Source of the DNA: Trichodelitschia bisporula
Lineage: Eukaryota
DNA length: 64,000 nucleotides
Direction of reading: 5' to 3'
NCBI GenBank assembly: GCA_010356995.1
Contig: ML996690.1
Coordinates: 1,458,217-1,522,216, forward strand
Of this stretch, positions 1 to 64,000 are shown one piece after another. The notes below the pieces were generated by a model. The model saw nothing but the letters and a program-made list of their open reading frames with translations. It searched no databases and was not told the origin of the DNA. Position 1 is the first letter of the stretch. Each line of letters opens with the position of its first letter. The translations under genes were made by a program, and so were the position numbers.

Positions 1-539
1 TCTTGCTGCAAATGAACCTCAATTTGATATCAGGGTCCCTGCAGCGCGTCCAGTTCGTCAAAAGCTTCGTCTTGCGCTGTCATGGTAAAGTACCCTTCCT
101 TCAACATGTATCCGGCTAATTGGGATCAGCGTGCTTCAACATCGTCAGGGATATGAGCAAGCAGTTCTGCCCGCGGTGTGGGAAGCCCAGTCTCACGAGG
201 GTGTCTTGCTCAACAAGCCAATCGGGGGAGTTCAAACTGCATCTCAAGAAGAACATGCAATGGAACAAAAAGGGTGACCGCTACAGCATTCCCAAGCCCG
301 TTGCTGGGTCAGCGAGCGGACGTGTCATGGGTGGAGGCAAAGAAGGATGGGGCAACGAGCTCATTCTCGCCGAGGACCAAAAGGAGTATGTGCGTGCCAT
401 GGAGCAGCAGAAGAGACTGAAGCAAAGAGACCTTATGGATGAGGATTATCTGCCAGGAATCTTGACTGGAGATCGAGCAAAAACTGGCGGAAAGCTAAAA
501 GTGGGGGCTGGGAGGAACGTCAATTCGAGAAGGCGATAG
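1..539 (+). CDS. NOB1: 20S pre-rRNA D-site endonuclease Nob1, C-terminal part (5' end outside window)
   Basis: LLQMNL...FVLRCHACF...FCPRCG zinc ribbon after removing a GT-AG intron at 85-129; C-terminal ILAEDQKEY and GAGRNVNSRRR are typical of fungal Nob1. Confidence 0.92.
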
Positions 540-1032
540 AACTAGATGAGATATTGTGGTGCGCGGATACGTCTGTAATGCAATCACGGGCGATCTGTAA
601 ATTCGCATGATGCATGAGAAGCCTTTGCGATCGATGCTAAATGAAAGAGACTGCCATTGAAGTGAATTCCTGCTTTCCATTCTTAGCAGCCCATCATACT
701 GTAGCCTTCTCGAGACCATAGGGCCAAAGAGCTTGATGCGGCGGGTTAGGGGTCATTTCGGCGAGGAGGTATGCGAATGGCCCAAGGCCGCCCGAAAAAT
801 TCGAGGTTCATCTCTCTATAGTGTTTAGGACTGCCCAGAGCGAGGGTTTGTAGAATCCAGAAGCAGAGACTATTAGGGAGGACAGCCACGACTTCTTTTT
901 GGGTACCCCTTGGCCGGTGCGGCTACGGTAGTGCTGGCACTTGGCCGGAGCGGGGGAACGCTCGGCCGGCCCGATAATTTTTTGAACCTTTGCGACCCCA
1001 TCCTCCAAGTAGCAAACATTCAGCACCTAACG

Positions 1033-3351
1033 ATGTCGCCGAAATCGAAGCGACCGAGACTTTCTGGAGGCCCTTCGCAGGCAGAACCCGCATCCGTGGA
1101 CTCCACCGACGGCGCCTCCGCCAAACCCGTCAAGGCGCAATCCCGCCGCTCACTCTTCGTCCGCTCCCTCCCTCCGTCCACCACCACCGACGACCTCACC
1201 GAACTCTTCTCCGGATCGTACCCGATCAAACATGCTGTGGCGGTAACGGATGGCCAGACAAAGAAGTGCAAAGGCTATGGCTTCGTCACTTTCGCCGACG
1301 CCGAAGACGCGGAGCGGGCGCAGACCGAGTTTGACGGCTTTGCGTTCAAGGGCCAAAAGATCAAGGTCGAGGTGGCTGAGCCGCGGCACAGAGGAGAGGA
1401 TGCGCCCGCTGAGAGTGAGCGCATTGCCAAGCGCCCCGGCAACCAGGAGCATCAACCACCGCCGAAGTTGATCGTCCGCAACTTACCTTGGAGCATCAAC
1501 ACTCCGGACAAGCTTACCAAGCTGTTCCTTAGCTACGGCAAGGTCAAGCATGCGGTTGTTCCCAAGAAGGCGTCCGGACTTATGATGGGTTTCGGGATCG
1601 TGGTGATAAGGGGAAAGAAGAATGCGGAAATGGCTCTGCAGGGCGTTAATGGCCGGGAGGTGGACGGCCGCACACTTGCGGTCGATTGGGCGGTCGACAA
1701 GGAGACGTGGCAAAAGACAAATGGAGAAAAGGATGATAAGGAGGAGAGTATGATGCACGATAATGAGGAAGAGGAAGATGAAAGTGACGGCGGAGCAATG
1801 CTCTCTGAGCATGATGCAGAAGATGCTGAGGACGAGGACGCAGAAGACGATGAGGACGTTGATGAGGATGAGGATGAAGAAGATGAAGACGACGATGATG
1901 AGCACGATGAAGACGATGAAAACGAGGACGAAGACGAAGACGAAGAGAAACCCCCTCCGCGCCCTCAGACAACAGACTCGACCATCTTCATCAGGAACCT
2001 TCCCTTCACATGCGGTGACGAAGAACTACAGGAGCACTTCGAGGAATTTGGTGGTGTGCGCTACGCCCGCGTTGTTATGGACCATGCCACGGGTATGTCC
2101 CGCGGAACTGGCTTTGTGTGCTTCTACAAAAAGGAGGATGCCGACGCGTGTCTCAAGGACGCGCCCCAGTCGCAGGCCCCGACCCATACTCATACCAAGG
2201 GGCCCTCTCTCCTTCAAGACGAGTTTGCGGATCCGAGCGGTAGATACACCATGGACGGCCGTGTGCTGCAGTTGGCCCGCGCCGTCGACAAGAGCCAGGC
2301 CGTCCGGCTCACAGAAGAGGGGACTCAGCGCCGCACGGTCCGCGATGGCGACAAGCGCCGACTATATCTGCTCCACGAGGGCACCATTGCGTCCAACACA
2401 CCGCTATACCAGCTGCTCTCGCCGTCGGAAATAGCTATGCGTGAAGCCAGCTTGAAGCAGCGTAAAGGACTGATCGAGAAGAACCCCTCGTTGCATCTCA
2501 GCTTGACGCGTCTGGCAATCCGCAATATTCCCCGCACCGTCACATCCAAGGATCTCAAGGCGCTCGCACGGCAGGCCATAGTCGGCTTCGCCAAGGACGT
2601 CAAGGCGGGCAAGCGTCAACCATTGTCGAAGGAAGAGCTGGCGCGCGGCGGAGAGGAAATGGCGGCGATTGAACGCGACCGACGTGCCAAGGGCAAGGGC
2701 GTTGTCAAGCAGGCCAAGATTGTATTCGAGAGCACCGACGGGTCGAAGATCGCCGAAGGCGAGGGCGCAGGCCGCAGCCGTGGATACGGGTTTGTCGAGT
2801 ACCACACACATCGGTCGGCGCTCATGGGCCTGCGATGGCTCAACGGGCACGCCATTGACTACAAAGCGCTCGAGACGAGCAAGAAACCGGCACCAGAGGA
2901 CCTGAAGGACCGAAAAAAGCGCCTCATTGTCGAGTTTGCCATTGAGAATGCGCAGGTGGTTCAGAGACGCAAGGAGCGGGAGCGTAAGGAGCACGACAAT
3001 CCACGGCCTGCGGGAGGTCGCGGCCCAGGAGTCCGGCCGGGCTTTAAGGACACGTCTCGGCATCGCAAGCGGAAGAGAGATGCCGATGGCGAAGATCCCG
3101 AGACAGTCGCTAAACCTGACGCTGTTGAGCGCGGCGCGAAGCGATCCCGACCCATGGGGAAGGGGAATAGGGCCAAAGGACAGGCTGCAGCTGGGAAGCC
3201 TGCTGGCGATGGCAAGTCGGTCGGCGCCGGCAAGGCCGGCAGTACGAGTGGTGGAGGAGGGACAGCGCCTAAGGCGAAGAATCAGGAGGGCAGGCCGAAT
3301 GGCCATTTCCGCCGGGCAAAGGCGCATCAACAAGGGAAGGGCAAGAAATAG
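1033..3351 (+). CDS. NOP4: Nucleolar multi-RRM protein Nop4/RBM28
   Basis: Four RRMs (KGYGFVTF, LIVRNLPW, IFIRNLPF/RGTGFVCF, SRGYGFVEY), acidic tract, DKRRLYLLHEG and RLIVEFAIEN motifs; first ATG at 1033. Confidence 0.95.
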   Translation: MSPKSKRPRLSGGPSQAEPASVDSTDGASAKPVKAQSRRSLFVRSLPPSTTTDDLTELFSGSYPIKHAVAVTDGQTKKCKGYGFVTFADAEDAERAQTEFDGFAFKGQKIKVEVAEPRHRGEDAPAESERIAKRPGNQEHQPPPKLIVRNLPWSINTPDKLTKLFLSYGKVKHAVVPKKASGLMMGFGIVVIRGKKNAEMALQGVNGREVDGRTLAVDWAVDKETWQKTNGEKDDKEESMMHDNEEEEDESDGGAMLSEHDAEDAEDEDAEDDEDVDEDEDEEDEDDDDEHDEDDENEDEDEDEEKPPPRPQTTDSTIFIRNLPFTCGDEELQEHFEEFGGVRYARVVMDHATGMSRGTGFVCFYKKEDADACLKDAPQSQAPTHTHTKGPSLLQDEFADPSGRYTMDGRVLQLARAVDKSQAVRLTEEGTQRRTVRDGDKRRLYLLHEGTIASNTPLYQLLSPSEIAMREASLKQRKGLIEKNPSLHLSLTRLAIRNIPRTVTSKDLKALARQAIVGFAKDVKAGKRQPLSKEELARGGEEMAAIERDRRAKGKGVVKQAKIVFESTDGSKIAEGEGAGRSRGYGFVEYHTHRSALMGLRWLNGHAIDYKALETSKKPAPEDLKDRKKRLIVEFAIENAQVVQRRKERERKEHDNPRPAGGRGPGVRPGFKDTSRHRKRKRDADGEDPETVAKPDAVERGAKRSRPMGKGNRAKGQAAAGKPAGDGKSVGAGKAGSTSGGGGTAPKAKNQEGRPNGHFRRAKAHQQGKGKK

Positions 3352-3678
3352 CCTTGGTCTCTGTCATCTCAGTTGTAAAAATAGTACAGCATATTCAGAT
3401 GCACTTCAGACCTAATATTTTAGACCATTATACCGGAATAACGTTACTGCAGTACATGAATGCCGTAGAGTCGCGATCGTGGGGCAATCACGATCGTATC
3501 GCTTTATTTTTGGTGTTGAGGCGCACAGACGCGAAGCCCCCGTCCGTGTAAGAAAAGTCCTAGCTCCCGCTCTACCGCCTCGTCACCGATCGGAGAGCCG
3601 CGACTTCTTGGACCAGCCCAGGCCTAGGAGCGATGATGTAGTGGCTGGATCTGAAAGCTGGCTCTTACACACACCACC

Positions 3679-5053
3679 ATGACATCGCTTCCGTCCCTCA
3701 CGGCCCGTCTCAACGCCCTTTCCGAAAATCATAAGACGACTCTTTTGCTGATAAACCGGCTCGCAAAGCTCTCCTTCCAGCCAGGCTCGTTACCACCCGA
3801 CAGCACTGCTGGCGACGTGCGCATCGAACTCAGCGCCGATATCCACGAGAGTTTGAAGCGGCACGAAGAGGAACTTGAGCTCCTGCGGCAGGAAGTCGAA
3901 GACTTGCGGGACGACTCGCACGGGCAACGGAGACGCGAAAGCGAGCGCGACAGAGAGGCAACGCGGGTGCGCATTCAGGTTGCGCGGCTGGGCGAGGACC
4001 TCAGACAGTACGCCATACGTAGCTATACATCCTGCCTCTACTGACTGTCTTCACAGCGCACGGGGTCAGTTCCGCAAAGCTCAGCTCCAGGCGAAGCGAA
4101 GTGCCGAAGCAGCGAAGCAGAAGGAGCGTGAGATATTCCTTGCGAGCTTGCAGCGTATTCCCGAGACGCCGACTGCGAGTAGTCCACCTCTACCAGCAGC
4201 AAACCGTCGCCAAGAAAGGAAGAAGCTCACCGACGACGAGATCGTTGTGAATGCGGCAAGCGACGTGACGGCGGCGCTGAGAAGGACGCAACAGTTGATG
4301 CAGACGGAGCTGACACGGTCACGATTCGCACAAGAGACGTTTGATCAGTCGACAGCGGCGCTGGCCCAACTCTCAGAACAGTACTCTAATCTCGACTCCC
4401 TGCTCAGTGCCTCGAAGTCACTGCTTTCCACACTAGTCACGAGCCAGAAGAGCGACACCTGGTATCTCGAGACCGCGTTTTACATCCTCGTCACCACTAT
4501 TTCCTGGCTTGTCTTTCGCCGGTTACTGTACGGACCACTTTGGTGGTTTCTCTGGCTCCCTATCAAGCTCTTGTATCGGTTTACCGCTACCATCCTCACC
4601 GGAGTTGGGATCGTCGGAACCTCGAGAGCGGTCTCTAATACGTCGTCTACACTTTCAATCAGTGCAGTACCCTCATTCTCTTCGGCAACACAAGAACCAG
4701 AAGTGTCCCCCGACTCGAGTGTCTATCTATCATCCCACACCAATCCCGAAGGAAGCATCTCGGAAGAAATCGGTAGCATGGCTGAGCAAAGTCGGTACGA
4801 AGCGAAGGGACAGGGCGAACCGGTGCGCCGTGGTGACGGACAGATCCTTGAAGAGTCTGATGCGCCCCGCAATCCGAAGAAACGGGTGCTCAATTTGGCT
4901 ACAGAGGAACAGGCGCAATTAGATAACAAAGACGAACTTGCGAGGAGAGGCGATGACCAGATTCTAGAGAAGACGGAGCAGCCGAGGAATCCTCACAAAA
5001 GGATGCTGGATACGGAGGCAGTGCAACAGGATGGGAACCGGGATGAATTATGA
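3679..5053 (+). CDS. SEC20: ER SNARE Sec20
   Basis: Two exons (intron about 4008-4056); ASDVTAALRRT...SRFAQET coiled coil followed by a TM segment (KSDTWYLETAFYILVTTISWLVFRRLLYGP). Confidence 0.9.
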
Positions 5054-5753
5054 TTTATCTGTAGTCCTATGTAGCATTGCCCTACCTGCATATAAACGGT
5101 CCCTCGCACTGCTTCGCCGGTGTCCATCACATTGATTGTATGTGAAGTCTATGGTCTTCGCAGGACAGTATCCTGCCACTTCCGCGCCTCGAGCCGGACC
5201 ACGGGTATCTAGACGTGGATTTCTAAACTTTTTATTTACTGCAAAATCCTTCACAGTCACACTTGATCCCTGATACCTAGTATTCCTAGTGCCGGATGCT
5301 CGAGCGGGGTGTACACTTCAGCAGATGCTGCTGAGGCCCGGTTTGACATCGGGTAAACGAGTCTCCGGAGTAGTGTCAGAATCTCATTGCCGGGTCCTGG
5401 CACTAGCTGCATGAGAGGGAGGGCTGCAACTTTGCCGTCTGCATTCAAACGATAAAGCATCTGCTCCCGGAGTCGATCAAAGTACGGTACCGCCACCTAT
5501 TGTTAGCACAAAGGAGAAGAGCATCGCAATATAATTCCTTTCCTTTCTTTCAAATCAAGTCTACCAAGTAGCGTCTTTCATGTACCGCGCATGAGCTTTT
5601 GTGCAGCTTCCGACCGCAGCACGCTGACTAGCCCCCAACAGAGGGTGTGTCAACCTTCTATCAACATTCTCATCCTCACCCAAATCACCACTCCGGTCAA
5701 CCACCCCACCAGACCTACGGAGTTGAACAACGCTTCGGGCGCTTTTTGCCAAA

Positions 5754-7063
5754 ATGGAGAAAGCGCATATACTCGCTCGCATGACTGCTCGTGCCTTTTA
5801 CGATATGGACCACGTGGTAGTTGTTGACGCTTTGGCCACTCACATCTCGCAAGTACCGCCTCTACTGCCCTGCTGCTTCTACTAACAGCAGCAAGGATGC
5901 CAATTGAGGATTTGCGCCAGGTGTTTACCAACACGGGAAAGAACAAGCAGGATATCCAGAAGTTGTGCGGTCGGCTCCGTGAGGGCGGGCTTGTGTCTGT
6001 GTATGAACAACCGCGCACCCCCTTGATATCCTCCGCTCACACGTGATTCAGGTATACGCGCCAGGAGACCAAGGCGGGCGCCCAGAAGCCGACTGCCGTA
6101 GAGTACTACTACGTCGATCCGCGTCGCGCTGTTGATGCGACCAAATATCGTCTACATATGGTCGAGGAGCAGTTGCGCAAAATAGCACGCCCCACAACCG
6201 AAAAGAAAGAGTTCTCCTGTCCCCGCTGCAAGGCCGAGTGGACTCAGATGGATGTCCTCGACAGTGTTGATCCCGCCGGCCGTGGGAGCGGGTTCGTCTG
6301 CAAGCGGTGCAGTACGGTTCTCGACTATCACCCCAACGACCCCGAAACCGAGGAAGCCGACGGGCCTCTCGGGCAGTTCAATAAGCAACTGGGATGGCTG
6401 ATTCAGTTGCTACGCGAGGTCGACAATACTACCGTCCCTGAGCTCACGGGTGAGGCTGCTCTCGAGGCGCAGCGCCCCATTCCTCGGGAGGCAACTTACG
6501 ATTTTGCCCACAACTTTGAGACGGCTGCCCCTGCCAAGCGCCCCTCTGCGGTCAAGGGAATGGCCACTGCACCTGCTAAGATCGAGGTGAAGATCACCAC
6601 CGACCAGGAGAGGAGTGCCGCCCAGCAAGCCGCAGCCGCCGAGGAGAAGGCTAAGCTGGCCCACCAGAACCAACTTCCTGCGTGGCATACTCAGTCCACG
6701 GTCTCTAAGGAAGCAGCAGCGACTGGGAATCATGCTCAACCTTCCCGAAGTGAAGAAACGCTTGCTCCACTCGGTTCTGGAGAGCCGGAGGAGAAGAAGC
6801 CCGGAGGTAATGATTTGTTTGACTCTTACTTCCAGGCCCTTGAGGAGGAGCGGCGGGCGCTGGCACAACAGCGGAACGAAGACGAAGAAATGGAGGATGA
6901 AGACGAAGATGAAGAGGAAGAGTTCGAAGATGTGCCGACAGAGTCCCTCGCTGTCAAGCGGCCGAAACTGGAGGCGTCCACCCCGGCGGATGACTCTGCT
7001 ACCACTACGCCTGCCGCTCCCCCCCAGGAGGATTCGGAAGAGGAATTCGAGGATGTGGCATAG
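5754..7063 (+). CDS. TFA1: TFIIE alpha subunit
   Basis: Spliced N-terminus MEKAHILARMTARAFYDMDHVVVVDAL...KLCGRLRE...EYYYVD; zinc ribbon CPRC...CKRC; NQLPAWH motif; acidic C-terminus EEEFEDV. Confidence 0.92.
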
Positions 7064-7698
7064 GTAGCTAGTTCAACATTTTTTGTATAGGCATTTCACC
7101 TGGAGCGACGAGGCATGATGGGGTTCCTGGGATGTGAGTATTGCATGATTGTACTGTTGCCCCTGACCCCTAACTGTACTGACGTCTACTAGCTGGACGG
7201 ACTGGGGACGCATTACCCGTACCTTCAGTGGCGTAAGTTGTGTTACAGGCGTTGAGATGTATCCTGTGGCCTTGTAGCGAGATCGAAGAATAAAATTGTA
7301 AAGCAGCGTCATATTCGGGCGAGGCAGCCTTCCCGAGTGATCATGGCATGTCATCTTGCAAGAGTGAAAATCCAACTTCCAACCCATCAACTGTGACTCC
7401 GCTTTGCTATCCTGAGCAGTCCGAATAGCAGCAGCAGAAGTCCAATGGCCTAAGGGTATATTGTCCGGTCTTCGCACCTGGACTTCTACGGGTGTTTTAC
7501 GGCGTGAGGCCGGACGAGCTATGGAGCTAGTTCCGCACAGCAAAAAGTCGTTGCCGCCACTCATGCCATTTCCCACCAAATCCAGATGCCAAGGCAGAAA
7601 AGTCAGGGAGCGTTATCGATAAGCTAGACCCACCATCAAACCTCCCTCACTTTGACTCTCGACGCCCGCAGTATAACACTTTTTCACATACCCGCAAA

Positions 7699-9137
7699 AT
7701 GCCTCGAGCACCCCGCCCCTCACAGGCTGAAGCCTTCGCTCACCGGCCCCTTGCCGACGAATACTCCCCGGCCGTACAGTTTAAGCAAAAAGCGCCCAAG
7801 AAGCGCAAGAGCCGTCAGGATGAGGAGACGGAGGAGCATGTTATCAACACAAAGGCGTCGCGCAAGATCTTACGTATAGGCCAGGACCTCGCCGATGAAG
7901 ATGCCGAGGAACAGAATGCGAAATACGTGCCGACGCACAATCCCGCATTTGACTTTCAAGACCGCCTAGGCGAGGCGCAAGACGACGAGGAGGAGGCCGA
8001 AGAGGAAGCGGAGGAGTGGGGTGATGAGGAGATTCAAGAAGTCACAGTTGAGGTATGTGCCTTGATCTATATACGTGTTCTCGGTTAACAGCGCAGGACA
8101 TGGATCCCAGTGACCTCGCACTCTTCAACCGCTTCAACCCACCAGCTTTTGATGACCCGATATTGCGAGGGTTCGAAGAAGCTGAGCCGACTACAAACCT
8201 GGCGGACCTTATCCTGGAGAAGATCGCGCAGCACGAGGCTGCAGAGGGGCGGGAGCCTCGAGAAGACGAAATGACTGAGCTGCCTCCAATGGCCGTCGAG
8301 GTGTACACACAGGTTGGCCTGATTCTCTCGCGATACAAGTCCGGCAAACTCCCGAAACCCTTCAAGCTCCTCCCCACACTCCCTCCTCCGATGCTCGAGC
8401 TTATTATCCCTCTAACCGTGCCCGAGAAGTGGACTCCCAATGCCATCTTCCAGGCGACGCGCCTCTTCATCTCCTCGAACTCAACCATCTCCCAGGGGTT
8501 CCTCACCAACATCCTGCTCGACAGGGTGCGTGACGACATTCAAGAGCACCGCAAGCTTAATGTTCATCTATACGATGCAGTTAAGAAGGCACTCTACAAG
8601 CCCAAGGAGTTTTTCAAGGGCTTCCTGTTTCCCCTCGTTAGCAGCGGTACATGCACACTGCGTGAGGCGCACATTGTGGCCAGTGTTTTGACGAAGGTTT
8701 CAATTCCCGTACTTCACAGCGCGTATGCTCTTACACGCCTGTGCGAGTTGGCAGCCGAGCAGATGAGCCTCGACACGGAAGCGGCGGGCGCAACGAACGT
8801 CATCATCAAAGCGCTTTTGGAGAAGCGCTACGCGCTACCGTATCAGACGGTGGACGCCCTCGTCTTCCACTTCCTCCGCTTCCGGCCCATGGACGACGCG
8901 GCCGACCAGCGACTGCCCGTCATCTGGCACCAATGCTTCCTGGCCTTTGCGCAGCGATACCGCAACGAGATCACCGAGGACCAACGCGAGGCACTGCTCG
9001 ACTTGTTACTCTCGCGAGGGCACAAGGATATTGGTCCTGAGATCCGGCGAGAGTTGCTCGCGGGCCGGGGGCGGGGAGTTGTGGTTGAACCGGGGGCGGT
9101 GAATGGGGGAGATGATACACTCATGGGAGATGCGTAA
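7699..9137 (+). CDS. ENP1: Bystin / Enp1 (pre-40S factor)
   Basis: LSRYKSGKLPKPFK, WTPNA, KLNVHLY, LPVIWHQCFLAFAQRY bystin motifs; one intron about 8053-8096. Confidence 0.95.
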
Positions 9138-11473
9138 ATCAAGTCTTTACTATGAAAAATGAGTCGGCTTGTATTGTCTATCTGCTTCCTTCGATGTGCT
9201 ACTAACTGTACTGAAATCATTGATACGGGAAGCTAGAACTAGCAGGCAATTCCTGCACGACATACGCGTGCCGAACACACCGGCCCGCGGCACGGGTCGG
9301 TCCATATGATGCCATCACGGCGAGGAAGGGATGAGGCGCGGGACGCACCGCGCCGCCACTTGGCGCTCGGGGACGATGGCTGAGTACTGAGTACCCGAGC
9401 GCATCTCGTACCCGCGTATCTCGTACCGTGCGCTGGTACCGGCATCGCGGGATGGCTAGACGCTAAAGGTTGGGGCGCTGAGTGTGATGCTAGTTGCGCA
9501 CATTTCCACTCCCTTAGGCTCACAACGTCCGTAGAGGTGAGGTTCCATGGATCACTGTACATGGTATCATGGGCTCACTGTCTGTGAATTGGGTTCACTC
9601 ATGGCGCTATCCTGTTCACTCATGGCGCTGTCCTTTGGCCTTAAAAGCCATTCGCTGCCGCCATCTTCTTGAATTCCTCACCCCTTTCTCTCCGGAGTTC
9701 CAAGATCAAAATTTCTCAGCTCCGGCTTCTCCAGCCTCTGAGTTTCATTGCTTCCAGTTCTTCAGCTTACAAATCTCAAGCGAATTCGGCGGGGCCGATA
9801 ACAAACAATATGGCGACTGACGATAGCAGGACCGGGGCGACACCGCCCGCATCGGACCCGGAGCATGGCGAACGGAACTACACGAGCCGGCCCAGCACGG
9901 CCCGCGATCCCGACGTCTCAGGGATTCACCGGATTTCGGGGGAGATTATTGACGTCCTCGGCTCTCCCTCGCCTCCCGCACTCTTTATCTTCGTCTCCCC
10001 CGCCCTATTTGCGACACCTACTGCGCCGTCTCGACGCAGCAAATGATGCTCGACATCTCATTCAACGACATCGAACGCGAAACGCGCTGGTGCGCCTTGT
10101 GCCATGACCGCGTGGAGCTACCGCACCCCATGTTCCCGGAGGAACCCATTGAATACGACTGTCCGGGTCTCCGTGGGCCCCCCGACCCGGTGGTTCAGCC
10201 GCCGGCGGGCGTTTATATGCCTCCGACACGCGGAGCGCATGTGGCGAGATGACTGCGATCACATGGAAGAAAGTATTTTTTTACGCCCCTGGTCCCTCGT
10301 CAAGTCGCGTTGGTGCCTGCATTGTGGGCGCCTGTCGCCGTATGATAGGGGTCCTTATAGGAGGACGGACGGAGCGGGCGCCAGGTGGTGCTCGTGTGAC
10401 TGTGAGTGTCCGTAGCCGGAGGTGGAAGTTTGGACGTGGTGCAAACTAGGCGAGGCATACGGGCAAGCCGTTTGTTGGCAGGTAGATCGTGGTTCGGGGT
10501 GTCATCCCGTTTACCTTGATATATTTTGGCCCGAACTTGCAGGATTTGATCCGATGGAGCCGTTCGAATGAGAATTTTGTTTTGCTAACTGTTGGTCTAG
10601 AACCTGAACCGCGAAGATTATAATGTGGTGATGCCTGAACGAGGTGTACTGTGCAAAAGACGCGGGTCGCCGGGTGTAGCTGGACGAATATTGCTCAATA
10701 TGCCTGTCTTTGAGGTTCGTCAATTGCGTCTTGAAGGTCAAGCACCCGTTCCCGGAACGAAGTATACTATCAAGCATGCCGTATACACATACTACAAACT
10801 ACATGAGCTACGCTCATACTCCAGTATAGGCCCTCTGGTTGCATCCAAACCTGTTCCCGCGCCGCTCAAATTGCCCCAGCTCCTTAAGCTTCCCAATAAG
10901 CCTAACTGCATCCTCGACCTCCCCCCCTCCCTTCCGCGCCCTCAACCTGCGCTGTTTTCAACCGCGCACTAACATCGATCCCTATGTCCTTAAGCATCTT
11001 ATAGACTAACGAGTTCTTATTCTCCTTCATAGTTTTCGGTAAGCTCTTGAATCGCGGCTCATTCTGCCCTTGATCCATCCCCTTGCACTTTACCTCGATT
11101 ATAAGTCACTGCGTGTTCACTGCATTTGTGGATGAGGCTTTGTATGAATTCGAGCTACCTTTCTTTTCCACACCTGACCTATGAGTATACATTTGAGTGC
11201 TGGGACCAGAACCCCCCTGTCATGTAAGGGAGCCTACGTATCCGATATCAAGTCTGCCTCCGTCAACAATTTGGAAAAGCGTAGACACTGGCTTCAGGAA
11301 ACTGATAGGGCGTTAACGAAAAACTTCGCTTGACTTTGTAGTAACCTTAATATTCTGAACTTAGTAATGGAATGTTCTGTCGCTTTGAGTTAAGCTTACC
11401 TCTACATGTCGGTAAATCAGCAAGATTCGTTCAGATGAACCCAGTCGAAATTTCTAGAGCTGAAGCACCTTGC

Positions 11474-12622
11474 TCACGAGCTATCGAAGCTAATCATGGA
11501 CACTGTATCAAGCTGGGACCGGGGGTTTCCGTTGTGACTGCCTGGCTTTGCCGGCACCAAGGCTTTGATGTTGCTGATCTCTGACGAGTCCTTCGTTAAC
11601 CCGCGCTTATCCGCACGAGTGCATGGCTGTTTACCGAGGACTCGCTTGATGTAGTTGAGTCGCTTCGGATTCGCAGCAAGCTTGTGCTGTACCTTCTGGA
11701 GCACTTCTTCCGTCGGCTTCCACCCCGGAGGAGCGAGATCAGGGTCAATTACCCAGCACTTCCAATAGAGATGGACCAGGCCGCAGAGACACTTTTGCAC
11801 TTTATCTTCATCTTCTGCCTTCTTTTCCTTGTTCTTGAGCGCCATGTCGCTTTGACCAGTGTTGACGGGAAGCTTGACTGGGGCTTTTTCAGGCGTCTCC
11901 TTGAGATTGTGAACAGTTGGCTCTTGGCTATTCATCTCTATCATGTGATCTTGGAAGTCTTTGACCAACTCCTCGAGGTTGATATCAGGCTTGACCTTCT
12001 GGAGGTACCCCTTCTTTGCGATGTAGTAGGAGTATTGATCAGCCTTGATGGCCTCGAGGAAGTCGAGAATGGCGACGCGAGTGAAGAAGCATTGGTACCC
12101 CTGCCCTTGCTCCTCCAGAATGAGCCATTTTTGGCACCAGACGAACATGTTAGGAGAGCCGTAGCTCTTGCGGTGAAGGGCATATTCGCGTTCGATGTCT
12201 TCCTTGATGCTGGCTTCGCTCGGCGCGACTCTCGCTTGAAGGCGATGGAACTGGTCCGTAGGCGTTTCGCACTTGGCGATTGCATCCTTCAGGAGCCCCG
12301 AAACTGTCGAGATGATGAAGTTCCTAATGCTGACGGCTACCTGGTTGCGCTGGCGACGCGCTTCATCCATAATCTTCCACAGGTCGGCAGCGATGGTTCC
12401 GGCTTCGAGTTTTTCGGCAAAAGGGTCGCTCCCGATGCGCTTTTCCTTGGACCACGGGTCCTTGAAGTCGTTAGGCAGCTGAAGATCCATGTTGATTAAG
12501 TGTTCTCCGCTGACAGTGAGGACATAGTCGTTGAGCTGTTGTTTCCACTTCACCCAGGACTCCTCATCGCGCAAGATGATGCGCTTTCCAGCGAAGGCAC
12601 TGACGTCGGGTTTTGGTTCCAT
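11474..12622 (-). mobile_element. Ty1/copia-type Gag-like ORF without pol or LTRs
   Basis: 382-aa ORF from ATG 12622 with a CLCGLVHLYWKC zinc-knuckle variant followed by APPGWKP, a pattern typical of fungal copia Gag; no intact pol frame downstream. Confidence 0.65.
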
Positions 12623-14120
12623 TTTGAGGTGTAGAACTTGCAGCAAAACGTTGCTGTTGATTTCAAGAGCAGTTGTTGGAGTTGTGATGGTGAGGTTGAG
12701 GTGACTAACCTGTTGTTTGGTGGATGAGGATGGATGGCGATGGATGGATGGCGGTTAATTGCAGCGGTGGGTGAATGTACCTGCTGGGATCAAAGGCTGA
12801 AGCCCTTGGCAAGGCTGAATGGGGGGAACCCGGCAAGCTGTGGTGAATGTGGAAGGTACAATATGTTATTGGGATGGCTCGTGTGTTGCCACGGCGATGA
12901 AGCTTTGCGGTACTTACATCGACAGAGAATGTGATGAACCAGAGCTCAGGGTGTCAAGGAAGGTGCAAGTCTCCAGAGGGGCACTGGGGAAAGGAGTGGC
13001 CGAGCCCCGCAGATGTAGAACAATATGGCCACTTCTTTATTACCTTCCTTCACTCATTTGCTTCGATATGCTCGCTCACTGCCATGGAGCAAACGGCTTG
13101 GAGGTACTGCCCCCGTACCGACACGGGGGAAATGACTCGTCAAATCTAGTTGATGCCCTCTGGCTCTTCTACGTGCGTCAAACGGCCTGTTCTGGCAAAG
13201 TAAGCCGACGCAGCTTCTGTGGACATTCAAAACGGTTCTACGGCCCTGAACACTCCCTCGAGCTTAGTGTACACACGGCGTCGGAGGTGTACCGGATGCA
13301 TTGCCTAAATGCCTTCGGGCGAGTTACGGCAGTTCTTCCCGAGGCCGTCCCACTTTATGTTAGGCAGCTCACTGGGCTCTTGGTACATCGGTCATAGGTT
13401 GTCGTCCCGGTCGTCTGCCGGAGAATTTGCCGGTGCTCCATGATGTGGACCTTTTTTCTGACCGAAGCCGAGTTTTGACAGTCTGTGGAGTGCGATCGTT
13501 GCACGCCGATACGTCTGCATCAAAAACGCTGCTGCCTGAATACTCCATGTAACGTCGGGAGCTCTGGGGCAGCCGATAGAAGCTTCGGAACTTTACACCG
13601 AGTTGCTGTACCGTAGCATCACGCGTCCTTGCACTGCTCATCTAGTGTAATGATAGCAGATTTCCATCCAAAACATTAGGGCCCGAACGTACATCCGTAC
13701 ATGCAGATTTGCTAGCGTTCTGGTGATATGTAACTAAATACAAAGATAAAGCCCAACACCTTCCGGAAGGAAAAGCCTCCCACGTCATGCTCGCGGACCT
13801 GGTTCCGGAGCACGTGCCGGAGGCGCTGTGGCTTGGGATGGCTTGGTGTGGTTATGGACGACCAACTCGGGACGCCGTTCGGATAATGATTCAACTCCGG
13901 CACGGAGCCTCAGAATCCCTTTGACAACTCCATTGTCCAGTTGAGAGATCCATGGAGTGCGCAGTGCAAAGCCCCCCACCACCGCCAAAACTTACCCGGC
14001 TCCATGTCCCCGCCATGCATCACAGGGCACATCGCGGGGAACATATTCCGACCGATCGGGACGATATAATGCAGCCCAAATGTCCATAATCCGCGTCTCA
14101 AGTCCAGAAAAGTCGACGAA

Positions 14121-16155
14121 ATGGCTCAATCAACTCCCAAGCGCCCTATCCGTATCGCTGGCTGCAGCGGCGGTAGGCCTCCTTACCTTCCCACGCTCAC
14201 GGTCATTCTAACTTTCCAGGCATCTATGACCGCAAGCGTGCGCTCTCCTCGCTTGCGGCTTACAGCCCGAAGGTCGATGTCATCGTCGGCGACTGGATGA
14301 GCGAATGCAACATGACATACCGGGGCAGCGACGCACGCGACCGGGCATTGGCGTCCAACACGTCAACATCGGGGAGCGCAATTGCAGGCGGTTACGAGCC
14401 CTATTTCCTCGAGCAGCTTGAGCCGGCACTTGACGACTTGGCCAAAAATGGCGTCAAGCTCGCTGTCAACGCCGGTGCGAGCGATGTCGCGGGCCTGGCA
14501 GCTGCGGTGAGGAAGATGGTCGCGGAGCGGGGACTCAAGCTTAAGGTCGGGTACGTGGATGGCGATGATGTCACTGAAGAGGTACTTCGGCGCTACCGTG
14601 AGGGCGAGGAGTTTTTGAGCTTGCCCTCGAATAAGAGCATCCGTGACTGGGGGTATGAGCCCCTGTGTGCACAGTGCTATCTCGGCGGCACAGGGATTGC
14701 GATGGCATTCGCGGCAGGCGCGGACATCGTTGTTGCGGGTCGCGTGGCCGATGCGAGTCCCACACTCGGTGCCGCGATGTGGTGGCACGGCTGGGGCCGC
14801 GAGGAGTTCGGGCCGCTGGCCGGAGCGTTGATGATTGGACACTTGCTGGAGTGCAGCACCTACGCAGTAAGTCGCTCATTCCCTCAGTTGACTGAAGGCT
14901 AACACCGCAGACTGGTGGCTACTACTCTGGGTTCAAAGACCTGGCGCCGAACGACACAGATCTGGGCTACCCGATCGCCGACGTAGACGCGGCTGGCGAA
15001 GCACTCATCACCATGGAGACGGGTCGGCACGGGCTTGTGACGGTTGATACCGTGGCCAGCCAGCTGCTGTACGAGATCCAGGGCCCGCTGTATTTCAACA
15101 GTGACGTCACGGCGCGCATTGACGGTGTGGTATTGAAGCAAGTAGACGAGAATGCCGTGCATTTCAGCGGAGTGGTGGGGCTACCGCCGCCTAGCACAAC
15201 AAAGGGTACGTTATTCTTCTTCTGCGCAGAGAAAGTGACGAAGGCTGACGAAACAGTCGGCATCACGGCCAAGGGCGGCTACCAGGCCGAATTCCACTTC
15301 TACCTCACGGGCCTGGACATCGCGGAGAAGGCGGCACAAATTGAGCGGCAAGTCAAGGCTCTCATGGGAGAGCACCTCTCCAAGTTCACGTGCCTCAAAT
15401 TCCAAGTCGCGGGCACCGCCGCCGCAGACCCGCAATCGCAAGACGAGGCGACGGTGGACCTGCGTATCTTCGCACAGACGCGCGACCCGGACATCCTCTC
15501 GGCCGGTGCCCTCGTCGACTCGGACCGTGGCTCCTTCGCGCGCTTCTGCATCCAAAATCTCCTCCAGGGCTACCCCGGCAGCACCATGGCCACCGACATG
15601 CGCAACGCCGTCGGCAAGCTCTTCTTTGAGTACTGGGTTGCCCTGCTGCCGCAGGATGCCGTCACCGAGATGGTCCACTTCCCCGACGGCTCCAGTCAAC
15701 GCGTGCCCGCGCCCACCAAAATGACCACATACCCCCGCGAGCAGGACTCCTACGAGCCGGCCTCCCCGGCGGATTTGTCCTCATTCGGACCGACGAAGCG
15801 CGCGCCACTCGGATATGTCGTGCTGGGCCGGTCAGGCGACAAGAGCAGCAACGCGAACCTGGGGCTGTTCGTGCGGGGAGACGAGGAATGGGCGTGGCTG
15901 CGCTCGTTTTTGACGACCTCGAAACTGAGGGAGCTCCTGGCTAAGGACGATGAGGGGCGCCAGATTGATCGCACGGAGTTTCCGGGAATCAAGGCGGTGC
16001 ATTTCCTGCTCAAGGACCACTTGGATCGTGGGTACAACTCTACCAGTGGGTTTGATGCGCTGGGCAAGAATCTCTGCGAGTATATCCGCGCGCGCTATGT
16101 GGATGTGCCAGTGCGGTTTTTGGAGAGGAGCACGCTCTGGAAGCGCGAGGCGTAG
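14121..16155 (+). CDS. DUF1446 / AtuA-like (acyclic terpene utilisation family) protein
   Basis: RPIRIAGCSG, GDWMSECNM, GADIVVAGRVADASP, SQLLYEIQGPLY, GRSGDKSSNANLG, DALGKNLCEYIR; several short GT-AG introns. Confidence 0.9.
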
Positions 16156-16944
16156 TGTCTCATGGGGCTGGAGAGCGGGGAATGGCGAAGTTTGCGCATA
16201 GAGTACTATAGTGAAACAAACAGAGCTATTACCAGGAGTTCTCCCCAAATGAACCTTCCCCTGTGCATCCTACCACCCCAGTAGGAAACCTGCAGCCCAA
16301 ATTAACGTTGCCATTTTACAAAGCGGGCCGGTTCCGGGACAGGCAACGCATGCACGGGCATCTCGCCTGTGGTTACCCGTGTGAACCCGGGCCGACTGTT
16401 GCGTCTTTCGTCAGAAAGATCAGAGATGGCAGAGGATAGACTCGCTTTCTTCTTTCCCGATATCGGTTGCGCGTGTGAGATTGTGCGGGATGGCGTCAGG
16501 GTTGCTGACCATCTGGTGAGATTTAAGGCCCACTGTCAGGGCGGAGACTAGATCAGCAAGAGCTGGTTGCGAGACTGGCTCGCCTTTGGACTTGACCAGC
16601 AAACTCCCCGGGAACCTTCATGCGCTGTGTTACTACGGGGCGTGTCATCGCACTGGGTCTATGCGAGCAGGAGGCAGGTTGTGAAGTACCGGACAATGAG
16701 CGCCCTGAATGTGAATTGCAGCATTCGCTTTCATTCTCTGAGTTGAGGGTGTTTGCGTCATGGGCCGGAAATCCTTACAGGACCTGCTTGGTCGTTCCGT
16801 TTATTCTTGGAAGGCCTCGGCGCAGCAATGCAGCCAGATGTTCAGCTCAAATTCAGCGTACATTCTGTATCATCTACACATTCGTTCTATCGACATCTCA
16901 CATGAGCCCCCTTATTGCAAGCCAAGTGTGTTGGCGATAAACCC

Positions 16945-18912
16945 TCAACCTGCTGCGAGGTCAATATGTACTCCCTTGACTTTTTCAGCCACTGCCGCAG
17001 CCGGATCATCGCCAGCTTGTGGCTGAACATGTGTCTGGTCCTGAAGATGTGCTGCCTCTGCTCGATTAATGCAGGAGATGTTTGCCCGGAGCTTGTTCAT
17101 CGTTTCCATGCTTTGACCGGTATTAGCGAAGGCATTGAGCAAGCACGACTGAACCTACTACTCGTCATACTCGACGCTGTCAAACACGATGCCCCCTCCC
17201 GCCTGTAGGTAGGCAACTCCATCTTTGACTAACATGGTGCGCAGGGCAATGCAACTGGTATCACTCAGTCAGTGACAAGTAAGCGGGGCGTAGGTACACA
17301 CGTGTCCATGGCTCCCTCCTCCACGGTGCCTGCCGATACAGTGTTGTACCCGAAGTAGCCAACAGCACCGGCATAGACGCCTCGCTTTTCCTTCTCCAGT
17401 TCGGCAATGAGCTCCATGGCCCGTACTTTGGGCGCACCGCTCACGGTTCCTGCGGGGAAGATGGATCTAGAGGTCCGTTAGCTGCAGGGTGACCTCGCCG
17501 ACCATTACAAGGCCCCACCGGAATGCATCAAATCGCGTCTTGCCGGGTCGGAGCACCCCAGATACTTCTGATGTCAAGTGCTGGACATGACTGAATTTCT
17601 GGACGATCATCAAGCGGTCGACACGCGTTGTCAGCGGATCGCACACCCGATTGACGTCGTTTCGGGCGAGGTCAACCAGCATGACATGTTCAGCCCTGCT
17701 TCATTCAGCGCTAAGGCGCCACTGTGTTGCTCAATATACCTGTCCTTTAGCGAACTTCTCAGCTCCTCTGCCAGCGCCTCGTCTTCTGCGACGGTCTTGC
17801 CCCGCACAACCGTGCCCGCAATCGGGTGTGTAATGATGCGTCCGCCTTCAGCCTTGACCAGGAGTTCGGGACTTGCACCCACAATCTGAAAATCCTCACA
17901 ATCGACAAAGAAGAGATAAGGAGATGGGTTTACTGTCCGCAGGGTCCGGTATATGTTGAAGGGATGCAGGGAAGTTGGCCGCGCTATCCGCTGTGAGGGT
18001 ACAGCCTGAATAATGTCGCCCTTATTGATATGCTCCTTAAGTCTCGTTACATGCGCCTCATATCCCTCCTGTCCAACATTGGAGGTGTATGTCTGATCTT
18101 GCTTGATGGGGCCCTGTGGAGGCAGTGGGACGTCCTTGCTTTCGAGTATGGATACCATGCGCTGAAGTGTGGCACGCCCATCCTCGTAAGCCTTTTCCAA
18201 GTCATCGAGGTGGTCTGGCACAGTGAGGTAGGTGAAGATCTTGACAACTTGGAAAAAGTGGTCAACAGCTACCACGGTGTCAAAGAGCATGAAGAGGCTT
18301 TCGGGGACACCCAGTACATCCTTCATGTCCCGCTTGGTTCGTGGCTCAAAGTACCGCACACAGTCATATCCCACGTAGCCGATCGCACCGCCTATCCAGG
18401 GAGGTACAACCAGACCAGGAATTTTTGCGACTCGGTACTGCGACAGCTCGGCATCGAGAACGGGCAGCGGATCCTGTTCTCCAATTCCATGGCCAGGTCC
18501 GGATTTGAGTACCTTCCGAGGGTCTTGGGAAATTAGCTGGTGCGCACAACATGGCAGGCGGACGCACCAGCTCCAATGAAGCTGTAGCGTCCAATTGTTT
18601 CGGTAGTTGCTGCACTTTCAAACAGAAAGGAGAGTTTTGAGTTGGAACTATGTTCTCAGTCTTCCACTCCGCATTACTATCTAGGTGACTTACTGACTTT
18701 GCAGCAACTTTCAGGTATATAGCGCTTGGTGTAAGGAACTCGGCGGAAAGCGAGGCGCAAATAGGCACGAGATTGGGGGGATTCGGCGCGGAAATGTCAG
18801 CAGCGAGCGTTTCGCGGATTGTCTCCAGCGGCGGCTGGATGGGCAGCTAAGAGATGTGAGCATTGCTAATACACTGCAACATTCTGGGCAATCTACGAAC
18901 CGGTGAAGCCAT
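16945..18912 (-). CDS. TRP2: Anthranilate synthase component I
   Basis: [63 protein letters not shown] motifs spread over multiple exons. Confidence 0.96.
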
Positions 18913-19202
18913 CTGTACTTTCCACAACCGTAGGCTTCGGGTTTTGGAGAAAGAGAGAGGGAATGACCAGAGAATGACTGGACGTGACTTGAATATCAGA
19001 ATGTCTCCTGGGGCATGTCCGGCTGCTGACAAAAAGTCCGGTGCGGGGGGCCAAGCCACAGGGCAAGGAGGGGCAATGGAGGAGGCGAAAACACCCCAAA
19101 AATTCCAACTGTACGCCTCAAACCCTTTAAAACGGCACCATCTCTTCAGCCAGACGGCCCAACCCTAATCTCACAGTACGCACGAATAGCAGAGCCAGCA
19201 AA

Positions 19203-21210
19203 ATGGGACTGCCAAAGTCAAAGAACGCCGTGGGGCTCGGCAACAGCCTCATGAATGACCGCTTTGGCAAGGGAAAGGGCCAGGACATGCGGCGGGGAAA
19301 CCATGCGCAAGAGGGTGGGATTCAGCGCACTGGTGTGAACGGGGAAAAGGTACGCAACTTGCAGGACAAGACCGGCGTCCAGTGCTGACACCCTAAAGTA
19401 CATTACAAACGCGAAGAAAGATGCCTCATGGGTCAAGATGCGCAGCGTCACGGAGCAGGCCGCCCTCGACGAGTTTCTCAGCACTGCCGAGCTTGCCGGC
19501 ACCGACTTCACGGCAGAGAAGATGAGCAACGTCAAGATCATACATCGTGACCAGAAGAATCCTTTCCTACTCTCAGCGCACGAAGAGCGTGCCGCAGTCA
19601 AGAAGCACAAGGCTAACCGGCAACGCCTGACCGTCCCGCGTCGGCCCAAGTGGGACGAGAACACGACACCCCAGGAGCTCGACGAGATGGAGCGTTCTGC
19701 GCTGCTGGAGTGGAGGCGGGGCCTCGCAGAACTACAGGAGAATGACGATCTGCTGATGACCCCCTTTGAGCGTAATATCGAGGTCTGGCGCCAACTGTGG
19801 CGTGTCATCGAGCGCTCCGACCTCATTGTGCAGATCGTGGATGCTCGCAATCCGCTCCTTTTCCGGTGTGAGGACCTTGAGAATTACGTCTGTGAGGTAG
19901 ACCCTCGGAAAAACAACCTGCTGCTCGTCAATAAGGCCGACATGATGACGCTCGAGCAGCGTCAGGAGTGGGCTGACTACTTTACGGAGCAGGGCATCAA
20001 CTTTGTCTACTTTTCGGCTGAGTTGGCAAAGGAGACGAATGAGATTCGCGATGCGCAGCAGTCAGATAGTGAGGATGAGTCAGACGACGAGGAAGTGGAC
20101 GCCGTAGCAGATACGCTAGCGGCCGTCACTACGGAGTCGGAGGTGGATACTGAGACCGAAGAGCAGAAGGCAGAGGCGGAAAGAGCGAGAGACGACCCCA
20201 CCAGAATCCTAACCACGGAGGATCTTGAAGAAATCTTCCTCCGGCACGCCCCAGAAGTCTCCACAACCTCTGGCCAACCCCAACGGAAACTGGAGGTCGG
20301 CCTAGTGGGCTACCCTAACGTGGGCAAGTCTTCCACGATCAATGCCCTCATCGGTGCGAAGAAAGTATCAGTCTCCGCAACTCCGGGCAAGACTAAGCAC
20401 TTTCAAACCATCCACCTCAGCGAACAGATTGTCCTGTGCGACTGTCCCGGCTTAGTGTTCCCCAACTTCGCTACGACGAAAGCCGAGCTTGTCTGCAGTG
20501 GTGTGCTCCCTATCGACCAGCTGCGTGAGTTCACTGGACCGGCCGCTCTCGTCGCCCGCCGGATACCGCAAAGCTTCCTAGAGGTTATTTACGGCATGAA
20601 AATTCACACGCGAACGCTGGAGGAGGGCGGTACCGGCATCCCCACGGCCGAGGAGTTGCTCCGCGCTTACGCCATCGCGCGCGGCTTTTCAACCAGTGGC
20701 CTTGGCCAGCCAGACGAGTCGCGGGGCGCACGGTACATCCTAAAGGATTACGTCAAGGGCAAGCTGCTCTTCTGCCACCCCCCACCGCGGGAGCCGCCCA
20801 TCGACCCTTTGCACTTCAATCGTGAGCTGTACGATGAGGCGCACTTGCCGGAGCGGCGGCGTGCTGCATACCTCAAGGCTCAGGAGGAAGCTGCGGCGGC
20901 GGACGCTGACCCCGAAGAGGCGGGCGAGGGCGAGGATGGCGACATGGTTCCGCTGCCATTTGTGCAGGGTGAGAAGTCGCTAGGGCTGGACGCTCGTTTC
21001 TTTGCAAGGGGGCAGACTGACAAGGGGCGCATGAAGATGCCCTTTAGTTACAAATACACTGAGCAGGGAAAGTTGTTAACGGGGCGCAAGGAGCGGGAGC
21101 TACTGGCGCTGGAGCGGGATATTGATCCTGCGGAACTTAAGATGGGAACGAAAAAGCACTTCAAGGGGAACAAGAAGAAGAGTAAGACGCGGACGGAATA
21201 TCTGTCTTAG
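19203..21210 (+). CDS. LSG1: 60S export GTPase Lsg1
   Basis: Circularly permuted GTPase (TPFERNIEVWRQLWRVIERSD, NKAD, GYPNVGKSS, CDCPG); one intron near 19350-19398. Confidence 0.96.
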
Positions 21211-21451
21211 GAACGTGCAGGCTAAAGCCGGGAGTTCGGGAGTGCGTTAGAGCTCATCATGTTACCCTCATGTCTACTTGCAAAATATGATCCATAACGG
21301 TTGCGTAAATACTGTCAAACAAGCGTTAGGTCTTGTCAGCATCAAATCGCTTCATTCTCCATGACTTTCCACTCGAATGTGGGGCATTTAGCCCCTAGAA
21401 ATCTATCCTGTGCCGTTCCAAAGCATCTCCTGGTCAATGCGCAGATGATGC

Positions 21452-23250
21452 TCACGTATGAGCACCAGCGCTCCTCCCGTTGCCGGACCCTAACGCCTCG
21501 CTAAGATTCGTCCAGACGACATCATCGAACTTACTCAGCCCGAGCGCCTTGTCGTCCTCCTCGGCGGGGCCATCACCCAGCAGAGCCGGATCAATATTCG
21601 AATCCTGCAGCTCTACACCCGACCGCATCTTCGACACTTGACGGGTAATACTCTCCACGGTCTCCTCTTCTGCCGCACGAGCCTCAGCCTGCTCCGTAAG
21701 CCAGTCGAGAGATGAGAACCGCCCAGACTCAAGGCGTCCGTCGCTTGCAGGGTCGACGCCGCCGATCCAGAAGATCTCGTCGTCAAATCCCCTCAGCTCT
21801 GCAATCAGCTCCTCGACCTCCATCTTCGCCTTTCCATGCGCGGTATCAAGGTGTAAGCGAAGGTCGTACTCGCGGAAGAAGCGGTGCTCGCATTGGGGTA
21901 TCACACAGGAGATATGCCGCCCGCTTTGTTCGTACCCGACACCCGTGAGCAAGCTCGCCGCGGAAACGGTGAGGCCGGGGGCTTTGCCACGGCGCTGCTT
22001 TTTCACTGGACGTTGCTCAGCGTCTTCGTCCTCGTCGCCCTCGCGTTGAGCCCCACGTTTGGCCCATCGCACTAAACCAAGGTGCTCTGTACGGACATGG
22101 TCCTCAAGCGCAGCCTTGCCAAGGTATGACTTGAGGCAGCCGTCCGTTTCCGGATCCCATTGTAGGCCCTCCAGACGCTTGGACGTAGAGAGGTCGGTGA
22201 CGCCGCACACGAAACCCCGAACCTTGAGGTGGACGCTCGAGATATGGATCTTGAGGTTTCCATATTTGGTGAAGATGCGGTCGCAGCCTTCTTCAGGGCA
22301 GGGGAACTGAGCTACCAGGGTCGGAGTTGGCGCATACTCGGGGTGTTGGAGTTCAAGATGCCGGTTCATTTCACGCTGCGAGGTGCAAGCAGTGCGGCAA
22401 TGTGGGCAGGAAAGAGGGTGGACGGCCTCGTTGTGAGCACGCAGGTCGGAGTACCTGTAAAACTGGAAGGTAATATGAGGAGGCTTGCCAGATCCATCGT
22501 CTTGTATCGAGGTGTGAGATGCACAGATTGTGCACACATATCGTGGGCCGGAGTGGTTGCGGGCAATATGCTCGTTGAGTCTCCCCTGAGTATTGAATCC
22601 ACTACCGCAAGGGCTGCCGGTGATCGGATCGTTGTGCGGACACTCAAAAGCCTTGAGTCCATGGTGCTGGGCCGCAATATGTGCCTGGAGTGTCGAGCGT
22701 TTGCGGAATACCTCCCCGCAAGGTGGGAAGCCGGTGCACGTGAACTCATTGCGTTTGTCGTGACGTTTAATGTGCTCTTTCAGTCGCTGTGCGGTTGAAA
22801 AGCTTTTATCACACCCTTCCCTGTCGCAGAAGTAGTCACGGATGTTTTTATGGGCGCCATTGACATGACGGCTGAGGTGGTAATCCCGCTGAAAGGTCTT
22901 GCCGCAGCCGTCAAAGTGGCAAGCGAAGGGGCGCTCTCCGTTGTGCGATCTTATGTGTTCCTCAAGGCGGCATGGCCGGCTAAAAACTCTGTCACATCCA
23001 TCCTCAGTGCAGTAGTAGATGAGCGGTCGGCCACCATGCGACTCCTCCGGCGATGGATTGGGGGTGGGCAAGCCCGTGGGCGTCGGCTCCGCTTCGTTGT
23101 CAGGTTTGACTGAGTCGGGGTCTCTCATACCAGACAATTAGCGAGAAGAGTCTGCGAGGAAGCGTCATAAGTACCTGTTGATTGCTTGGGAGCCGAAGAT
23201 CGTGCGCGAGACGCTCGAGGCCTGGCACTCTGCTCACTGTGGTCGCGCAT
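21452..23250 (-). CDS. C2H2 zinc-finger protein, probably TFIIIA (5S rRNA transcription factor)
   Basis: About 10 C2H2 fingers (CTEDGC, CHFDGC, CDREGC, CTGFPPC ... CVIPQC); first finger has FSRPCRLEEHIRSHNGERPF as in fungal TFIIIA; short first exon from ATG 23250 inferred by manual splicing. Confidence 0.75.
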
Positions 23251-23640
23251 CACAGCGGTGAGGCATGCAGAGGACAGTTTGTGGGACTGAGTAAATGGAT
23301 GCGGATGATTCGATTAGGCCTGAACCAAGGCAGAAATACGAGATACTAGGACTTGTGAAAGTGGTAAGCTTCGCGAAATCATTGCCAGCATGCTACAGTG
23401 CACGCAAATGCTTCACCGCATTCCTCGAACTCAAAAATCAGACGCTAAGCACCATGGCTGGGCGAAATCTTGGCGGCCGCCGGCACCTCGACTAAAAAAA
23501 TGTTTGCCCCACACGAGCTGAGCGGCTGGCTTGGGTGACCCCAGTCACCGCAACAGCTCCCTGACATCATATCATCATACGCGTCTTCAAGGTCCTCAGC
23601 TCCACCGTCTTGATTAAGCTGAAGCTAATACTTGTAGCAG

Positions 23641-24786
23641 ATGTACAGAAATACCGTCGCTCGCTGCCCCACCCCCGAAAATGACGCCGCTTCTAGCGGA
23701 AAGCACAAAAGCGCTGCTCAAAAACAAGGTGCCATCGCTGCAATCCAATTCAAGCGCGCTACCGGTGAACCTTTCATTAAAAGCGACATCTACCGATACT
23801 TTCGACTAAATCGAACCACTGGAGAGCGAATTCTACGCAAATTTGAACAACAAGAAAGCGCAAACCAGCTCCACGATCAGTCAACTCCAGAGCGTGATCC
23901 TAGGGGACGCAAACCCAAGCTTACCAAAGCAGACATAGCTCGGATGGAGGCCGTTCTTGAGCACAGCTTTGGAGAGGAACGTCTGACTTGGGAAAATCTT
24001 GGTGCTGCTGCTGGAATCAATGATGTTTCGAGCCGTACGATCAGGAACCATATGGAAGATCTTGATTACCTCAAGTGCATTGCCTGTTCAAAGACTTGGG
24101 TGTCGCATCGAATACGTCAATTGAGAGTCGATTTCGCCAGAACCATGCTCTTTTTACGTCCTAGGCCAAGCGATTGGCACTTTGTGCTCTTTTCAGACGA
24201 GGTGCATTTTGCACTTGGACCACAACGAAAACTGCGTATCATTCCCAGGCCTGGAGAACGGGAATGCGCCGATTGCACTCAAGATTTCAGCGAGCTGAAG
24301 AAGGGCGAAAAGAGGCTCCACGCATGGGTCATCATTGGAATTGATTTCAAACACATGGTGTTCTACGATGCCCCCCGGAATTCGAATGGCAAGATGACTC
24401 AGAAGGTCTATATGCAGCACTTCTTACCGGTGGCAGAAGAGGCCATACAGAAGCTTCGAAGTGAAAGAGGATATAACTATGTACTTGAAGAAGATGGCGA
24501 TGCAAGCCATGTTGGCCATGCATCGACAAAATGGAAGGAGACTCATGGGCTTCAGACGTACAGCAACCCGCTGAAGTCGCCAGATCTGGCGCCTATAGAG
24601 CACTGCTTTCAGCCTATGAGGCATTATTTCAGTTCACGGCCACAGTCGAACCACGACATGTGTAAGACGACCATTTGGGAGGCTTTTCAAAGCGTCAACT
24701 TCGCGTTAATCAATCGATGGATTGAGAGCATGCCGGCAAGGCTCCAAGAAGTTGTAGACAGACAAGGCAACATAACGGGTGGTTAG
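23641..24786 (+). mobile_element. Tc1/mariner-family transposase (DD34E), intact ORF
   Basis: VLFSDEVHF, VLEEDGDASH and SPDLAPIE catalytic motifs with 34 residues between the second D and the E; N-terminal HTH-like region and RGRKPKLT linker; no convincing TIRs found by eye. Confidence 0.9.
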
Positions 24787-25154
24787 CTTCATGTACATAG
24801 CATAATTGACTGTGTTACAGTGGCCTAACTGGTTGATGAAGTTGTAGCATTTTCTACTGTAGTGGAGTCAGTGTGAGGCAATCTTTCATCTTTGTGAACC
24901 CAAAGGGTCCCTAAAAAGTTTATGGCTGACGCCTCAGGAAGTTGTAGCGACCCCTCGCCAGAGCCTTTACTGAGTAAGAAGGTATAGACTATCAGCGTGC
25001 CGACTATGACTTTTATTTGGTGTGGCCTTCGTCCGCACCAGGATCGGAGCGGGAGCATATTTCTCCGTCACGGCGTGCGGTCTTGGACCCTCCAGTGATC
25101 CAAGCGTTGAGTCCACGAAAAGGCTTTTTAAACTCGGCTTCGAACCTTGGGAGA

Positions 25155-26997
25155 ATGGAATCCCTCCACAACACTGAGTGGGATGTCCTTATTGCAGGCA
25201 CCGGATTGCCTCAGTCTCTGCTCGCTTTGTACTTACCTTTGAGTCTTCAAGACAGTAAATCGAACTAACACAGTGTCTAAGGGCCTTATCCCGCTCCGGG
25301 AAGAGAGTACTTCATGTTGACAAGAATGACTACTATGGTGGTCCCCAGGCTGTGCTCAGCACTCAGGAAGCTGAGGCCTGGGTGATGAATACGAACGGTG
25401 CGTCTTTGAAGGTTCTAAGAACTCCATCTGGTTGCTTACTTGCACAGCTGGTACGTCGCTATTCAGCGATGCTGCTCTGTCAATACCAACACCCAACCCA
25501 TCCCATGGCTCGCCGAAGCTCTCCTTCCCTCGAGCATACAGTCTTGCTCTTGCTCCGCAGCTCATATACACCCAATCAGGATTACTATCATATCTCCTGT
25601 CTTCAAAGGTGTACCGACAGCTGGAGTTCCTTGCCATGGGAAGCTGGTGGATATATTCACCCCAGGCGTTGAATCTTGAAGCGCCGTCGGGATCTCCGCC
25701 GTCACCCGGGCAGCTTATTCGGATTCCTGCGACTCGTGAGGATGTCGCCTTCTCAGACACTGGCATTGACCTGCGTTCTAAGCGCGCCGTGATGAAGGTT
25801 CTACGCTTCGTGATGGATTACGAGAACCAAGCCGAAGTGTGGCAGCCATACAGTTCAAAGCCACTGTCGGATCTTCTCACGCACTGCTTGAAGCTCCCGT
25901 CCTCGCTCCACAGTTTGTTCCTGGCTTTGACCCTCACACTCGACAAGCCCCAGAGAACCACCACATCCTATGCCTTGCCAAGAATCGCCAGGCACCTACG
26001 CTCTATGGGACGCCTTGGAGCAGGATTCAGTGCCGTCATTCCAAAGTGGGGTGGTATGTCTGAGCTTACTCAAGTCGCGTGCCGAGCAGGTGCTGTCGGC
26101 GGCGGTGTCTATGTCCTCGGCAAAGGGATCACAACCCTTTCAACAGAGGCGGAATCGACAAGCGTGCTTCTCGGAAATCACGACACTATCCGCACCAAGT
26201 GGATTGTCGGCGCTCCCGATGACCTTGGGCCTTGTACAGGTTGCCCTGTGTCAAGCAGCGTGGCTGCTGAGATTACCTCGCGCTCAATAGCCATTGTTTC
26301 ATCATCATTGGAGTCACTCTTTCCGACAACGTTCGAAGGATCCCCTAAACCTGCCGGGGCCGTGGTGGTTTTCCCTGTGGGAAGCCTTGGTCAATCTCAG
26401 CATCTTCAAGACAACCCAGTCTATCTTCTTGTCCACTCCAGCGATACTGGGGAATGCCCCGTTGGTCAAAGTACGTACCTTCCTTCCTTTATTTCTGCAT
26501 TGCCTCGCATGATGATTGATTTACGAATACTTATCTACATTGTCTGTAACTTCATTGATGACATATATCTCTGACAACCTGATGCGAACCTTTTTGCCTT
26601 GTTTGCTCATTAAGTCTGACTCAGCATATGTGCTAATAAAGACCACTTAGGTATCATCTACGGCTTTTGCTGCGGAGAATCGCAAGGGTTGCTTGAAAGT
26701 GCAATTGCGACACTTCTCACCGCTGTCAATGAGCCTTCAACACCCCATATCTTATGGTCGCTGCAGTTTAAACAGCACCATCCTACAGATTCCAATCAAG
26801 CTACAAGTCAGAATTTTGCTGAAGCGACACAAGTTCTTTCATTTCCTCCCCCCTCTTCGGACCTTGTGTTTGATGACTCGATTCTTGACTCCGTAAAATC
26901 AGTCTGGGAACGGATAACCGAGAGCGACGCGGATAGAGGAGACTTTCTCGTGTTCGGCGAACGCGGGGCTTTGGGGGAGGAGTATGATGAGGCATGA
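25155..26997 (+). CDS. MRS6: Rab escort protein / Rab geranylgeranyltransferase component A
   Basis: [75 protein letters not shown]; three introns. Confidence 0.92.
26505..26587 (+). ncRNA. Intronic box C/D snoRNA, snR62/U34(SNORD34)-like
   Basis: Inside the 180-nt last intron of the Rab escort gene: C box ATGATGA 26509-15, guide CTTATCTACATTGT 26530-43 (complementary to LSU rRNA ACAAUGUAGAUAAG, recalled from memory), C' TTGATGA 26555-61, D box CTGA 26579-82, terminal stem TCGCA/TGCGA. Confidence 0.85.
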
Positions 26998-27201
26998 CAA
27001 CACTGTAGCTCACATGGCGCCGGGAGCCCAGCGTTCCAGTTAATAGAAGATTTTATTCAGTTATGAGATTCTACCTTTCTCAGTGCAATCGCGGCAACCT
27101 TGTCGCTTGAACTCTCGGAACGCCAAGTCATGACTCTCATAATCTAGAGCTGATGACTCCGCCGCTCTCGTTATGTAGAGGCGGGTCACTTGCACGCAAG
27201 C

Positions 27202-27848
27202 TTATGAGTCCCGACTCTCTGCGCTGCCCTCTGCATCCGTTCCTTCCGTTTCCTTGGCCATTTCACGCGCGAACCATTCAGCCTCCTTGCTCATCTCTTC
27301 CTCGTTCCTGGGTTTCCTATCGGTATCGGGGACGACAGGAAACTTTGATCTCTGCCGCTTGGCAGCGTGGTGCATGCGCAAATGCGCACCCACATCCCCC
27401 TCCTCGCCGTCAAGCAAATCGTACAGGACATCGCCGCCCCCTTGATCCGCCAAATCGTCTTGCGAGCGGGGAATGATGTGTGCATGCACATGAGGCACCG
27501 TCTGGCCCGCGGCCACGCCGTCCTGGACGGCAACATTGAGGGCGGCGGCGCCGTATACACGCTCCAGCATTCGGCCGACGCGCTGCACGGTGGTGAAGAG
27601 GTCGGCGACCTCGGCGGGGCTCAGGTCCCGCAGGCGGGGGACGGGCCGCAAGGGACTGACAAGGACGTGGCCTGGCAGGATGGGCTTGAGATTTACGAGG
27701 GCGAAGGAGAGGGGTGTAGTGTGGAAGACCTGGACATGGCGTTAAGATAGCAATGTGGCGGGATGAAGCGGAGAGGGTGATGTACTTGGGGAGTCACGAG
27801 GAATTGACCGAAGTAGATGGTACGCGATTTGGGGATGAGGGGCGACAT
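27202..27848 (-). CDS. HNT2: Bis(5'-adenosyl)-triphosphatase (Fhit family HIT protein)
   Basis: IYFGQFLVTPQ/VF..., VNLKPILPGHVLV, QDGVAAGQTVPHVHAHIIPR HIT motif; one intron. Confidence 0.92.
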
Positions 27849-28052
27849 GATGGGTAGTGGACGAAAGAATGGAGTTGAGGTTCAATACGGATGTACGGAT
27901 GTATATCTTTACTATCGCTTTGCTAGTAAATGCGTGCGGTGATGCATGCCCGTGCTAGCTGAGTGTTGGATAGCGTGACGTAACTCTCCAAGGCACAGTA
28001 CGGCACTGTGCGAAGTGCTCAAAATTACTCCGTAGACAGGACTAAAGAGTAT

Positions 28053-28062
28053 CCGATGTCGG
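28053..28062. promoter_or_regulatory. Putative Leu3/LeuB binding site CCG-N4-CGG upstream of LEU4
   Basis: CCGATGTCGG matches the CCGN4CGG consensus, about 530 bp upstream of the isopropylmalate synthase ATG. Confidence 0.45.
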
Positions 28063-28587
28063 AGAGGGAGCCCGGAAGGCTGAATTTGTTCACCAGTCAT
28101 TAATCGCGGTGGGTGACGCACAGCAAGCGCCCCAAAGGAGTATCCTTGCTACATTTCCCCATGTCACGCAACTCAAGGTGAAGCAAAGAAAAAAAAGGCG
28201 GGGAAGAGGCTTTCGGTCGCCTTCACGTTTTCTCATGCTTCATCGATTTGCGGGGCTGTAGCCAATAATTGCCCGTTTGGCCTTTGCCGCCCCATGTGGG
28301 GCACGGGTTCTGTGACTCTTTTTTTTCTCCCCCCCAAAAACCACCGCACTCCCCGCCCCTCCAACCCCACCAAAGTCCAACCTGTACCAGTCACTCTCTA
28401 CTGTAGTCTTTACTCAGACTCCTCCTCTCGACTCCTCCTCTAGACTCCTCACGCTCCCCATCCCCCGCCCCAAGTTACCCGCTCATCCCAATTTCCCATC
28501 CCTCTCTAACGCATCAGCTTCGAATTGAAATCCCCCCTCTGAAAGCAAGACTGCCTCCAAGGCCCTAATATCAAATCCACCTTCGCC

Positions 28588-30579
28588 ATGCCCATGCTCA
28601 AGGATCCGTCTAAGAAATACCGGGCCTTCAAGCCTCTACAGCTTCCCAACCGGCAATGGCCCTCGCGGACCATCGACAAGCCGCCGCGGTGGCTGTCGAC
28701 GGATTTGCGTGACGGAAACCAGAGCCTCGTGGATCCCATGGTACGCAGCTGTCTGGGCATGTCGCCGGTGGCAAGGCTGTCTCCAACTCTTCTCGCAGGC
28801 TGACTATCTGCTTGCAGGACGGCGACCAAAAGTTCACCTACTTCCAAATGCTCGTCAAGCTCGGCTACAAGGAGATTGAAGTCTCATTCCCCTCCGCCTC
28901 ACAAACGGACTTCGACTTCACACGGCGCTTGGTGGAGACGCCGGGTATTGTGCCAGACGATGTGTGGTTGCAAGTCTTGTCGCCGTGCCGCAAGGAGCTA
29001 ATTGCACGCACCGTCGAGTCGCTCCGTGGCGCAAAGAAGGCCCTGCTTCACCTGTATCTCGCTACCAGCGCGTGCTTCCAGCAGGTGGTCTTCGGAATGA
29101 CGAACGAAGAGCAGATCGCGCTGGCCATTGAGTGCACGAAGTACGCCCGGTCCTTGACCAAGGACGACCCCAACCAGGCCGGTACCGAATGGGCCTACGA
29201 GTTTTCGCCCGAGACCTTCTCCGACTCCGACCCCGATTTCGTCCTACAAGTCTGCGAAGCCGTCAAGGCGGCGTGGGAGCCAACAGTCGAGAACCCCATC
29301 ATCTTCAACCTGCCAGCGACCGTCGAGATGAGCACCCCCAACGTGTACGCCGACCAGATCGAATACTTTTGCCGCAGCATCTCGGAGCGCGAAAAGATCT
29401 GCGTCTCGCTCCACCCGCACAATGATCGCGGCTGTGCCGTTGCGGCCGCTGAGCTCGCGCAGATGGCGGGCGCCGACCGGGTCGAGGGCACCCTCTTTGG
29501 CAACGGCGAGCGCACCGGCAATGTGGACCTGGTGACATTGGCGCTCAACCTGTACACTCAGGGAGTGCACCCCGGTATCGACTTCTCAGACATCAAGAGC
29601 GTCATTGATGTCGTCGAAAAGAGCAACAAAATTCCGGTGCACGCGCGTGCGCCGTACGGCGGCCAGCTCGTTGTATGCGCCTTCAGTGGCTCGCATCAGG
29701 ATGCAATCAAGAAGGGCTTCCAGATGCGGGCGCAGCAGGGCGCGACCAACGATTCGCCCTGGCGCGTGCCCTACCTGCCACTTGATCCCGCCGACATCGG
29801 CCGTACCTACGAGGCCATCATCCGGGTTAACTCCCAGAGCGGCAAGGGCGGCGTGGCGTGGATCATCCACCGCAATCTGGAGCTCGACCTTCCGCGCGGA
29901 TTGCAGGTGGCCTTCTCGAAGATCGTGCAAAAGGAAGCGGACGCCGTTGGCCGCGAGCTGTTGCCAAACGAGATCGTCAAGCTCTTCGCCGACGCCTATC
30001 ACCTGAAGCAGAACCAACGCTTCGAACTCGTCGACTACGACATCACTGCTGACAGGTCCGTTTCGCCCGCGCCGCCCGAGCCGGGCAAGACGCCATCGTC
30101 GCGCAACCTGAAGCGCATGTTCAAGGGCATCATCGCCATTGACGGTCAAGAGCACTCGATTCGCGGTGTAGGTAACGGCGCCATCTCGTCGCTCGCGAAT
30201 GCGCTCAAGACCCTTGGCATCGATCTCGACGTTGCTGACTATAAGGAGCATGCTATTGGTGAGGGACGTGACGTCAAGGCGGCCACATTCATCGAGTGCA
30301 CGGCAGCCAACTCGAGCCAGAAGGTGTGGGGTGTGGGTATCCATGAGGACGTGGTACAGGCTTCACTTATCGCGCTTCTCAGCGCGGCCAGCTCGGTATG
30401 TTCATTTTTTGCCCTTTATTCTCGTCAGGTACTGATCATTATATAAGTTCCTCTCCAGTCGTCCCAGTACACCCATTCCTTTCCGCCCCAAGCGGTCTAA
30501 CACGGCGACGCTCCCGACGCCGGAGCTGTCGCCCTTGAGACAAGTAGTAGCCCGGTTGGAAGACGAAGCAGCGAAGTAG
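28588..30579 (+). CDS. LEU4: 2-isopropylmalate synthase
   Basis: [51 protein letters not shown]; introns 28741-28817 and 30397-30447. Confidence 0.97.
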
Positions 30580-30584
30580 TAGCG

Positions 30585-30629
30585 TTGTAGAAAAGCAAAT
30601 GGAATGTTTTCTCACAGCCTACGTGAGAT
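30585..30629 (+). repeat. Left copy of ~45-bp direct repeat (partner 33352-33396)
   Basis: TTGTAGAAA-AGCAAATGGAATGTTTTCTCACAGCCTACGTGAGAT versus TTGTAGAAACAGCAAATATCATGTTTATC-GTAGCCTACGTGAGAT; last 14 nt identical. Confidence 0.85.
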
Positions 30630-30630
30630 C

Positions 30631-30762
30631 AGCCGCGCTCATCAAGCCACACGTCAAGACGCTCTTCAAGTCGTCCTTGGAGCCGTCCATCAGGCCGTTC
30701 CTTCAAGCCGCTTATCGAGCAGCTCATCAAGCCGTTCGTCAAGCCGCGCTCATTAAGCCGCA
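30631..30762 (+). repeat. Array of degenerate ~12-bp (C)RTCAAGCCG motifs
   Basis: About 10 imperfect copies (atcaagcca, gtcaagacg, ttcaagtcg, ttcaagccg, atcaagccg, gtcaagccg, attaagccg); inverted copies (CGGCTTGACG-like) at 33225-33267 and 33339-33350. Confidence 0.75.
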
Positions 30763-31145
30763 CCCAGTATAATTATATTCGACGGGTCGGCTTATTCGAA
30801 AGATTCACAGAAGAAAGCCTGTAAATACGACATATTAGCCAAAAGCTCATAGCAGCTTAGCAGCTTAGCGCGGATAGTCGCGACTTCCAACCATGACGGT
30901 CGCGACTTCTAGAACTACTGCGGGTACGTAACCTTCACCAATGCACCACGCAACCCGCAACCTGCTTACGTACCTGCACCACGTTTTTACCATGCCTTCC
31001 TCTTTCTCGAACCTCGCCTTTCTGTGCCGTGGCACAAAAGTAGCTTCCACAAGTCATAAAACTCGATCGAAACCTACTGTCCCCCTCTCACCTCTCCATC
31101 CAACAGACGTCACCAACGGAACTACTACATACCAGTTCTGAGCCC

Positions 31146-33200
31146 ATGGCTTCTCCAGATAATCAAGTCACCCGCTCGGAGAAAGCTCTCAATCCAGAAA
31201 ACACACCTGCTAAGCCAAACGAAAAGGTTTCTTCTCGCTTCAGGACGACCGTCAGGAAAGACATGGATGACACGACGTTCCGTGAGCACCCGCACAAGCT
31301 CTGCAACTATCTGCTTCCGTTCGCATATTTTGTAGCGTAGTGGGAGAAACCGAGCACACTGAGCAGCAAACACGGCTGCGAGGCCGGTGTAATGATCGGT
31401 ATCTTCGAGAAAGAACCGTCAGCTCTGGCAAGCAACCCGGAAAGCGTGAATACTCACCGTCGTCAAGATGAAAGTCTTCCGTATGGCCACACCTTCTTGC
31501 AAGGCGTGCTTGTACGAAGTTCACCTTGCTCGAGAAAAAACTTGCCTGAGGGGCAGCTACAGAATTTGTGCGTGCAGCGGCCAAGTCCCAGCGTCATGTC
31601 CGAGGGACACCGGCCAGCGGCAAGACCACGCTCTCCCTGTTAATGCACCGAAATTTTTTCCAGAGCAACCAGCGGGTGGTCTTCATCCACAAATGGGACA
31701 CCGAAGTTTCTGCGTGGAATCATTTCGTTCGGTGCTGCCATGAGCAAGGATATACTGACATCGGCACCTGCAACATCAGAGAGGCCGACATTGCCTACCT
31801 CATCGATGACGCTCAGCTCACTTATGGCTCTGCTGACCTCTGGTATGGGCCGATCAAGACGCAAACCGCCTCGTATGTCGGCCCGCGGATCTGCCTCTTC
31901 TCGTCGTATGGAAGCCCTGTACAGGGTATTCCGTCGTGCGGGAATTGGACTCCAGCAACCCTTGCGCCCTGGAATCGTGTCTCCCTGTTGATTAAGGACG
32001 ACCCGTGTGCTCCGAAGGCAGCCTTGTTCTATAACAGGGCCGAGTTCGATGAAGTCGTTGACCGCTTCTGCTCCACCCCGCAGCGAGACTTCTCACTCGA
32101 CCCTAAGGCACGTAACGAAGTTTTTGAGTTGACGAACGGGCACCCCGGAGCGGTAAGCTCTATTCTAAGTTACATCTTCGAAGTAAGATCTTCTATTGAA
32201 CCCTTCACGAACGTCGGACTATCTGCTAACTAATCAAGCGCCTCAAACCGAGATTTCCTCTCCAGTCATCTTCAGTCGACTTTGATACTGCTTTCGGACT
32301 AATCAGCGATCACGAACGGATGCTTGCTTCCTTGGCTCGGTACCCTGTTGGGCAGTCTCTGCCTTACGCCGACCGTCACGAACGCGTTCAGGAACCACCA
32401 GTGGCAGATGTACTGCTGTCGGTTTTGTACAATGGGAGCGTGAAACAGACTGATGCTGAGCCGATACAGTACTGCTTCAGGCAGGGCTGGATCCAGGTGG
32501 AAGAGGTCAACAGAATGTCGGATTGCGTTTTTCCCTTAAAGCTGCATGCCTGGTAGATAATTCCGTCCCCAGCTTTTCAGAAACTAATCGATGTAGTTTT
32601 GTTCAACATGCCATCGCCAGCATCCTGAAGTTTTCTACGTTTCCGGATAGTCTGTACCCGAACGTCAAGGCGATTATACCTGTCATTGTCAAGAATATGT
32701 CAAGCGGGGTTCTCAGTGCTTGAACAAAAGGATTAAACGTCGGCATAGCCGTGGGTCGGTCGCTCCCCGAGGACGCGCTCAAGGTCGAGTTCATTCGAGC
32801 ATTCTGGAAGTTACGTTTGACTGCGCTCGTGGCCGAGTACGCCAACCGGTCCATCGGCCCGGGGTGCATCGACGTCTTCTTGCCGGCGCTCGGCTGGGCG
32901 GTTGAATTTCTTCGGGAAGGAGACCGCCTAACTTAGCACCTTGATCGCTTTCAACCGGGGGGGATGCATTACCCCTTTCTCCAGTCGGGTGTGATCAAAG
33001 ACTACATTGTTCTTGACTGTCGCTACACGCCTGGCCGCATCTGTAAGGATCGAGTTGAGCGGAATGTGTACATCTGCTGATATTTCTCAGGTTTGGACCA
33101 ACACCTGTGGAAGCTTGTCTTTGCGAGAGACTTTTCGAAAGTCCAAATCCTCGACGCGAGCTGCCAGCAGGTGGATTACTTTCAGTTGCTCTATGATTAA
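31146..33200 (+). pseudogene. P-loop NTPase + C-terminal PD-(D/E)xK-like nuclease (Crinkler/RHS-type NTPase-REase architecture), disrupted
   Basis: Walker A HVRGTPASGKTT, Walker B-like YLIDDAQLTY, LFSSYGSP, LTNGHPG; C-terminal PEDALKVEFIRA...GCIDVFLPALGWAVEFLREGDRL; in-frame TAG at 32934-36 and an apparent frameshift before Walker A; contains introns. 5' boundary uncertain. Confidence 0.7.
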
Positions 33201-33351
33201 TGAGGGCACGACGGATGCCGCAACCGCGGCTTGACGGTGGCGCTTGACGATGGCACTTGACGATGGCGTTATGGGTTACCCCGTTACGGTAGAGCTAGAG
33301 AGAATGCGATAATGATAGGGAACAAGCTCAGCCCGGAAGGGCTTGACGCCA

Positions 33352-33396
33352 TTGTAGAAACAGCAAATATCATGTTTATCGTAGCCTACGTGAGAT
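33352..33396 (+). repeat. Right copy of ~45-bp direct repeat (partner 30585-30629)
   Basis: See the left copy; about 80% identity by manual alignment. Confidence 0.85.
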
Positions 33397-33810
33397 TGGA
33401 CATTACCTTTGGGTGTTGGTAGATGAGAACATGACAATTGAAAAGTCGTGGCAGACTCTACTGCCCAGAAGCGGCAAAGACAAGGTCTCATGACTTTCCA
33501 GCCCCGCCCTGAAATCACGTGCGAAATGTTCGTACGTCACCACAGCGCCGATCGGCACTCGGGCCATCTCGTCGTGCGGGCGGCGAGAGTCAAAACGGAC
33601 AAAGTCAATTTTCATATCCCATCTCCGTCCAACGTCCTCTCTACTTCAACTCATCACCACAACCACTCTGTCACCTGCTATCAGTCTCTGTTTGCGACCA
33701 CCAACAACATCTGCAACCTGCAAACCTAGCTCTCGCAATCCCTCCGCTCAACCCCCACTCACCTCTACCCCACTCTTCAATTTCGCATATCGCCACCCGA
33801 ACTCGCAACC

Positions 33811-34496
33811 ATGTTCTCCCGCCTCATCACCCGCGTGCCCGCCATGGCCGCCCGCACCTCCACTGCCGTCAGCACTGTGCGTCCTGCTATCGCTGCACCT
33901 CGCACAGCAGCCGTGCGGCAGACACGGAGCTACCACGAGAAAGATAAGTAGCCCGAAGCCGGCCGAAGCCGGGCCGGTGACAACACCGCTAACACGTAGC
34001 ACTGCTCGATCACTACGAGCGTCCGCGTAACGTGGGATCTATGTCGCAGAAGGACACTGACGTCGGCACGGGGCTCGTCGGCGCCCCGGCATGCGGCGAC
34101 GTGATGAAGCTGCAGATCCGGGTCGACCCGGCGAGCAACACCATCAGCGATGTCAAGTTCAAGACGTTTGGGTGCGGTAGCGCAATCGCTAGCTCGAGCT
34201 ACCTGACCGAGCTGGTGCGGGGCATGAAGCTGGACGATGCGGCCAAGATCAAGAACAACGATATTGCGCGCGAATTGTGCCTGCCGCCTGTTAAGCGTGA
34301 GTTGTCATTGAGGGAGGGTTTTCTGTACGTGTTGCTGACCTGCGCAGTTCACTGCTCCATGCTCGCCGAGGATGCCATCAAGTCGGCCATCAACAACTAC
34401 TACACCAAGAACCCGCAAGCACGCAAGACCGATCTCGGCGGTACTAATGCCCCGCTCCCCAAGGTCGAAATTGAAACCGCGTCGGCGGCTGCCTAG
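33811..34496 (+). CDS. ISU1: Mitochondrial Fe-S scaffold Isu1/IscU
   Basis: Presequence MFSRLITR..., YHEK/VLDHYERPRNVG, GAPACGDVMKLQI, FKTFGCGSAIAS, LPPVK/LHC; introns 33944-34002 (AT-AC) and 34297-34347. Confidence 0.97.
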
Positions 34497-35381
34497 ATTG
34501 CTACATCAAGGAAACGTTACGCAAGTGGGCGAAGATTGTATGTAAAATCGGTGGAGAGTGGCACTCTCGTATCATCTCTGGCGTTGGCGTCGTGCTGCGG
34601 GTGGGCTTTTTTTGCGGCTCCTTTGGTGGCGGGAGGAGGCTCGACAGGCTTTTAGCGGGCTACCTATGTTTACGGTAACATGCGCTTTTCGAGGTGGCTC
34701 GGATGTTTCAATATCAATTGCCTTGCCTTGCGGCACGTTTGAAAGAAGTTCGGACTGAGCTGAAGTGTACATACTTACCTCTACCAACTTCGAGTCGCTT
34801 GTTGCGTGCAGTACGGGTAGCCAAATGTGTAGGCGTGCGAGCTATCTGCTCAAGCCGGATATATTGAATGACACGTACATTCGTACTGGCCCTGGCGATG
34901 CAAATCTGGATGGAAGGTGAACGTGAGAGGCAAGGCCAGGTGTGCGACGGCTTCAATACCGTCCCACCGGCTGGGTCGCCCGACATCACGCCACCCTTTT
35001 CATCCTTGACGCTGCGATTCATGGGTTGCGTGCAAATAATTTGTTCCGACCTGGAGGTATTCCATTAACATGCAAGCGAAACGGTTTGTTCACCTATGTG
35101 CCATGGTATCCCTTACGCAGACTAATAATGCGAATACTCATGGCTCATTCTATCCATTTTGCCATTTGGCTTGGCTATTTGTGCTGCAACGGCTGGCGAG
35201 GCCCTCCATGTTCACGACGCACTACATCTGCAGTGCAAGCTGTCACTGGGCAATTCACGCACTAGGATTTCACGACACCAAGTTCATCATCGCAGGCCAT
35301 TTCGTGCATTCCTTGGTACTAAGCTCTATGATCTATACCGAACGCATCCAACAAAGGCCACACATAGCCAAAGCAACCAGC

Positions 35382-37063
35382 TCACTGGAGCAGATGGTCC
35401 TGACATCATTAGCAACACTCTCAAGCAAAATAACAGTTGTACTTACCCGGTAGTGCTTTTGCGAATTGCCCTTCAAGTCCGTTCGCCACTGTTGCTTCGC
35501 CTGCGCACGATCCTGTTGCTTCTTCGACCGCTTCTCCACGGCACGAACCTCGCGCTTCTTCGCCTCGCTAACCGATACCATGCCCAGACCGCCTTCGGCA
35601 CGGCTAACGAGTTGTCGGCCGCGATCGTGCCCGCGCGGCGCTGGTTCCTCGTCGCTCTCTTCGTCACCTTCGGTCAGAGCAAGCTGGGCGCGCTCATCGG
35701 GCGTCGGATAATTGTGCAGGTTCTGGCGGAAGTAGCGGTTTAGGCTGCGGTGGCCAGCGACGCGACCCGTCGGGAGATGCAGCTCAAACTCGTCATGGTA
35801 CACGGCATGAGGTGTGGGATGTGCGTGGCTGTGGTACCCGTCGACGCTCTGGTGGCGGCGATGTTGACCGTGGGAGTGGTGGGGGTGCGTCTTGAGCCGA
35901 TCGCGAAGGCGCTCACGGTCCCCATCGCAATAGACTGGCCCCAGTTCTTCGGTTGGCACGTCAGAAACGGTGCTTGATGTTTCCCAGCCGGCGTCCTCGC
36001 CCTCCTGACCGCTCGACCCATCTTCGACCTTTGGCACCCGCTTCGCCCCCAGCTTGGCGCCCACACTCGGGGCTTCGTCCTCATCCTCCTCTGTCTCATA
36101 ATCGTCGTCTGAGTACGTACTCCGGAAGTCGTAATACTCTCCAATCTCCAACTGCTCCTTCTGACTGTCGAAGGCAATCTTGCAATGGCTGAGGTCCCGC
36201 ATATGCGTTTTAATCCCGCTCTCCGACCACTTCAACCGGTTGCAGTAAAGACATTGGTACTCCTCGTTGACCTTGCTGCTGAGATATGTGATCAAACCCT
36301 CGGCATCAACGAGAAACTCGCGCTCCGGGATGAACATGCCGTGAACCTTCTGCATGTGGTCGAGGTTCTCCGCCAGTGAAGGCGATGAGACAGTGCAGAA
36401 TAAGCACTCGAGAAGCGGATCGCGCATGACCGGAGGGGTCTGCGCCGTCTCAGTAGAAGCGCGCGATAAAGGATGTGGGGCCCGGTCGTCCGCAGCAGAA
36501 TGGTGAGGCCGAGTGGGACGCCGTGACACCGGCTCGGGCGCATTCTCCAGCGTCGTATCCTTGAGATTCTTTGCAATCTGCGAAAACTCCTCTTCCTCTT
36601 CTTCCCCAATCGTGGCCCCCACCGGTGTTTTGTCCAAGGGCTCCCCAAGAGAGAAAGTCGAGCTTATGACGGAAGTGGCATCGTTGTCTTTCCGGGCCTT
36701 CTCTCCAGTGCGCATAACATTCAACCGGTGCTTCTGGCTAGCTTGGTGGTTGATGTATGTGTTTTCGCTGTAAAACTTCTTCTGACAGGCGTCACACGTT
36801 TTTTCATATGCGGCGCGCACGGCAGTGGCGGCTGCGTTTGCTTTGCTCGCAAGGACCTTATCGGCAAAAACCTCAGATGAAAGGGGGGGAAGGGATGCAA
36901 CACGGCGCTTCAAATTATACCGGCTGGGCAGAATGAGTATTTGCTCCGAGTGTCAAACGGTGACTTACTGCCAATCACTCTGCATGTGCGTGCGCTGCAG
37001 CTCGCTAGACCGGAACGCAACCTGGCAGGTGTTGCAGGTGAAGGGATGAGCGTCGGGAGCCAT
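35382..37063 (-). CDS. REI1: Pre-60S zinc-finger factor Rei1/Reh1 (ZNF622)
   Basis: FTCNTCQVAFRSSELQRTHMQSDW/HRYNLKRRVASLPP, CLFC, HGMFIPE, LHLPTGRVAGHRSL, C-terminal QKHYR/DHLLQ; two introns. Confidence 0.94.
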
Positions 37064-37817
37064 GATTAACGCTGTCCTTGAAGTTTTGGAGGAGAGTTGA
37101 ACTTTGGAAGCGAGAAAGGCAGTGGAGGGGCACACACTTGGCGGAGGGCGTGCGGGGGGGTCTTGCACGCTAAATAGGCGTGGTATAGCGCTTCGGGAAT
37201 CTTGAATAAGCCGAACAAGAGAGTGGGAGAGAGTGTCTATTTCCGGTGGGCTTCAGAAAAAGAGGGCTGGCAACAGATGGCGATAAGCAGTGGGTTTGAA
37301 ATCGGGGGTGAGGAGGCAAAGTTCGATATGAAGGTGAAATAAGCTGGACGATTCGAGGGCAAATGGCGGTTGAAATGAAATGACGTGGGTGGTTTGTCAG
37401 CCTTCACGGTCAATCGTTGTTCCGAGCTGCAGGTGCAAGCACCAGTGGCGCCGTGGCTTTTGAGCCCGACTCATTATTCCCAGTCAGCATAGCGATCTCT
37501 TTATAAACACAGAACCACACTTGAAAGGTTGCCAGCCTGCAGGTAAGCAGATGGAAACGGTGTTTTTTGAGGTGTTTATTGATCCTAACTCAATATCAAG
37601 AAGTGACACATGCTCCTCCGAGTACATCCGTACGGTACATTCGTACTGTAGGCGCCTTTGACGCCACAGCAAAACCCCCCAACACCCAGTTCGAATCAAG
37701 GTAGCATCTGAAATCACGCCGTACTATCGTACATGTTTCCTACCCACTGCCTCCTCACAACAAGTCTCAACCCCGCTGATCCATCGCTTGTTGCGCTCCT
37801 GTGCCCTCCATACGCTG

Positions 37818-39584
37818 CTATCGGCCTGGTGTGTGGACACTTGAGGCGTTGTGATCCAGGTTGGGTCGGCGGTTGTACGTGCCAGCCTCTGGATCGAGCA
37901 CCAGACTTGACCTGCGCCTCGAGAAGCTCTGCCTCCGTGAGCCATATACGTTCGGTAAGGACGCAATGTGGTGCGTTGGCGTGACCGAGCGAGCCTTGTT
38001 GAGCTGTTCGGCGAACTTTGAGCGGGCGCGTAGCTGAGGGCCTCTCTTGTAGATGACATACACCGCCAGGACCAGCACGAAGGCGATGCAAAACAGGATT
38101 GTCGATGCATCTTCGAGGTGACGGCTCCCGCCGATGTTACGGTAAAAGGGCATCGCCGGGAGGGTGAGCACGCCGGCCAGAAAGTCGCGCGACCAACCAT
38201 TCCCGCCTGTAGCAGAGGCAGAGTACGGTCCATATGCTGCGATCATGTAATCGATTGTGGCCATGTAGATGGAATAATTGGCAATGCCGATGAGCGTGGC
38301 AAAGACCATGGTGCCGATCCAGTGAACGGGTGGCCCGAGACTCGTCCATGCGAAGCCGATGAGTCCAATGGGCAACAATGGAGCTGTCCATAGAAGCCAC
38401 CACAACCGGGACTCGTATTGGATTCTTTCGTCATTTGGAAACTCGCGCCTCTGGCGGATGTTGCGCTTGATGGCCGGAATGAAGGAGAGCCAGCCGATGA
38501 AGTATCCCAGCATGATGGGGATGAAAGCGAGGCCAATGGTGGCGGCGTCGAAGCCCCACTGCTCATACACCAAGGCAAACGAGTTTAGGAAAATGAAAAT
38601 CAGCGCATCGCTGAAGCCGGATAGCAATGACAGAGCCAAGACGATAGGCTCTGTCAAAAACATGCGAAATGGGCGAATGAAGGTCACGAGGATCTCGCGC
38701 AGGTTGATGCGCTCCCGCAAAGGTGTCATTTCGTTCGGCCCGTAGACGTTGGGGTCCACGCCTGTTGCTCGTCGCTTTTTGGCGATGCGGTCCATCATGA
38801 TTGTGCTTCGGGTTTCCGGGACGAAAACGAGATGAAGAAGCTGAACAAAGCCGCCAAAAATGAGCTGAACCCAAATGCACCACCGCCAGTCAAGGTATTT
38901 CTCGATGAAACCGCCGACAATCGGGCCGAGAGCCGAACCGCCCACAGAGGAGAAGACGATATAGGCCACGGCGTACTGCTGGTCGTCCGCGTCCCACATG
39001 TCGGCGATCATCCCGAGTGTGACGGAACCGCCAGCTGAACTAAGTCCGCCCAAGAATCGACCCACCAGAACGCTGCCGAAGTTGGGTGCCAGGGCAACCG
39101 GGAGTTGCCAAATGTTGACGAGCATCAGACTGGCCTGGAGGATCCACTTGCGGCCGACCTCTTCACTCCAAGGCGCCCAAAGCTCGCAGCCGAAGGCATA
39201 TGCCACAAGAAATATCATGGCACCACACCGGGCCGCTTGAAGGCTCACGTCGAATTCATTGGAGACGCCCGGGACGGCGTTGAAGTATAGAGAGGCGTTG
39301 AAATTCATGGAGACCTGAATCCAGAAGATTATTGTCATGATGGACCACTTCTTCCTCGGCGAAAAACCGAATCCAAGTTCGTTTATGCAATCACTCTCGC
39401 GGAGCTCATACTTTTCCTCCATCCCAGTCAGTCCGGATAAGTGTGGTGCATCCTCAAGCCGTTGCAGGCTGTTGGAATTCGTCAACCGGCGGTTCTTTTC
39501 GTCGAGGGCCAGTTTGGCCTCTTCGTCGGCGATGCGCTTTTGTTCAACAGCATGCTGATTGGGCATGGGGTCAGCGTACGACAT
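37818..39584 (-). CDS. MFS transporter, DHA1 drug:H+ antiporter-like
   Basis: About 12 hydrophobic segments; WAPWSEEVGRK motif A variant, GRFLGGLSSAGG, LDWRW, VPET, RPFRMFLTEPI. Confidence 0.92.
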   Translation of the reverse strand: MSYADPMPNQHAVEQKRIADEEAKLALDEKNRRLTNSNSLQRLEDAPHLSGLTGMEEKYELRESDCINELGFGFSPRKKWSIMTIIFWIQVSMNFNASLYFNAVPGVSNEFDVSLQAARCGAMIFLVAYAFGCELWAPWSEEVGRKWILQASLMLVNIWQLPVALAPNFGSVLVGRFLGGLSSAGGSVTLGMIADMWDADDQQYAVAYIVFSSVGGSALGPIVGGFIEKYLDWRWCIWVQLIFGGFVQLLHLVFVPETRSTIMMDRIAKKRRATGVDPNVYGPNEMTPLRERINLREILVTFIRPFRMFLTEPIVLALSLLSGFSDALIFIFLNSFALVYEQWGFDAATIGLAFIPIMLGYFIGWLSFIPAIKRNIRQRREFPNDERIQYESRLWWLLWTAPLLPIGLIGFAWTSLGPPVHWIGTMVFATLIGIANYSIYMATIDYMIAAYGPYSASATGGNGWSRDFLAGVLTLPAMPFYRNIGGSRHLEDASTILFCIAFVLVLAVYVIYKRGPQLRARSKFAEQLNKARSVTPTHHIASLPNVYGSRRQSFSRRRSSLVLDPEAGTYNRRPNLDHNASSVHTPGR

Positions 39585-42442
39585 TTTGATTGGCAACTGA
39601 GTGAGGCACCAAGGAACTTGATAGTGATAAGGTAAAGGAGGTGGAAGAACGGCTTGAGCCTAGAGGCCAGAGAAGTCGAGTGTTGGAAAGGAAATGGCCT
39701 GATGGATACTTGATCAGTCACGTTGGGGTGAGTCCAAAGAATTTCTGAAGTCGGACAGGTTTGGAGAAAATGTGGTGCAGTTCAAGGAGGGAAGGATGAG
39801 CTCTCTCTTATAGGAATGCAGAAGAGGACAGGTCACGATGCAAAAGGCATTGGGTCCTGGAGGTGCGCGTTCAGCGACGTCACCCCGCTAACCGCTCCAG
39901 TCTGGGTCGACAGCCAGTTCAACCCACAAAGTGGCAACCAAATGGGGTTGGAATACTCCGGGGGACGAATAGGTCAAGCGTTTTCAAAAGCTTGACCTAC
40001 CGCTAATGTAGCAGTGGAGCCATCTGGAATGCAAAATGGCATTAGTCCCTAGGAACAGAGAAGAGCCTGGTCGAAGGCCTGAGGTGCGGAGGACTTGCTC
40101 TGAAGTTTGGGAGACTAGGACTGACCCGTCCCAGACCACAGCAAGCTCAGGCTATCGGAGGGTTTACATGATGGTCCAGAAGGGAGAGTGCAGGAAGCAC
40201 CGGGCAGTGAGTGAATACACTGCCATGATGCCGTGGGAAATGCAGAGCCGACAGAAAGGGAGTGAAATGGGCAAGCTCTGTAAGACTTTTTTTTAACACC
40301 GGCAGTTCCGACTTCATGATACTCTTGGGGATGGCTGTGCTGCGATGTGGCTTGATGTCGTTGAGTTGGTGTGGTTTTGCCGACAGCGCGTGAAGACAAG
40401 CTTTGTGGCGTCGGCGGCGGTTTGGTACCAATGACGGAAGATGAAGGCAAGATCGGCCAATGGAAGTTAGGTGGCTTTTGGGCCAGCCCTAGGAAATTCC
40501 ATCAGGCTGAATAATGGCGCCAGGGGCGTCATAGGCAAAAAAAGTTGCGGCCGCCCTGGCTGCGATGTCTTGCCGACGGGGGCGGCCACGAGATTTTCCC
40601 GGCGGACCTTGGTACCTGAGGCGAGCAGTGACAGCATGGCTTCCATTAAAAAGTTAGTCGGCTGCCTCTAGAACTAGACGCCAGCAGGTCATATGGCCTC
40701 TCAACCACTGCTCCTTCCCCGCCTACAACTGGAGATCTAACCCTGAGAGGGACAGTCTTGCTGAGCGGAGCCCTGTTCTGAATTCACCGCGCCCCATAAG
40801 CTTCAGAATGGAGTACTCTCCCGTCGCGGAGCATCTGCAGGCGATGGTATTGGGTCTGGCAACATCAGGATGTGGCGGTGGCAGCCACAGGGGATATCTG
40901 GTAATGCGTTGAACCCCTTTGTAACCCTCGACACGGTGTCCAACAAACACACTGCGAGGAGCACAATCTCTCAAAAGGACTTCCTCGAAGTGTGAGCAAT
41001 TCAGCCGATGTCATCCGGCCTGGTCATCACTCTGACACCAAGTCTAGACCCCCGGGCCGCATCGTGAAGTCAAAGGTCTCTCCTGCCCTGCCATCCTCCC
41101 CCGGTTCCCCATAATGGTGGTCATGGGACCAACTTGCCAGACCCAAGTTCACGATTTCTGAGCCAAAGACTTGAATAGTGGTGTTGATGACGGATGCGTC
41201 GGCTAGTCCTAACCCCCTTTTGCCGACCGCAGCCGCTGTTGCAGAAATCGCCTTTTCAAGAAGACGAAAGGCTTTCAATATCGGACATTCCTCCAGATCA
41301 AGTTGTTTTCTTCTGCACGGTGGTCCTTCGGCTATACCACTCCATGGCCCTCACGGTCATGGAGAATGCGGAGAGATCAGATCTGGGGAAGTGTCCCTGT
41401 GTAGATACTGGAGTTGGCTGATGTCATGGAGTTGAAGAGATGATTGGTGAACCGGATGAAGTATCGGGACCCGCGGGGAACCGTCTAGTGGGCACCGGTG
41501 GGTCGGCGACTCCGCCCCTCCGCTCCCCGCGTAGGTACTACGGTAGTAACATAGTACTACAGTACTACGTACTCCAGTCCGAGCTGGCCTGCATAGCCAA
41601 ATGTGATGCACGCGTTCTGTGACAAATCCTACCTCTGTTGTATCTCAACTGTATTGATGGAGCGGTAAGAGTAGCGGAGTTATTGAAGGAGTATTGAGGT
41701 TAGAGCGGCAGGGGCACTCGCATCCTACCTAGAGTGGGAAGTCTCCTCTGAAGGTGTGTTCACATCACTTGCTTAGGGCTATGCGGAGGATTCGGTTTAT
41801 CTTTATCTTTCACTCTTTGTACCCATACTGTGGTACATCAAACACGACACTACATACACCAACACCAATCTCACACGTCTTCGTCTTCACTCTCCTCACT
41901 TTGTGCTCGATTCGCTCGATAAACTGAGGCAGTTCTTCCCTTCAACAAGAGACATTTGGGGATAGCTTCACTGTGTTGCCGCAGCCATGCTGTTTCGACT
42001 CCCGTATCTTCCATTTGACGTCCATGGTCGGCATATATCCCTGCAAGCGTCTTGACAAGGCCCTAACTTCTTGTGAATGGCGGACTTCCCTTGACGACTA
42101 GCTGGCGGCACTGTTGTTGAGTCTTCTCTTGGACTTCTATAATCAAGCCCATGCTCGGCGCACATTTGACAGTGTCGAAAAAATGCTGCAAGGAAAGTAG
42201 TATAATGATGGCAGGAGCGCAGATGATACATGAAACCATAGAGAGACTACTTAAAGGTCATGCCGAGATGCCAGAGGGTCTTTGCCTAGATGGTGATCAT
42301 TCAACTGAACCCTCAACCACTGTAAACCACGACAGCAGAATGCAAGACGCCATAGGACGTAGGACGGTCCAGCATGATGAGGCATGTTGAGTCAAAGGTA
42401 ATATGAAATCCTTCAAGTACAAAGAGTGGAGTATTGGCCATT

Positions 42443-43703
42443 CTATACGTTTGCCACCAACCGCCGCATTCCTATCCGTGCCTGCTGCGCCATCATTGCA
42501 TCCATAAGCACCAGTGCCGCCATGGCCTCAACAATCGGCACTGCACGGGGTACAACGCAAGGGTCATGTCGTCCCTTGGCCTCAAGAACCCCTTCCTCTT
42601 CGTCGTACGTAGTAGTTGCCTGAGCCTGGCCGATTGTGGCCGGAGGCTTGAACCCCACTGTGAAATAGATATGCGCTCCATTCGATATTCCGCCTTGAAT
42701 GCCACCTGAGTTGTTCGTCTTGGTGGTCAATCGCGGCCGAGGGATCTTACTCTCCACTTCCGCCAGCCCGGTTGCTGACGGCGCCACGGGCGTTGCCTTG
42801 ATGAACGGGTCATTGTGAATGGACCCAGGCATGCGGCAACCGCCGAACCCAGATCCAATCTCAAAGGCTTTTGTGGCGGGTATACTGAGCATGGCATGGG
42901 CGAGCATGGCCTCCAACTTGTCGAAGCACGGCTCACCGAGCCCGGAAGGCACGTTGCGGATCACACAGGTTAGTGTACCGCCGATGCTGTCTTCGCGCGC
43001 CTTGAAGTCGGATATCAAATCCTCCATGCGAGCGGACGCCTCGGCATTGGGGCAGCGTACGGGTGCAAAGGAATCAACCTTCTCGCGCGAAATGGTCTCA
43101 AGAAGAGACAAAAATTCGGGGTTTGTCGACGGGGACGGGTGAATTGCCGTAGGAGGAAAAAGGTATTCATCGCCGATGGACGTAACAAAAGCCACAATCT
43201 CGACGCCCGCACTCAACTTGAGACACTTCTCCGCAATCGCACCGGCGGCCACACGCCCAATGGTCTCTCGCGCGCTAGATCGGCCGCCGCCGCTGCTGGC
43301 GCGGATGCCATACTTCTCCTGGTACGTGAGATCGGCGTGGCTGGGCCGTGGGAACTTGTCCATGGTAGAGTTACCGTAGTCCTTGGGCCGCTGATTTTCA
43401 TTCATGATGCGCATGGCAATGGGCGTACCGAGGGTGAGGCCGCGCTCCGTGCCGGATTGGATCTCGACGCGGTCCTTTTCATCGCGCGGTGTAGTGATGG
43501 CGCTCTGGCCTGGTCGACGGCGTGTGAGTTGGGGCTGGATATCGGCGGCAGAGAGCTCGAGGCAGGGGGGTACTCCATCGACAATGACGCCGACGCTGAG
43601 GCAGTGTGACTCGCCATAACTGGCACGGTTAGCAGGAGAAGTGGAGGGCAGGAGGCGGCGAGTTGTACGTGTGTACTTTGAAATAGTGGCCGAATGTGGA
43701 CAT
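42443..43703 (-). CDS. ARO2: Chorismate synthase
   Basis: [62 protein letters not shown]; one intron near the 5' end. Confidence 0.97.
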
Positions 43704-44110
43704 AGCTGCGGCAGGTCCTTGGTCGAGTGATGATCTCTGAGGTGAAGTAGGGGGCTTTGTGGCTGGCGATTGAGGTTGATAAATATGTTACGCCTGAGCT
43801 CTACCCCACAGTCACAACTCACAGCTTTTCGAATGTTTTACAGGGATGGTTTCGCGGTTGGTAGGTGGCGGGGGAGGTGACGGGGCAATCTCCGTTCCGA
43901 TATCGGCACGGAGTGACGGGGATCTCTCCCGCAGAGACCACTGACATCACTCCCTCCTGACAACGACACCAACAACAACAACATCATCACGCTCTCGTTG
44001 TTCACATTACGGCGTTGTCGGCTCACAGATTTCCACGCTGTTAATTGAGTTCTCACTTTGATCCTCTGGGCACGCTTCGGCTGTCCTCAAAGCAAACGAA
44101 TGCCACTACG

Positions 44111-45314
44111 CTACAGGATCACTACTGGCCTCCCCGGCGGCTGCACCGGTAGGTTCTCATACTGCTGAATCCCCTTCTGAATAGCCGGCAAGCCATGACC
44201 CACCACCATGGGCTCTGGTACTGGCCGAAGCGCCCCACTCTTCAATGCATGGGGTATATACTCTCCCCAAATAACTTTCGTCACCTCCGGATCCAGCTGC
44301 GCCATGTGTACCGCCGAACCTAGTTGTCGTCCGTCAGTTGTATCTCGATGCGCGCCACGGGGATACCTACACCACGTTGCCTTGACCTTTTTGGGCAGGC
44401 CCGCAGGCGGCACCAGAGTGGTAACCACAACGCCGCCATCAAACTCGTCTGCTACTTCGGCGCAAAACCGCACAGTTTCCGGGCTACTGATAGGATCGTA
44501 ACAGCCAAAGAAGCCACCGTACTTCTGAATCGCTTCCACAGACTCCGAAATCTTGGCCTCGCTCTCGCTATCCACGCATTCCCTAGCGCCTAGTCTCTCC
44601 ACGTAGGCAAAATCCTTCTTCGGGACCACGGCCACAACCGTCATCCCGGAAGCGCTCGCCAGCTGTGTAACCGCCGAACCAACCATGGACGACGCTCCGT
44701 TTACGAGCAGTACATGGTTCGTCGGCGATGGGTCCTCCGTCGGTAATGGGAGCCCCAGAAACTCATTCATATACAGCCCTGCTGCGGCTGTGGTAAGTGC
44801 GAACGGCAGCACCACCGCGCGCTCCAACGGCATCGACGTCGGGACGTGCGCGGATAGCGCGGCCGGGACTTGCGTGTACAGCTGGAAACCTCCATTGGCA
44901 GGATTTCCGGTGCAGAGGCTCTGCCCGGTGCTACGGATTGAGATGAGATCGAATGCCGCAAGCTGGGAGACGGGAGCTTACGCAATGACCCGGTCACCTT
45001 CCTTGAATCGCCCTTCCACCTCGGAGCCAACGGCATGCACCGTGCCGGCTATGTCGCCGCCGAGTATATTCGGATATTGCTCGATTTTGACGCAGTCCGA
45101 TTTGGATACGCAAACGATTGCACCACTCTGCGCTGCTCAACAGCCATACCCTAAGTTTTGGGGACCTTACGTGAACTGCGCTGTCTAGGGACGTTACACC
45201 CACAGCTGCCGTTTTGATGACGATATCAGTCGGGCCTGGCTGGGGCATTGGAGCTTCATCGACGACGAGCGGTTCGGCGGATGTGTTCATAACCCAGGCT
45301 GCTTGGTTGGTCAT
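44111..45314 (-). CDS. MDR-superfamily NADPH-dependent oxidoreductase (CipB/enoyl-reductase-like)
   Basis: MTNQAAW...APMPQPGPTDIVIKTAAVG, YPNILGGDIAGTV, LLVNGASSMVGS nucleotide-binding motif, PEPMVVGHGL; three introns. Confidence 0.85.
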
Positions 45315-46082
45315 TGTGTCGTAGGCGGCGAGGAGAAGGGGCAATTGCGTGGGGAGTTTAGTCTACAAAGTAGAGAATATCTCGTCTTCAAATGCGGAAG
45401 TGCTGGAACGACGGACGCAGTCACCCGATCTTCCCCTCACGGAGCATGATGCAAATGCGGGGAATGTATTTTGGCAGTGAGATCATGCGTTGAAGAACAG
45501 ACTACCGGAGGTTGGGCCCGGGACCCTAGGTTCAACCGTTCGCACCCAGATTGATCTACTTACAAAGAGAAAGCTCTACCCTACCGGTATGCGAGCTCAC
45601 CATGGAGAATAGCTCGCTCGTCCTAGAAGTGTGATTGAGCCAGGACTGTCAAGGCCTGCGGGAACCACGCCACAACTCGTAAAGGCACGCGACTCTCTAC
45701 TAGGTATGGTATGAGAGAACAATCCTGCGACTTCGGTAAATGCCGAAAGGTCTCACCACCATCTGCAGGATTTTTATTCGGAATGGATCGTTATCAGCTC
45801 ACCTGAGTTGCAAGTGCGGGGCATGACGGCGCAGGGTGGAGCGAAGTAAATTAGCAGCCTTCGGTACCTTACCGTACTGCGGAATGTACGGTATCATGGG
45901 GAAGTGACGCTTCCGCGCGGTTGAAGCCTTCGATTCATCCCCGCGTGGCTGAGCCTTCGCCTGCGCCACTTGGGCGGTGTCCGCTGATTGGGTGCTTGCG
46001 GACGTTGACGCCACCGAAATATCCGCAGGCCAAACTTGAACATTTGCCATCCCCACAGTCGAGGACATTCCGTACATCTGCC

Positions 46083-46768
46083 ATGTCCCGCGTCAAGAAA
46101 ACGAGAAAGTTCGCGACGGTTAAGCGCCTTATTGGGCAGCGAGACGCTCGCCTGTACGTTTGCTCTCGGACTGCTTGCCGATGAAGCCGTTCCCGCTGAC
46201 TGTGTGTAGCAAGAAGAACCAGCTCATCAACGCCGCCAAAGACGCGAAGCCCCAAACCGACGATGTTGTTCGCGAAGTGTACGTTTCTGCTTCCTGTAGG
46301 AAACATGACGCTAACTCGTCTAGCCCCCAAGTCTCCGCCTCGCTCTTCTTCCAATACAACACGGCGCTCAAACCGCCCTACTCCGTCCTCATCGACACCA
46401 ATTTCCTCTCTCACACGGTGCAGAGGAAACTTGACATGCTCGAGGCCATGATGTCGTGCCTGTACGCTGAGTGTCGCCCCGTCATCACATCCTGCGTCAT
46501 GGCGGAGTTGGAGAAGCTGGGGCCGAAGTACCGTATCGCGCTACGCATAGCCAAAGACGAGCGGTGGGAGCGGCTTGAGTGCGACCACAAGGGCGTGTAC
46601 GCTGACGACTGCATCGTCGATCGCGTCATGAAGCACAAGGTGTACATTGTGGCGACCAACGATCGTGATCTCAAGCGCCGCGTTCGCAAGGTACCGGGTG
46701 TGCCGATCATGAGTGTCGCACGCGGCAAGTACGTGATTGAGCGGCTACCGGATGCGCCGGAGAAGTAG
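46083..46768 (+). CDS. FCF1: PIN-domain rRNA processing nuclease Fcf1/Utp24
   Basis: KKTRKFATVKRLI, PPYSVLIDTNF, YADDCIV, VATNDRDLKRR, YVIERLPDA; two introns. Confidence 0.96.
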
Positions 46769-47047
46769 GCGAGGGCTATTGTGGTGAGGAGTATTTGGGC
46801 GTTACGGTTGAAAAAATCCATATACCCTGTGCGCTGGACAGCGACTCCCGTCTGGGGTGGTTTCCTGGGGATCAGCGCAATCTGCAAGAGGCTTAACACG
46901 CATAGCAGTGTTACTGAGACAAGCACAAAAGCTCGTCATGCACGTCAGTAGAATTTGCAGCAACGATTTGGTCGGTGAATTTTTATCGCTGAGAAAACTA
47001 AGCAATCCATGCTTTTCGCAACTCCTCAACACCATGATATCCAAAGC

Positions 47048-47827
47048 TCAAGCGGGTTTCCCGCGATTCCCTTCCCCACCCTTCACGGTGCCCATATCCG
47101 CCGGCTTCGCACCGATCACCTCGGGGAAGTTGAAGGGTTTCGACAGACCACCCTTGAGCGCCTTCCACACCCCATAATCCCGGCGGTTCATCCAAGTCAG
47201 CGGACCGACCCACGGCTGCACATTCCAGCGCAGCTCAAGCGTCGCATTCTCCCGCTTCGCGATCAAGCCCGTGTGATCGGTAATCTGGTATTTGGGCTTC
47301 TGGTTTGACAGCTTAATGATGCCTGGGCGCTTGGAACGCGAGTAGCTCGGCGAGGAAGTGCGCACGCGCTTGCCGTTCTTCAGGGGTGCGGGATGCGGGT
47401 GGATGTACTGGTTCTGGTGCCAGGGGGCAAGCGCGGAGGGGAGGATAGCGTCCCAGACGATGGCCTGGGTAGGAGGCTCAGAGGCCTTGGAGGACGGGTA
47501 TGTAGCGACGATGTAGAGGAAGACCTGCTTGGTGTTCCAGTTGAAGAGGGAGGAGATGTCGGCGTCAAGGTCGAAGCGGACGTGCGCATATTCCTCGCGC
47601 TTGACGCTGTAGTAGTGCGGACGACCCTTTGCCCTGCAGTGAGTTAGCTATGAAGACCCGGCTTCATGAGGAGGAGAAACGGACACTTGTACGTTGCGCA
47701 GTTTTAGGCTGGCTGAGGGTGCTTGTGGAGAGGTGAAGGCGGAGAGGGCGATGATGACGGCGACAACAGTCGCAACGGTCGTAAAGAACCCGAAGACATT
47801 TTGTATACGCACAGTTGCGGAGTGCAT
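47048..47827 (-). CDS. SPC3: Signal peptidase complex subunit Spc3/SPC22
   Basis: MHSATVRIQNVFGFFTT TM anchor, GRPHYYSVKREEYAHVRFDLDAD, LFNWNTKQVF, NQKPKYQITD, WNVQPWVG; one intron. Confidence 0.93.
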
Positions 47828-48421
47828 GGTGGAGTATATGGGCACCGACGAGCGCAACCTTTGTGATGGTTGGGTGCAAGGTCGCTATGTTCTTCGCGAC
47901 GCGGCTTTGGTGATGGTGACCACCTGTCCTTGCCTGTCACCTGTGGAGTTTCGACCTGGTCCAGGCTGTGATTGGACAATCTGGGGAGGATAGCGGGTGT
48001 ATCTTAACCACCAAGCTAGCCGCCTCTAGCTACTTTAACTCTTATGTCAGCATTGTGGCGCTCTCCCAAAGCAGGCCTTGCCAGGCACAGTGAGGGGTGG
48101 TGGGGCAGGGGGCCAAGGGCTATGGTCCTTGAAAAGTTATGTCATCCCAAGTGCACAAGACCTCTACCAAAATCCGGAGGGGGCAGGGCATGACTTTTTC
48201 AGGCTGCCCTTGGGCGACGCCAGCGAAATCGGAGGCAGATCTTCCCGCGGTGACCCTGACAGAGCCTGAAAAAATTAAACGGAGGTGACTCGAAAAAGGT
48301 TATCGCGGGGTAGTCCTACATACTAATAGCCTCCCGTCTTCAACCGTGAAGAGACCAATTCCCCCCGCTCCTCGCCTTACCTCTACCTCAATTCCCTCTA
48401 CCTCATACTCCAGCCTCAAAC

Positions 48422-49809
48422 ATGCCGTCCGCTCTCCTCCTCGGCTCCGGCTTCGTCGCCACACCCACCGTTGAAATCCTATCCAATGCTGGCGTCAAGG
48501 TTACCGTCGCTTGCCGCACTCTCGCGAAGGCCAGCGCCATGAGCGCCAGTTTCGAGAATGCGACGCCCTTCGCCCTCGATGTTAACAATACCCCCGCTCT
48601 CGAAGCCGCCGTCGCCGCACATGACGTCGTCATCAGCCTCATTCCCTACACCTACCACGCCGCCGTCATCAAGGCTGCCATCAAGGCCAAGAAGCATGTC
48701 GTTACAACGAGCTACGTGTCACCGGCGATGAAGGAGCTGGATGCGGCGGCCAAGGAAGCGGGTATCACAGTCATGAACGAGATTGGCCTCGACCCGGGCA
48801 TCGACCACCTCTACGCCGTCAAGACCATCCACGAGGTTCACGCCGCTGGTGGCAAGATCACGTCGTTCATCTCCATGTGCGGCGGTCTGCCAGCACCGGA
48901 GTGCTCAGACAACCCGCTTGGGTACAAGTTCAGCTGGAGCAGCCGTGGCGTGCTGTTGGCGCTCAAGAACAGCGCACGCTTCTGGCAGGACGGCAAGGTG
49001 GTCGATGTGGCGAGCGCCGACCTGATGGGCACGGCAAAGCCTTTCCACACCGGCTTCCAGGGCTACTCCTTTGTCTGCTACCCTAACCGCGACTCGACGC
49101 CATACAAGGAACTCTATGGCATCCCCGAGTGCCAGACTGTCATTCGCGGCACTCTGCGCTACGCTGGCTTCCCGGAATTTGTCAAGGTGCTCGTGGATGT
49201 GGGCTTCTTGGCTGACGACGAGCGTGATTTCCTCAAGGATGCCAGCCCGCTGTCCTGGCGCGAGGCTACCTCCAAGGTGCTGGGGACAGCCGGGACGAGT
49301 GAGGAGGAGCTGATTGCGGCCATTGAGTCCAAGGCAACGTTCCAAGGTGTGTATCGCCTATTAATTATTTTCGCATCTAACGCCATGTAGACAGCGCAGA
49401 GAAGGACCGCATTGTGGCCGGCCTCCGCTGGATTGGGCTCTTCAGTGACACCCCGGTCCAGAAGCGCGGCACACCGCTTGACACGCTCTGCGCAGAACTC
49501 GAGGCGAAGATGGCGTACGGCCCTGGTGAGCGTGACCTCGTCATGCTGCAGCACCGCTTCGACATTGAGCATGCCGACGGGCGCAAGGAGACGCGCACGA
49601 GCACTCTGTGCGCTAACGGCGAACCCACCGGCTACTCGGCCATGGCGAAGACGGTGGGCGTGCCGTGTGGTGTGGCGACGCTTATGGTGCTGGATGGGCG
49701 GATTTCGCGGCGCGGTGTGCTGGCACCGCACGACATGGAGCTTGCAGGACCGATTATGGACGAGCTGAGGGAAAAGTATGACATTCAATTGATTGAGAAG
49801 ACCATCTGA
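48422..49809 (+). CDS. LYS9: Saccharopine dehydrogenase (NADP+, L-glutamate-forming; saccharopine reductase)
   Basis: LLGSGFVA, VVTTSYVS, NEIGLDPGIDHLYA, GYKFSWSSRG, YPNRDS, RGTLRY, SAMAKTVGVP; intron about 49348-49390. Confidence 0.97.
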
Positions 49810-50156
49810 GAGTCAGGTTCAAGAGGCGCAATAGCAAAAATGCGTGTACGAGTGTCATGCGCTTCATAGATAGGAATTGTTTATGATTCCGGGACGAGCA
49901 ACTGCGGGGATGTGCCTGACAAGGCTGCGCCATAGCCTTGCCCACTCGAACGGCAAGTGGCTCCCCACATGTGGCTGAGTGACCCCCAACTGTTGGCGGC
50001 AGGAATGGGGGAACGGTGAGGAAAGCGTATTACTGTATGTCGGGAACCTGCGGTCATTCTCGGTAGGGTGTTGCCGCCTGTCGCTGTGTACCGTATGGCA
50101 GGCGTGTACCTCCATCCCAGGTTCTGAGGGGGTGCGTGGAATGGACCTCCCCGTCG

Positions 50157-50341
50157 CTTCCACTCCTCCTCCAACGCCTTCCAATTCCCCTTCAACGCCT
50201 TCCGATCCCCCTCCAACACCTTCCAACCCTCCTCTAACCCTCCTCCAACGCCTTCCGCTCCCTCTCCAACGCCTTCCGCTCCCTCTCCAACGCCTTCCGC
50301 TCCCTCTCCCACGCCTTCCACTCCCCCTTCAACGCCTTCCC
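50157..50341. repeat. 21-bp tandem repeat, about 8.5 imperfect copies (TTCCGCTCCCTCTCCAACGCC)
   Basis: Directly visible; on the minus strand it reads as KALERER/KALEEEW heptads. Confidence 0.9.
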
Positions 50342-51010
50342 TCCGGCATGCTGCGCCTATCCCCACCAACACCCTCCCCGGAGGTAGGCCTGGGGCAGAG
50401 CACAGTATCTTGGCAAACATACCACAGATACTTAAGAAGCACATTCTGCCCTGGAGCTAGATTCCTCATCGCAGTCCGCACCACTTCGCCATGTGCTCCT
50501 GAGCGCTGTCAAGGTTTGCTTCCACCGTCTCTTCTCTGTGTCGTCAATAACACTTCAGATCTTCTCCCGTCCCCGAGTTCCTCTCAGCCACCACTGCCGC
50601 CGCCGACCCGAGAGCCTTCACCTCCGCCTGCTGTCGCACGTCATCCGGGCCATACATCATACGACGTTCACGTTCGAGCCGGGCGAGTTTGATGGAGTCA
50701 CGCGGCGCAATGTCGATCCATACCTGAAAGAATGCCAGTTGTCTGTTATTGGCGCAATTGGCTTGTTCGGTTCAGACCGACTCTCAACAAAGAAGGGAGA
50801 ATGCAGATGGCGAAGTGCTTGATGTAGCAGCAATCAAGAAGAAGATGGTAGGGTCAGCAGCTCAATGGCTCTCACGACTGCTGTCTGCGATATCCGATGA
50901 CCTGGAGCACTACAAACGGTCATGGGCAACACATTCGACGAGCCTCAGCCGCCGTGGTCTCTTCGCCAGTGACTCGAGGGTCCCGCACCGGCTACCTGTT
51001 CAGTCCGTAG

Positions 51011-51644
51011 GAGCGCTTGGGGGCCGACTGGTATTTAGCCTGGTCTGGCCCTACTGAGTTTGATTTTCTCCTCAACCCGCACTCCACACTCCAAGGTTGG
51101 TTTTTGTTCGTTGTAGGGTGTTGCATACGCTAACGAGCTCAGATGAACGCGACAATGGATTCTCACTCCCCCACCCACAGCCAGTCCGCATCGTAAGTCC
51201 CCACAATTCTCCCAACCACCGAAGAAGATTATTTTATTTCTTCGTTGTGGGATGTTACGTTGACGATTGCGGTAGAACCCGGAAACCGCCGTGGTGCTCT
51301 ACGGAGGCCCGAAGGGGGTTGGCAATAGTCCCGTAACTGGGGCCAATGCCACCCCACTCGGGTCTCCGGACTCGGACCAGGCCCGCCAGCGTGCCCGGGC
51401 CCGTCGGGCCTGTCGGGCCAACCCGCCGCACACACCCCGCCCGCGCGACCTACCCCGCCCGGGGAACCCGCCCTCCCCGTACTACCCGCCGCACCCGGCC
51501 CGGTTGTGCTACCCGCCGCAGTCGCGCGACATAGAGAGCGCTTGGGCGCCGGCTGGTATTTAGCCCGGTCAGGCCCCATAGACGTTTGATTTTCTCCTCA
51601 AACCACACTCCTCACACTACCGTTGGTTTTTGTTCGTTGTAGGG
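51011..51644 (+). repeat. ~108-bp imperfect direct repeat (51011-51118 and 51536-51644)
   Basis: GAGCGCTTGGG..CTGGTATTTAGCC..GTTTGATTTTCTCCTCAA..GTTGGTTTTTGTTCGTTGTAGGG is present twice. Confidence 0.9.
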
Positions 51645-52147
51645 GGGGGCGGCGGAGCAGGCGCGGCGAGCGGCGGTGGTTGAGGAGGCGCGGCGGGCGC
51701 GGAACAGGCGGCGGCAGGAGGGCAGGCGGAGGGCGGCTGAATGGCGGCGGGCCGGGGGGTGGGGGGAACATTTACGTTTTCACTTCGGCCAAATCCGCCG
51801 CACCCGCCATACCCGCCCTGGGAGCCGAGCCCGCGCTACCCGCCCCCCCAGCACTACCCGACTCCCCCGCCATACTCTCGCTCCCCGCCGGGCCAACGCA
51901 ACGCGCCCACCGGGCGGGAACCAGGTGGGCCGGCGACTAGGGATCGGGTTATTATTAACAATTATACGGAGTAATTATTACACGTCTTAGCATGTTTCTT
52001 TTTTTTTGTATATTAGTAAAGTAAAGTCTGGCGGTACCGCTACAATGGTTAAAGCCCCGTTTTATGAACACCCCTAAGCCTGACTGAAACTCCATCGCCC
52101 GAACCGCCATCCGTGCACTACATACCTAAATCGGCCCAGCTACAACC

Positions 52148-53113
52148 ATGACCCTCTCTTCCGCGCGCCACATCCTTCTCATCCTGTCCGGCAAAGGCGG
52201 CGTCGGCAAATCCTCCGTGACAACGCAGCTGGCACTCACCCTCAGCGCGCAAGGCCACGCCGTAGGCGTCCTCGACCTCGATCTCACAGGCCCGAACATC
52301 CCGCGCTTCTTCGGCATCGAGGACGCGCGCGTCACACAGGCTCCCGGCGGGCTTGTGCCCGTCACAGTTCACGAAGGCTCCACTGCGGAAGATGGCGGAC
52401 AGTCGCGCGGCCCGCTGTACTGCATGTCCCTCGGCTTCATCCTCGCGACGCGCAGCACAGCGGTCATATGGCGCGGCCCCAAGAAAACGGCCATGGTGCG
52501 CCAGTTCCTGCTGCAGACGCTGTGGCCGCCACTCGACTACCTGCTCATCGACACGCCGCCGGGGACGTCGGACGAGCACATTTCGCTCGTGGAGACGCTG
52601 CTGCTGAACATGCCTGCTGCGACGGGGACGGGGACGGGGACGCCAAGTATTGCGTCTGCGGTGCTGGTTACTACGCCGCAGGCGGTTTCGACGGCGGATG
52701 TGCGCAAGGAACTTAATTTTTGCCGGAAGACGGGCCTAGTGGTGCGCGGGGTGGTGGAGAATATGGCGGGGTTTGTGTGTCCGCATTGCATGGAGTGTAC
52801 GAATGTGTTTTCTAAGGGGGGGGGGCAGGTTATGGCGCAGGAGTTTGGGGTACCTTTCCTTGGGAGTGTGCCGCTCGATCCTGCGTGGGTTAGGCTCGTT
52901 GAGGAGGGGAAGACGCCGGTATATCCCAAGGGGACGGTTGTTGCGGGCGTGGATGTAGGGCAGGAGGGCGGGACTGCAGTGGAGCCGGAGGCGGAGGCGC
53001 AGACCGAGAGTAAAGATCCTGGGCTGCTGGTGGAGAAGTACACTCATTGCTCGCTGTTTCCGCTCTTTGACGGAATAGCGAAGACGGTCAGCTCGGCCAT
53101 GGAGGCTGAGTGA
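52148..53113 (+). CDS. CFD1: Cytosolic Fe-S assembly P-loop NTPase Cfd1
   Basis: [11 protein letters not shown] deviant Walker [38 protein letters not shown]; lacks the N-terminal Cys ferredoxin motif. Confidence 0.95.
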
Positions 53114-53300
53114 GCTCCTTTCTGATTAGACGAGGCAAGCGCGGCGTTGCGGTTTCTTAGACTTTTACCACGCAAGTGGAATACTTGGCTAACATAGCAC
53201 TTGAGATCAAGGCAAAATACGGCCATCGTGTGACGCTGTTCCTCTAGAAGTGCTCTACCAAAAGACGAAACTTTTTAATCCCGGCTCACTCAACGTCCGC

Positions 53301-54571
<1,271 letters not shown>

Positions 54572-54981
54572 GGTGAAGGGGAATTGGCGGGGCTTTGGAG
54601 AGCGGAAGAGTTCCAATTGCAGTCTTTTGGAGAGATAGGAAGCAATGATAGGACTTGTCGGCGGTATGAAGGATGTGGAGAGGTATGACTCTTTTCTTCC
54701 TGTCGCGTCACTGCAGGAGAAAACTTTAGACGAGGGGAACAAGGATAACGATACACGTATTTTTTTATTGATTGGAGATGCCGAGTGGAGAGAAGGAGTG
54801 CGTTAGAGAGGGATTAGCTCAATTTTACCCCGCCATTCTTCGTCGGGGTGGGGGTTGGCGGGAAGGCTAAAAAGTGTATGACAAATGGCCCCTCCATAAA
54901 CATCCTCCCCACCATCACAACGACAAAAATGCCTCCCATCTCACCACTCCACCATCACCCCACTATCCTCCGCCGGCTATC

Positions 54982-56070
54982 ATGTCCACCTCCACCTCCA
55001 CCCTCATAGCTTCAACCCAGTCCGAACCTCTCCAAGCTGTCCTCCGCGCCCCCCTCCAAGCCGCACCCGAACTCGTCGCCCCCGAGCCCGAACACTGTCC
55101 CGGCCCTGAGTCCGAACAAGCAGGCAAAGGCGATGCCTGTGATGGCTGTCCAAATCAGCAAATCTGCGCATCTGCGCCCAAGGGCCCTGATCCGGATATC
55201 CCTATCATAACCGAGCGCCTCGCTGGCGTGCGACATAAACTCCTGGTGCTGAGTGGCAAGGGTGGCGTCGGGAAGAGCACATTCAGCGCACTGCTGGCCC
55301 AGGCCTTTTCGTCACCCCCTCGGGCGGCAAATGGGGAGCAGCCATCTGCCTCGGCACCGGCGCCCACAGTTGGTCTCATGGACACGGACCTCTGCGGGCC
55401 CAGCATCCCGCGCATGGTACTCGGACCGGACGCAGCGAAGACCTCCATCCACACCACAGCCTCAGGATGGAGCCCAGTATGGGCATCCGACACGCTCGCC
55501 CTGATGAGCATCCAATTCATGCTGCCAGACCAGGACGCAGCCGTCATCTGGCGCGGGCCGAAGAAAAACGGGTTGATCAAGCGCTTCCTCAAGGACGTCG
55601 AATGGGGCGACCTGGACCTGCTGGTCGTGGACACGCCGCCCGGCACCAGCGACGAGCACCTGAGCGTCAACTCCTTCCTGACCGCCAGCGGCGTCGACGG
55701 CGCTGTCCTCGTCACCACGCCGCAGGAGGTGGCGCTGCTGGACGTGCGCCGCGAACTCGACTTTTGCCGCAAGGCGGGCATCCGCGTGCTCGGCGTTGTC
55801 GAGAACATGGCGGGTTTTGTGTGTCCCAATTGCCGCGGCGAGAGCGAAATCTTTCGCGCGTCGACGGGTGGAGCGAAGCGCTTCTGCGAAGTCGAGAATG
55901 TGCCTTTCCTCGGTTCGGTGCCGCTCGATCCGCGCATTGGAATGGCGTGCGATTTTGGCGAGAGCTTCCTCGATGCCTTTCCGGAGAGTCCGGCCGCGCA
56001 GAGGGTCGAAGATGTGGTGAGGCAGCTGAGGGAGACTATCGGTCTTGAGGCACGGGTTGCGAATCCGTGA
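54982..56070 (+). CDS. NBP35: Cytosolic Fe-S assembly P-loop NTPase Nbp35
   Basis: N-terminal CPGPES...[11 protein letters not shown] ferredoxin-like motif, [24 protein letters not shown]. Confidence 0.96.
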
Positions 56071-56292
56071 GCGACTCCCTGCTCGCTTGTCTTTTCATGG
56101 CATAAGGCATGGTTGGCGTTAGGTAACGTGCATAACGCAGATCAATAACTATACATGAGTGTCATCACGTATTGCGTCTTTTCATGAAGATCAAAAACTC
56201 TCAATCACACGTGCTGCTGCTTTCCTATTCTTCATCGCTGCTTAACAAGTTCGTCAAATTTCTCCGCCTTGCTGCAAGTTGATATTGTTATC

Positions 56293-57309
56293 TTAGCTGA
56301 CATCCCATCGCATAATCGCTCCGTGGATCGTTGCCGCCATTAGATGCTTGCCGTCTGGCGAGAATTTTATGGCTCTCATATGTTTCCAATTTCCTTTGAG
56401 CGTCTGCTACGCCTTTCCCGAGCCGGTATCCCATAGCCTGACCGTTCCAAAATGCCCTCCCCACGCCAGCTGCTTGCCGTTTGGTGAGAAGGCTAGTTTG
56501 CAACCATGCGAATCGATCTCAAACGTCTGTAGCAGGCGTCCCGAGTCCATGTTCCATAGCTTGACCGTCCGATCATACGATGCCGACGCGAGCTTTTTAC
56601 TGTCCGGCGAAAATGCTACGTAGGCGACCCGATTTGAATGGCCCTCGAGCGTCTGTAGCTCCTTTCCTGAGTCGGTATCCCATAGCTTGACCGTCTCGCC
56701 GCTCGCCAACGCTAGCTGCTTGTCGTCCGGCGAAAAGGCTACTGATACGTCAAAAGCTGGGTTTACATGGCCCAGGAGCGTGTGTATTAACATCCCTGAA
56801 GCAACGTCCCATAGTTTAACCGTTCTATCGTCCGATGCCGAGACCAGCTTGCCGTCTTGCGAGAAAGCCATCAGATTCACTCCATCTGAATGGCCCCTAA
56901 GCGTCTGCAGTAACTGCCCCGAATCGGCGTCCCATATCTTAGGGGCTTCTTGACCCCGCTCTACCGATGCCAGCTGCTTGCCGTCTGGTGTTAAGGCTAC
57001 GGCCCAGGCTCCTCTGGGATGGCCCGTGACCGTCCGTAGCACCTTTCCCGAGCCGGTGTCCCGTAAACTAACCCGTCCTTCTCTATCTTCGGACGATGCT
57101 GACACTAGCCGTTTGCCGTCTGACTAGAACGCTGCGTTCACGAGGTATCTGCCACGACGCGGATACCCCTCGAGCCACTGCAGTGTCCCCTTGGAGCTGG
57201 TGTCGGACAGCTCCAATGTTTCCTTGCCAGATAGCAACGGCAGTTGATCGTCGTCCGGCGGCAAGGCTACCGGGGTGATGTCATCCGTATTGCCCGAAGT
57301 GTAGGCCAT
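56293..57309 (-). pseudogene. HET-E-like WD40-repeat gene copy with two in-frame stops
   Basis: One frame from ATG 57309 to TAA 56293, interrupted by TAG at 57124-26 (AAF*SDGK) and 56407-09 (GKA*QTL); paralogous to 57523-58614. Confidence 0.85.
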
Positions 57310-57522
57310 TTTGTTTTCATGGAGGCAGTTCCTTCGCAGAGACGACTGGAGGGATGTTCAAGAAGGTGGAAGTGCTGGTGGTGGTGATGGTGGGGCAGGA
57401 GCTTGAGGATAGTTCATGGGCAAGGCTTGGGTGGGGTGGTTGGGCGAAATCATGTGGCACTGCCTTCGCATTCTCTATCACTGCCTACATCCGTAGAAAG
57501 CTTGTCAAATTTCCTCGCCTTC

Positions 57523-58614
57523 TTAGCTGAGGTCCCATCGGTAAATCGCCCCCTTTCTGGATACCGACAGTAGCTGCTTGCCGTCCGGCGAGAAGGTTAC
57601 GGGATCGCCCTCAGCCAAGGCATCTTTCGAATCGGCCCGGAACCTCTGCAGCTCCTCTCCCGAACTGGCGTCCCATAATTGCAGAGTGAAGTTGTCCTTT
57701 CCCGATATCAGTTGCTTGCCGTCCGGCGAGAAGGCTATGTCATAGGCTCCTCCATCCGAAAGGGCCAGGAAAGACCGCAGCGCCTGCCCCGAGCTCGCAT
57801 CCCATAATTTGAGAGTGGAATAGCTCGATCCCGACGCCAGCTGCCTGCCGTTTGGAGAAAACCTGACGGCCCCAAATGTATCCGTATAGCCCCGAATTCT
57901 CCGTAGCGCCTTTCCCGAGTCGGTGTCCCACAACCTAATCACTGTTTCTTCATACGCTATTGACGCCAACTGTTTGCCGTCCGACGAGAAGGTTACGGCT
58001 TGCACGAAATTTGAATGGCCCCTAAGCGTCCGTAATAGCTTCCCCGAACTAGGGTCCCATAGCTTAACCTTTTTATCACCCGATCCCGAGGCCAGCTGCT
58101 TGCTGTCTGGTGAGAATGTTACACTATAGACCGTGTCCGAATGGCCCTTAAACGTCCGCAGCGCTTTTCCAGAGCTGGCGTCCCATAGTATAGCATTTTT
58201 ATCGCCGAATCCCGACGCTAGCTGCTTGCCGTCTGGCGAGAACGCTATGCACCAGATCCAATTCGAATGGCTCTCAAGGCTCTGCAGTGCCTTTCCTGAG
58301 CCGGTATCCCACAACCTAACCACTTTTTCTCTCTCGCATATCAACGCTAGTTGTTTGCCGTCCGGCGAGAAGGCTGCGATGCGGATGGGTTTCGAAACAC
58401 CGTCGCGCAGCTGTAGCATCCCCTCGGAGTTGGCGTCCCATAGCCCAAGCCTTTCATCGCCCGATAACAGCGCGAGTTGACTGTCGTATGATGCCGACGC
58501 AACTTGCTCGTCGTTCGATGCCAACATCAGTAGTTCCTCGTCCGGCGGCAAGGCTACCCGGGTGATCTCGTCCGGATCCTCAAACGTGTGGACCATTTGT
58601 TTCCGCGTAGGCAT
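57523..58614 (-). CDS. Stand-alone WD40-repeat protein of HET-E/NACHT-WD type
   Basis: Repeats of FSPDGKQLASGSGDKxVKLWDxxSGKxLRTLxGH; intronless; no NACHT domain upstream. Confidence 0.9.
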   Translation of the reverse strand: MPTRKQMVHTFEDPDEITRVALPPDEELLMLASNDEQVASASYDSQLALLSGDERLGLWDANSEGMLQLRDGVSKPIRIAAFSPDGKQLALICEREKVVRLWDTGSGKALQSLESHSNWIWCIAFSPDGKQLASGFGDKNAILWDASSGKALRTFKGHSDTVYSVTFSPDSKQLASGSGDKKVKLWDPSSGKLLRTLRGHSNFVQAVTFSSDGKQLASIAYEETVIRLWDTDSGKALRRIRGYTDTFGAVRFSPNGRQLASGSSYSTLKLWDASSGQALRSFLALSDGGAYDIAFSPDGKQLISGKDNFTLQLWDASSGEELQRFRADSKDALAEGDPVTFSPDGKQLLSVSRKGAIYRWDLS

Positions 58615-59015
58615 TTTGCGTCTCAGAGAAAGTCGAATGAGTGTTAAAGAAGGTGGTAGTGGTGGAGCTGGGAACTTGAGAATAGTTCACAGGTGAGGGA
58701 TGCGCGGGCTGTGCCGGGTAAGCGTCGTGTAAGTATGAGATGAGGCTAGGCCAAGTGTTCGTGAACCGCCGCCCTAAACAGTTGTGGCTGGGTCTTGCCT
58801 ATATTCTGGTTGAGTAAGAAGCAGAGACTACTCTATCTGGGGAGGAGCCGACCAGGATTGTTCTTGCCTAGCCCTTGGGAGCGTAATTACGCGGCTTGCC
58901 TCATTCATGATGACCAGGAACCTTCGATCAAATGTGGCGCTGCTTTCCCATTCTCTATCGTTCTACGCTATCGTAACACGGCCATTCTGTTCCCGTTCCC
59001 GGAAACCAGAGGCAT

Positions 59016-60767
59016 CTAGCTCTTGATCAGCAGACTCGACCCGTCCATCTCCTCAGGTTGACCCAGCCCCATGGCCGCCAGGACAGTCGGAGCGACATCT
59101 CCCAGAACACCATCCGTTTTCTTCAGGCTCCAGCCTGCAGGAGCATTCGCCATGACGAAGGGAACCTTGTTCGTGGTGTGCGATGTCTTGGGCGTCCCCT
59201 CACTGTTCAGCATCTCCTCGGCGTTGCCGTGGTCAGCAGTGATGAAGAGCAGATAGCCGGCCTCCTTGCACGCGTCGAAGACCTTGCCGATGGCGCGGTC
59301 CGTCTCCGCCACGCCCTTGATGGCAGCTTCGTACACACCCGTGTGGCCCACCATGTCCGGTGGCGCGAAGTTGTTCATGATGAACTCGTGCTTGCCCTCG
59401 CGAATGCGCTCCGCCATCTTCTCCGCCACCTGCATGGCGCTCATCTCAGGCTGCAGGTCGTACGTGGCGACGCGCGGTGACTGGATAAGGTCACGCTCCT
59501 CGTTGTCAAACTGCTTCTCCACTCCACCGTTGAAAAAAAAGGTAACATGCGCGTATTTCTCCGTCTCAGCAATGTGGCATTGCTTGACATCGTTCTTGGC
59601 CAACCATTCAGCGAGCACGTTACCCATGTGCTGCGGCGGGAAAGCAATGAGGAAGGGGAACTTGGTGTTGTACTGCGTCATGGTCGTCAGGTGAAGGTTC
59701 TTGGGGTATGAGAAGTCTGGTGTGGGAGAGCGGTCGAAGTCGCCGAGAAGCTGGGTAATCTCGCGAACGCGGTCCGAGCGGTAGTTGAAGAAAAAGAGAG
59801 TGTCATCATCTGGACTGTGATCAGCATTCTCTGCTCCTACCAAGCACAGTTGGGAAGCAGATGTAAAGCGTACCCTGTAAGCGGCGTTCCTGACCGCCGA
59901 CGATGATGGGCTTCAGAAATTCGTCCGTCTCGCCCTTTTCGTACCGCTCGCGGACCGTGCTGACGGGATCGGAGCTGTCCTCGCCTTCGCCGTGCACGAG
60001 ACCTTTCAGGGCAATCTCGACGCGGTCCCAGCGCTTGTCACGGTCCATGGCGAAGTAGCGACCCACCACAGTGGCAATTTTGCCAATCCCAAGCTCCTCG
60101 GTGTACTTGACCAGCTCCTCAAGATGTCCCGCGCCGGATTTCGGGTCGGTGTCACGGCCATCGCCAAAGAAGTGGATGAACACATTCGGGACGCCAATCT
60201 CCTTCGCTACCCTCAACAGTGCAAAGAGATGCTTGATATGCGAGTGCTGGAAATGCCTGTTAGCTCGACAACCAGTTGCATCGGGATTCAGCGCGCAGCG
60301 CATATTGTGCAACTCACCACACCGCCATCGGAAACCAGACCTAGCAGGTGCAAGCGACCGTTACCGGCTTTAGCGTGCTCGAAGCTCTTGCCGATGTTCT
60401 CAATCTTGTTCAAGACTCCCTTCTTGATGGTCATGTCGATGCGAACGACATCCTGCCACACGACACGGCCGGCACCAATGTTGAGATGCCCCACCTCGCT
60501 GTTGCCCATCAGGCCGTCCGGCAGGCCGACGGCGTTGGACGACGCCTCGAGCTCCGTATATCCCTGGGCCGTCTTGGAGTCCGACGCAGCGAAGGAGTCC
60601 ATGTGGGGGGTATCAGCGGCCAAAATGGCATCGCCTTCCTTTGGCGAATTCTCGCCAGCCACGCCCCAACCGTCGATGACGACTTAAGCGGGTAAGCCAA
60701 CTACGTGAAGTCCGCTGGAAGAAGAGTGAAGCTTACTGAGCGCCGCTTTGTGGTCTACTTTGCCCAT
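59016..60767 (-). CDS. 2,3-bisphosphoglycerate-independent phosphoglycerate mutase
   Basis: VIDGWG, MGNSEVGHLNIGAGR, SDGGVHSH, GDGRDT, GRYFAMDRDKRW, AETEKYAHVTFFFNGG, DMVGHTG, TADHGNAE; three introns. Confidence 0.97.
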
Positions 60768-61414
60768 GATTGCGAGGTCTACTGCGGGGGTCCAGCGGGT
60801 GGAATTGAAGAAAGTTCTAGGATGGATGTACGAGGAGAATCAATTGCGCAGCAGAGAAGTGCGAGTCTTGGGATGGGAGAATTGGGGCTTTTGGTGGAGA
60901 GGAAGAAGAAAATTGCGGTATTTGGCAGACTAGCTTGCCAGTGACGGTTCAGATAGTTGTGAGGAGTGTAATGGTGGGGGGGGCAGAGGGGTGTTTAGGA
61001 GAAGAGATTATCGGACGGAGTCGGATTGCTTTTTCGAGCTCTGGCCTTGCTCGGTGACGTGGGGCGAGCCTTGAGCGGAGCTGGGAGGAGGGGTAATTAT
61101 AGGGAGCGCATACCTCCGTATTCTGGATAGCAGTGTTCTCGTTGGGAACTCCGACCTGATCAGCCTCTGTAAGCATCCGGAGCGCGCTTGATGCGGGTGA
61201 TGCGCGCATGGCGGCTGATACGGTTAGCGGTGCTGCGCCACACCAGATTGGCGCCTTGGCTCTGAGTGGCTTTGAGAGGGCACCTGCGAGCCACTCATCG
61301 ACGACGGCATACGGAGTAGTTCACCATCGTCAACCTTCACAAAAAGTTACCGCACTACCTCTCATAACCTTCATCAGCCTCCACCGCCAATCGGGCCCTC
61401 AATCTTGGTCGCCA

Positions 61415-63685
61415 ATGTCGTCATTTGGCAGCTCTGTTATCAGTATTGTTCCTTTAGGCGCATCCCTTTAGGCATCTTGCTAATCTTTCGCAGACAAGAC
61501 CGGCAAGAAGGTTGCGCCCAAGGCTCCAGCCCGCCGCCGTGTTGCGCCGCCCGCTGCCTCAAAGCCAGTCACGGAGACAGCAAAGGGCACTGAAGAGCCG
61601 CAAGCACAGTCAAACGACATCAGTGGAAGTGTTGCCACAGATCCCATCGTCACAGCGGTTACGAGAACTCAAAATGTAGTCACCGTCGGCGCGCAGTCTA
61701 GCGCAGCGTCTCCGGGAAATCTCATTCCTGAATGCAGCACGCCCAACCAAATCGGCACGTCGGTGTCCTTAGCCTCAGGTTCGGCGCCTCGACCAACTCC
61801 TCCAACGTCTATTCCCTCGCCTAGTAGCCCGGAACTGTCCCCAAAGCGGCGGAGAATCGCGGATGTCACAATTCCGATCCCCGCCATTTCACGCACAGTA
61901 GCTGTTTCGGTGCCAGCTAGAGAAGAGCTGCATGTTGCTGTTCCAAGTGCTGTCAGCCGCGGTACAGCAAGCGATGTCGCCGCTCCCGACTCTGACATCT
62001 CCCCGGCAGCAGCTCCCACTCCTGCTGCCGATTCTTCTACTGTCGCAGAGGAGTCAGCCATTTCCGCTTCGGTGAATGCGCAAGCAGCTACCACCGCCCC
62101 CCATGTCCTGAATCAATCCGAGGAACCTCAGCCACAGGCAGCATCGCAATGTGTAAATGTCGATCCTGCAGCCCCGTCTACGGATACGTCTGAAAATGCT
62201 GGTACTGCGGACGGCCACTCCCAAAACGAGCCGCCTTCCACTGCTGCCAGAGGCAAGCGCAAAACAGGCACGATAACCGATAAGAGAGCTCCGACCGCTC
62301 CGGCGCGAAGAAATGCAAGGAATTCCACCACCCAGCCCGACGCTACGTCTGGTGATGACCAATCCGTCGAACCGTCTAGCCAGGCTCCTCCCGCGAAAAA
62401 GGCCAGGAAGCCCCGGAAAGACAAGGGGCAGAAACGCACAGCAACGGACGCGCCTGATGCGATAGGCGCCTCTTCAAATGATGCGTCCGCAGAGGCGACT
62501 GAAAACTCAGAACGTCCTGGAGGCTCGGCGCGGTTAGCAAATGCCGTAAAGCGCAAGCGTAAGGCGATGGCAAGGGCTGCAGCGCTGCAGGGCACGACCC
62601 CCGTCGAAAATGATACTGCGTATGCAGACGAAGCTGCAGTCGACTCACAGACGGACTTGGACGAAGACTCTCAGCCGAAACGACGCCGCGGAAAGCGTGC
62701 TACAACCCCCGAAGGGGCTGAAGACATGACCATCGAGCCGGAAACAGTGATGATGTTTGACATTGCCGGACGCGACCTTCGTATGGGCATGCCGAGCGAG
62801 CGCGAGAAGCAGATGCAGCAGATCGACTGGGAAGAGGTCAAGAAACGGCGCAAGGAGGAAGAACGGCGCATGGCATTTTCTCGGGGACGCAAAGACGATG
62901 AAGATGCAGATGAGGCCGCTGGCAATGACGGCGCTGCCGGCGGCGAGGACGGAGAGGAGGTTGATTTGGACGAGCAGCTCCGCAGGACAGTGCAGGCCAA
63001 TCGCAAAAGGCAACAGGCACTTAGAATCCGGCTGGTCAACGGCCAACACGAGATTGATGAAGACAGCCGGGTGGTCGACCGTCATGCCATGGTGGACGAG
63101 GAAATTGAGTTGCTGGAAGAGGTTGAAGAGGACGACTTGACCAAGCACTTCAACGTGCAGACATACGTCAACATGCGCCGACGCGTACCTGAGGAGAGAG
63201 TCCGCACCAACGAGCGCTGGACGGACACAGCGACGGACAAGTTCTACGCAGCACTTTCACAATTTGGGTGCGACTTCATGATCATCAGCCAGCTGTTCCC
63301 CGGACGCACACGACGCCAGGTTAAGGCAAAATTTGTCCGCGAAGAGCGTGCCGACCCAGAGCGTGTGCGCGAGGCGCTGCAGGGCCATGCGGGCGCTCCG
63401 GACGACGAGCGGTGGAGCCTCGATCTGTTTTCTCGCGAGACGGGCATGAAGCTGCGCGATCCGCGCGAGCTGGAGGATGAGCTGCGGCGTGAGCGCGAGT
63501 CGAAGCAGCAAGAGATTGAAGAGGCACGCAAGACGCGTGTGGAAATGGAGCGGCAGATGCGTCTTGCGGGGTTTGGGGCCGATGGCGAGGGCACCGAGCA
63601 AGGACGCAAGAAGAAGCGCGGCAGGGACAAGGGAGCTGCAGCTGGTGGGCAGGAGGTGGAGGTACTTGAGGAATTCAGCGACTAA
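61415..63685 (+). CDS. BDP1: TFIIIB B'' subunit Bdp1
   Basis: MSSFGSSVI/NKTGKKVAPKAP after intron 61443-61493, in frame with ORF 61763; SANT-like WTDTATDKFYAALSQFGCDFMIISQLFPGRTRRQVKAKFVREER. Confidence 0.92.
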
Positions 63686-64000
63686 TGGCGGCATGTCATG
63701 GACAGTGGGTGATGAGAAGATGACTATGAACAGGCCGATGCCACCGCTATGGAGGCATTTCAGTGACTAGAGTCATGATACCTGTCATTCAAGTGTGCTA
63801 CGTTTGCGATTTTGTGGAGCTCTCTTAAGCGGTGGCTGCCTTCTCGTTGGTCGCTACACTGGAGCTTCGATTGCCTCCTCTGGTACTGGGTCCCGCCGAA
63901 GCTTTGCCTAACGTTTAGGGAATGCGTGGGCGGGCCGGGTCCTCTTGTGCGGACTCCTAGACTCGCTGACATGCCGGCTCTGCGCAATAGAACACTGGAC

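What the first reader, a model, noticed from the sequence alone, without database searches (positions are those of the whole stretch)
30585..33396. Candidate new mobile-element type: NTPase + REase cassette with ~45-bp target duplication and inverted subterminal motif arrays
Seen: the 45 bp starting 6 nt after the LEU4 stop (30585-30629) recur at 33352-33396 with about 80% identity and the last 14 nt identical. The 2.7 kb between them opens with about 10 copies of a TCAAGCCG-type motif and closes with the same motif inverted (CGCGGCTTGACG 33225-36 mirrors CGTCAAGCCGCG 30737-48, plus two more copies and GGGCTTGACG at the right junction). The only gene inside is a P-loop NTPase + PD-(D/E)xK-like nuclease, with no DDE transposase, RT or tyrosine recombinase. 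Established: Crinkler/RHS-type NTPase+REase proteins have been proposed to derive from mobile elements. Inference: this is a decayed copy of a self-mobile element whose nuclease makes widely staggered cuts, which would give an unusually long TSD.
Basis: partly seen in the sequence, partly recalled or inferred. Interest (0 to 1): 0.82.

Follow-up and report, generated by a model that had tools for sequence, protein, structure and literature searches.

The report
Dead nuclease gene with insertion scars
A 2.8-kb piece of DNA carrying a now-broken ATPase-plus-nuclease gene seems to have been inserted once between two housekeeping genes of a dung fungus, leaving a 45-base duplication and mirror-image motif clusters at its ends, but nothing shows that it could move itself.

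Summary
The 45-bp direct repeat (30585-30629 / 33352-33396) is real: 38 of 46 columns match, the last 14 nt are identical, and 0 of 200 shuffles reach its score. A TCAAGC-type motif is clustered only at the two inner ends of the 2.7-kb segment, in opposite orientation. No such cluster occurs elsewhere in the 64-kb window or in 358 kb of homologous loci.

The cargo belongs to the known fungal Crinkler-type nSTAND3 P-loop NTPase + REase-fold family, with at most 50% identity to other members. The window matches Trichodelitschia bisporula gene model EJ06DRAFT_324449. The gene is transcribed and has three spliced introns. It is dead because of two in-frame stops and an inverted 5' segment.

The self-mobile, new-transposon reading is not supported:
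- No other contig of the source genome shares the repeat or the ends.
- None of 30 homologous loci has a comparable flanking repeat.
- Only 1 of 26 loci shows inverted motif clusters, which is the background level.
- No transposase, RT or recombinase lies in the segment.

Best reading: the scar of one old insertion of a transposon-like cassette, mover unknown. No close relative's genome was available, so the empty-site test remains open.

The parts
30577..30582 (+). End of the LEU4-type 2-isopropylmalate synthase gene: tandem TAG TAG stops
   Evidence: Translation ...LEDEAAK**. Pfam HMGL-like, IPMS_D2 and LeuA_dimer on 28818-30392. RNA contigs show spliced introns 28740-28816 and 30395-30446.
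30585..30629 (+). Left copy of the 45-bp direct repeat (putative target duplication)
   Evidence: (D5).
30630..30765 (+). Left subterminal array: about 11 units of 12 bp, core TCAAGCCG, starting at the first base after the repeat
   Evidence: TRF period 12. Families D1 and D4. Eight copies within 1 mismatch. It is the only + strand cluster of the hexamer in the window.
30766..31142 (.). Unassigned spacer with no family homology at significant level; possibly the old 5' flank of the gene
   Evidence: No HMM hit. Only scattered weak tblastn hits, the best being P0106 at 31032-30931 on the - strand (E 2.8e-4; 31032-30934, E 0.001).
31143..31597 (-). Inverted N-terminal fragment of a family gene: Cys-rich motif, the conserved stretch before the P-loop (C.R...V..L...L....VIHV) and a degenerate P-loop, with two frame changes
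   Evidence: Of 120 tblastn HSPs (E up to 0.05) from 309 family proteins, 107 fall on the - strand between about 31100 and 31350 and 7 more at 31400-31499. P0234 gives three colinear HSPs in frames -1, -2 and -3. BLASTP against P0017 residues 117-175 gives E 5e-5. The family HMM gives E 0.01.
31595..33200 (+). Main gene from the P-loop to its natural stop (TAA 33198-33200): nSTAND3-type NTPase + REase-fold domain. Exons are 31595-32182, 32239-32551, 32596-33042 and 33091-33200. No start codon or N-terminus is left in this orientation
   Evidence: HMM pieces cover profile positions 98-584. Three GT..AG introns appear only in the RNA contigs. The spliced frame has 485 codons with two internal stops. 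It corresponds to the annotated model P0064 / KAF2403252.1.
32721..32723 (+). In-frame TGA; the annotated gene model ends here
32934..32936 (+). In-frame TAG inside the REase core, just after ...EFLREGDRLT
32763..33038 (+). REase-fold core: helix with E58, strands carrying D92 (IDVF) and E103..R106 (VEFLR), then the last strand (YIVLDC). Residue numbers are those of P0208
   Evidence: AlphaFold2 model of P0208 has mean pLDDT 83.6. The VIA-align top rows are almost all REase-fold nucleases at Z 5.0-6.2.
33225..33268 (-). Right subterminal array: CGCGGCTTGACG followed by three 13-bp units GCTTGACGATGGC, which is the motif in inverted orientation
   Evidence: (D3, I3).
33338..33347 (-). Last inverted motif copy, GGGCTTGACG, ending 4 nt before the right repeat
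   Evidence: (D2).
33352..33396 (+). Right copy of the 45-bp direct repeat
34032..34295 (+). ISU1-type Fe-S scaffold gene (NifU_N), the downstream neighbour
   Evidence: Pfam E 9.5e-33. Spliced RNA contigs.

Best explanation
The 2.77 kb between the repeats is the scar of one old insertion into the short spacer between LEU4 and ISU1, 5 nt past LEU4's first stop codon.

What came in was a transposon-like cassette. Its two ends carry clusters of the same 6-8-nt motif (TCAAGC[C/G]) in opposite orientation, like the subterminal protein-binding repeats of some DNA transposons. Its cargo was a gene of the fungal Crinkler-type family, with an nSTAND3 P-loop NTPase and a restriction-endonuclease-fold domain. 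Repair of a break with about 45-nt staggered ends duplicated the target.

The gene was kept for some time: its three introns and its reading frame are intact. It then died when its first 340-450 nt were inverted (or duplicated in inverted orientation), which removed the start. It also carries two nonsense codons. It is still transcribed and spliced.

Shown: the repeat, the motif clusters, the family, the fold, the introns and the lesions. Inferred: that the repeat is a target duplication, that the motif clusters are element ends, and the order of events. What catalysed the insertion is unknown. I rate an enzyme acting in trans, or break repair, as more likely than the cargo's own nuclease.
For: - The repeat bounds the segment exactly. 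It is highly non-random and unique in the window.
- In the source genome's DNA run, all 8 contigs of X1 that could be laid are listed. None from another locus touches 30585-31948 or 32791-33396.
- The motif clusters start at the first base after the left repeat and end 4 nt before the right one. They are the only two such clusters in 64 kb, and none is found in 358 kb of homologous loci.
- The flanks are housekeeping genes in a housekeeping region.
- GC3 of the cargo is 0.64, against 0.78-0.83 for three neighbouring genes.
- The nearest proteins reach at most 50% identity. The named ones are mostly Eurotiomycetes, and none in the lists is a Dothideomycete other than this gene's own model.
- A second, more decayed REase fragment of the family lies in another intergenic spacer of the window at 16306-16620. 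At least four further loci of the genome share short coding patches. Pieces of this family have therefore landed and decayed repeatedly in this genome.
- The introns and the frame are supported by RNA contigs.
Against: - This is a single instance. There is no second copy with the same ends, no exact terminal inverted repeat (the motif sits 12 nt from the left end and 4 nt from the right), and no known transposase in the segment.
- A 45-bp target duplication fits no DNA transposon superfamily I can recall.
- The two repeat copies differ at 8 of 46 columns, while the gene has only two nonsense codons. This needs a long period of selection on the gene after insertion.
- Homologous loci show neither feature.
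- No relative's genome could be read, so it is not shown that LEU4 and ISU1 were ever adjacent without the segment.
- The laying of contigs needs fairly long matches at 80% or more, so short degenerate arrays at other copies could have been missed.
Confidence: 0.45

Rival explanations
1. One reading: an autonomous mobile element of a new type. The NTPase + REase protein binds the inverted subterminal motif arrays, cuts the target with a stagger of about 45 nt and moves the cassette. This copy is a decayed one.
For: - The architecture is real and non-random: a direct repeat directly abutting inverted motif clusters, with a nuclease + NTPase as the only gene.
- The family leaves fragments at several loci of this genome.
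- A review reports that NTPase + REase pairs are linked with transposable elements in prokaryotes (PMC5289972, passages read).
- TnsA of Tn7 is among the structural matches, at Z 4.9, rank 19.
Against: - No other copy in the source genome shares the ends.
- Of 30 homologous loci, 27 have no flanking repeat above background. The remaining 3 are one sequence, and its left repeat copy lies in another gene.
- Inverted motif clusters are at background level, 1 of 26 loci.
- Most family members look like ordinary resident genes. Some carry a Crinkler N-terminal domain (6 of 30).
- No REase-fold protein is known to me to carry out complete transposition alone.
Confidence: 0.1
2. No insertion. The gene has long been resident between LEU4 and ISU1. 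The 45-mer is a small local duplication of a 3'-end or terminator element, and both copies lie downstream of a + strand stop codon. The arrays are independent minisatellite-like expansions.
For: - Both repeat copies follow a stop codon: 5 nt after LEU4's first stop and 151 nt after the cargo gene's stop.
- Homologues elsewhere are ordinary genes without such scars.
- RNA contigs run on from LEU4 into the segment and from the segment into ISU1.
Against: - It must treat as coincidence that the only two clusters of the motif in 64 kb + 358 kb sit at the two inner edges of the repeat, in opposite orientation.
- The 45-mer is not seen elsewhere in the window or in the source contigs.
- The cargo's GC3 is lower than its neighbours'.
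Confidence: 0.2
3. One-off capture of a stray DNA fragment during repair of a staggered or replication-associated break (filler DNA, microhomology-mediated replication). The fragment had no transposon properties.
For: It is a single copy, with no terminal inverted repeat and no transposase. Break-repair insertions can carry flanking duplications of tens of bases (recalled, not checked in any call).
Against: It does not explain the inverted motif clusters exactly at both ends.
Confidence: 0.15
4. Integration of a circular DNA by a single crossover. In the circle, the 45-mer would be an att-like site flanked on both sides by inverted motif arrays, which is the layout of recombinase-binding sites around a core. 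Crossover with a similar chromosomal 45-mer inside the identical 14-nt stretch would give two imperfect hybrid repeats.
For: - When the ends are joined, the arrays face each other across the 45-mer.
- Identity is perfect in the last 14 nt and the first 9 nt, and all 8 differences lie in between.
- The 3' half of each copy is palindromic: TCTCAC-N7-GTGAGA on the left and CGTAG-C-CTACG on the right (read).
Against: There is no recombinase gene in the segment, no second example, and no circular form seen. The lay-out of the differences is also what local alignment trimming tends to give.
Confidence: 0.08

Closest known systems
Crinkler/RHS-type (CR) effector toxin modules: P-loop NTPase + REase (Zhang et al. 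2016, known to me only through the review PMC5289972, passages; Pfam nSTAND3 PF20720 and Crinkler PF20147)
   Same: - Same domain pair in the same order.
- phmmer E down to 1e-47 against fungal proteins that carry PF20720 and, in some, PF20147.
- Invariant HVRGTPASGK Walker A.
- The C-terminal domain is modelled as a REase fold.
   Different: - No Crinkler N-terminal header here. The inverted N-terminal fragment is of the Cys-rich short type.
- The gene is dead.
- The host, by the name on the matching NCBI record, is Trichodelitschia bisporula (a dung saprobe as far as I recall), and nothing suggests secretion.
DNA transposons with subterminal repeat arrays (En/Spm-CACTA, Ac/Ds-hAT, Mutator 'Rehavkus', Foldback elements); features recalled, not checked in any call
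   Same: Short motifs are repeated near both ends in opposite orientation, directly inside a flanking duplication.
   Different: - There is no exact terminal inverted repeat.
- The duplication is 45 bp rather than 2-11 bp.
- There is no DDE transposase in the segment.
- There is only a single copy.
Site-specific non-LTR retrotransposons with a restriction-enzyme-like endonuclease (SLACS/CRE/R2 group). I recall a 49-bp target duplication for SLACS, but could not confirm it
   Same: A PD-(D/E)xK-type endonuclease is associated with an unusually long target duplication.
   Different: There is no reverse transcriptase and no poly(A) or 3' tail. The cargo keeps three introns, so it did not pass through a spliced RNA.
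Tn7 TnsA (REase fold) + TnsC (ATPase)
   Same: A REase-fold nuclease is paired with an NTPase in a mobile context. TnsA is a structural match (1t0f_A, Z 4.9, rmsd 3.3, 92 residues aligned).
   Different: There is no TnsB-type DDE transposase. The two activities are fused in one protein. Tn7's duplication is 5 bp (recalled). The match is no better than to many restriction enzymes.
Free-standing homing endonuclease genes inserted between conserved genes
   Same: A nuclease gene sits alone in a short spacer between two conserved housekeeping genes.
   Different: Homing leaves no target duplication and needs no terminal motif arrays. No empty allele is available for comparison.

Membership tests
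Fungal Crinkler-type nSTAND3 NTPase + REase family | Walker A GxxxxGK[ST] within the invariant HVRGTPASGK, and Walker B hhhhD[DE] | tested here: met
   HVRGTPASGKTT starts at 31595 and AYLIDDAQ follows.
Fungal Crinkler-type nSTAND3 NTPase + REase family | Significant sequence similarity along the whole protein to family members | tested here: met
   E 9.7e-47 to Rasamsonia T310_3333 and 63 long hits. 628 representatives at E up to 0.001. The family HMM matches five + strand pieces covering profile positions 98-584 of 590.
Fungal Crinkler-type nSTAND3 NTPase + REase family | Pfam nSTAND3 (PF20720) above the gathering score | tested here: inconclusive
   The window piece scores 11.5 bits against a cut-off of 27.2. 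Of 30 homologues, 25 match at E up to 0.01, but P0005 itself scores 26.4 against 27.2.
Fungal Crinkler-type nSTAND3 NTPase + REase family | C-terminal PD-(D/E)xK (REase) fold with conserved acidic residues | tested here: met
   The model has pLDDT 83.6 with helix-strand-strand-strand-helix-strand order. 15 chains reach Z >= 5 (best 6.2), and the top 50 rows are almost all REase-fold proteins (SwaI, BglII, BstYI, VRR_NUC, CidB/CinB). Foldseek gives nothing at E <= 0.001. E58, D92, E103 and R106 of P0208 fall on invariant or nearly invariant columns. The Z values are modest, so this supports the fold and not the activity.
Crinkler (CRN) effectors in the strict sense | N-terminal Crinkler header domain (PF20147) | tested here: not met
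   No hit in any frame piece. The N-terminal fragment aligns with the Cys-rich short N-termini. Only 6 of 30 homologues carry PF20147.
Class II (DNA) transposon | Several copies in a genome sharing the same termini | tested here: not met
   Source-genome DNA contigs (X1; 8 laid, all listed). Other loci match only 31949-32144, 32172-32321, 32343-32445 and 32630-32790. The limit is matches of about 30 nt or more at 80% or better.
Class II (DNA) transposon | Exact terminal inverted repeats at the edges of the target duplication | tested here: not met
   The ends share only the 7-nt core, at different distances from the edge (12 nt against 4 nt). Reverse-complemented left array against the right end scores 24, reached by 1 of 200 shuffles.
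Class II (DNA) transposon | A transposase of a known class (DDE, HUH, tyrosine or serine recombinase, Cas1) | tested here: not met
   None in the eight frame pieces of the gene scanned against Pfam or the four scanned against NCBIfam. The only transposase-like ORF of the window is a weak DDE_3 match at 23638-24783, 5.8 kb from the segment.
Class II (DNA) transposon | Target-site duplication of a family-typical length at independent insertions | not testable with these tools
   Only one insertion is at hand. The second relic at 16306-16620 has no flanking repeat above noise.
REL-endonuclease non-LTR retrotransposon | Reverse transcriptase ORF and an intron-less copy | tested here: not met
   No RT in the scanned pieces. 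Three spliced introns lie in the gene.
Homing endonuclease gene | Occupied and empty alleles, with cleavage of the empty site | not testable with these tools
   The four runs come from two samples of one coded organism, and none of them has a contig that joins across the segment.

The most novel reading that the evidence does not exclude
The segment is the first recognisable insertion scar of a eukaryotic mobile cassette that is moved by a fused NTPase + REase-fold nuclease alone. The protein would bind inverted TCAAGC(C/G) arrays at the element ends, and insertion would proceed through nicks about 45 nt apart (or through an att-like 45-mer). This would give a physical mechanism for the patchy, fragment-strewn distribution of Crinkler-type NTPase-REase genes in fungi.
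Probability: 0.1. Interest if true: 0.8.

Novelty: new member of a known kind. Interest (0 to 1): 0.38.

Why it matters
Crinkler-type NTPase + REase genes are scattered patchily through fungi and oomycetes. According to the review PMC5289972 (passages read), they have been proposed, on domain grounds only, to descend from transposon proteins. A eukaryotic copy with a clear insertion scar would be the first physical hint of how such genes spread.

As it stands, this locus gives one clean, statistically solid scar and a well-resolved dead gene, but no evidence of a family of moving copies. Its practical value has two parts. It defines a search pattern: an NTPase-REase gene, inverted short-motif arrays and a 30-50-bp flanking repeat. 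It also corrects the annotated gene model, which is a truncated pseudogene product lacking both the P-loop and the nuclease domain.

Tried and rejected
- **Whole genome.** None is held for this window, so I could not BLAST the assembly. The only look at the rest of the genome was through Logan contigs of the source runs.
- **Sequencing runs.** The look-up of sequencing runs listed no holder on record as RNA. Two runs marked as a guess at RNA carry GT..AG joints that are absent from the DNA runs. No contig in any of the four runs joins across the segment, but all four are one coded organism, so this says nothing about empty sites.
- **Earlier findings of the scan.** Nothing by sequence, place or words.
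- **Nucleotide similarity to homologous loci.** The segment's ends match none of the 80 metagenome loci. Only short coding matches were found.
- **A larger inverted duplication as the source of the inverted arrays.** The reverse complement of 30630-31230 against 32900-33352 scores 24, reached by 14 of 200 shuffles. The reverse complement of 31128-31418 against 31480-31760 is reached by 83 of 200. Neither is significant, so the idea is not supported at nucleotide level.
- **Second relic (15900-17500).** No flanking repeat and no similarity to the main segment above noise.
- **L030/L032/L033 repeat (63 nt, 75%).** The flanks share no translated similarity at E 1e-3. The left copy lies in the C-terminal coding part of an upstream kinase gene. 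I rejected it as a parallel case.
- **RIP as the cause of decay.** TpA/ApT is 0.81 and (CpA+TpG)/(ApC+GpT) is 1.08 in the segment, so there is no RIP signature.
- **Sequence search of solved structures.** The family profile found only weak P-loop matches. Foldseek against the PDB gave nothing at E <= 0.001.
- **Literature.**
  - Zhang et al. 2016 (DOI and PMC4857004) and Aksoy et al. 1990 (PMC330328) are not held.
  - The 49-bp SLACS duplication could not be confirmed from the papers searched.
  - A search for 'nSTAND3' gave 5 papers (4 listed), none about mobility (listing only).
  - Searches for Crinkler + REase + transposons + NTPase and for 'Transposons to toxins' gave no paper describing insertion scars of such genes, judged from titles and abstracts only.
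- **TRF on all loci at a low threshold.** Short tandem repeats are everywhere at that threshold, so the output was uninformative and part of it was cut.
- **Profile comparison.** The - strand fragment against A1 failed internally, so a pairwise BLASTP was used instead.
Full report
**Context**

The window is fungal. An NCBI protein, KAF2403252.1 (EJ06DRAFT_324449, Trichodelitschia bisporula, 316 aa, P0064), is 100% identical to the window's translation over its first 171 residues, and the rest of it also reads from the window's frames. The gene upstream of the finding is a LEU4-type 2-isopropylmalate synthase (HMGL-like, IPMS_D2, LeuA_dimer). It ends ...EDEAAK with TAG TAG at 30577-30582. The gene downstream is an ISU1-type NifU_N protein. 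The rest of the window is housekeeping genes. I scanned 43 of its 103 ORFs of 130 codons or more, chosen by eye, and the only transposase-like hit was a weak DDE_3 ORF at 23638-24783.

**The observation**

The direct repeat is real.
- 30585-30629 and 33352-33396 align over 46 columns with 38 matches and two single-base gaps. The first 9 and the last 14 bases are identical.
- It is the best self-match of the region (E 4.7e-6). It stays significant against the whole window (E 8.5e-5) and in the all-against-all comparison (E 0.002).
- 0 of 200 dinucleotide shuffles reach its score of 44; the null is 15.4 +/- 1.7.
- The similarity stops sharply at both edges.
- The 14-mer has no third copy in the window.

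The motif arrays are also real.
- The left one starts at the first base after the repeat. It has a 12-bp period, with eight copies within one mismatch of TCAAGCCG and about three weaker ones.
- The right end has three tandem 13-bp units and one more copy that ends 4 nt before the right repeat, all in the opposite orientation.
- The single 12-nt perfect inverted match is not significant by itself (E 1.3).
- The pattern as a whole is significant. A cluster of three or more TCAAGC in 140 nt occurs exactly once on each strand in 64 kb, at these two places. It does not occur at all in 357,609 bases of 80 loci that encode relatives.

**The cargo**

The + strand pieces carry GTPASGKTT and LIDDAQ.
- The 227-aa piece finds 63 longer proteins at E up to 0.001. 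The best is 45% identical, from Rasamsonia emersonii. Most named hits are from Aspergillus, Talaromyces and Penicillium, and many carry precomputed PF20720 (nSTAND3) and some PF20147 (Crinkler N-terminal).
- An exhaustive search finds 628 cluster representatives at E up to 0.001. Apart from the gene's own model, none is more than 50% identical.
- A profile built from the 50 hits of at least 500 aa matches five + strand pieces colinearly, over profile positions 98-584 of 590.
- Pfam on 30 homologues gives nSTAND3 in 25 and Crinkler in 6. The window piece itself stays below threshold.
- The C-terminal exon, read through its two stops with X, folds with mean pLDDT 83.6 into a helix, three strands, helices and a strand.
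- Aligned against 48,161 PDB representatives, 15 chains reach Z >= 5 (best 6.2), and nearly all of the top 50 are restriction-endonuclease-fold proteins: SwaI, BglII, BstYI, VRR_NUC, CidB/CinB, and TnsA at Z 4.9. Foldseek gives nothing at E <= 0.001. The Z values are modest and show a fold, not an activity.

**State of the gene**

I laid the contigs of four public runs on 28000-36000.
- The two runs guessed to be RNA carry GT..AG joints at the LEU4 introns, and the DNA runs lack them. I therefore treat these two runs as RNA.
- They also carry three joints inside the cargo gene: 32183-32238, 32552-32595 and 33043-33090. These move the frame 2 to 1 to 0, exactly as the frame pieces require.
- With these introns removed, the frame from the P-loop (31595) to the natural TAA (33198-33200) is 485 codons with only two internal stops, TGA 32721-23 and TAG 32934-36.
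- The annotated model P0064 starts after the P-loop and ends at the TGA. It is therefore a fragment without Walker A and without the nuclease domain.
- RNA contigs run without a break from LEU4 into the segment and from the segment into ISU1. Contigs cannot show transcript ends.

The third lesion is at the 5' end. No start codon or N-terminus lies upstream of the P-loop on the + strand. Instead, the - strand of 31143-31597 encodes the family's N-terminus.
- Of 120 tblastn HSPs (E up to 0.05) from 309 family proteins against 30560-31600, 107 fall on the - strand between about 31100 and 31350, and 7 more at 31400-31499.
- P0234 gives three colinear - strand HSPs in three frames: the Cys-rich motif, a CGH..H motif, and the ICPR...VVHV stretch.
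- BLASTP against P0017 gives E 5e-5.

The fragment abuts the + strand P-loop within about 10 nt. The simplest reading is that the first 340-450 nt of the gene were inverted, possibly with a short duplication. A remnant of a second, head-to-head paralogue is the alternative. The two copies of the P-loop region have no detectable nucleotide similarity.

**Is it a mobile element?**

For:
- The repeat and the inverted end clusters are what an inserted element with protein-binding ends would leave.
- The cargo has a lower GC3 than its neighbours, 0.64 against 0.78-0.83.
- Its nearest relatives are distant, and the named ones are mostly from another class of fungi.
- A second, much more decayed REase fragment of the family lies in another spacer of the same window (16306-16548, E 1.8e-8, continuing after a stop with WLRDWL).
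- The source genome's DNA contigs hold at least four other loci that match short coding patches: 31949-32144 nearly identical, 32172-32321, 32343-32445 and 32630-32790 at roughly 84-90%.

Against:
- All 8 contigs that could be laid from DNA run X1 are listed. None from another locus touches the repeat, the arrays, the first 1.3 kb or the last 0.6 kb of the segment.
- The scan of metagenome contigs returned 80 family loci. I entered 55 of them, leaving out 25 short ones by eye, and 30 had at least 500 bp on both sides.
- Flanking direct matches of 35 bits or more occur in 3 of those 30 loci, inverted ones in 0 of 30, and reversed-sequence controls in 0 of 30.
- The 3 positive loci are one sequence sampled three times. 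Its left repeat copy lies in the coding end of an upstream Crinkler-N + kinase gene.
- After dropping four near-identical loci, inverted shared 6-mer clusters occur in 1 of 26 loci. Direct-orientation shared clusters, the control, also occur in 1 of 26. The window scores positive in the same test.
- No exact terminal inverted repeat exists, and no transposase, RT or recombinase family was found in the gene's frame pieces that were scanned.
- The introns exclude a retrocopy.

**Limits**

- The homologous loci are distant, at most 48% identical in the NTPase piece.
- The contig laying cannot see short degenerate arrays.
- No genome of a relative could be read, so neither the empty-site test nor the test for other copies with different repeats was possible.

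**Verdict**

The sequence features are confirmed and are not chance. The best reading (0.45) is the scar of one old insertion of a transposon-like cassette carrying a Crinkler-type NTPase-REase gene, with the mover unknown. The gene was later killed by a 5' inversion and two nonsense codons but is still transcribed and spliced.

| Rival reading | Confidence |
|---|---|
| Self-mobile element of a new type | 0.10 |
| No insertion; a duplicated 3'-end element plus independent minisatellites | 0.20 |
| One-off capture of stray DNA during break repair | 0.15 |
| Integration of a circular DNA at an att-like 45-mer | 0.08 |

The gene family is known (Pfam families; the review PMC5289972, passages read). 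The primary paper, Zhang et al. 2016, was not available to me, so the statement that such modules derive from transposons rests on the review's wording.

Noticed in passing
window 16306-16620 (+): A second relic of the same family: only the REase core (RLAFFFPDIGCACEIVRDGVRVADHLVRF, a stop, then ..WLRDWLAF) survives. It lies in the spacer between an AtuA-family gene and an anthranilate-synthase gene. It has no flanking repeat or motif array above noise.
   Followed up: partly
window 31949-32144, 32172-32321, 32343-32445, 32630-32790: Contigs from other loci of the source genome match only these short coding patches, then run on unlike the window on both sides. The first patch is nearly identical; the others differ at roughly 10-16% of positions. 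No annotated protein matches them. They are probably further unannotated fragments of the family, or gene-conversion patches. Variants of most of the patches also stand in the RNA contigs.
   Followed up: partly
window 30608-30629 and 33375-33396: The 3' half of each repeat copy is palindromic, but in a different register. The left copy reads TCTCAC-N7-GTGAGA and the right copy reads CGTAG-C-CTACG. The three substitutions between the copies switch one dyad for the other.
   Followed up: no
window 23638-24783 (+): A 382-codon open frame with a weak DDE_3 (Tc1/mariner-type transposase) match, E 9.8e-6 and below Pfam's cut-off. It is the only transposase-like ORF seen among the 43 window ORFs scanned, and lies 5.8 kb upstream of the segment.
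   Followed up: no
window 33943-34003: The RNA contigs skip 59 nt in the 5' part of the ISU1 gene, and the skipped piece is reported to have AT..AC ends rather than GT..AG. This may be an alignment offset or an unusual intron.
   Followed up: no
window 30636-30772, - strand: Read on the - strand, the 12-bp unit of the left array encodes an (R/K)LDE-like 4-residue repeat. All three + frames are also open across the array. A few weak tblastn hits align it to the family's helix before the P-loop (ARLAARLDEK..). This is probably an artefact of the repeat.
   Followed up: no
L030 1102-6714: A soil-metagenome fungal contig carries two tandem Crinkler-N genes: one with a kinase domain (1102-3363) and one with the NTPase + REase module (about 4412-6714). 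A 63-nt, 75% direct repeat lies at 3214-3275 and 7278-7340.
   Followed up: partly
window 51011-51118 / 51536-51644, 52658-52789 / 55702-55833, and 56.3-58.7 kb: Other repeats in the window: a 109-nt pair at 86% identity; two paralogous NUBPL/ParA-type P-loop genes; and a large WD40-repeat gene with internal repeats of about 65-70% identity. A 42-nt pair at 86% identity lies at 1909-1950 / 6878-6919.
   Followed up: no

Follow-up and report, generated by a model that had tools for sequence, protein, structure and literature searches.

A deeply conserved U2-type AT-AC intron in the ISU1 gene of Trichodelitschia bisporula

The first intron of the Fe-S scaffold gene ISU1 in Trichodelitschia bisporula begins with AT and ends with AC, and is a newly described, deeply conserved U2-type AT-AC intron, a member of a rare class. 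Its exact joint is found in RNA, its removal yields the conserved N-terminus of the protein, its internal signals are those of ordinary fungal introns, and its ends recur at the same codon in three further fungal genomic loci. The best explanation of the observations as a whole, to which we assign a probability of roughly 0.85, is that of an old and constitutive intron which is removed by the major spliceosome and kept in place by a barrier to the conversion of its ends. The junction itself is already annotated, being used by the public protein model of this species (P0003) and shared by several public models with RNA support. In the literature searched, supplementary gene lists aside, we found no description of an AT-AC intron in ISU1 or of its conservation.

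Results

Gene structure and product

On the forward strand of the window, by which we mean the whole analysed stretch of 64,000 nucleotides, positions 33811-34496 hold what its sequence identifies as the mitochondrial Fe-S scaffold gene ISU1/IscU, of single-copy type, of a Dothideomycete. The gene runs from an ATG at 33811 to the stop codon TAG at 34494-34496 and is divided by two introns (Table 1); the frame encoding LDHYERPRNVGSM... is open from 33993 on. The best protein match is a 191-aa public model, 'hypothetical protein EJ06DRAFT_324190 [Trichodelitschia bisporula]' (P0003), which agrees with the spliced product in 44 of 44 residues of exon 1, in Val45 and throughout exons 2 and 3. The query of this comparison read through intron 2, and its 17 intron-2 residues were set aside. 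Scored with TIGR01999 iscU, P0003, which equals the spliced product of the window, reaches 207.6 bits against a cut-off of 192.4 and so belongs to the IscU family. It matches yeast Isu1 (5t0v) with an E value of 7e-59 and human ISCU with an E value of 4e-53. The three Cys motifs GAPACGD, FGCGSA and LHCSML are identical in the alignment with these two proteins, and Val45 is aligned with the Val of both, inside YH.KV..HY. Intron 1 is positioned between the presequence exon and the conserved IscU core.

Table 1. Features of ISU1 in the window, and intron 1 in three other fungal genomic loci
Feature	Sequence	Positions	Strand	Description
Exon 1, coding part	window	33811..33943	+	mitochondrial presequence to ...SYHEK, then G (base 1 of Val codon); 44/44 residues as in P0003
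5' splice site AAG/ATAAGT	window	33941..33949	+	U2-type consensus, A for G at intron position 1
Intron 1	window	33944..34002	+	59 nt, AT...AC, phase 1; RNA joint 33943->34003
In-frame TAG on intron 1 retention	window	33949..33951	+	unspliced frame
Likely branch-point sequence CTAAC	window	33989..33993	+	putative branch A at 33992, 10 nt before intron end
Unused in-frame AG acceptor, TAG	window	33997..33999	+	3 bases upstream of the used 3' end; no AT-AG joint at the 5% threshold
3' splice site AC	window	34001..34002	+	RNA joint; AC/T invariant across 4 loci
Exon 2	window	34003..34296	+	TG of Val codon, LDHYERPRNVG...LPPVK, then base 1 of Leu codon
Intron 2	window	34297..34347	+	51 nt, canonical GTGAGT...CAG; RNA joint 34296->34348, GT..AG, in X3 and X4
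Exon 3, coding part	window	34348..34496	+	ends at stop TAG 34494-34496
Intron 1	L002	1094-1198		105 nt; 5' G/ATAAGT; CTAAC 12 nt before AC; 3' AC/TG
Intron 1	L004	1071-1198		128 nt; 5' G/ATAAGT; CTAAC 11 nt before AC; 3' AC/TC
Intron 1	L006	1109-1198		90 nt; 5' G/ATACGT; CTAAC 21 nt before AC; 3' AC/TT

Exon 1 reads ...AGC TAC CAC GAG AAA G up to 33943, and the next bases are ATAAGTAG. Left unspliced, the frame continues as ...SYHEKDK and meets the stop codon TAG at 33949-33951. The nearest GT, at 33948-33949, if joined after the TAG at 33997-33999, would by simple arithmetic leave 2+2 bases between codons and shift the frame. Removal of 33944-34002 brings G and TG together as Val, followed by LDHYERPRNVG, and removal of 33944-33999, an AT-AG intron, also keeps the frame and encodes Ala-Leu. 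An earlier note on this DNA, made from its letters, had described the end of exon 1, the immediate TAG in the unspliced frame, the frameshift produced by the GT at 33948 with the TAG acceptor, the recovery of YHEK-V-LDHYERPRNVG by the 59-nt removal and the in-frame AT-AG alternative, and each of these readings matches the sequence. Its broader claim, that the conserved IscU N-terminus requires an AT-AC intron, is borne out by the RNA joints 33943->34003 and by the public model P0003.

Within intron 1, positions 33953-33972 carry a 10-nt unit, CCGAAGCCGG, twice in perfect tandem. The predicted fold of the RNA from 33930 to 34015, including the GC-rich stem of this tandem repeat, is no better than those of shuffled sequences (z = -1.26).

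The junction in RNA and DNA runs

Seven sequencing runs are listed, and four of them (X1, X3, X4 and X5), all in the form of contigs, were compared with positions 33600-34700. The DNA runs X1 and X2 stem from the same organism, and the assembly itself may have been built from them. X3 and X4 derive from one other sample of the same organism in one study, are labelled 'RNA? (a guess)', and have 0.85 and 0.79 of the sampled words, respectively; X5, X6 and X7 each have a small share (0.05). A single X4 contig of 2434 nt (depth 438.8) is made up of 33600-33943, 34003-34296 and 34348-34700, while X3 has a 59-nt contig over 33943/34003 (depth 2219) and a 793-nt contig over 34296/34348. Since both introns are removed, X3 and X4 carry processed RNA. 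X5, which comes from another organism, covers parts of exons 2 and 3 only, with less than 95% likeness, and both of its joints carry the mark 'between: not known'.

The joint at intron 1 in X3 and X4 'skips 59' and has the ends AT..AC with 'both' = 0; the cut position cannot slide, and the AT...AC ends are those used in vivo. At intron 2 the joint of the same two runs 'skips 51' and has the ends GT..AG. Among the joints listed at the 5% threshold for the X3 and X4 contigs, in which rare forms can be dropped, there is no AT-AG or other joint near intron 1. The AT-AC joint is the main, protein-coding junction of intron 1, and the junction foreseen from the letters is present in RNA as an exact 33943->34003 joint in two runs of one sample and one study.

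The same contigs bear on a rival explanation, that the AT-AC ends are an artefact of a true G at 33944, of another junction such as the AT-AG one with Ala-Leu, or of another start. The AT-AG reading does keep the frame. Yet the X1 DNA contig spans the whole of 33600-34700 with 0 other letters, and the unspliced X3 contigs at 33914-33944 and 33915-34032 likewise have 0 other letters and show A at 33944. Because this A recurs in a second library, the contigs, as far as they go, rule out an assembly error at 33944; the G whose presence would have undone the proposal, or any other letter, appears neither in the X1 DNA nor in the X3 unspliced RNA contigs. The sole joint listed at this place is AT..AC, free of positional ambiguity, and a G at 33944 would leave the AC end unexplained. 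In addition, three other genomic loci have the same A and C, and in two of them, L002 and L004, AG is missing near the 3' end. We give the artefact next to no credence.

The X3 and X4 contigs that carry ISU1 continue for 1337 nt upstream of 33600, and the X4 contig extends 106 nt past 34700 (about 32263-34806 in all). Open reading frames lie on the + strand at 31550-32556, upstream of ISU1. The ISU1 transcript is assembled together with upstream material, either the transcript of a neighbour gene or a long leader.

Splicing signals

Compared by eye with the published consensus, the 5' splice site AAG/ATAAGT fits the U2 type except for the A at +1. Gould et al. 2016 (PMC5029451) give /ATAAGT as the consensus for the U2-type AT-AC introns known, and /ATATCCTT as the 5' site of the U12-type ones; the excerpted text of Sheth et al. 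2006 (PMC1557818) defines type II AT-AC introns likewise. The latter counts 24 type II AT-AC introns in five species, with 0 fungal ones in the portion available, and mentions in passing that some xylanase genes of filamentous fungi are hypothesised to contain them. The branch region CGCTAAC is of the ordinary fungal type and differs from the U12 branch site TCCTTAAC. Neither this branch site nor the U12 5' site /ATATCCTT (ATATCC) is present in the window, L002, L004 or L006, and an Rfam search of the whole window gave 0 matches. As far as the excerpt of Larue and Roy 2023 (PMC10639083) goes, Ascomycota and Basidiomycota contain no convincing minor introns and have lost most or all minor snRNAs.

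On its sequence signals and the literature on Ascomycota, intron 1 is classed as a U2-type (type II) AT-AC intron, and it is probably removed by the major spliceosome. The assignment to U2 rather than U12 had been made beforehand from ATAAGT and CTAAC, and stands when these signals are held against the published consensus and the reported absence of minor splicing from Ascomycota (PMC10639083, in excerpt). Removal by the minor, U12-dependent spliceosome would agree with the AT-AC ends and the short branch-to-3' distance, and with nothing else. It is at odds with a 5' site that is ATAAGT and not ATATCCTT, with a branch region that is CGCTAAC and not TCCTTAAC, and with the lack of minor introns and of most or all minor snRNAs that the same excerpt reports for Ascomycota, and we regard it as very improbable.

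Conservation at the DNA level

Scanning metagenomes with exon 2 gave 80 loci, of which the six best (81-90% and 61% identity) were read; L007-L080, at 71% identity or less, lie outside the set read. Three of the six (L001, L003 and L005) are short contigs of 1060-1396 nt in which both introns are absent and YHEK-V-LDHY is contiguous, and these are presumably transcripts. The remaining three, L002, L004 and L006, are fungal genomic loci, and all of them (3 of 3; Table 1) have a phase-1 AT-AC intron at the same codon, so that the ends proposed for the first intron hold in these related loci as well. In a four-way alignment of these loci with the window, TACCA.GAGAAAGATA.GT and AC/T are invariant, and the 5' splice site is unchanged across all four except at position 4. 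The rest of intron 1 cannot be aligned among the four loci, and its length ranges from 59 to 128 nt. A GT-AG, GT-AC or AT-AG state at this site was seen in none of the four genomic loci.

L006 includes a 67-residue exon that shares 99% identity with the IscU model from the Pezizomycete Terfezia boudieri. The best named match of L002 exon 2 is a Physcia stellaris model, at 96%, exon 2 being too conserved to place the class. DNA-level evidence in named lineages consists of the window and the Terfezia-like L006, and the AT-AC state is found in four of four genomic loci including the window, in a Dothideomycete and a Pezizomycete-like fungus among them. The split between Dothideomycetes and Pezizomycetes is close to the deepest in Pezizomycotina. 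Judged by these sequences, the AT-AC intron appears to go back to an ancestor common to the two classes.

L006 has an extra 75-nt GT-AG intron at 1289-1363, of phase 1 and situated in the Cys codon of GAPACGD, which is absent from the window, L002 and L004.

Homologous protein models

Public protein models carry traces of the same intron; the tallies that follow were counted by eye from alignments. Among 46 aligned homologue models, 18 read YHEK-V-[LI]DHY and 28 are wrong at the intron 1 junction, through read-through, another start or truncation. Sixteen of the 46 read on as YHEKD[K/M/N/D/R]... and re-enter the conserved sequence as x-L-[LI]DHY, and 12 are otherwise wrong or truncated at the junction (P0004, P0005, P0006, P0013, P0038, P0048, P0084, P0102, P0104, P0105, P0109 and P0115). 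An Asp after Lys means a codon of G, A and T or C, so the intron has A in position 1 in all 16 read-through models. Leu in place of Val before LDHY likewise means that the last base of the intron, directly ahead of the Val codon's T, is not G.

In nine models (P0005, P0013, P0026, P0028, P0045, P0060, P0084, P0109 and P0250), the junk stretch contains Gln/Lys/Tyr-Leu-Thr 4-5 residues before LLDHY, residues that arise because the CTAAC branch site is read in frame. A conserved branch-to-3' spacing of intron 1 in many Dothideomycetes is suggested by these translations.

A second set comprised 32 homologues of other classes, of which 17 are correct at the junction, 9 are aberrant, and 6 start only at a Met past it, Lecanoromycete and Geoglossomycete models being among these last. 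Sordariomycete and Eurotiomycete models are correct at the junction, which is a statement about the proteins and does not cover the state of the DNA. The mispredicted models are consistent with an AT-AC intron that is widespread and escapes gene finders, and we infer from these mispredicted proteins that the intron is probably spread more widely within the Dothideomycetes.

Four further sequences (P0248, P0291, P0292 and P0261) are genomic-looking open reading frames in which YHEKVLDHY is continuous with the upstream sequence; one of them, P0248, overlaps the Pseudogymnoascus model P0247. They run into intron 2 and therefore appear to be read from genomic DNA. On this reading of their sequences, intron 1 is absent and intron 2 kept in the Leotiomycete-like fungi from which they come.

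Incomplete removal of intron 1

In X3, the unitigs at the 5' splice site have a depth of 3683 in the exon 1 sequence immediately before it, of 2219 when spliced, and of 700 and 627.8 when unspliced. Unspliced intron 1 accounts for about 22-24% of the junction depth in this run alone, by per-contig mean depths. The same run has no contig containing intron 2, and its 793-nt contig is unbroken across the intron 2 joint. Contaminating DNA does not explain the unspliced signal, because DNA would show both introns. X4, from the same sample, has the spliced form only. The depths of one run, taken per contig, weakly suggest that the removal of intron 1 is slower or less complete than that of intron 2. 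Retention leads to a premature stop, as the earlier note had stated, the TAG at 33949-33951 being in frame.

The earlier note had raised the idea of intron 1 as a regulatory element. On this idea, slow or conditional removal would set the dosage of Isu1, for example with iron or Fe-S status, while retained transcripts would hit the TAG at 33949-33951 and be degraded or yield no protein. The unspliced unitigs of X3 next to the lack of contigs with intron 2 agree with this idea, as does the deep conservation of intron 1; retention gives an instant stop in the window, L002 and L006, and a stop at the intron end in L004. The retention signal, however, comes from one run, one sample and one condition, and its contrast with intron 2 is weak, given that these are contig mean depths and that rare forms are dropped. 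X4 shows the spliced form alone from the same sample, the intron is dispensable in the Leotiomycete-like fungi without it (P0248, P0291, P0292 and P0261), and a two-step barrier to conversion explains the conservation equally well. A regulatory role is distinctly unlikely on this balance. If it were true, the AT-AC ends would owe their survival over hundreds of millions of years to their use as a built-in slow step, a tunable share of unspliced transcripts would be discarded via the stop, and filamentous ascomycetes would control Fe-S biogenesis at the level of splicing.

Discussion

Mechanism and persistence

We favour the reading of intron 1 as an old, constitutive U2-type intron, and the sequence of events would be as follows. 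AAG/AUAAGU would be recognised by U1 and U6 through the seven other consensus positions, with a mismatch only at position 1, and U2 would pair with the CUAAC branch site, 10 nt from the intron end. The second catalytic step would then pair the A of the first base with the C of the last base, replacing the usual G-G pair, and splicing would join G to UG into the conserved Val of YHEK-V-LDHY. The first and last bases of an intron interact, and where the first is A the last has to be C. Because the first-base A has this need, the AC at 34001-34002 would be used despite the in-frame TAG that ends 3 nt upstream.

The same pairing may account for the permanence of the ends. The intron is probably old, being common to a Dothideomycete and a Pezizomycete, and appears to have been lost whole in some Leotiomycete-like lineages. 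AT-AC most likely persists because conversion to GT-AG needs two matched changes, each of them harmful to splicing on its own, in an essential gene. The pair would be hard to convert, since the intermediates GT-AC and AT-AG should splice badly in such a gene, and the escape that is observed, loss of the whole intron, would follow from this difficulty. Dependence on the major spliceosome, the A-C pairing and the two-step valley as the reason for persistence are what we infer from general knowledge of splicing, and the literature is in keeping with the last two. Yeast can splice an engineered /AT-AC/ intron (Parker and Siliciano 1993, cited in PMC5029451), and Frey and Pucker 2020 (PMC7072748) report that conservation is stronger for AT-AC than for GC-AG pairs, and that AT-AC is far less common in fungi than in either animals or plants.

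Origin

One origin compatible with the favoured reading is descent from a minor intron. An AT-AC intron of early fungi would have kept only its ends, its internal signals having drifted to the U2 type by the time the minor spliceosome disappeared from Dikarya. In favour of this, U12 introns typically have AT-AC ends, the age of the intron within Pezizomycotina is great, and the branch site lies 10-12 nt from the 3' end in three of the four loci. Human ISCU also has an intron at a similar position, where the presequence exon gives way to VVDHY. Against such a descent, no trace of /ATATCC or TCCTTAAC is left in any of the four loci, and a short branch-to-3' distance is normal for fungal U2 introns, in which it has a median of 15 nt and a peak at 11-14 nt (PMC4324775). 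A search of the literature for an ISCU gene with a minor intron or an IscU gene with an AT-AC intron found nothing relevant. We consider this origin possible but rather unlikely.

Relation to known introns

AT-AC junctions are rare in fungal data sets. They make up 0.03% of SnowyOwl fungal models (PMC4084796) and 69 of 14305 junctions in Trichoderma (PMC4324775), and in Fusarium graminearum are contained in the 0.31% of 'other' sites (PMC3577648). The nearest counterparts of the ISU1 intron are animal U2-type AT-AC introns such as those of human SCN4A and SCN5A, which, in the excerpt of PMC1557818, share the AT...AC ends, the /ATAAGT site, an ordinary branch site and borders conserved over long distances. 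The ISU1 case differs from these in its occurrence in an ascomycete, from a group without the minor spliceosome, in its host gene, an Fe-S scaffold, and in its very short intron (59-128 nt across the four loci). The engineered /AT-AC/ intron of yeast and the nested AT-AC intron of yeast RPL30 (PMC5029451, portion available) resemble it in the use of the major spliceosome of an ascomycete and in the matching of first and last bases, A with C. In RPL30, however, the same source describes the AT-AC form as a side product of 1-2% with a 5' site unlike /ATAAGT, whereas in ISU1 AT-AC is the main coding junction and /ATAAGT its 5' site.

U12-type AT-AC introns are similar in their terminal dinucleotides and in a branch site near the 3' end; the ISU1 intron is without /ATATCCTT and TCCTTAAC, and its host lineage is without the machinery. 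Fungal GC-AG introns are comparable in that a non-canonical border is offset by an otherwise strong 5' site and often missed by gene finders. GC-AG, however, is one change away from GT-AG and switches with it readily, while AT-AC takes matched changes at both ends.

With the ISU1 intron, an essential gene supplies a natural and constitutive case of the required match between first and last intron bases (A with C), within a lineage that has the major spliceosome only. On its way to the AC, the spliceosome here skips a UAG that is in frame and three bases upstream. The intron may serve as a marker and a test case of how non-canonical borders freeze, or escape only via loss of the whole intron.

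Annotation of ISU1

The intron also has a practical cost, as pipelines that allow AT-AC only with RNA support misdescribe the N-terminus and the targeting sequence of a core mitochondrial protein. Intron 2 presents a separate difficulty. It is in frame and free of stops, and its retention would add 17 residues between LPPVK and HCSML. Public models including P0004, P0005, P0006, P0007, P0008, P0010, P0019, P0104 and P0109, among others, translate through their own intron 2, and such read-through, as judged from the protein sequences, is a second recurrent annotation error of ISU1.
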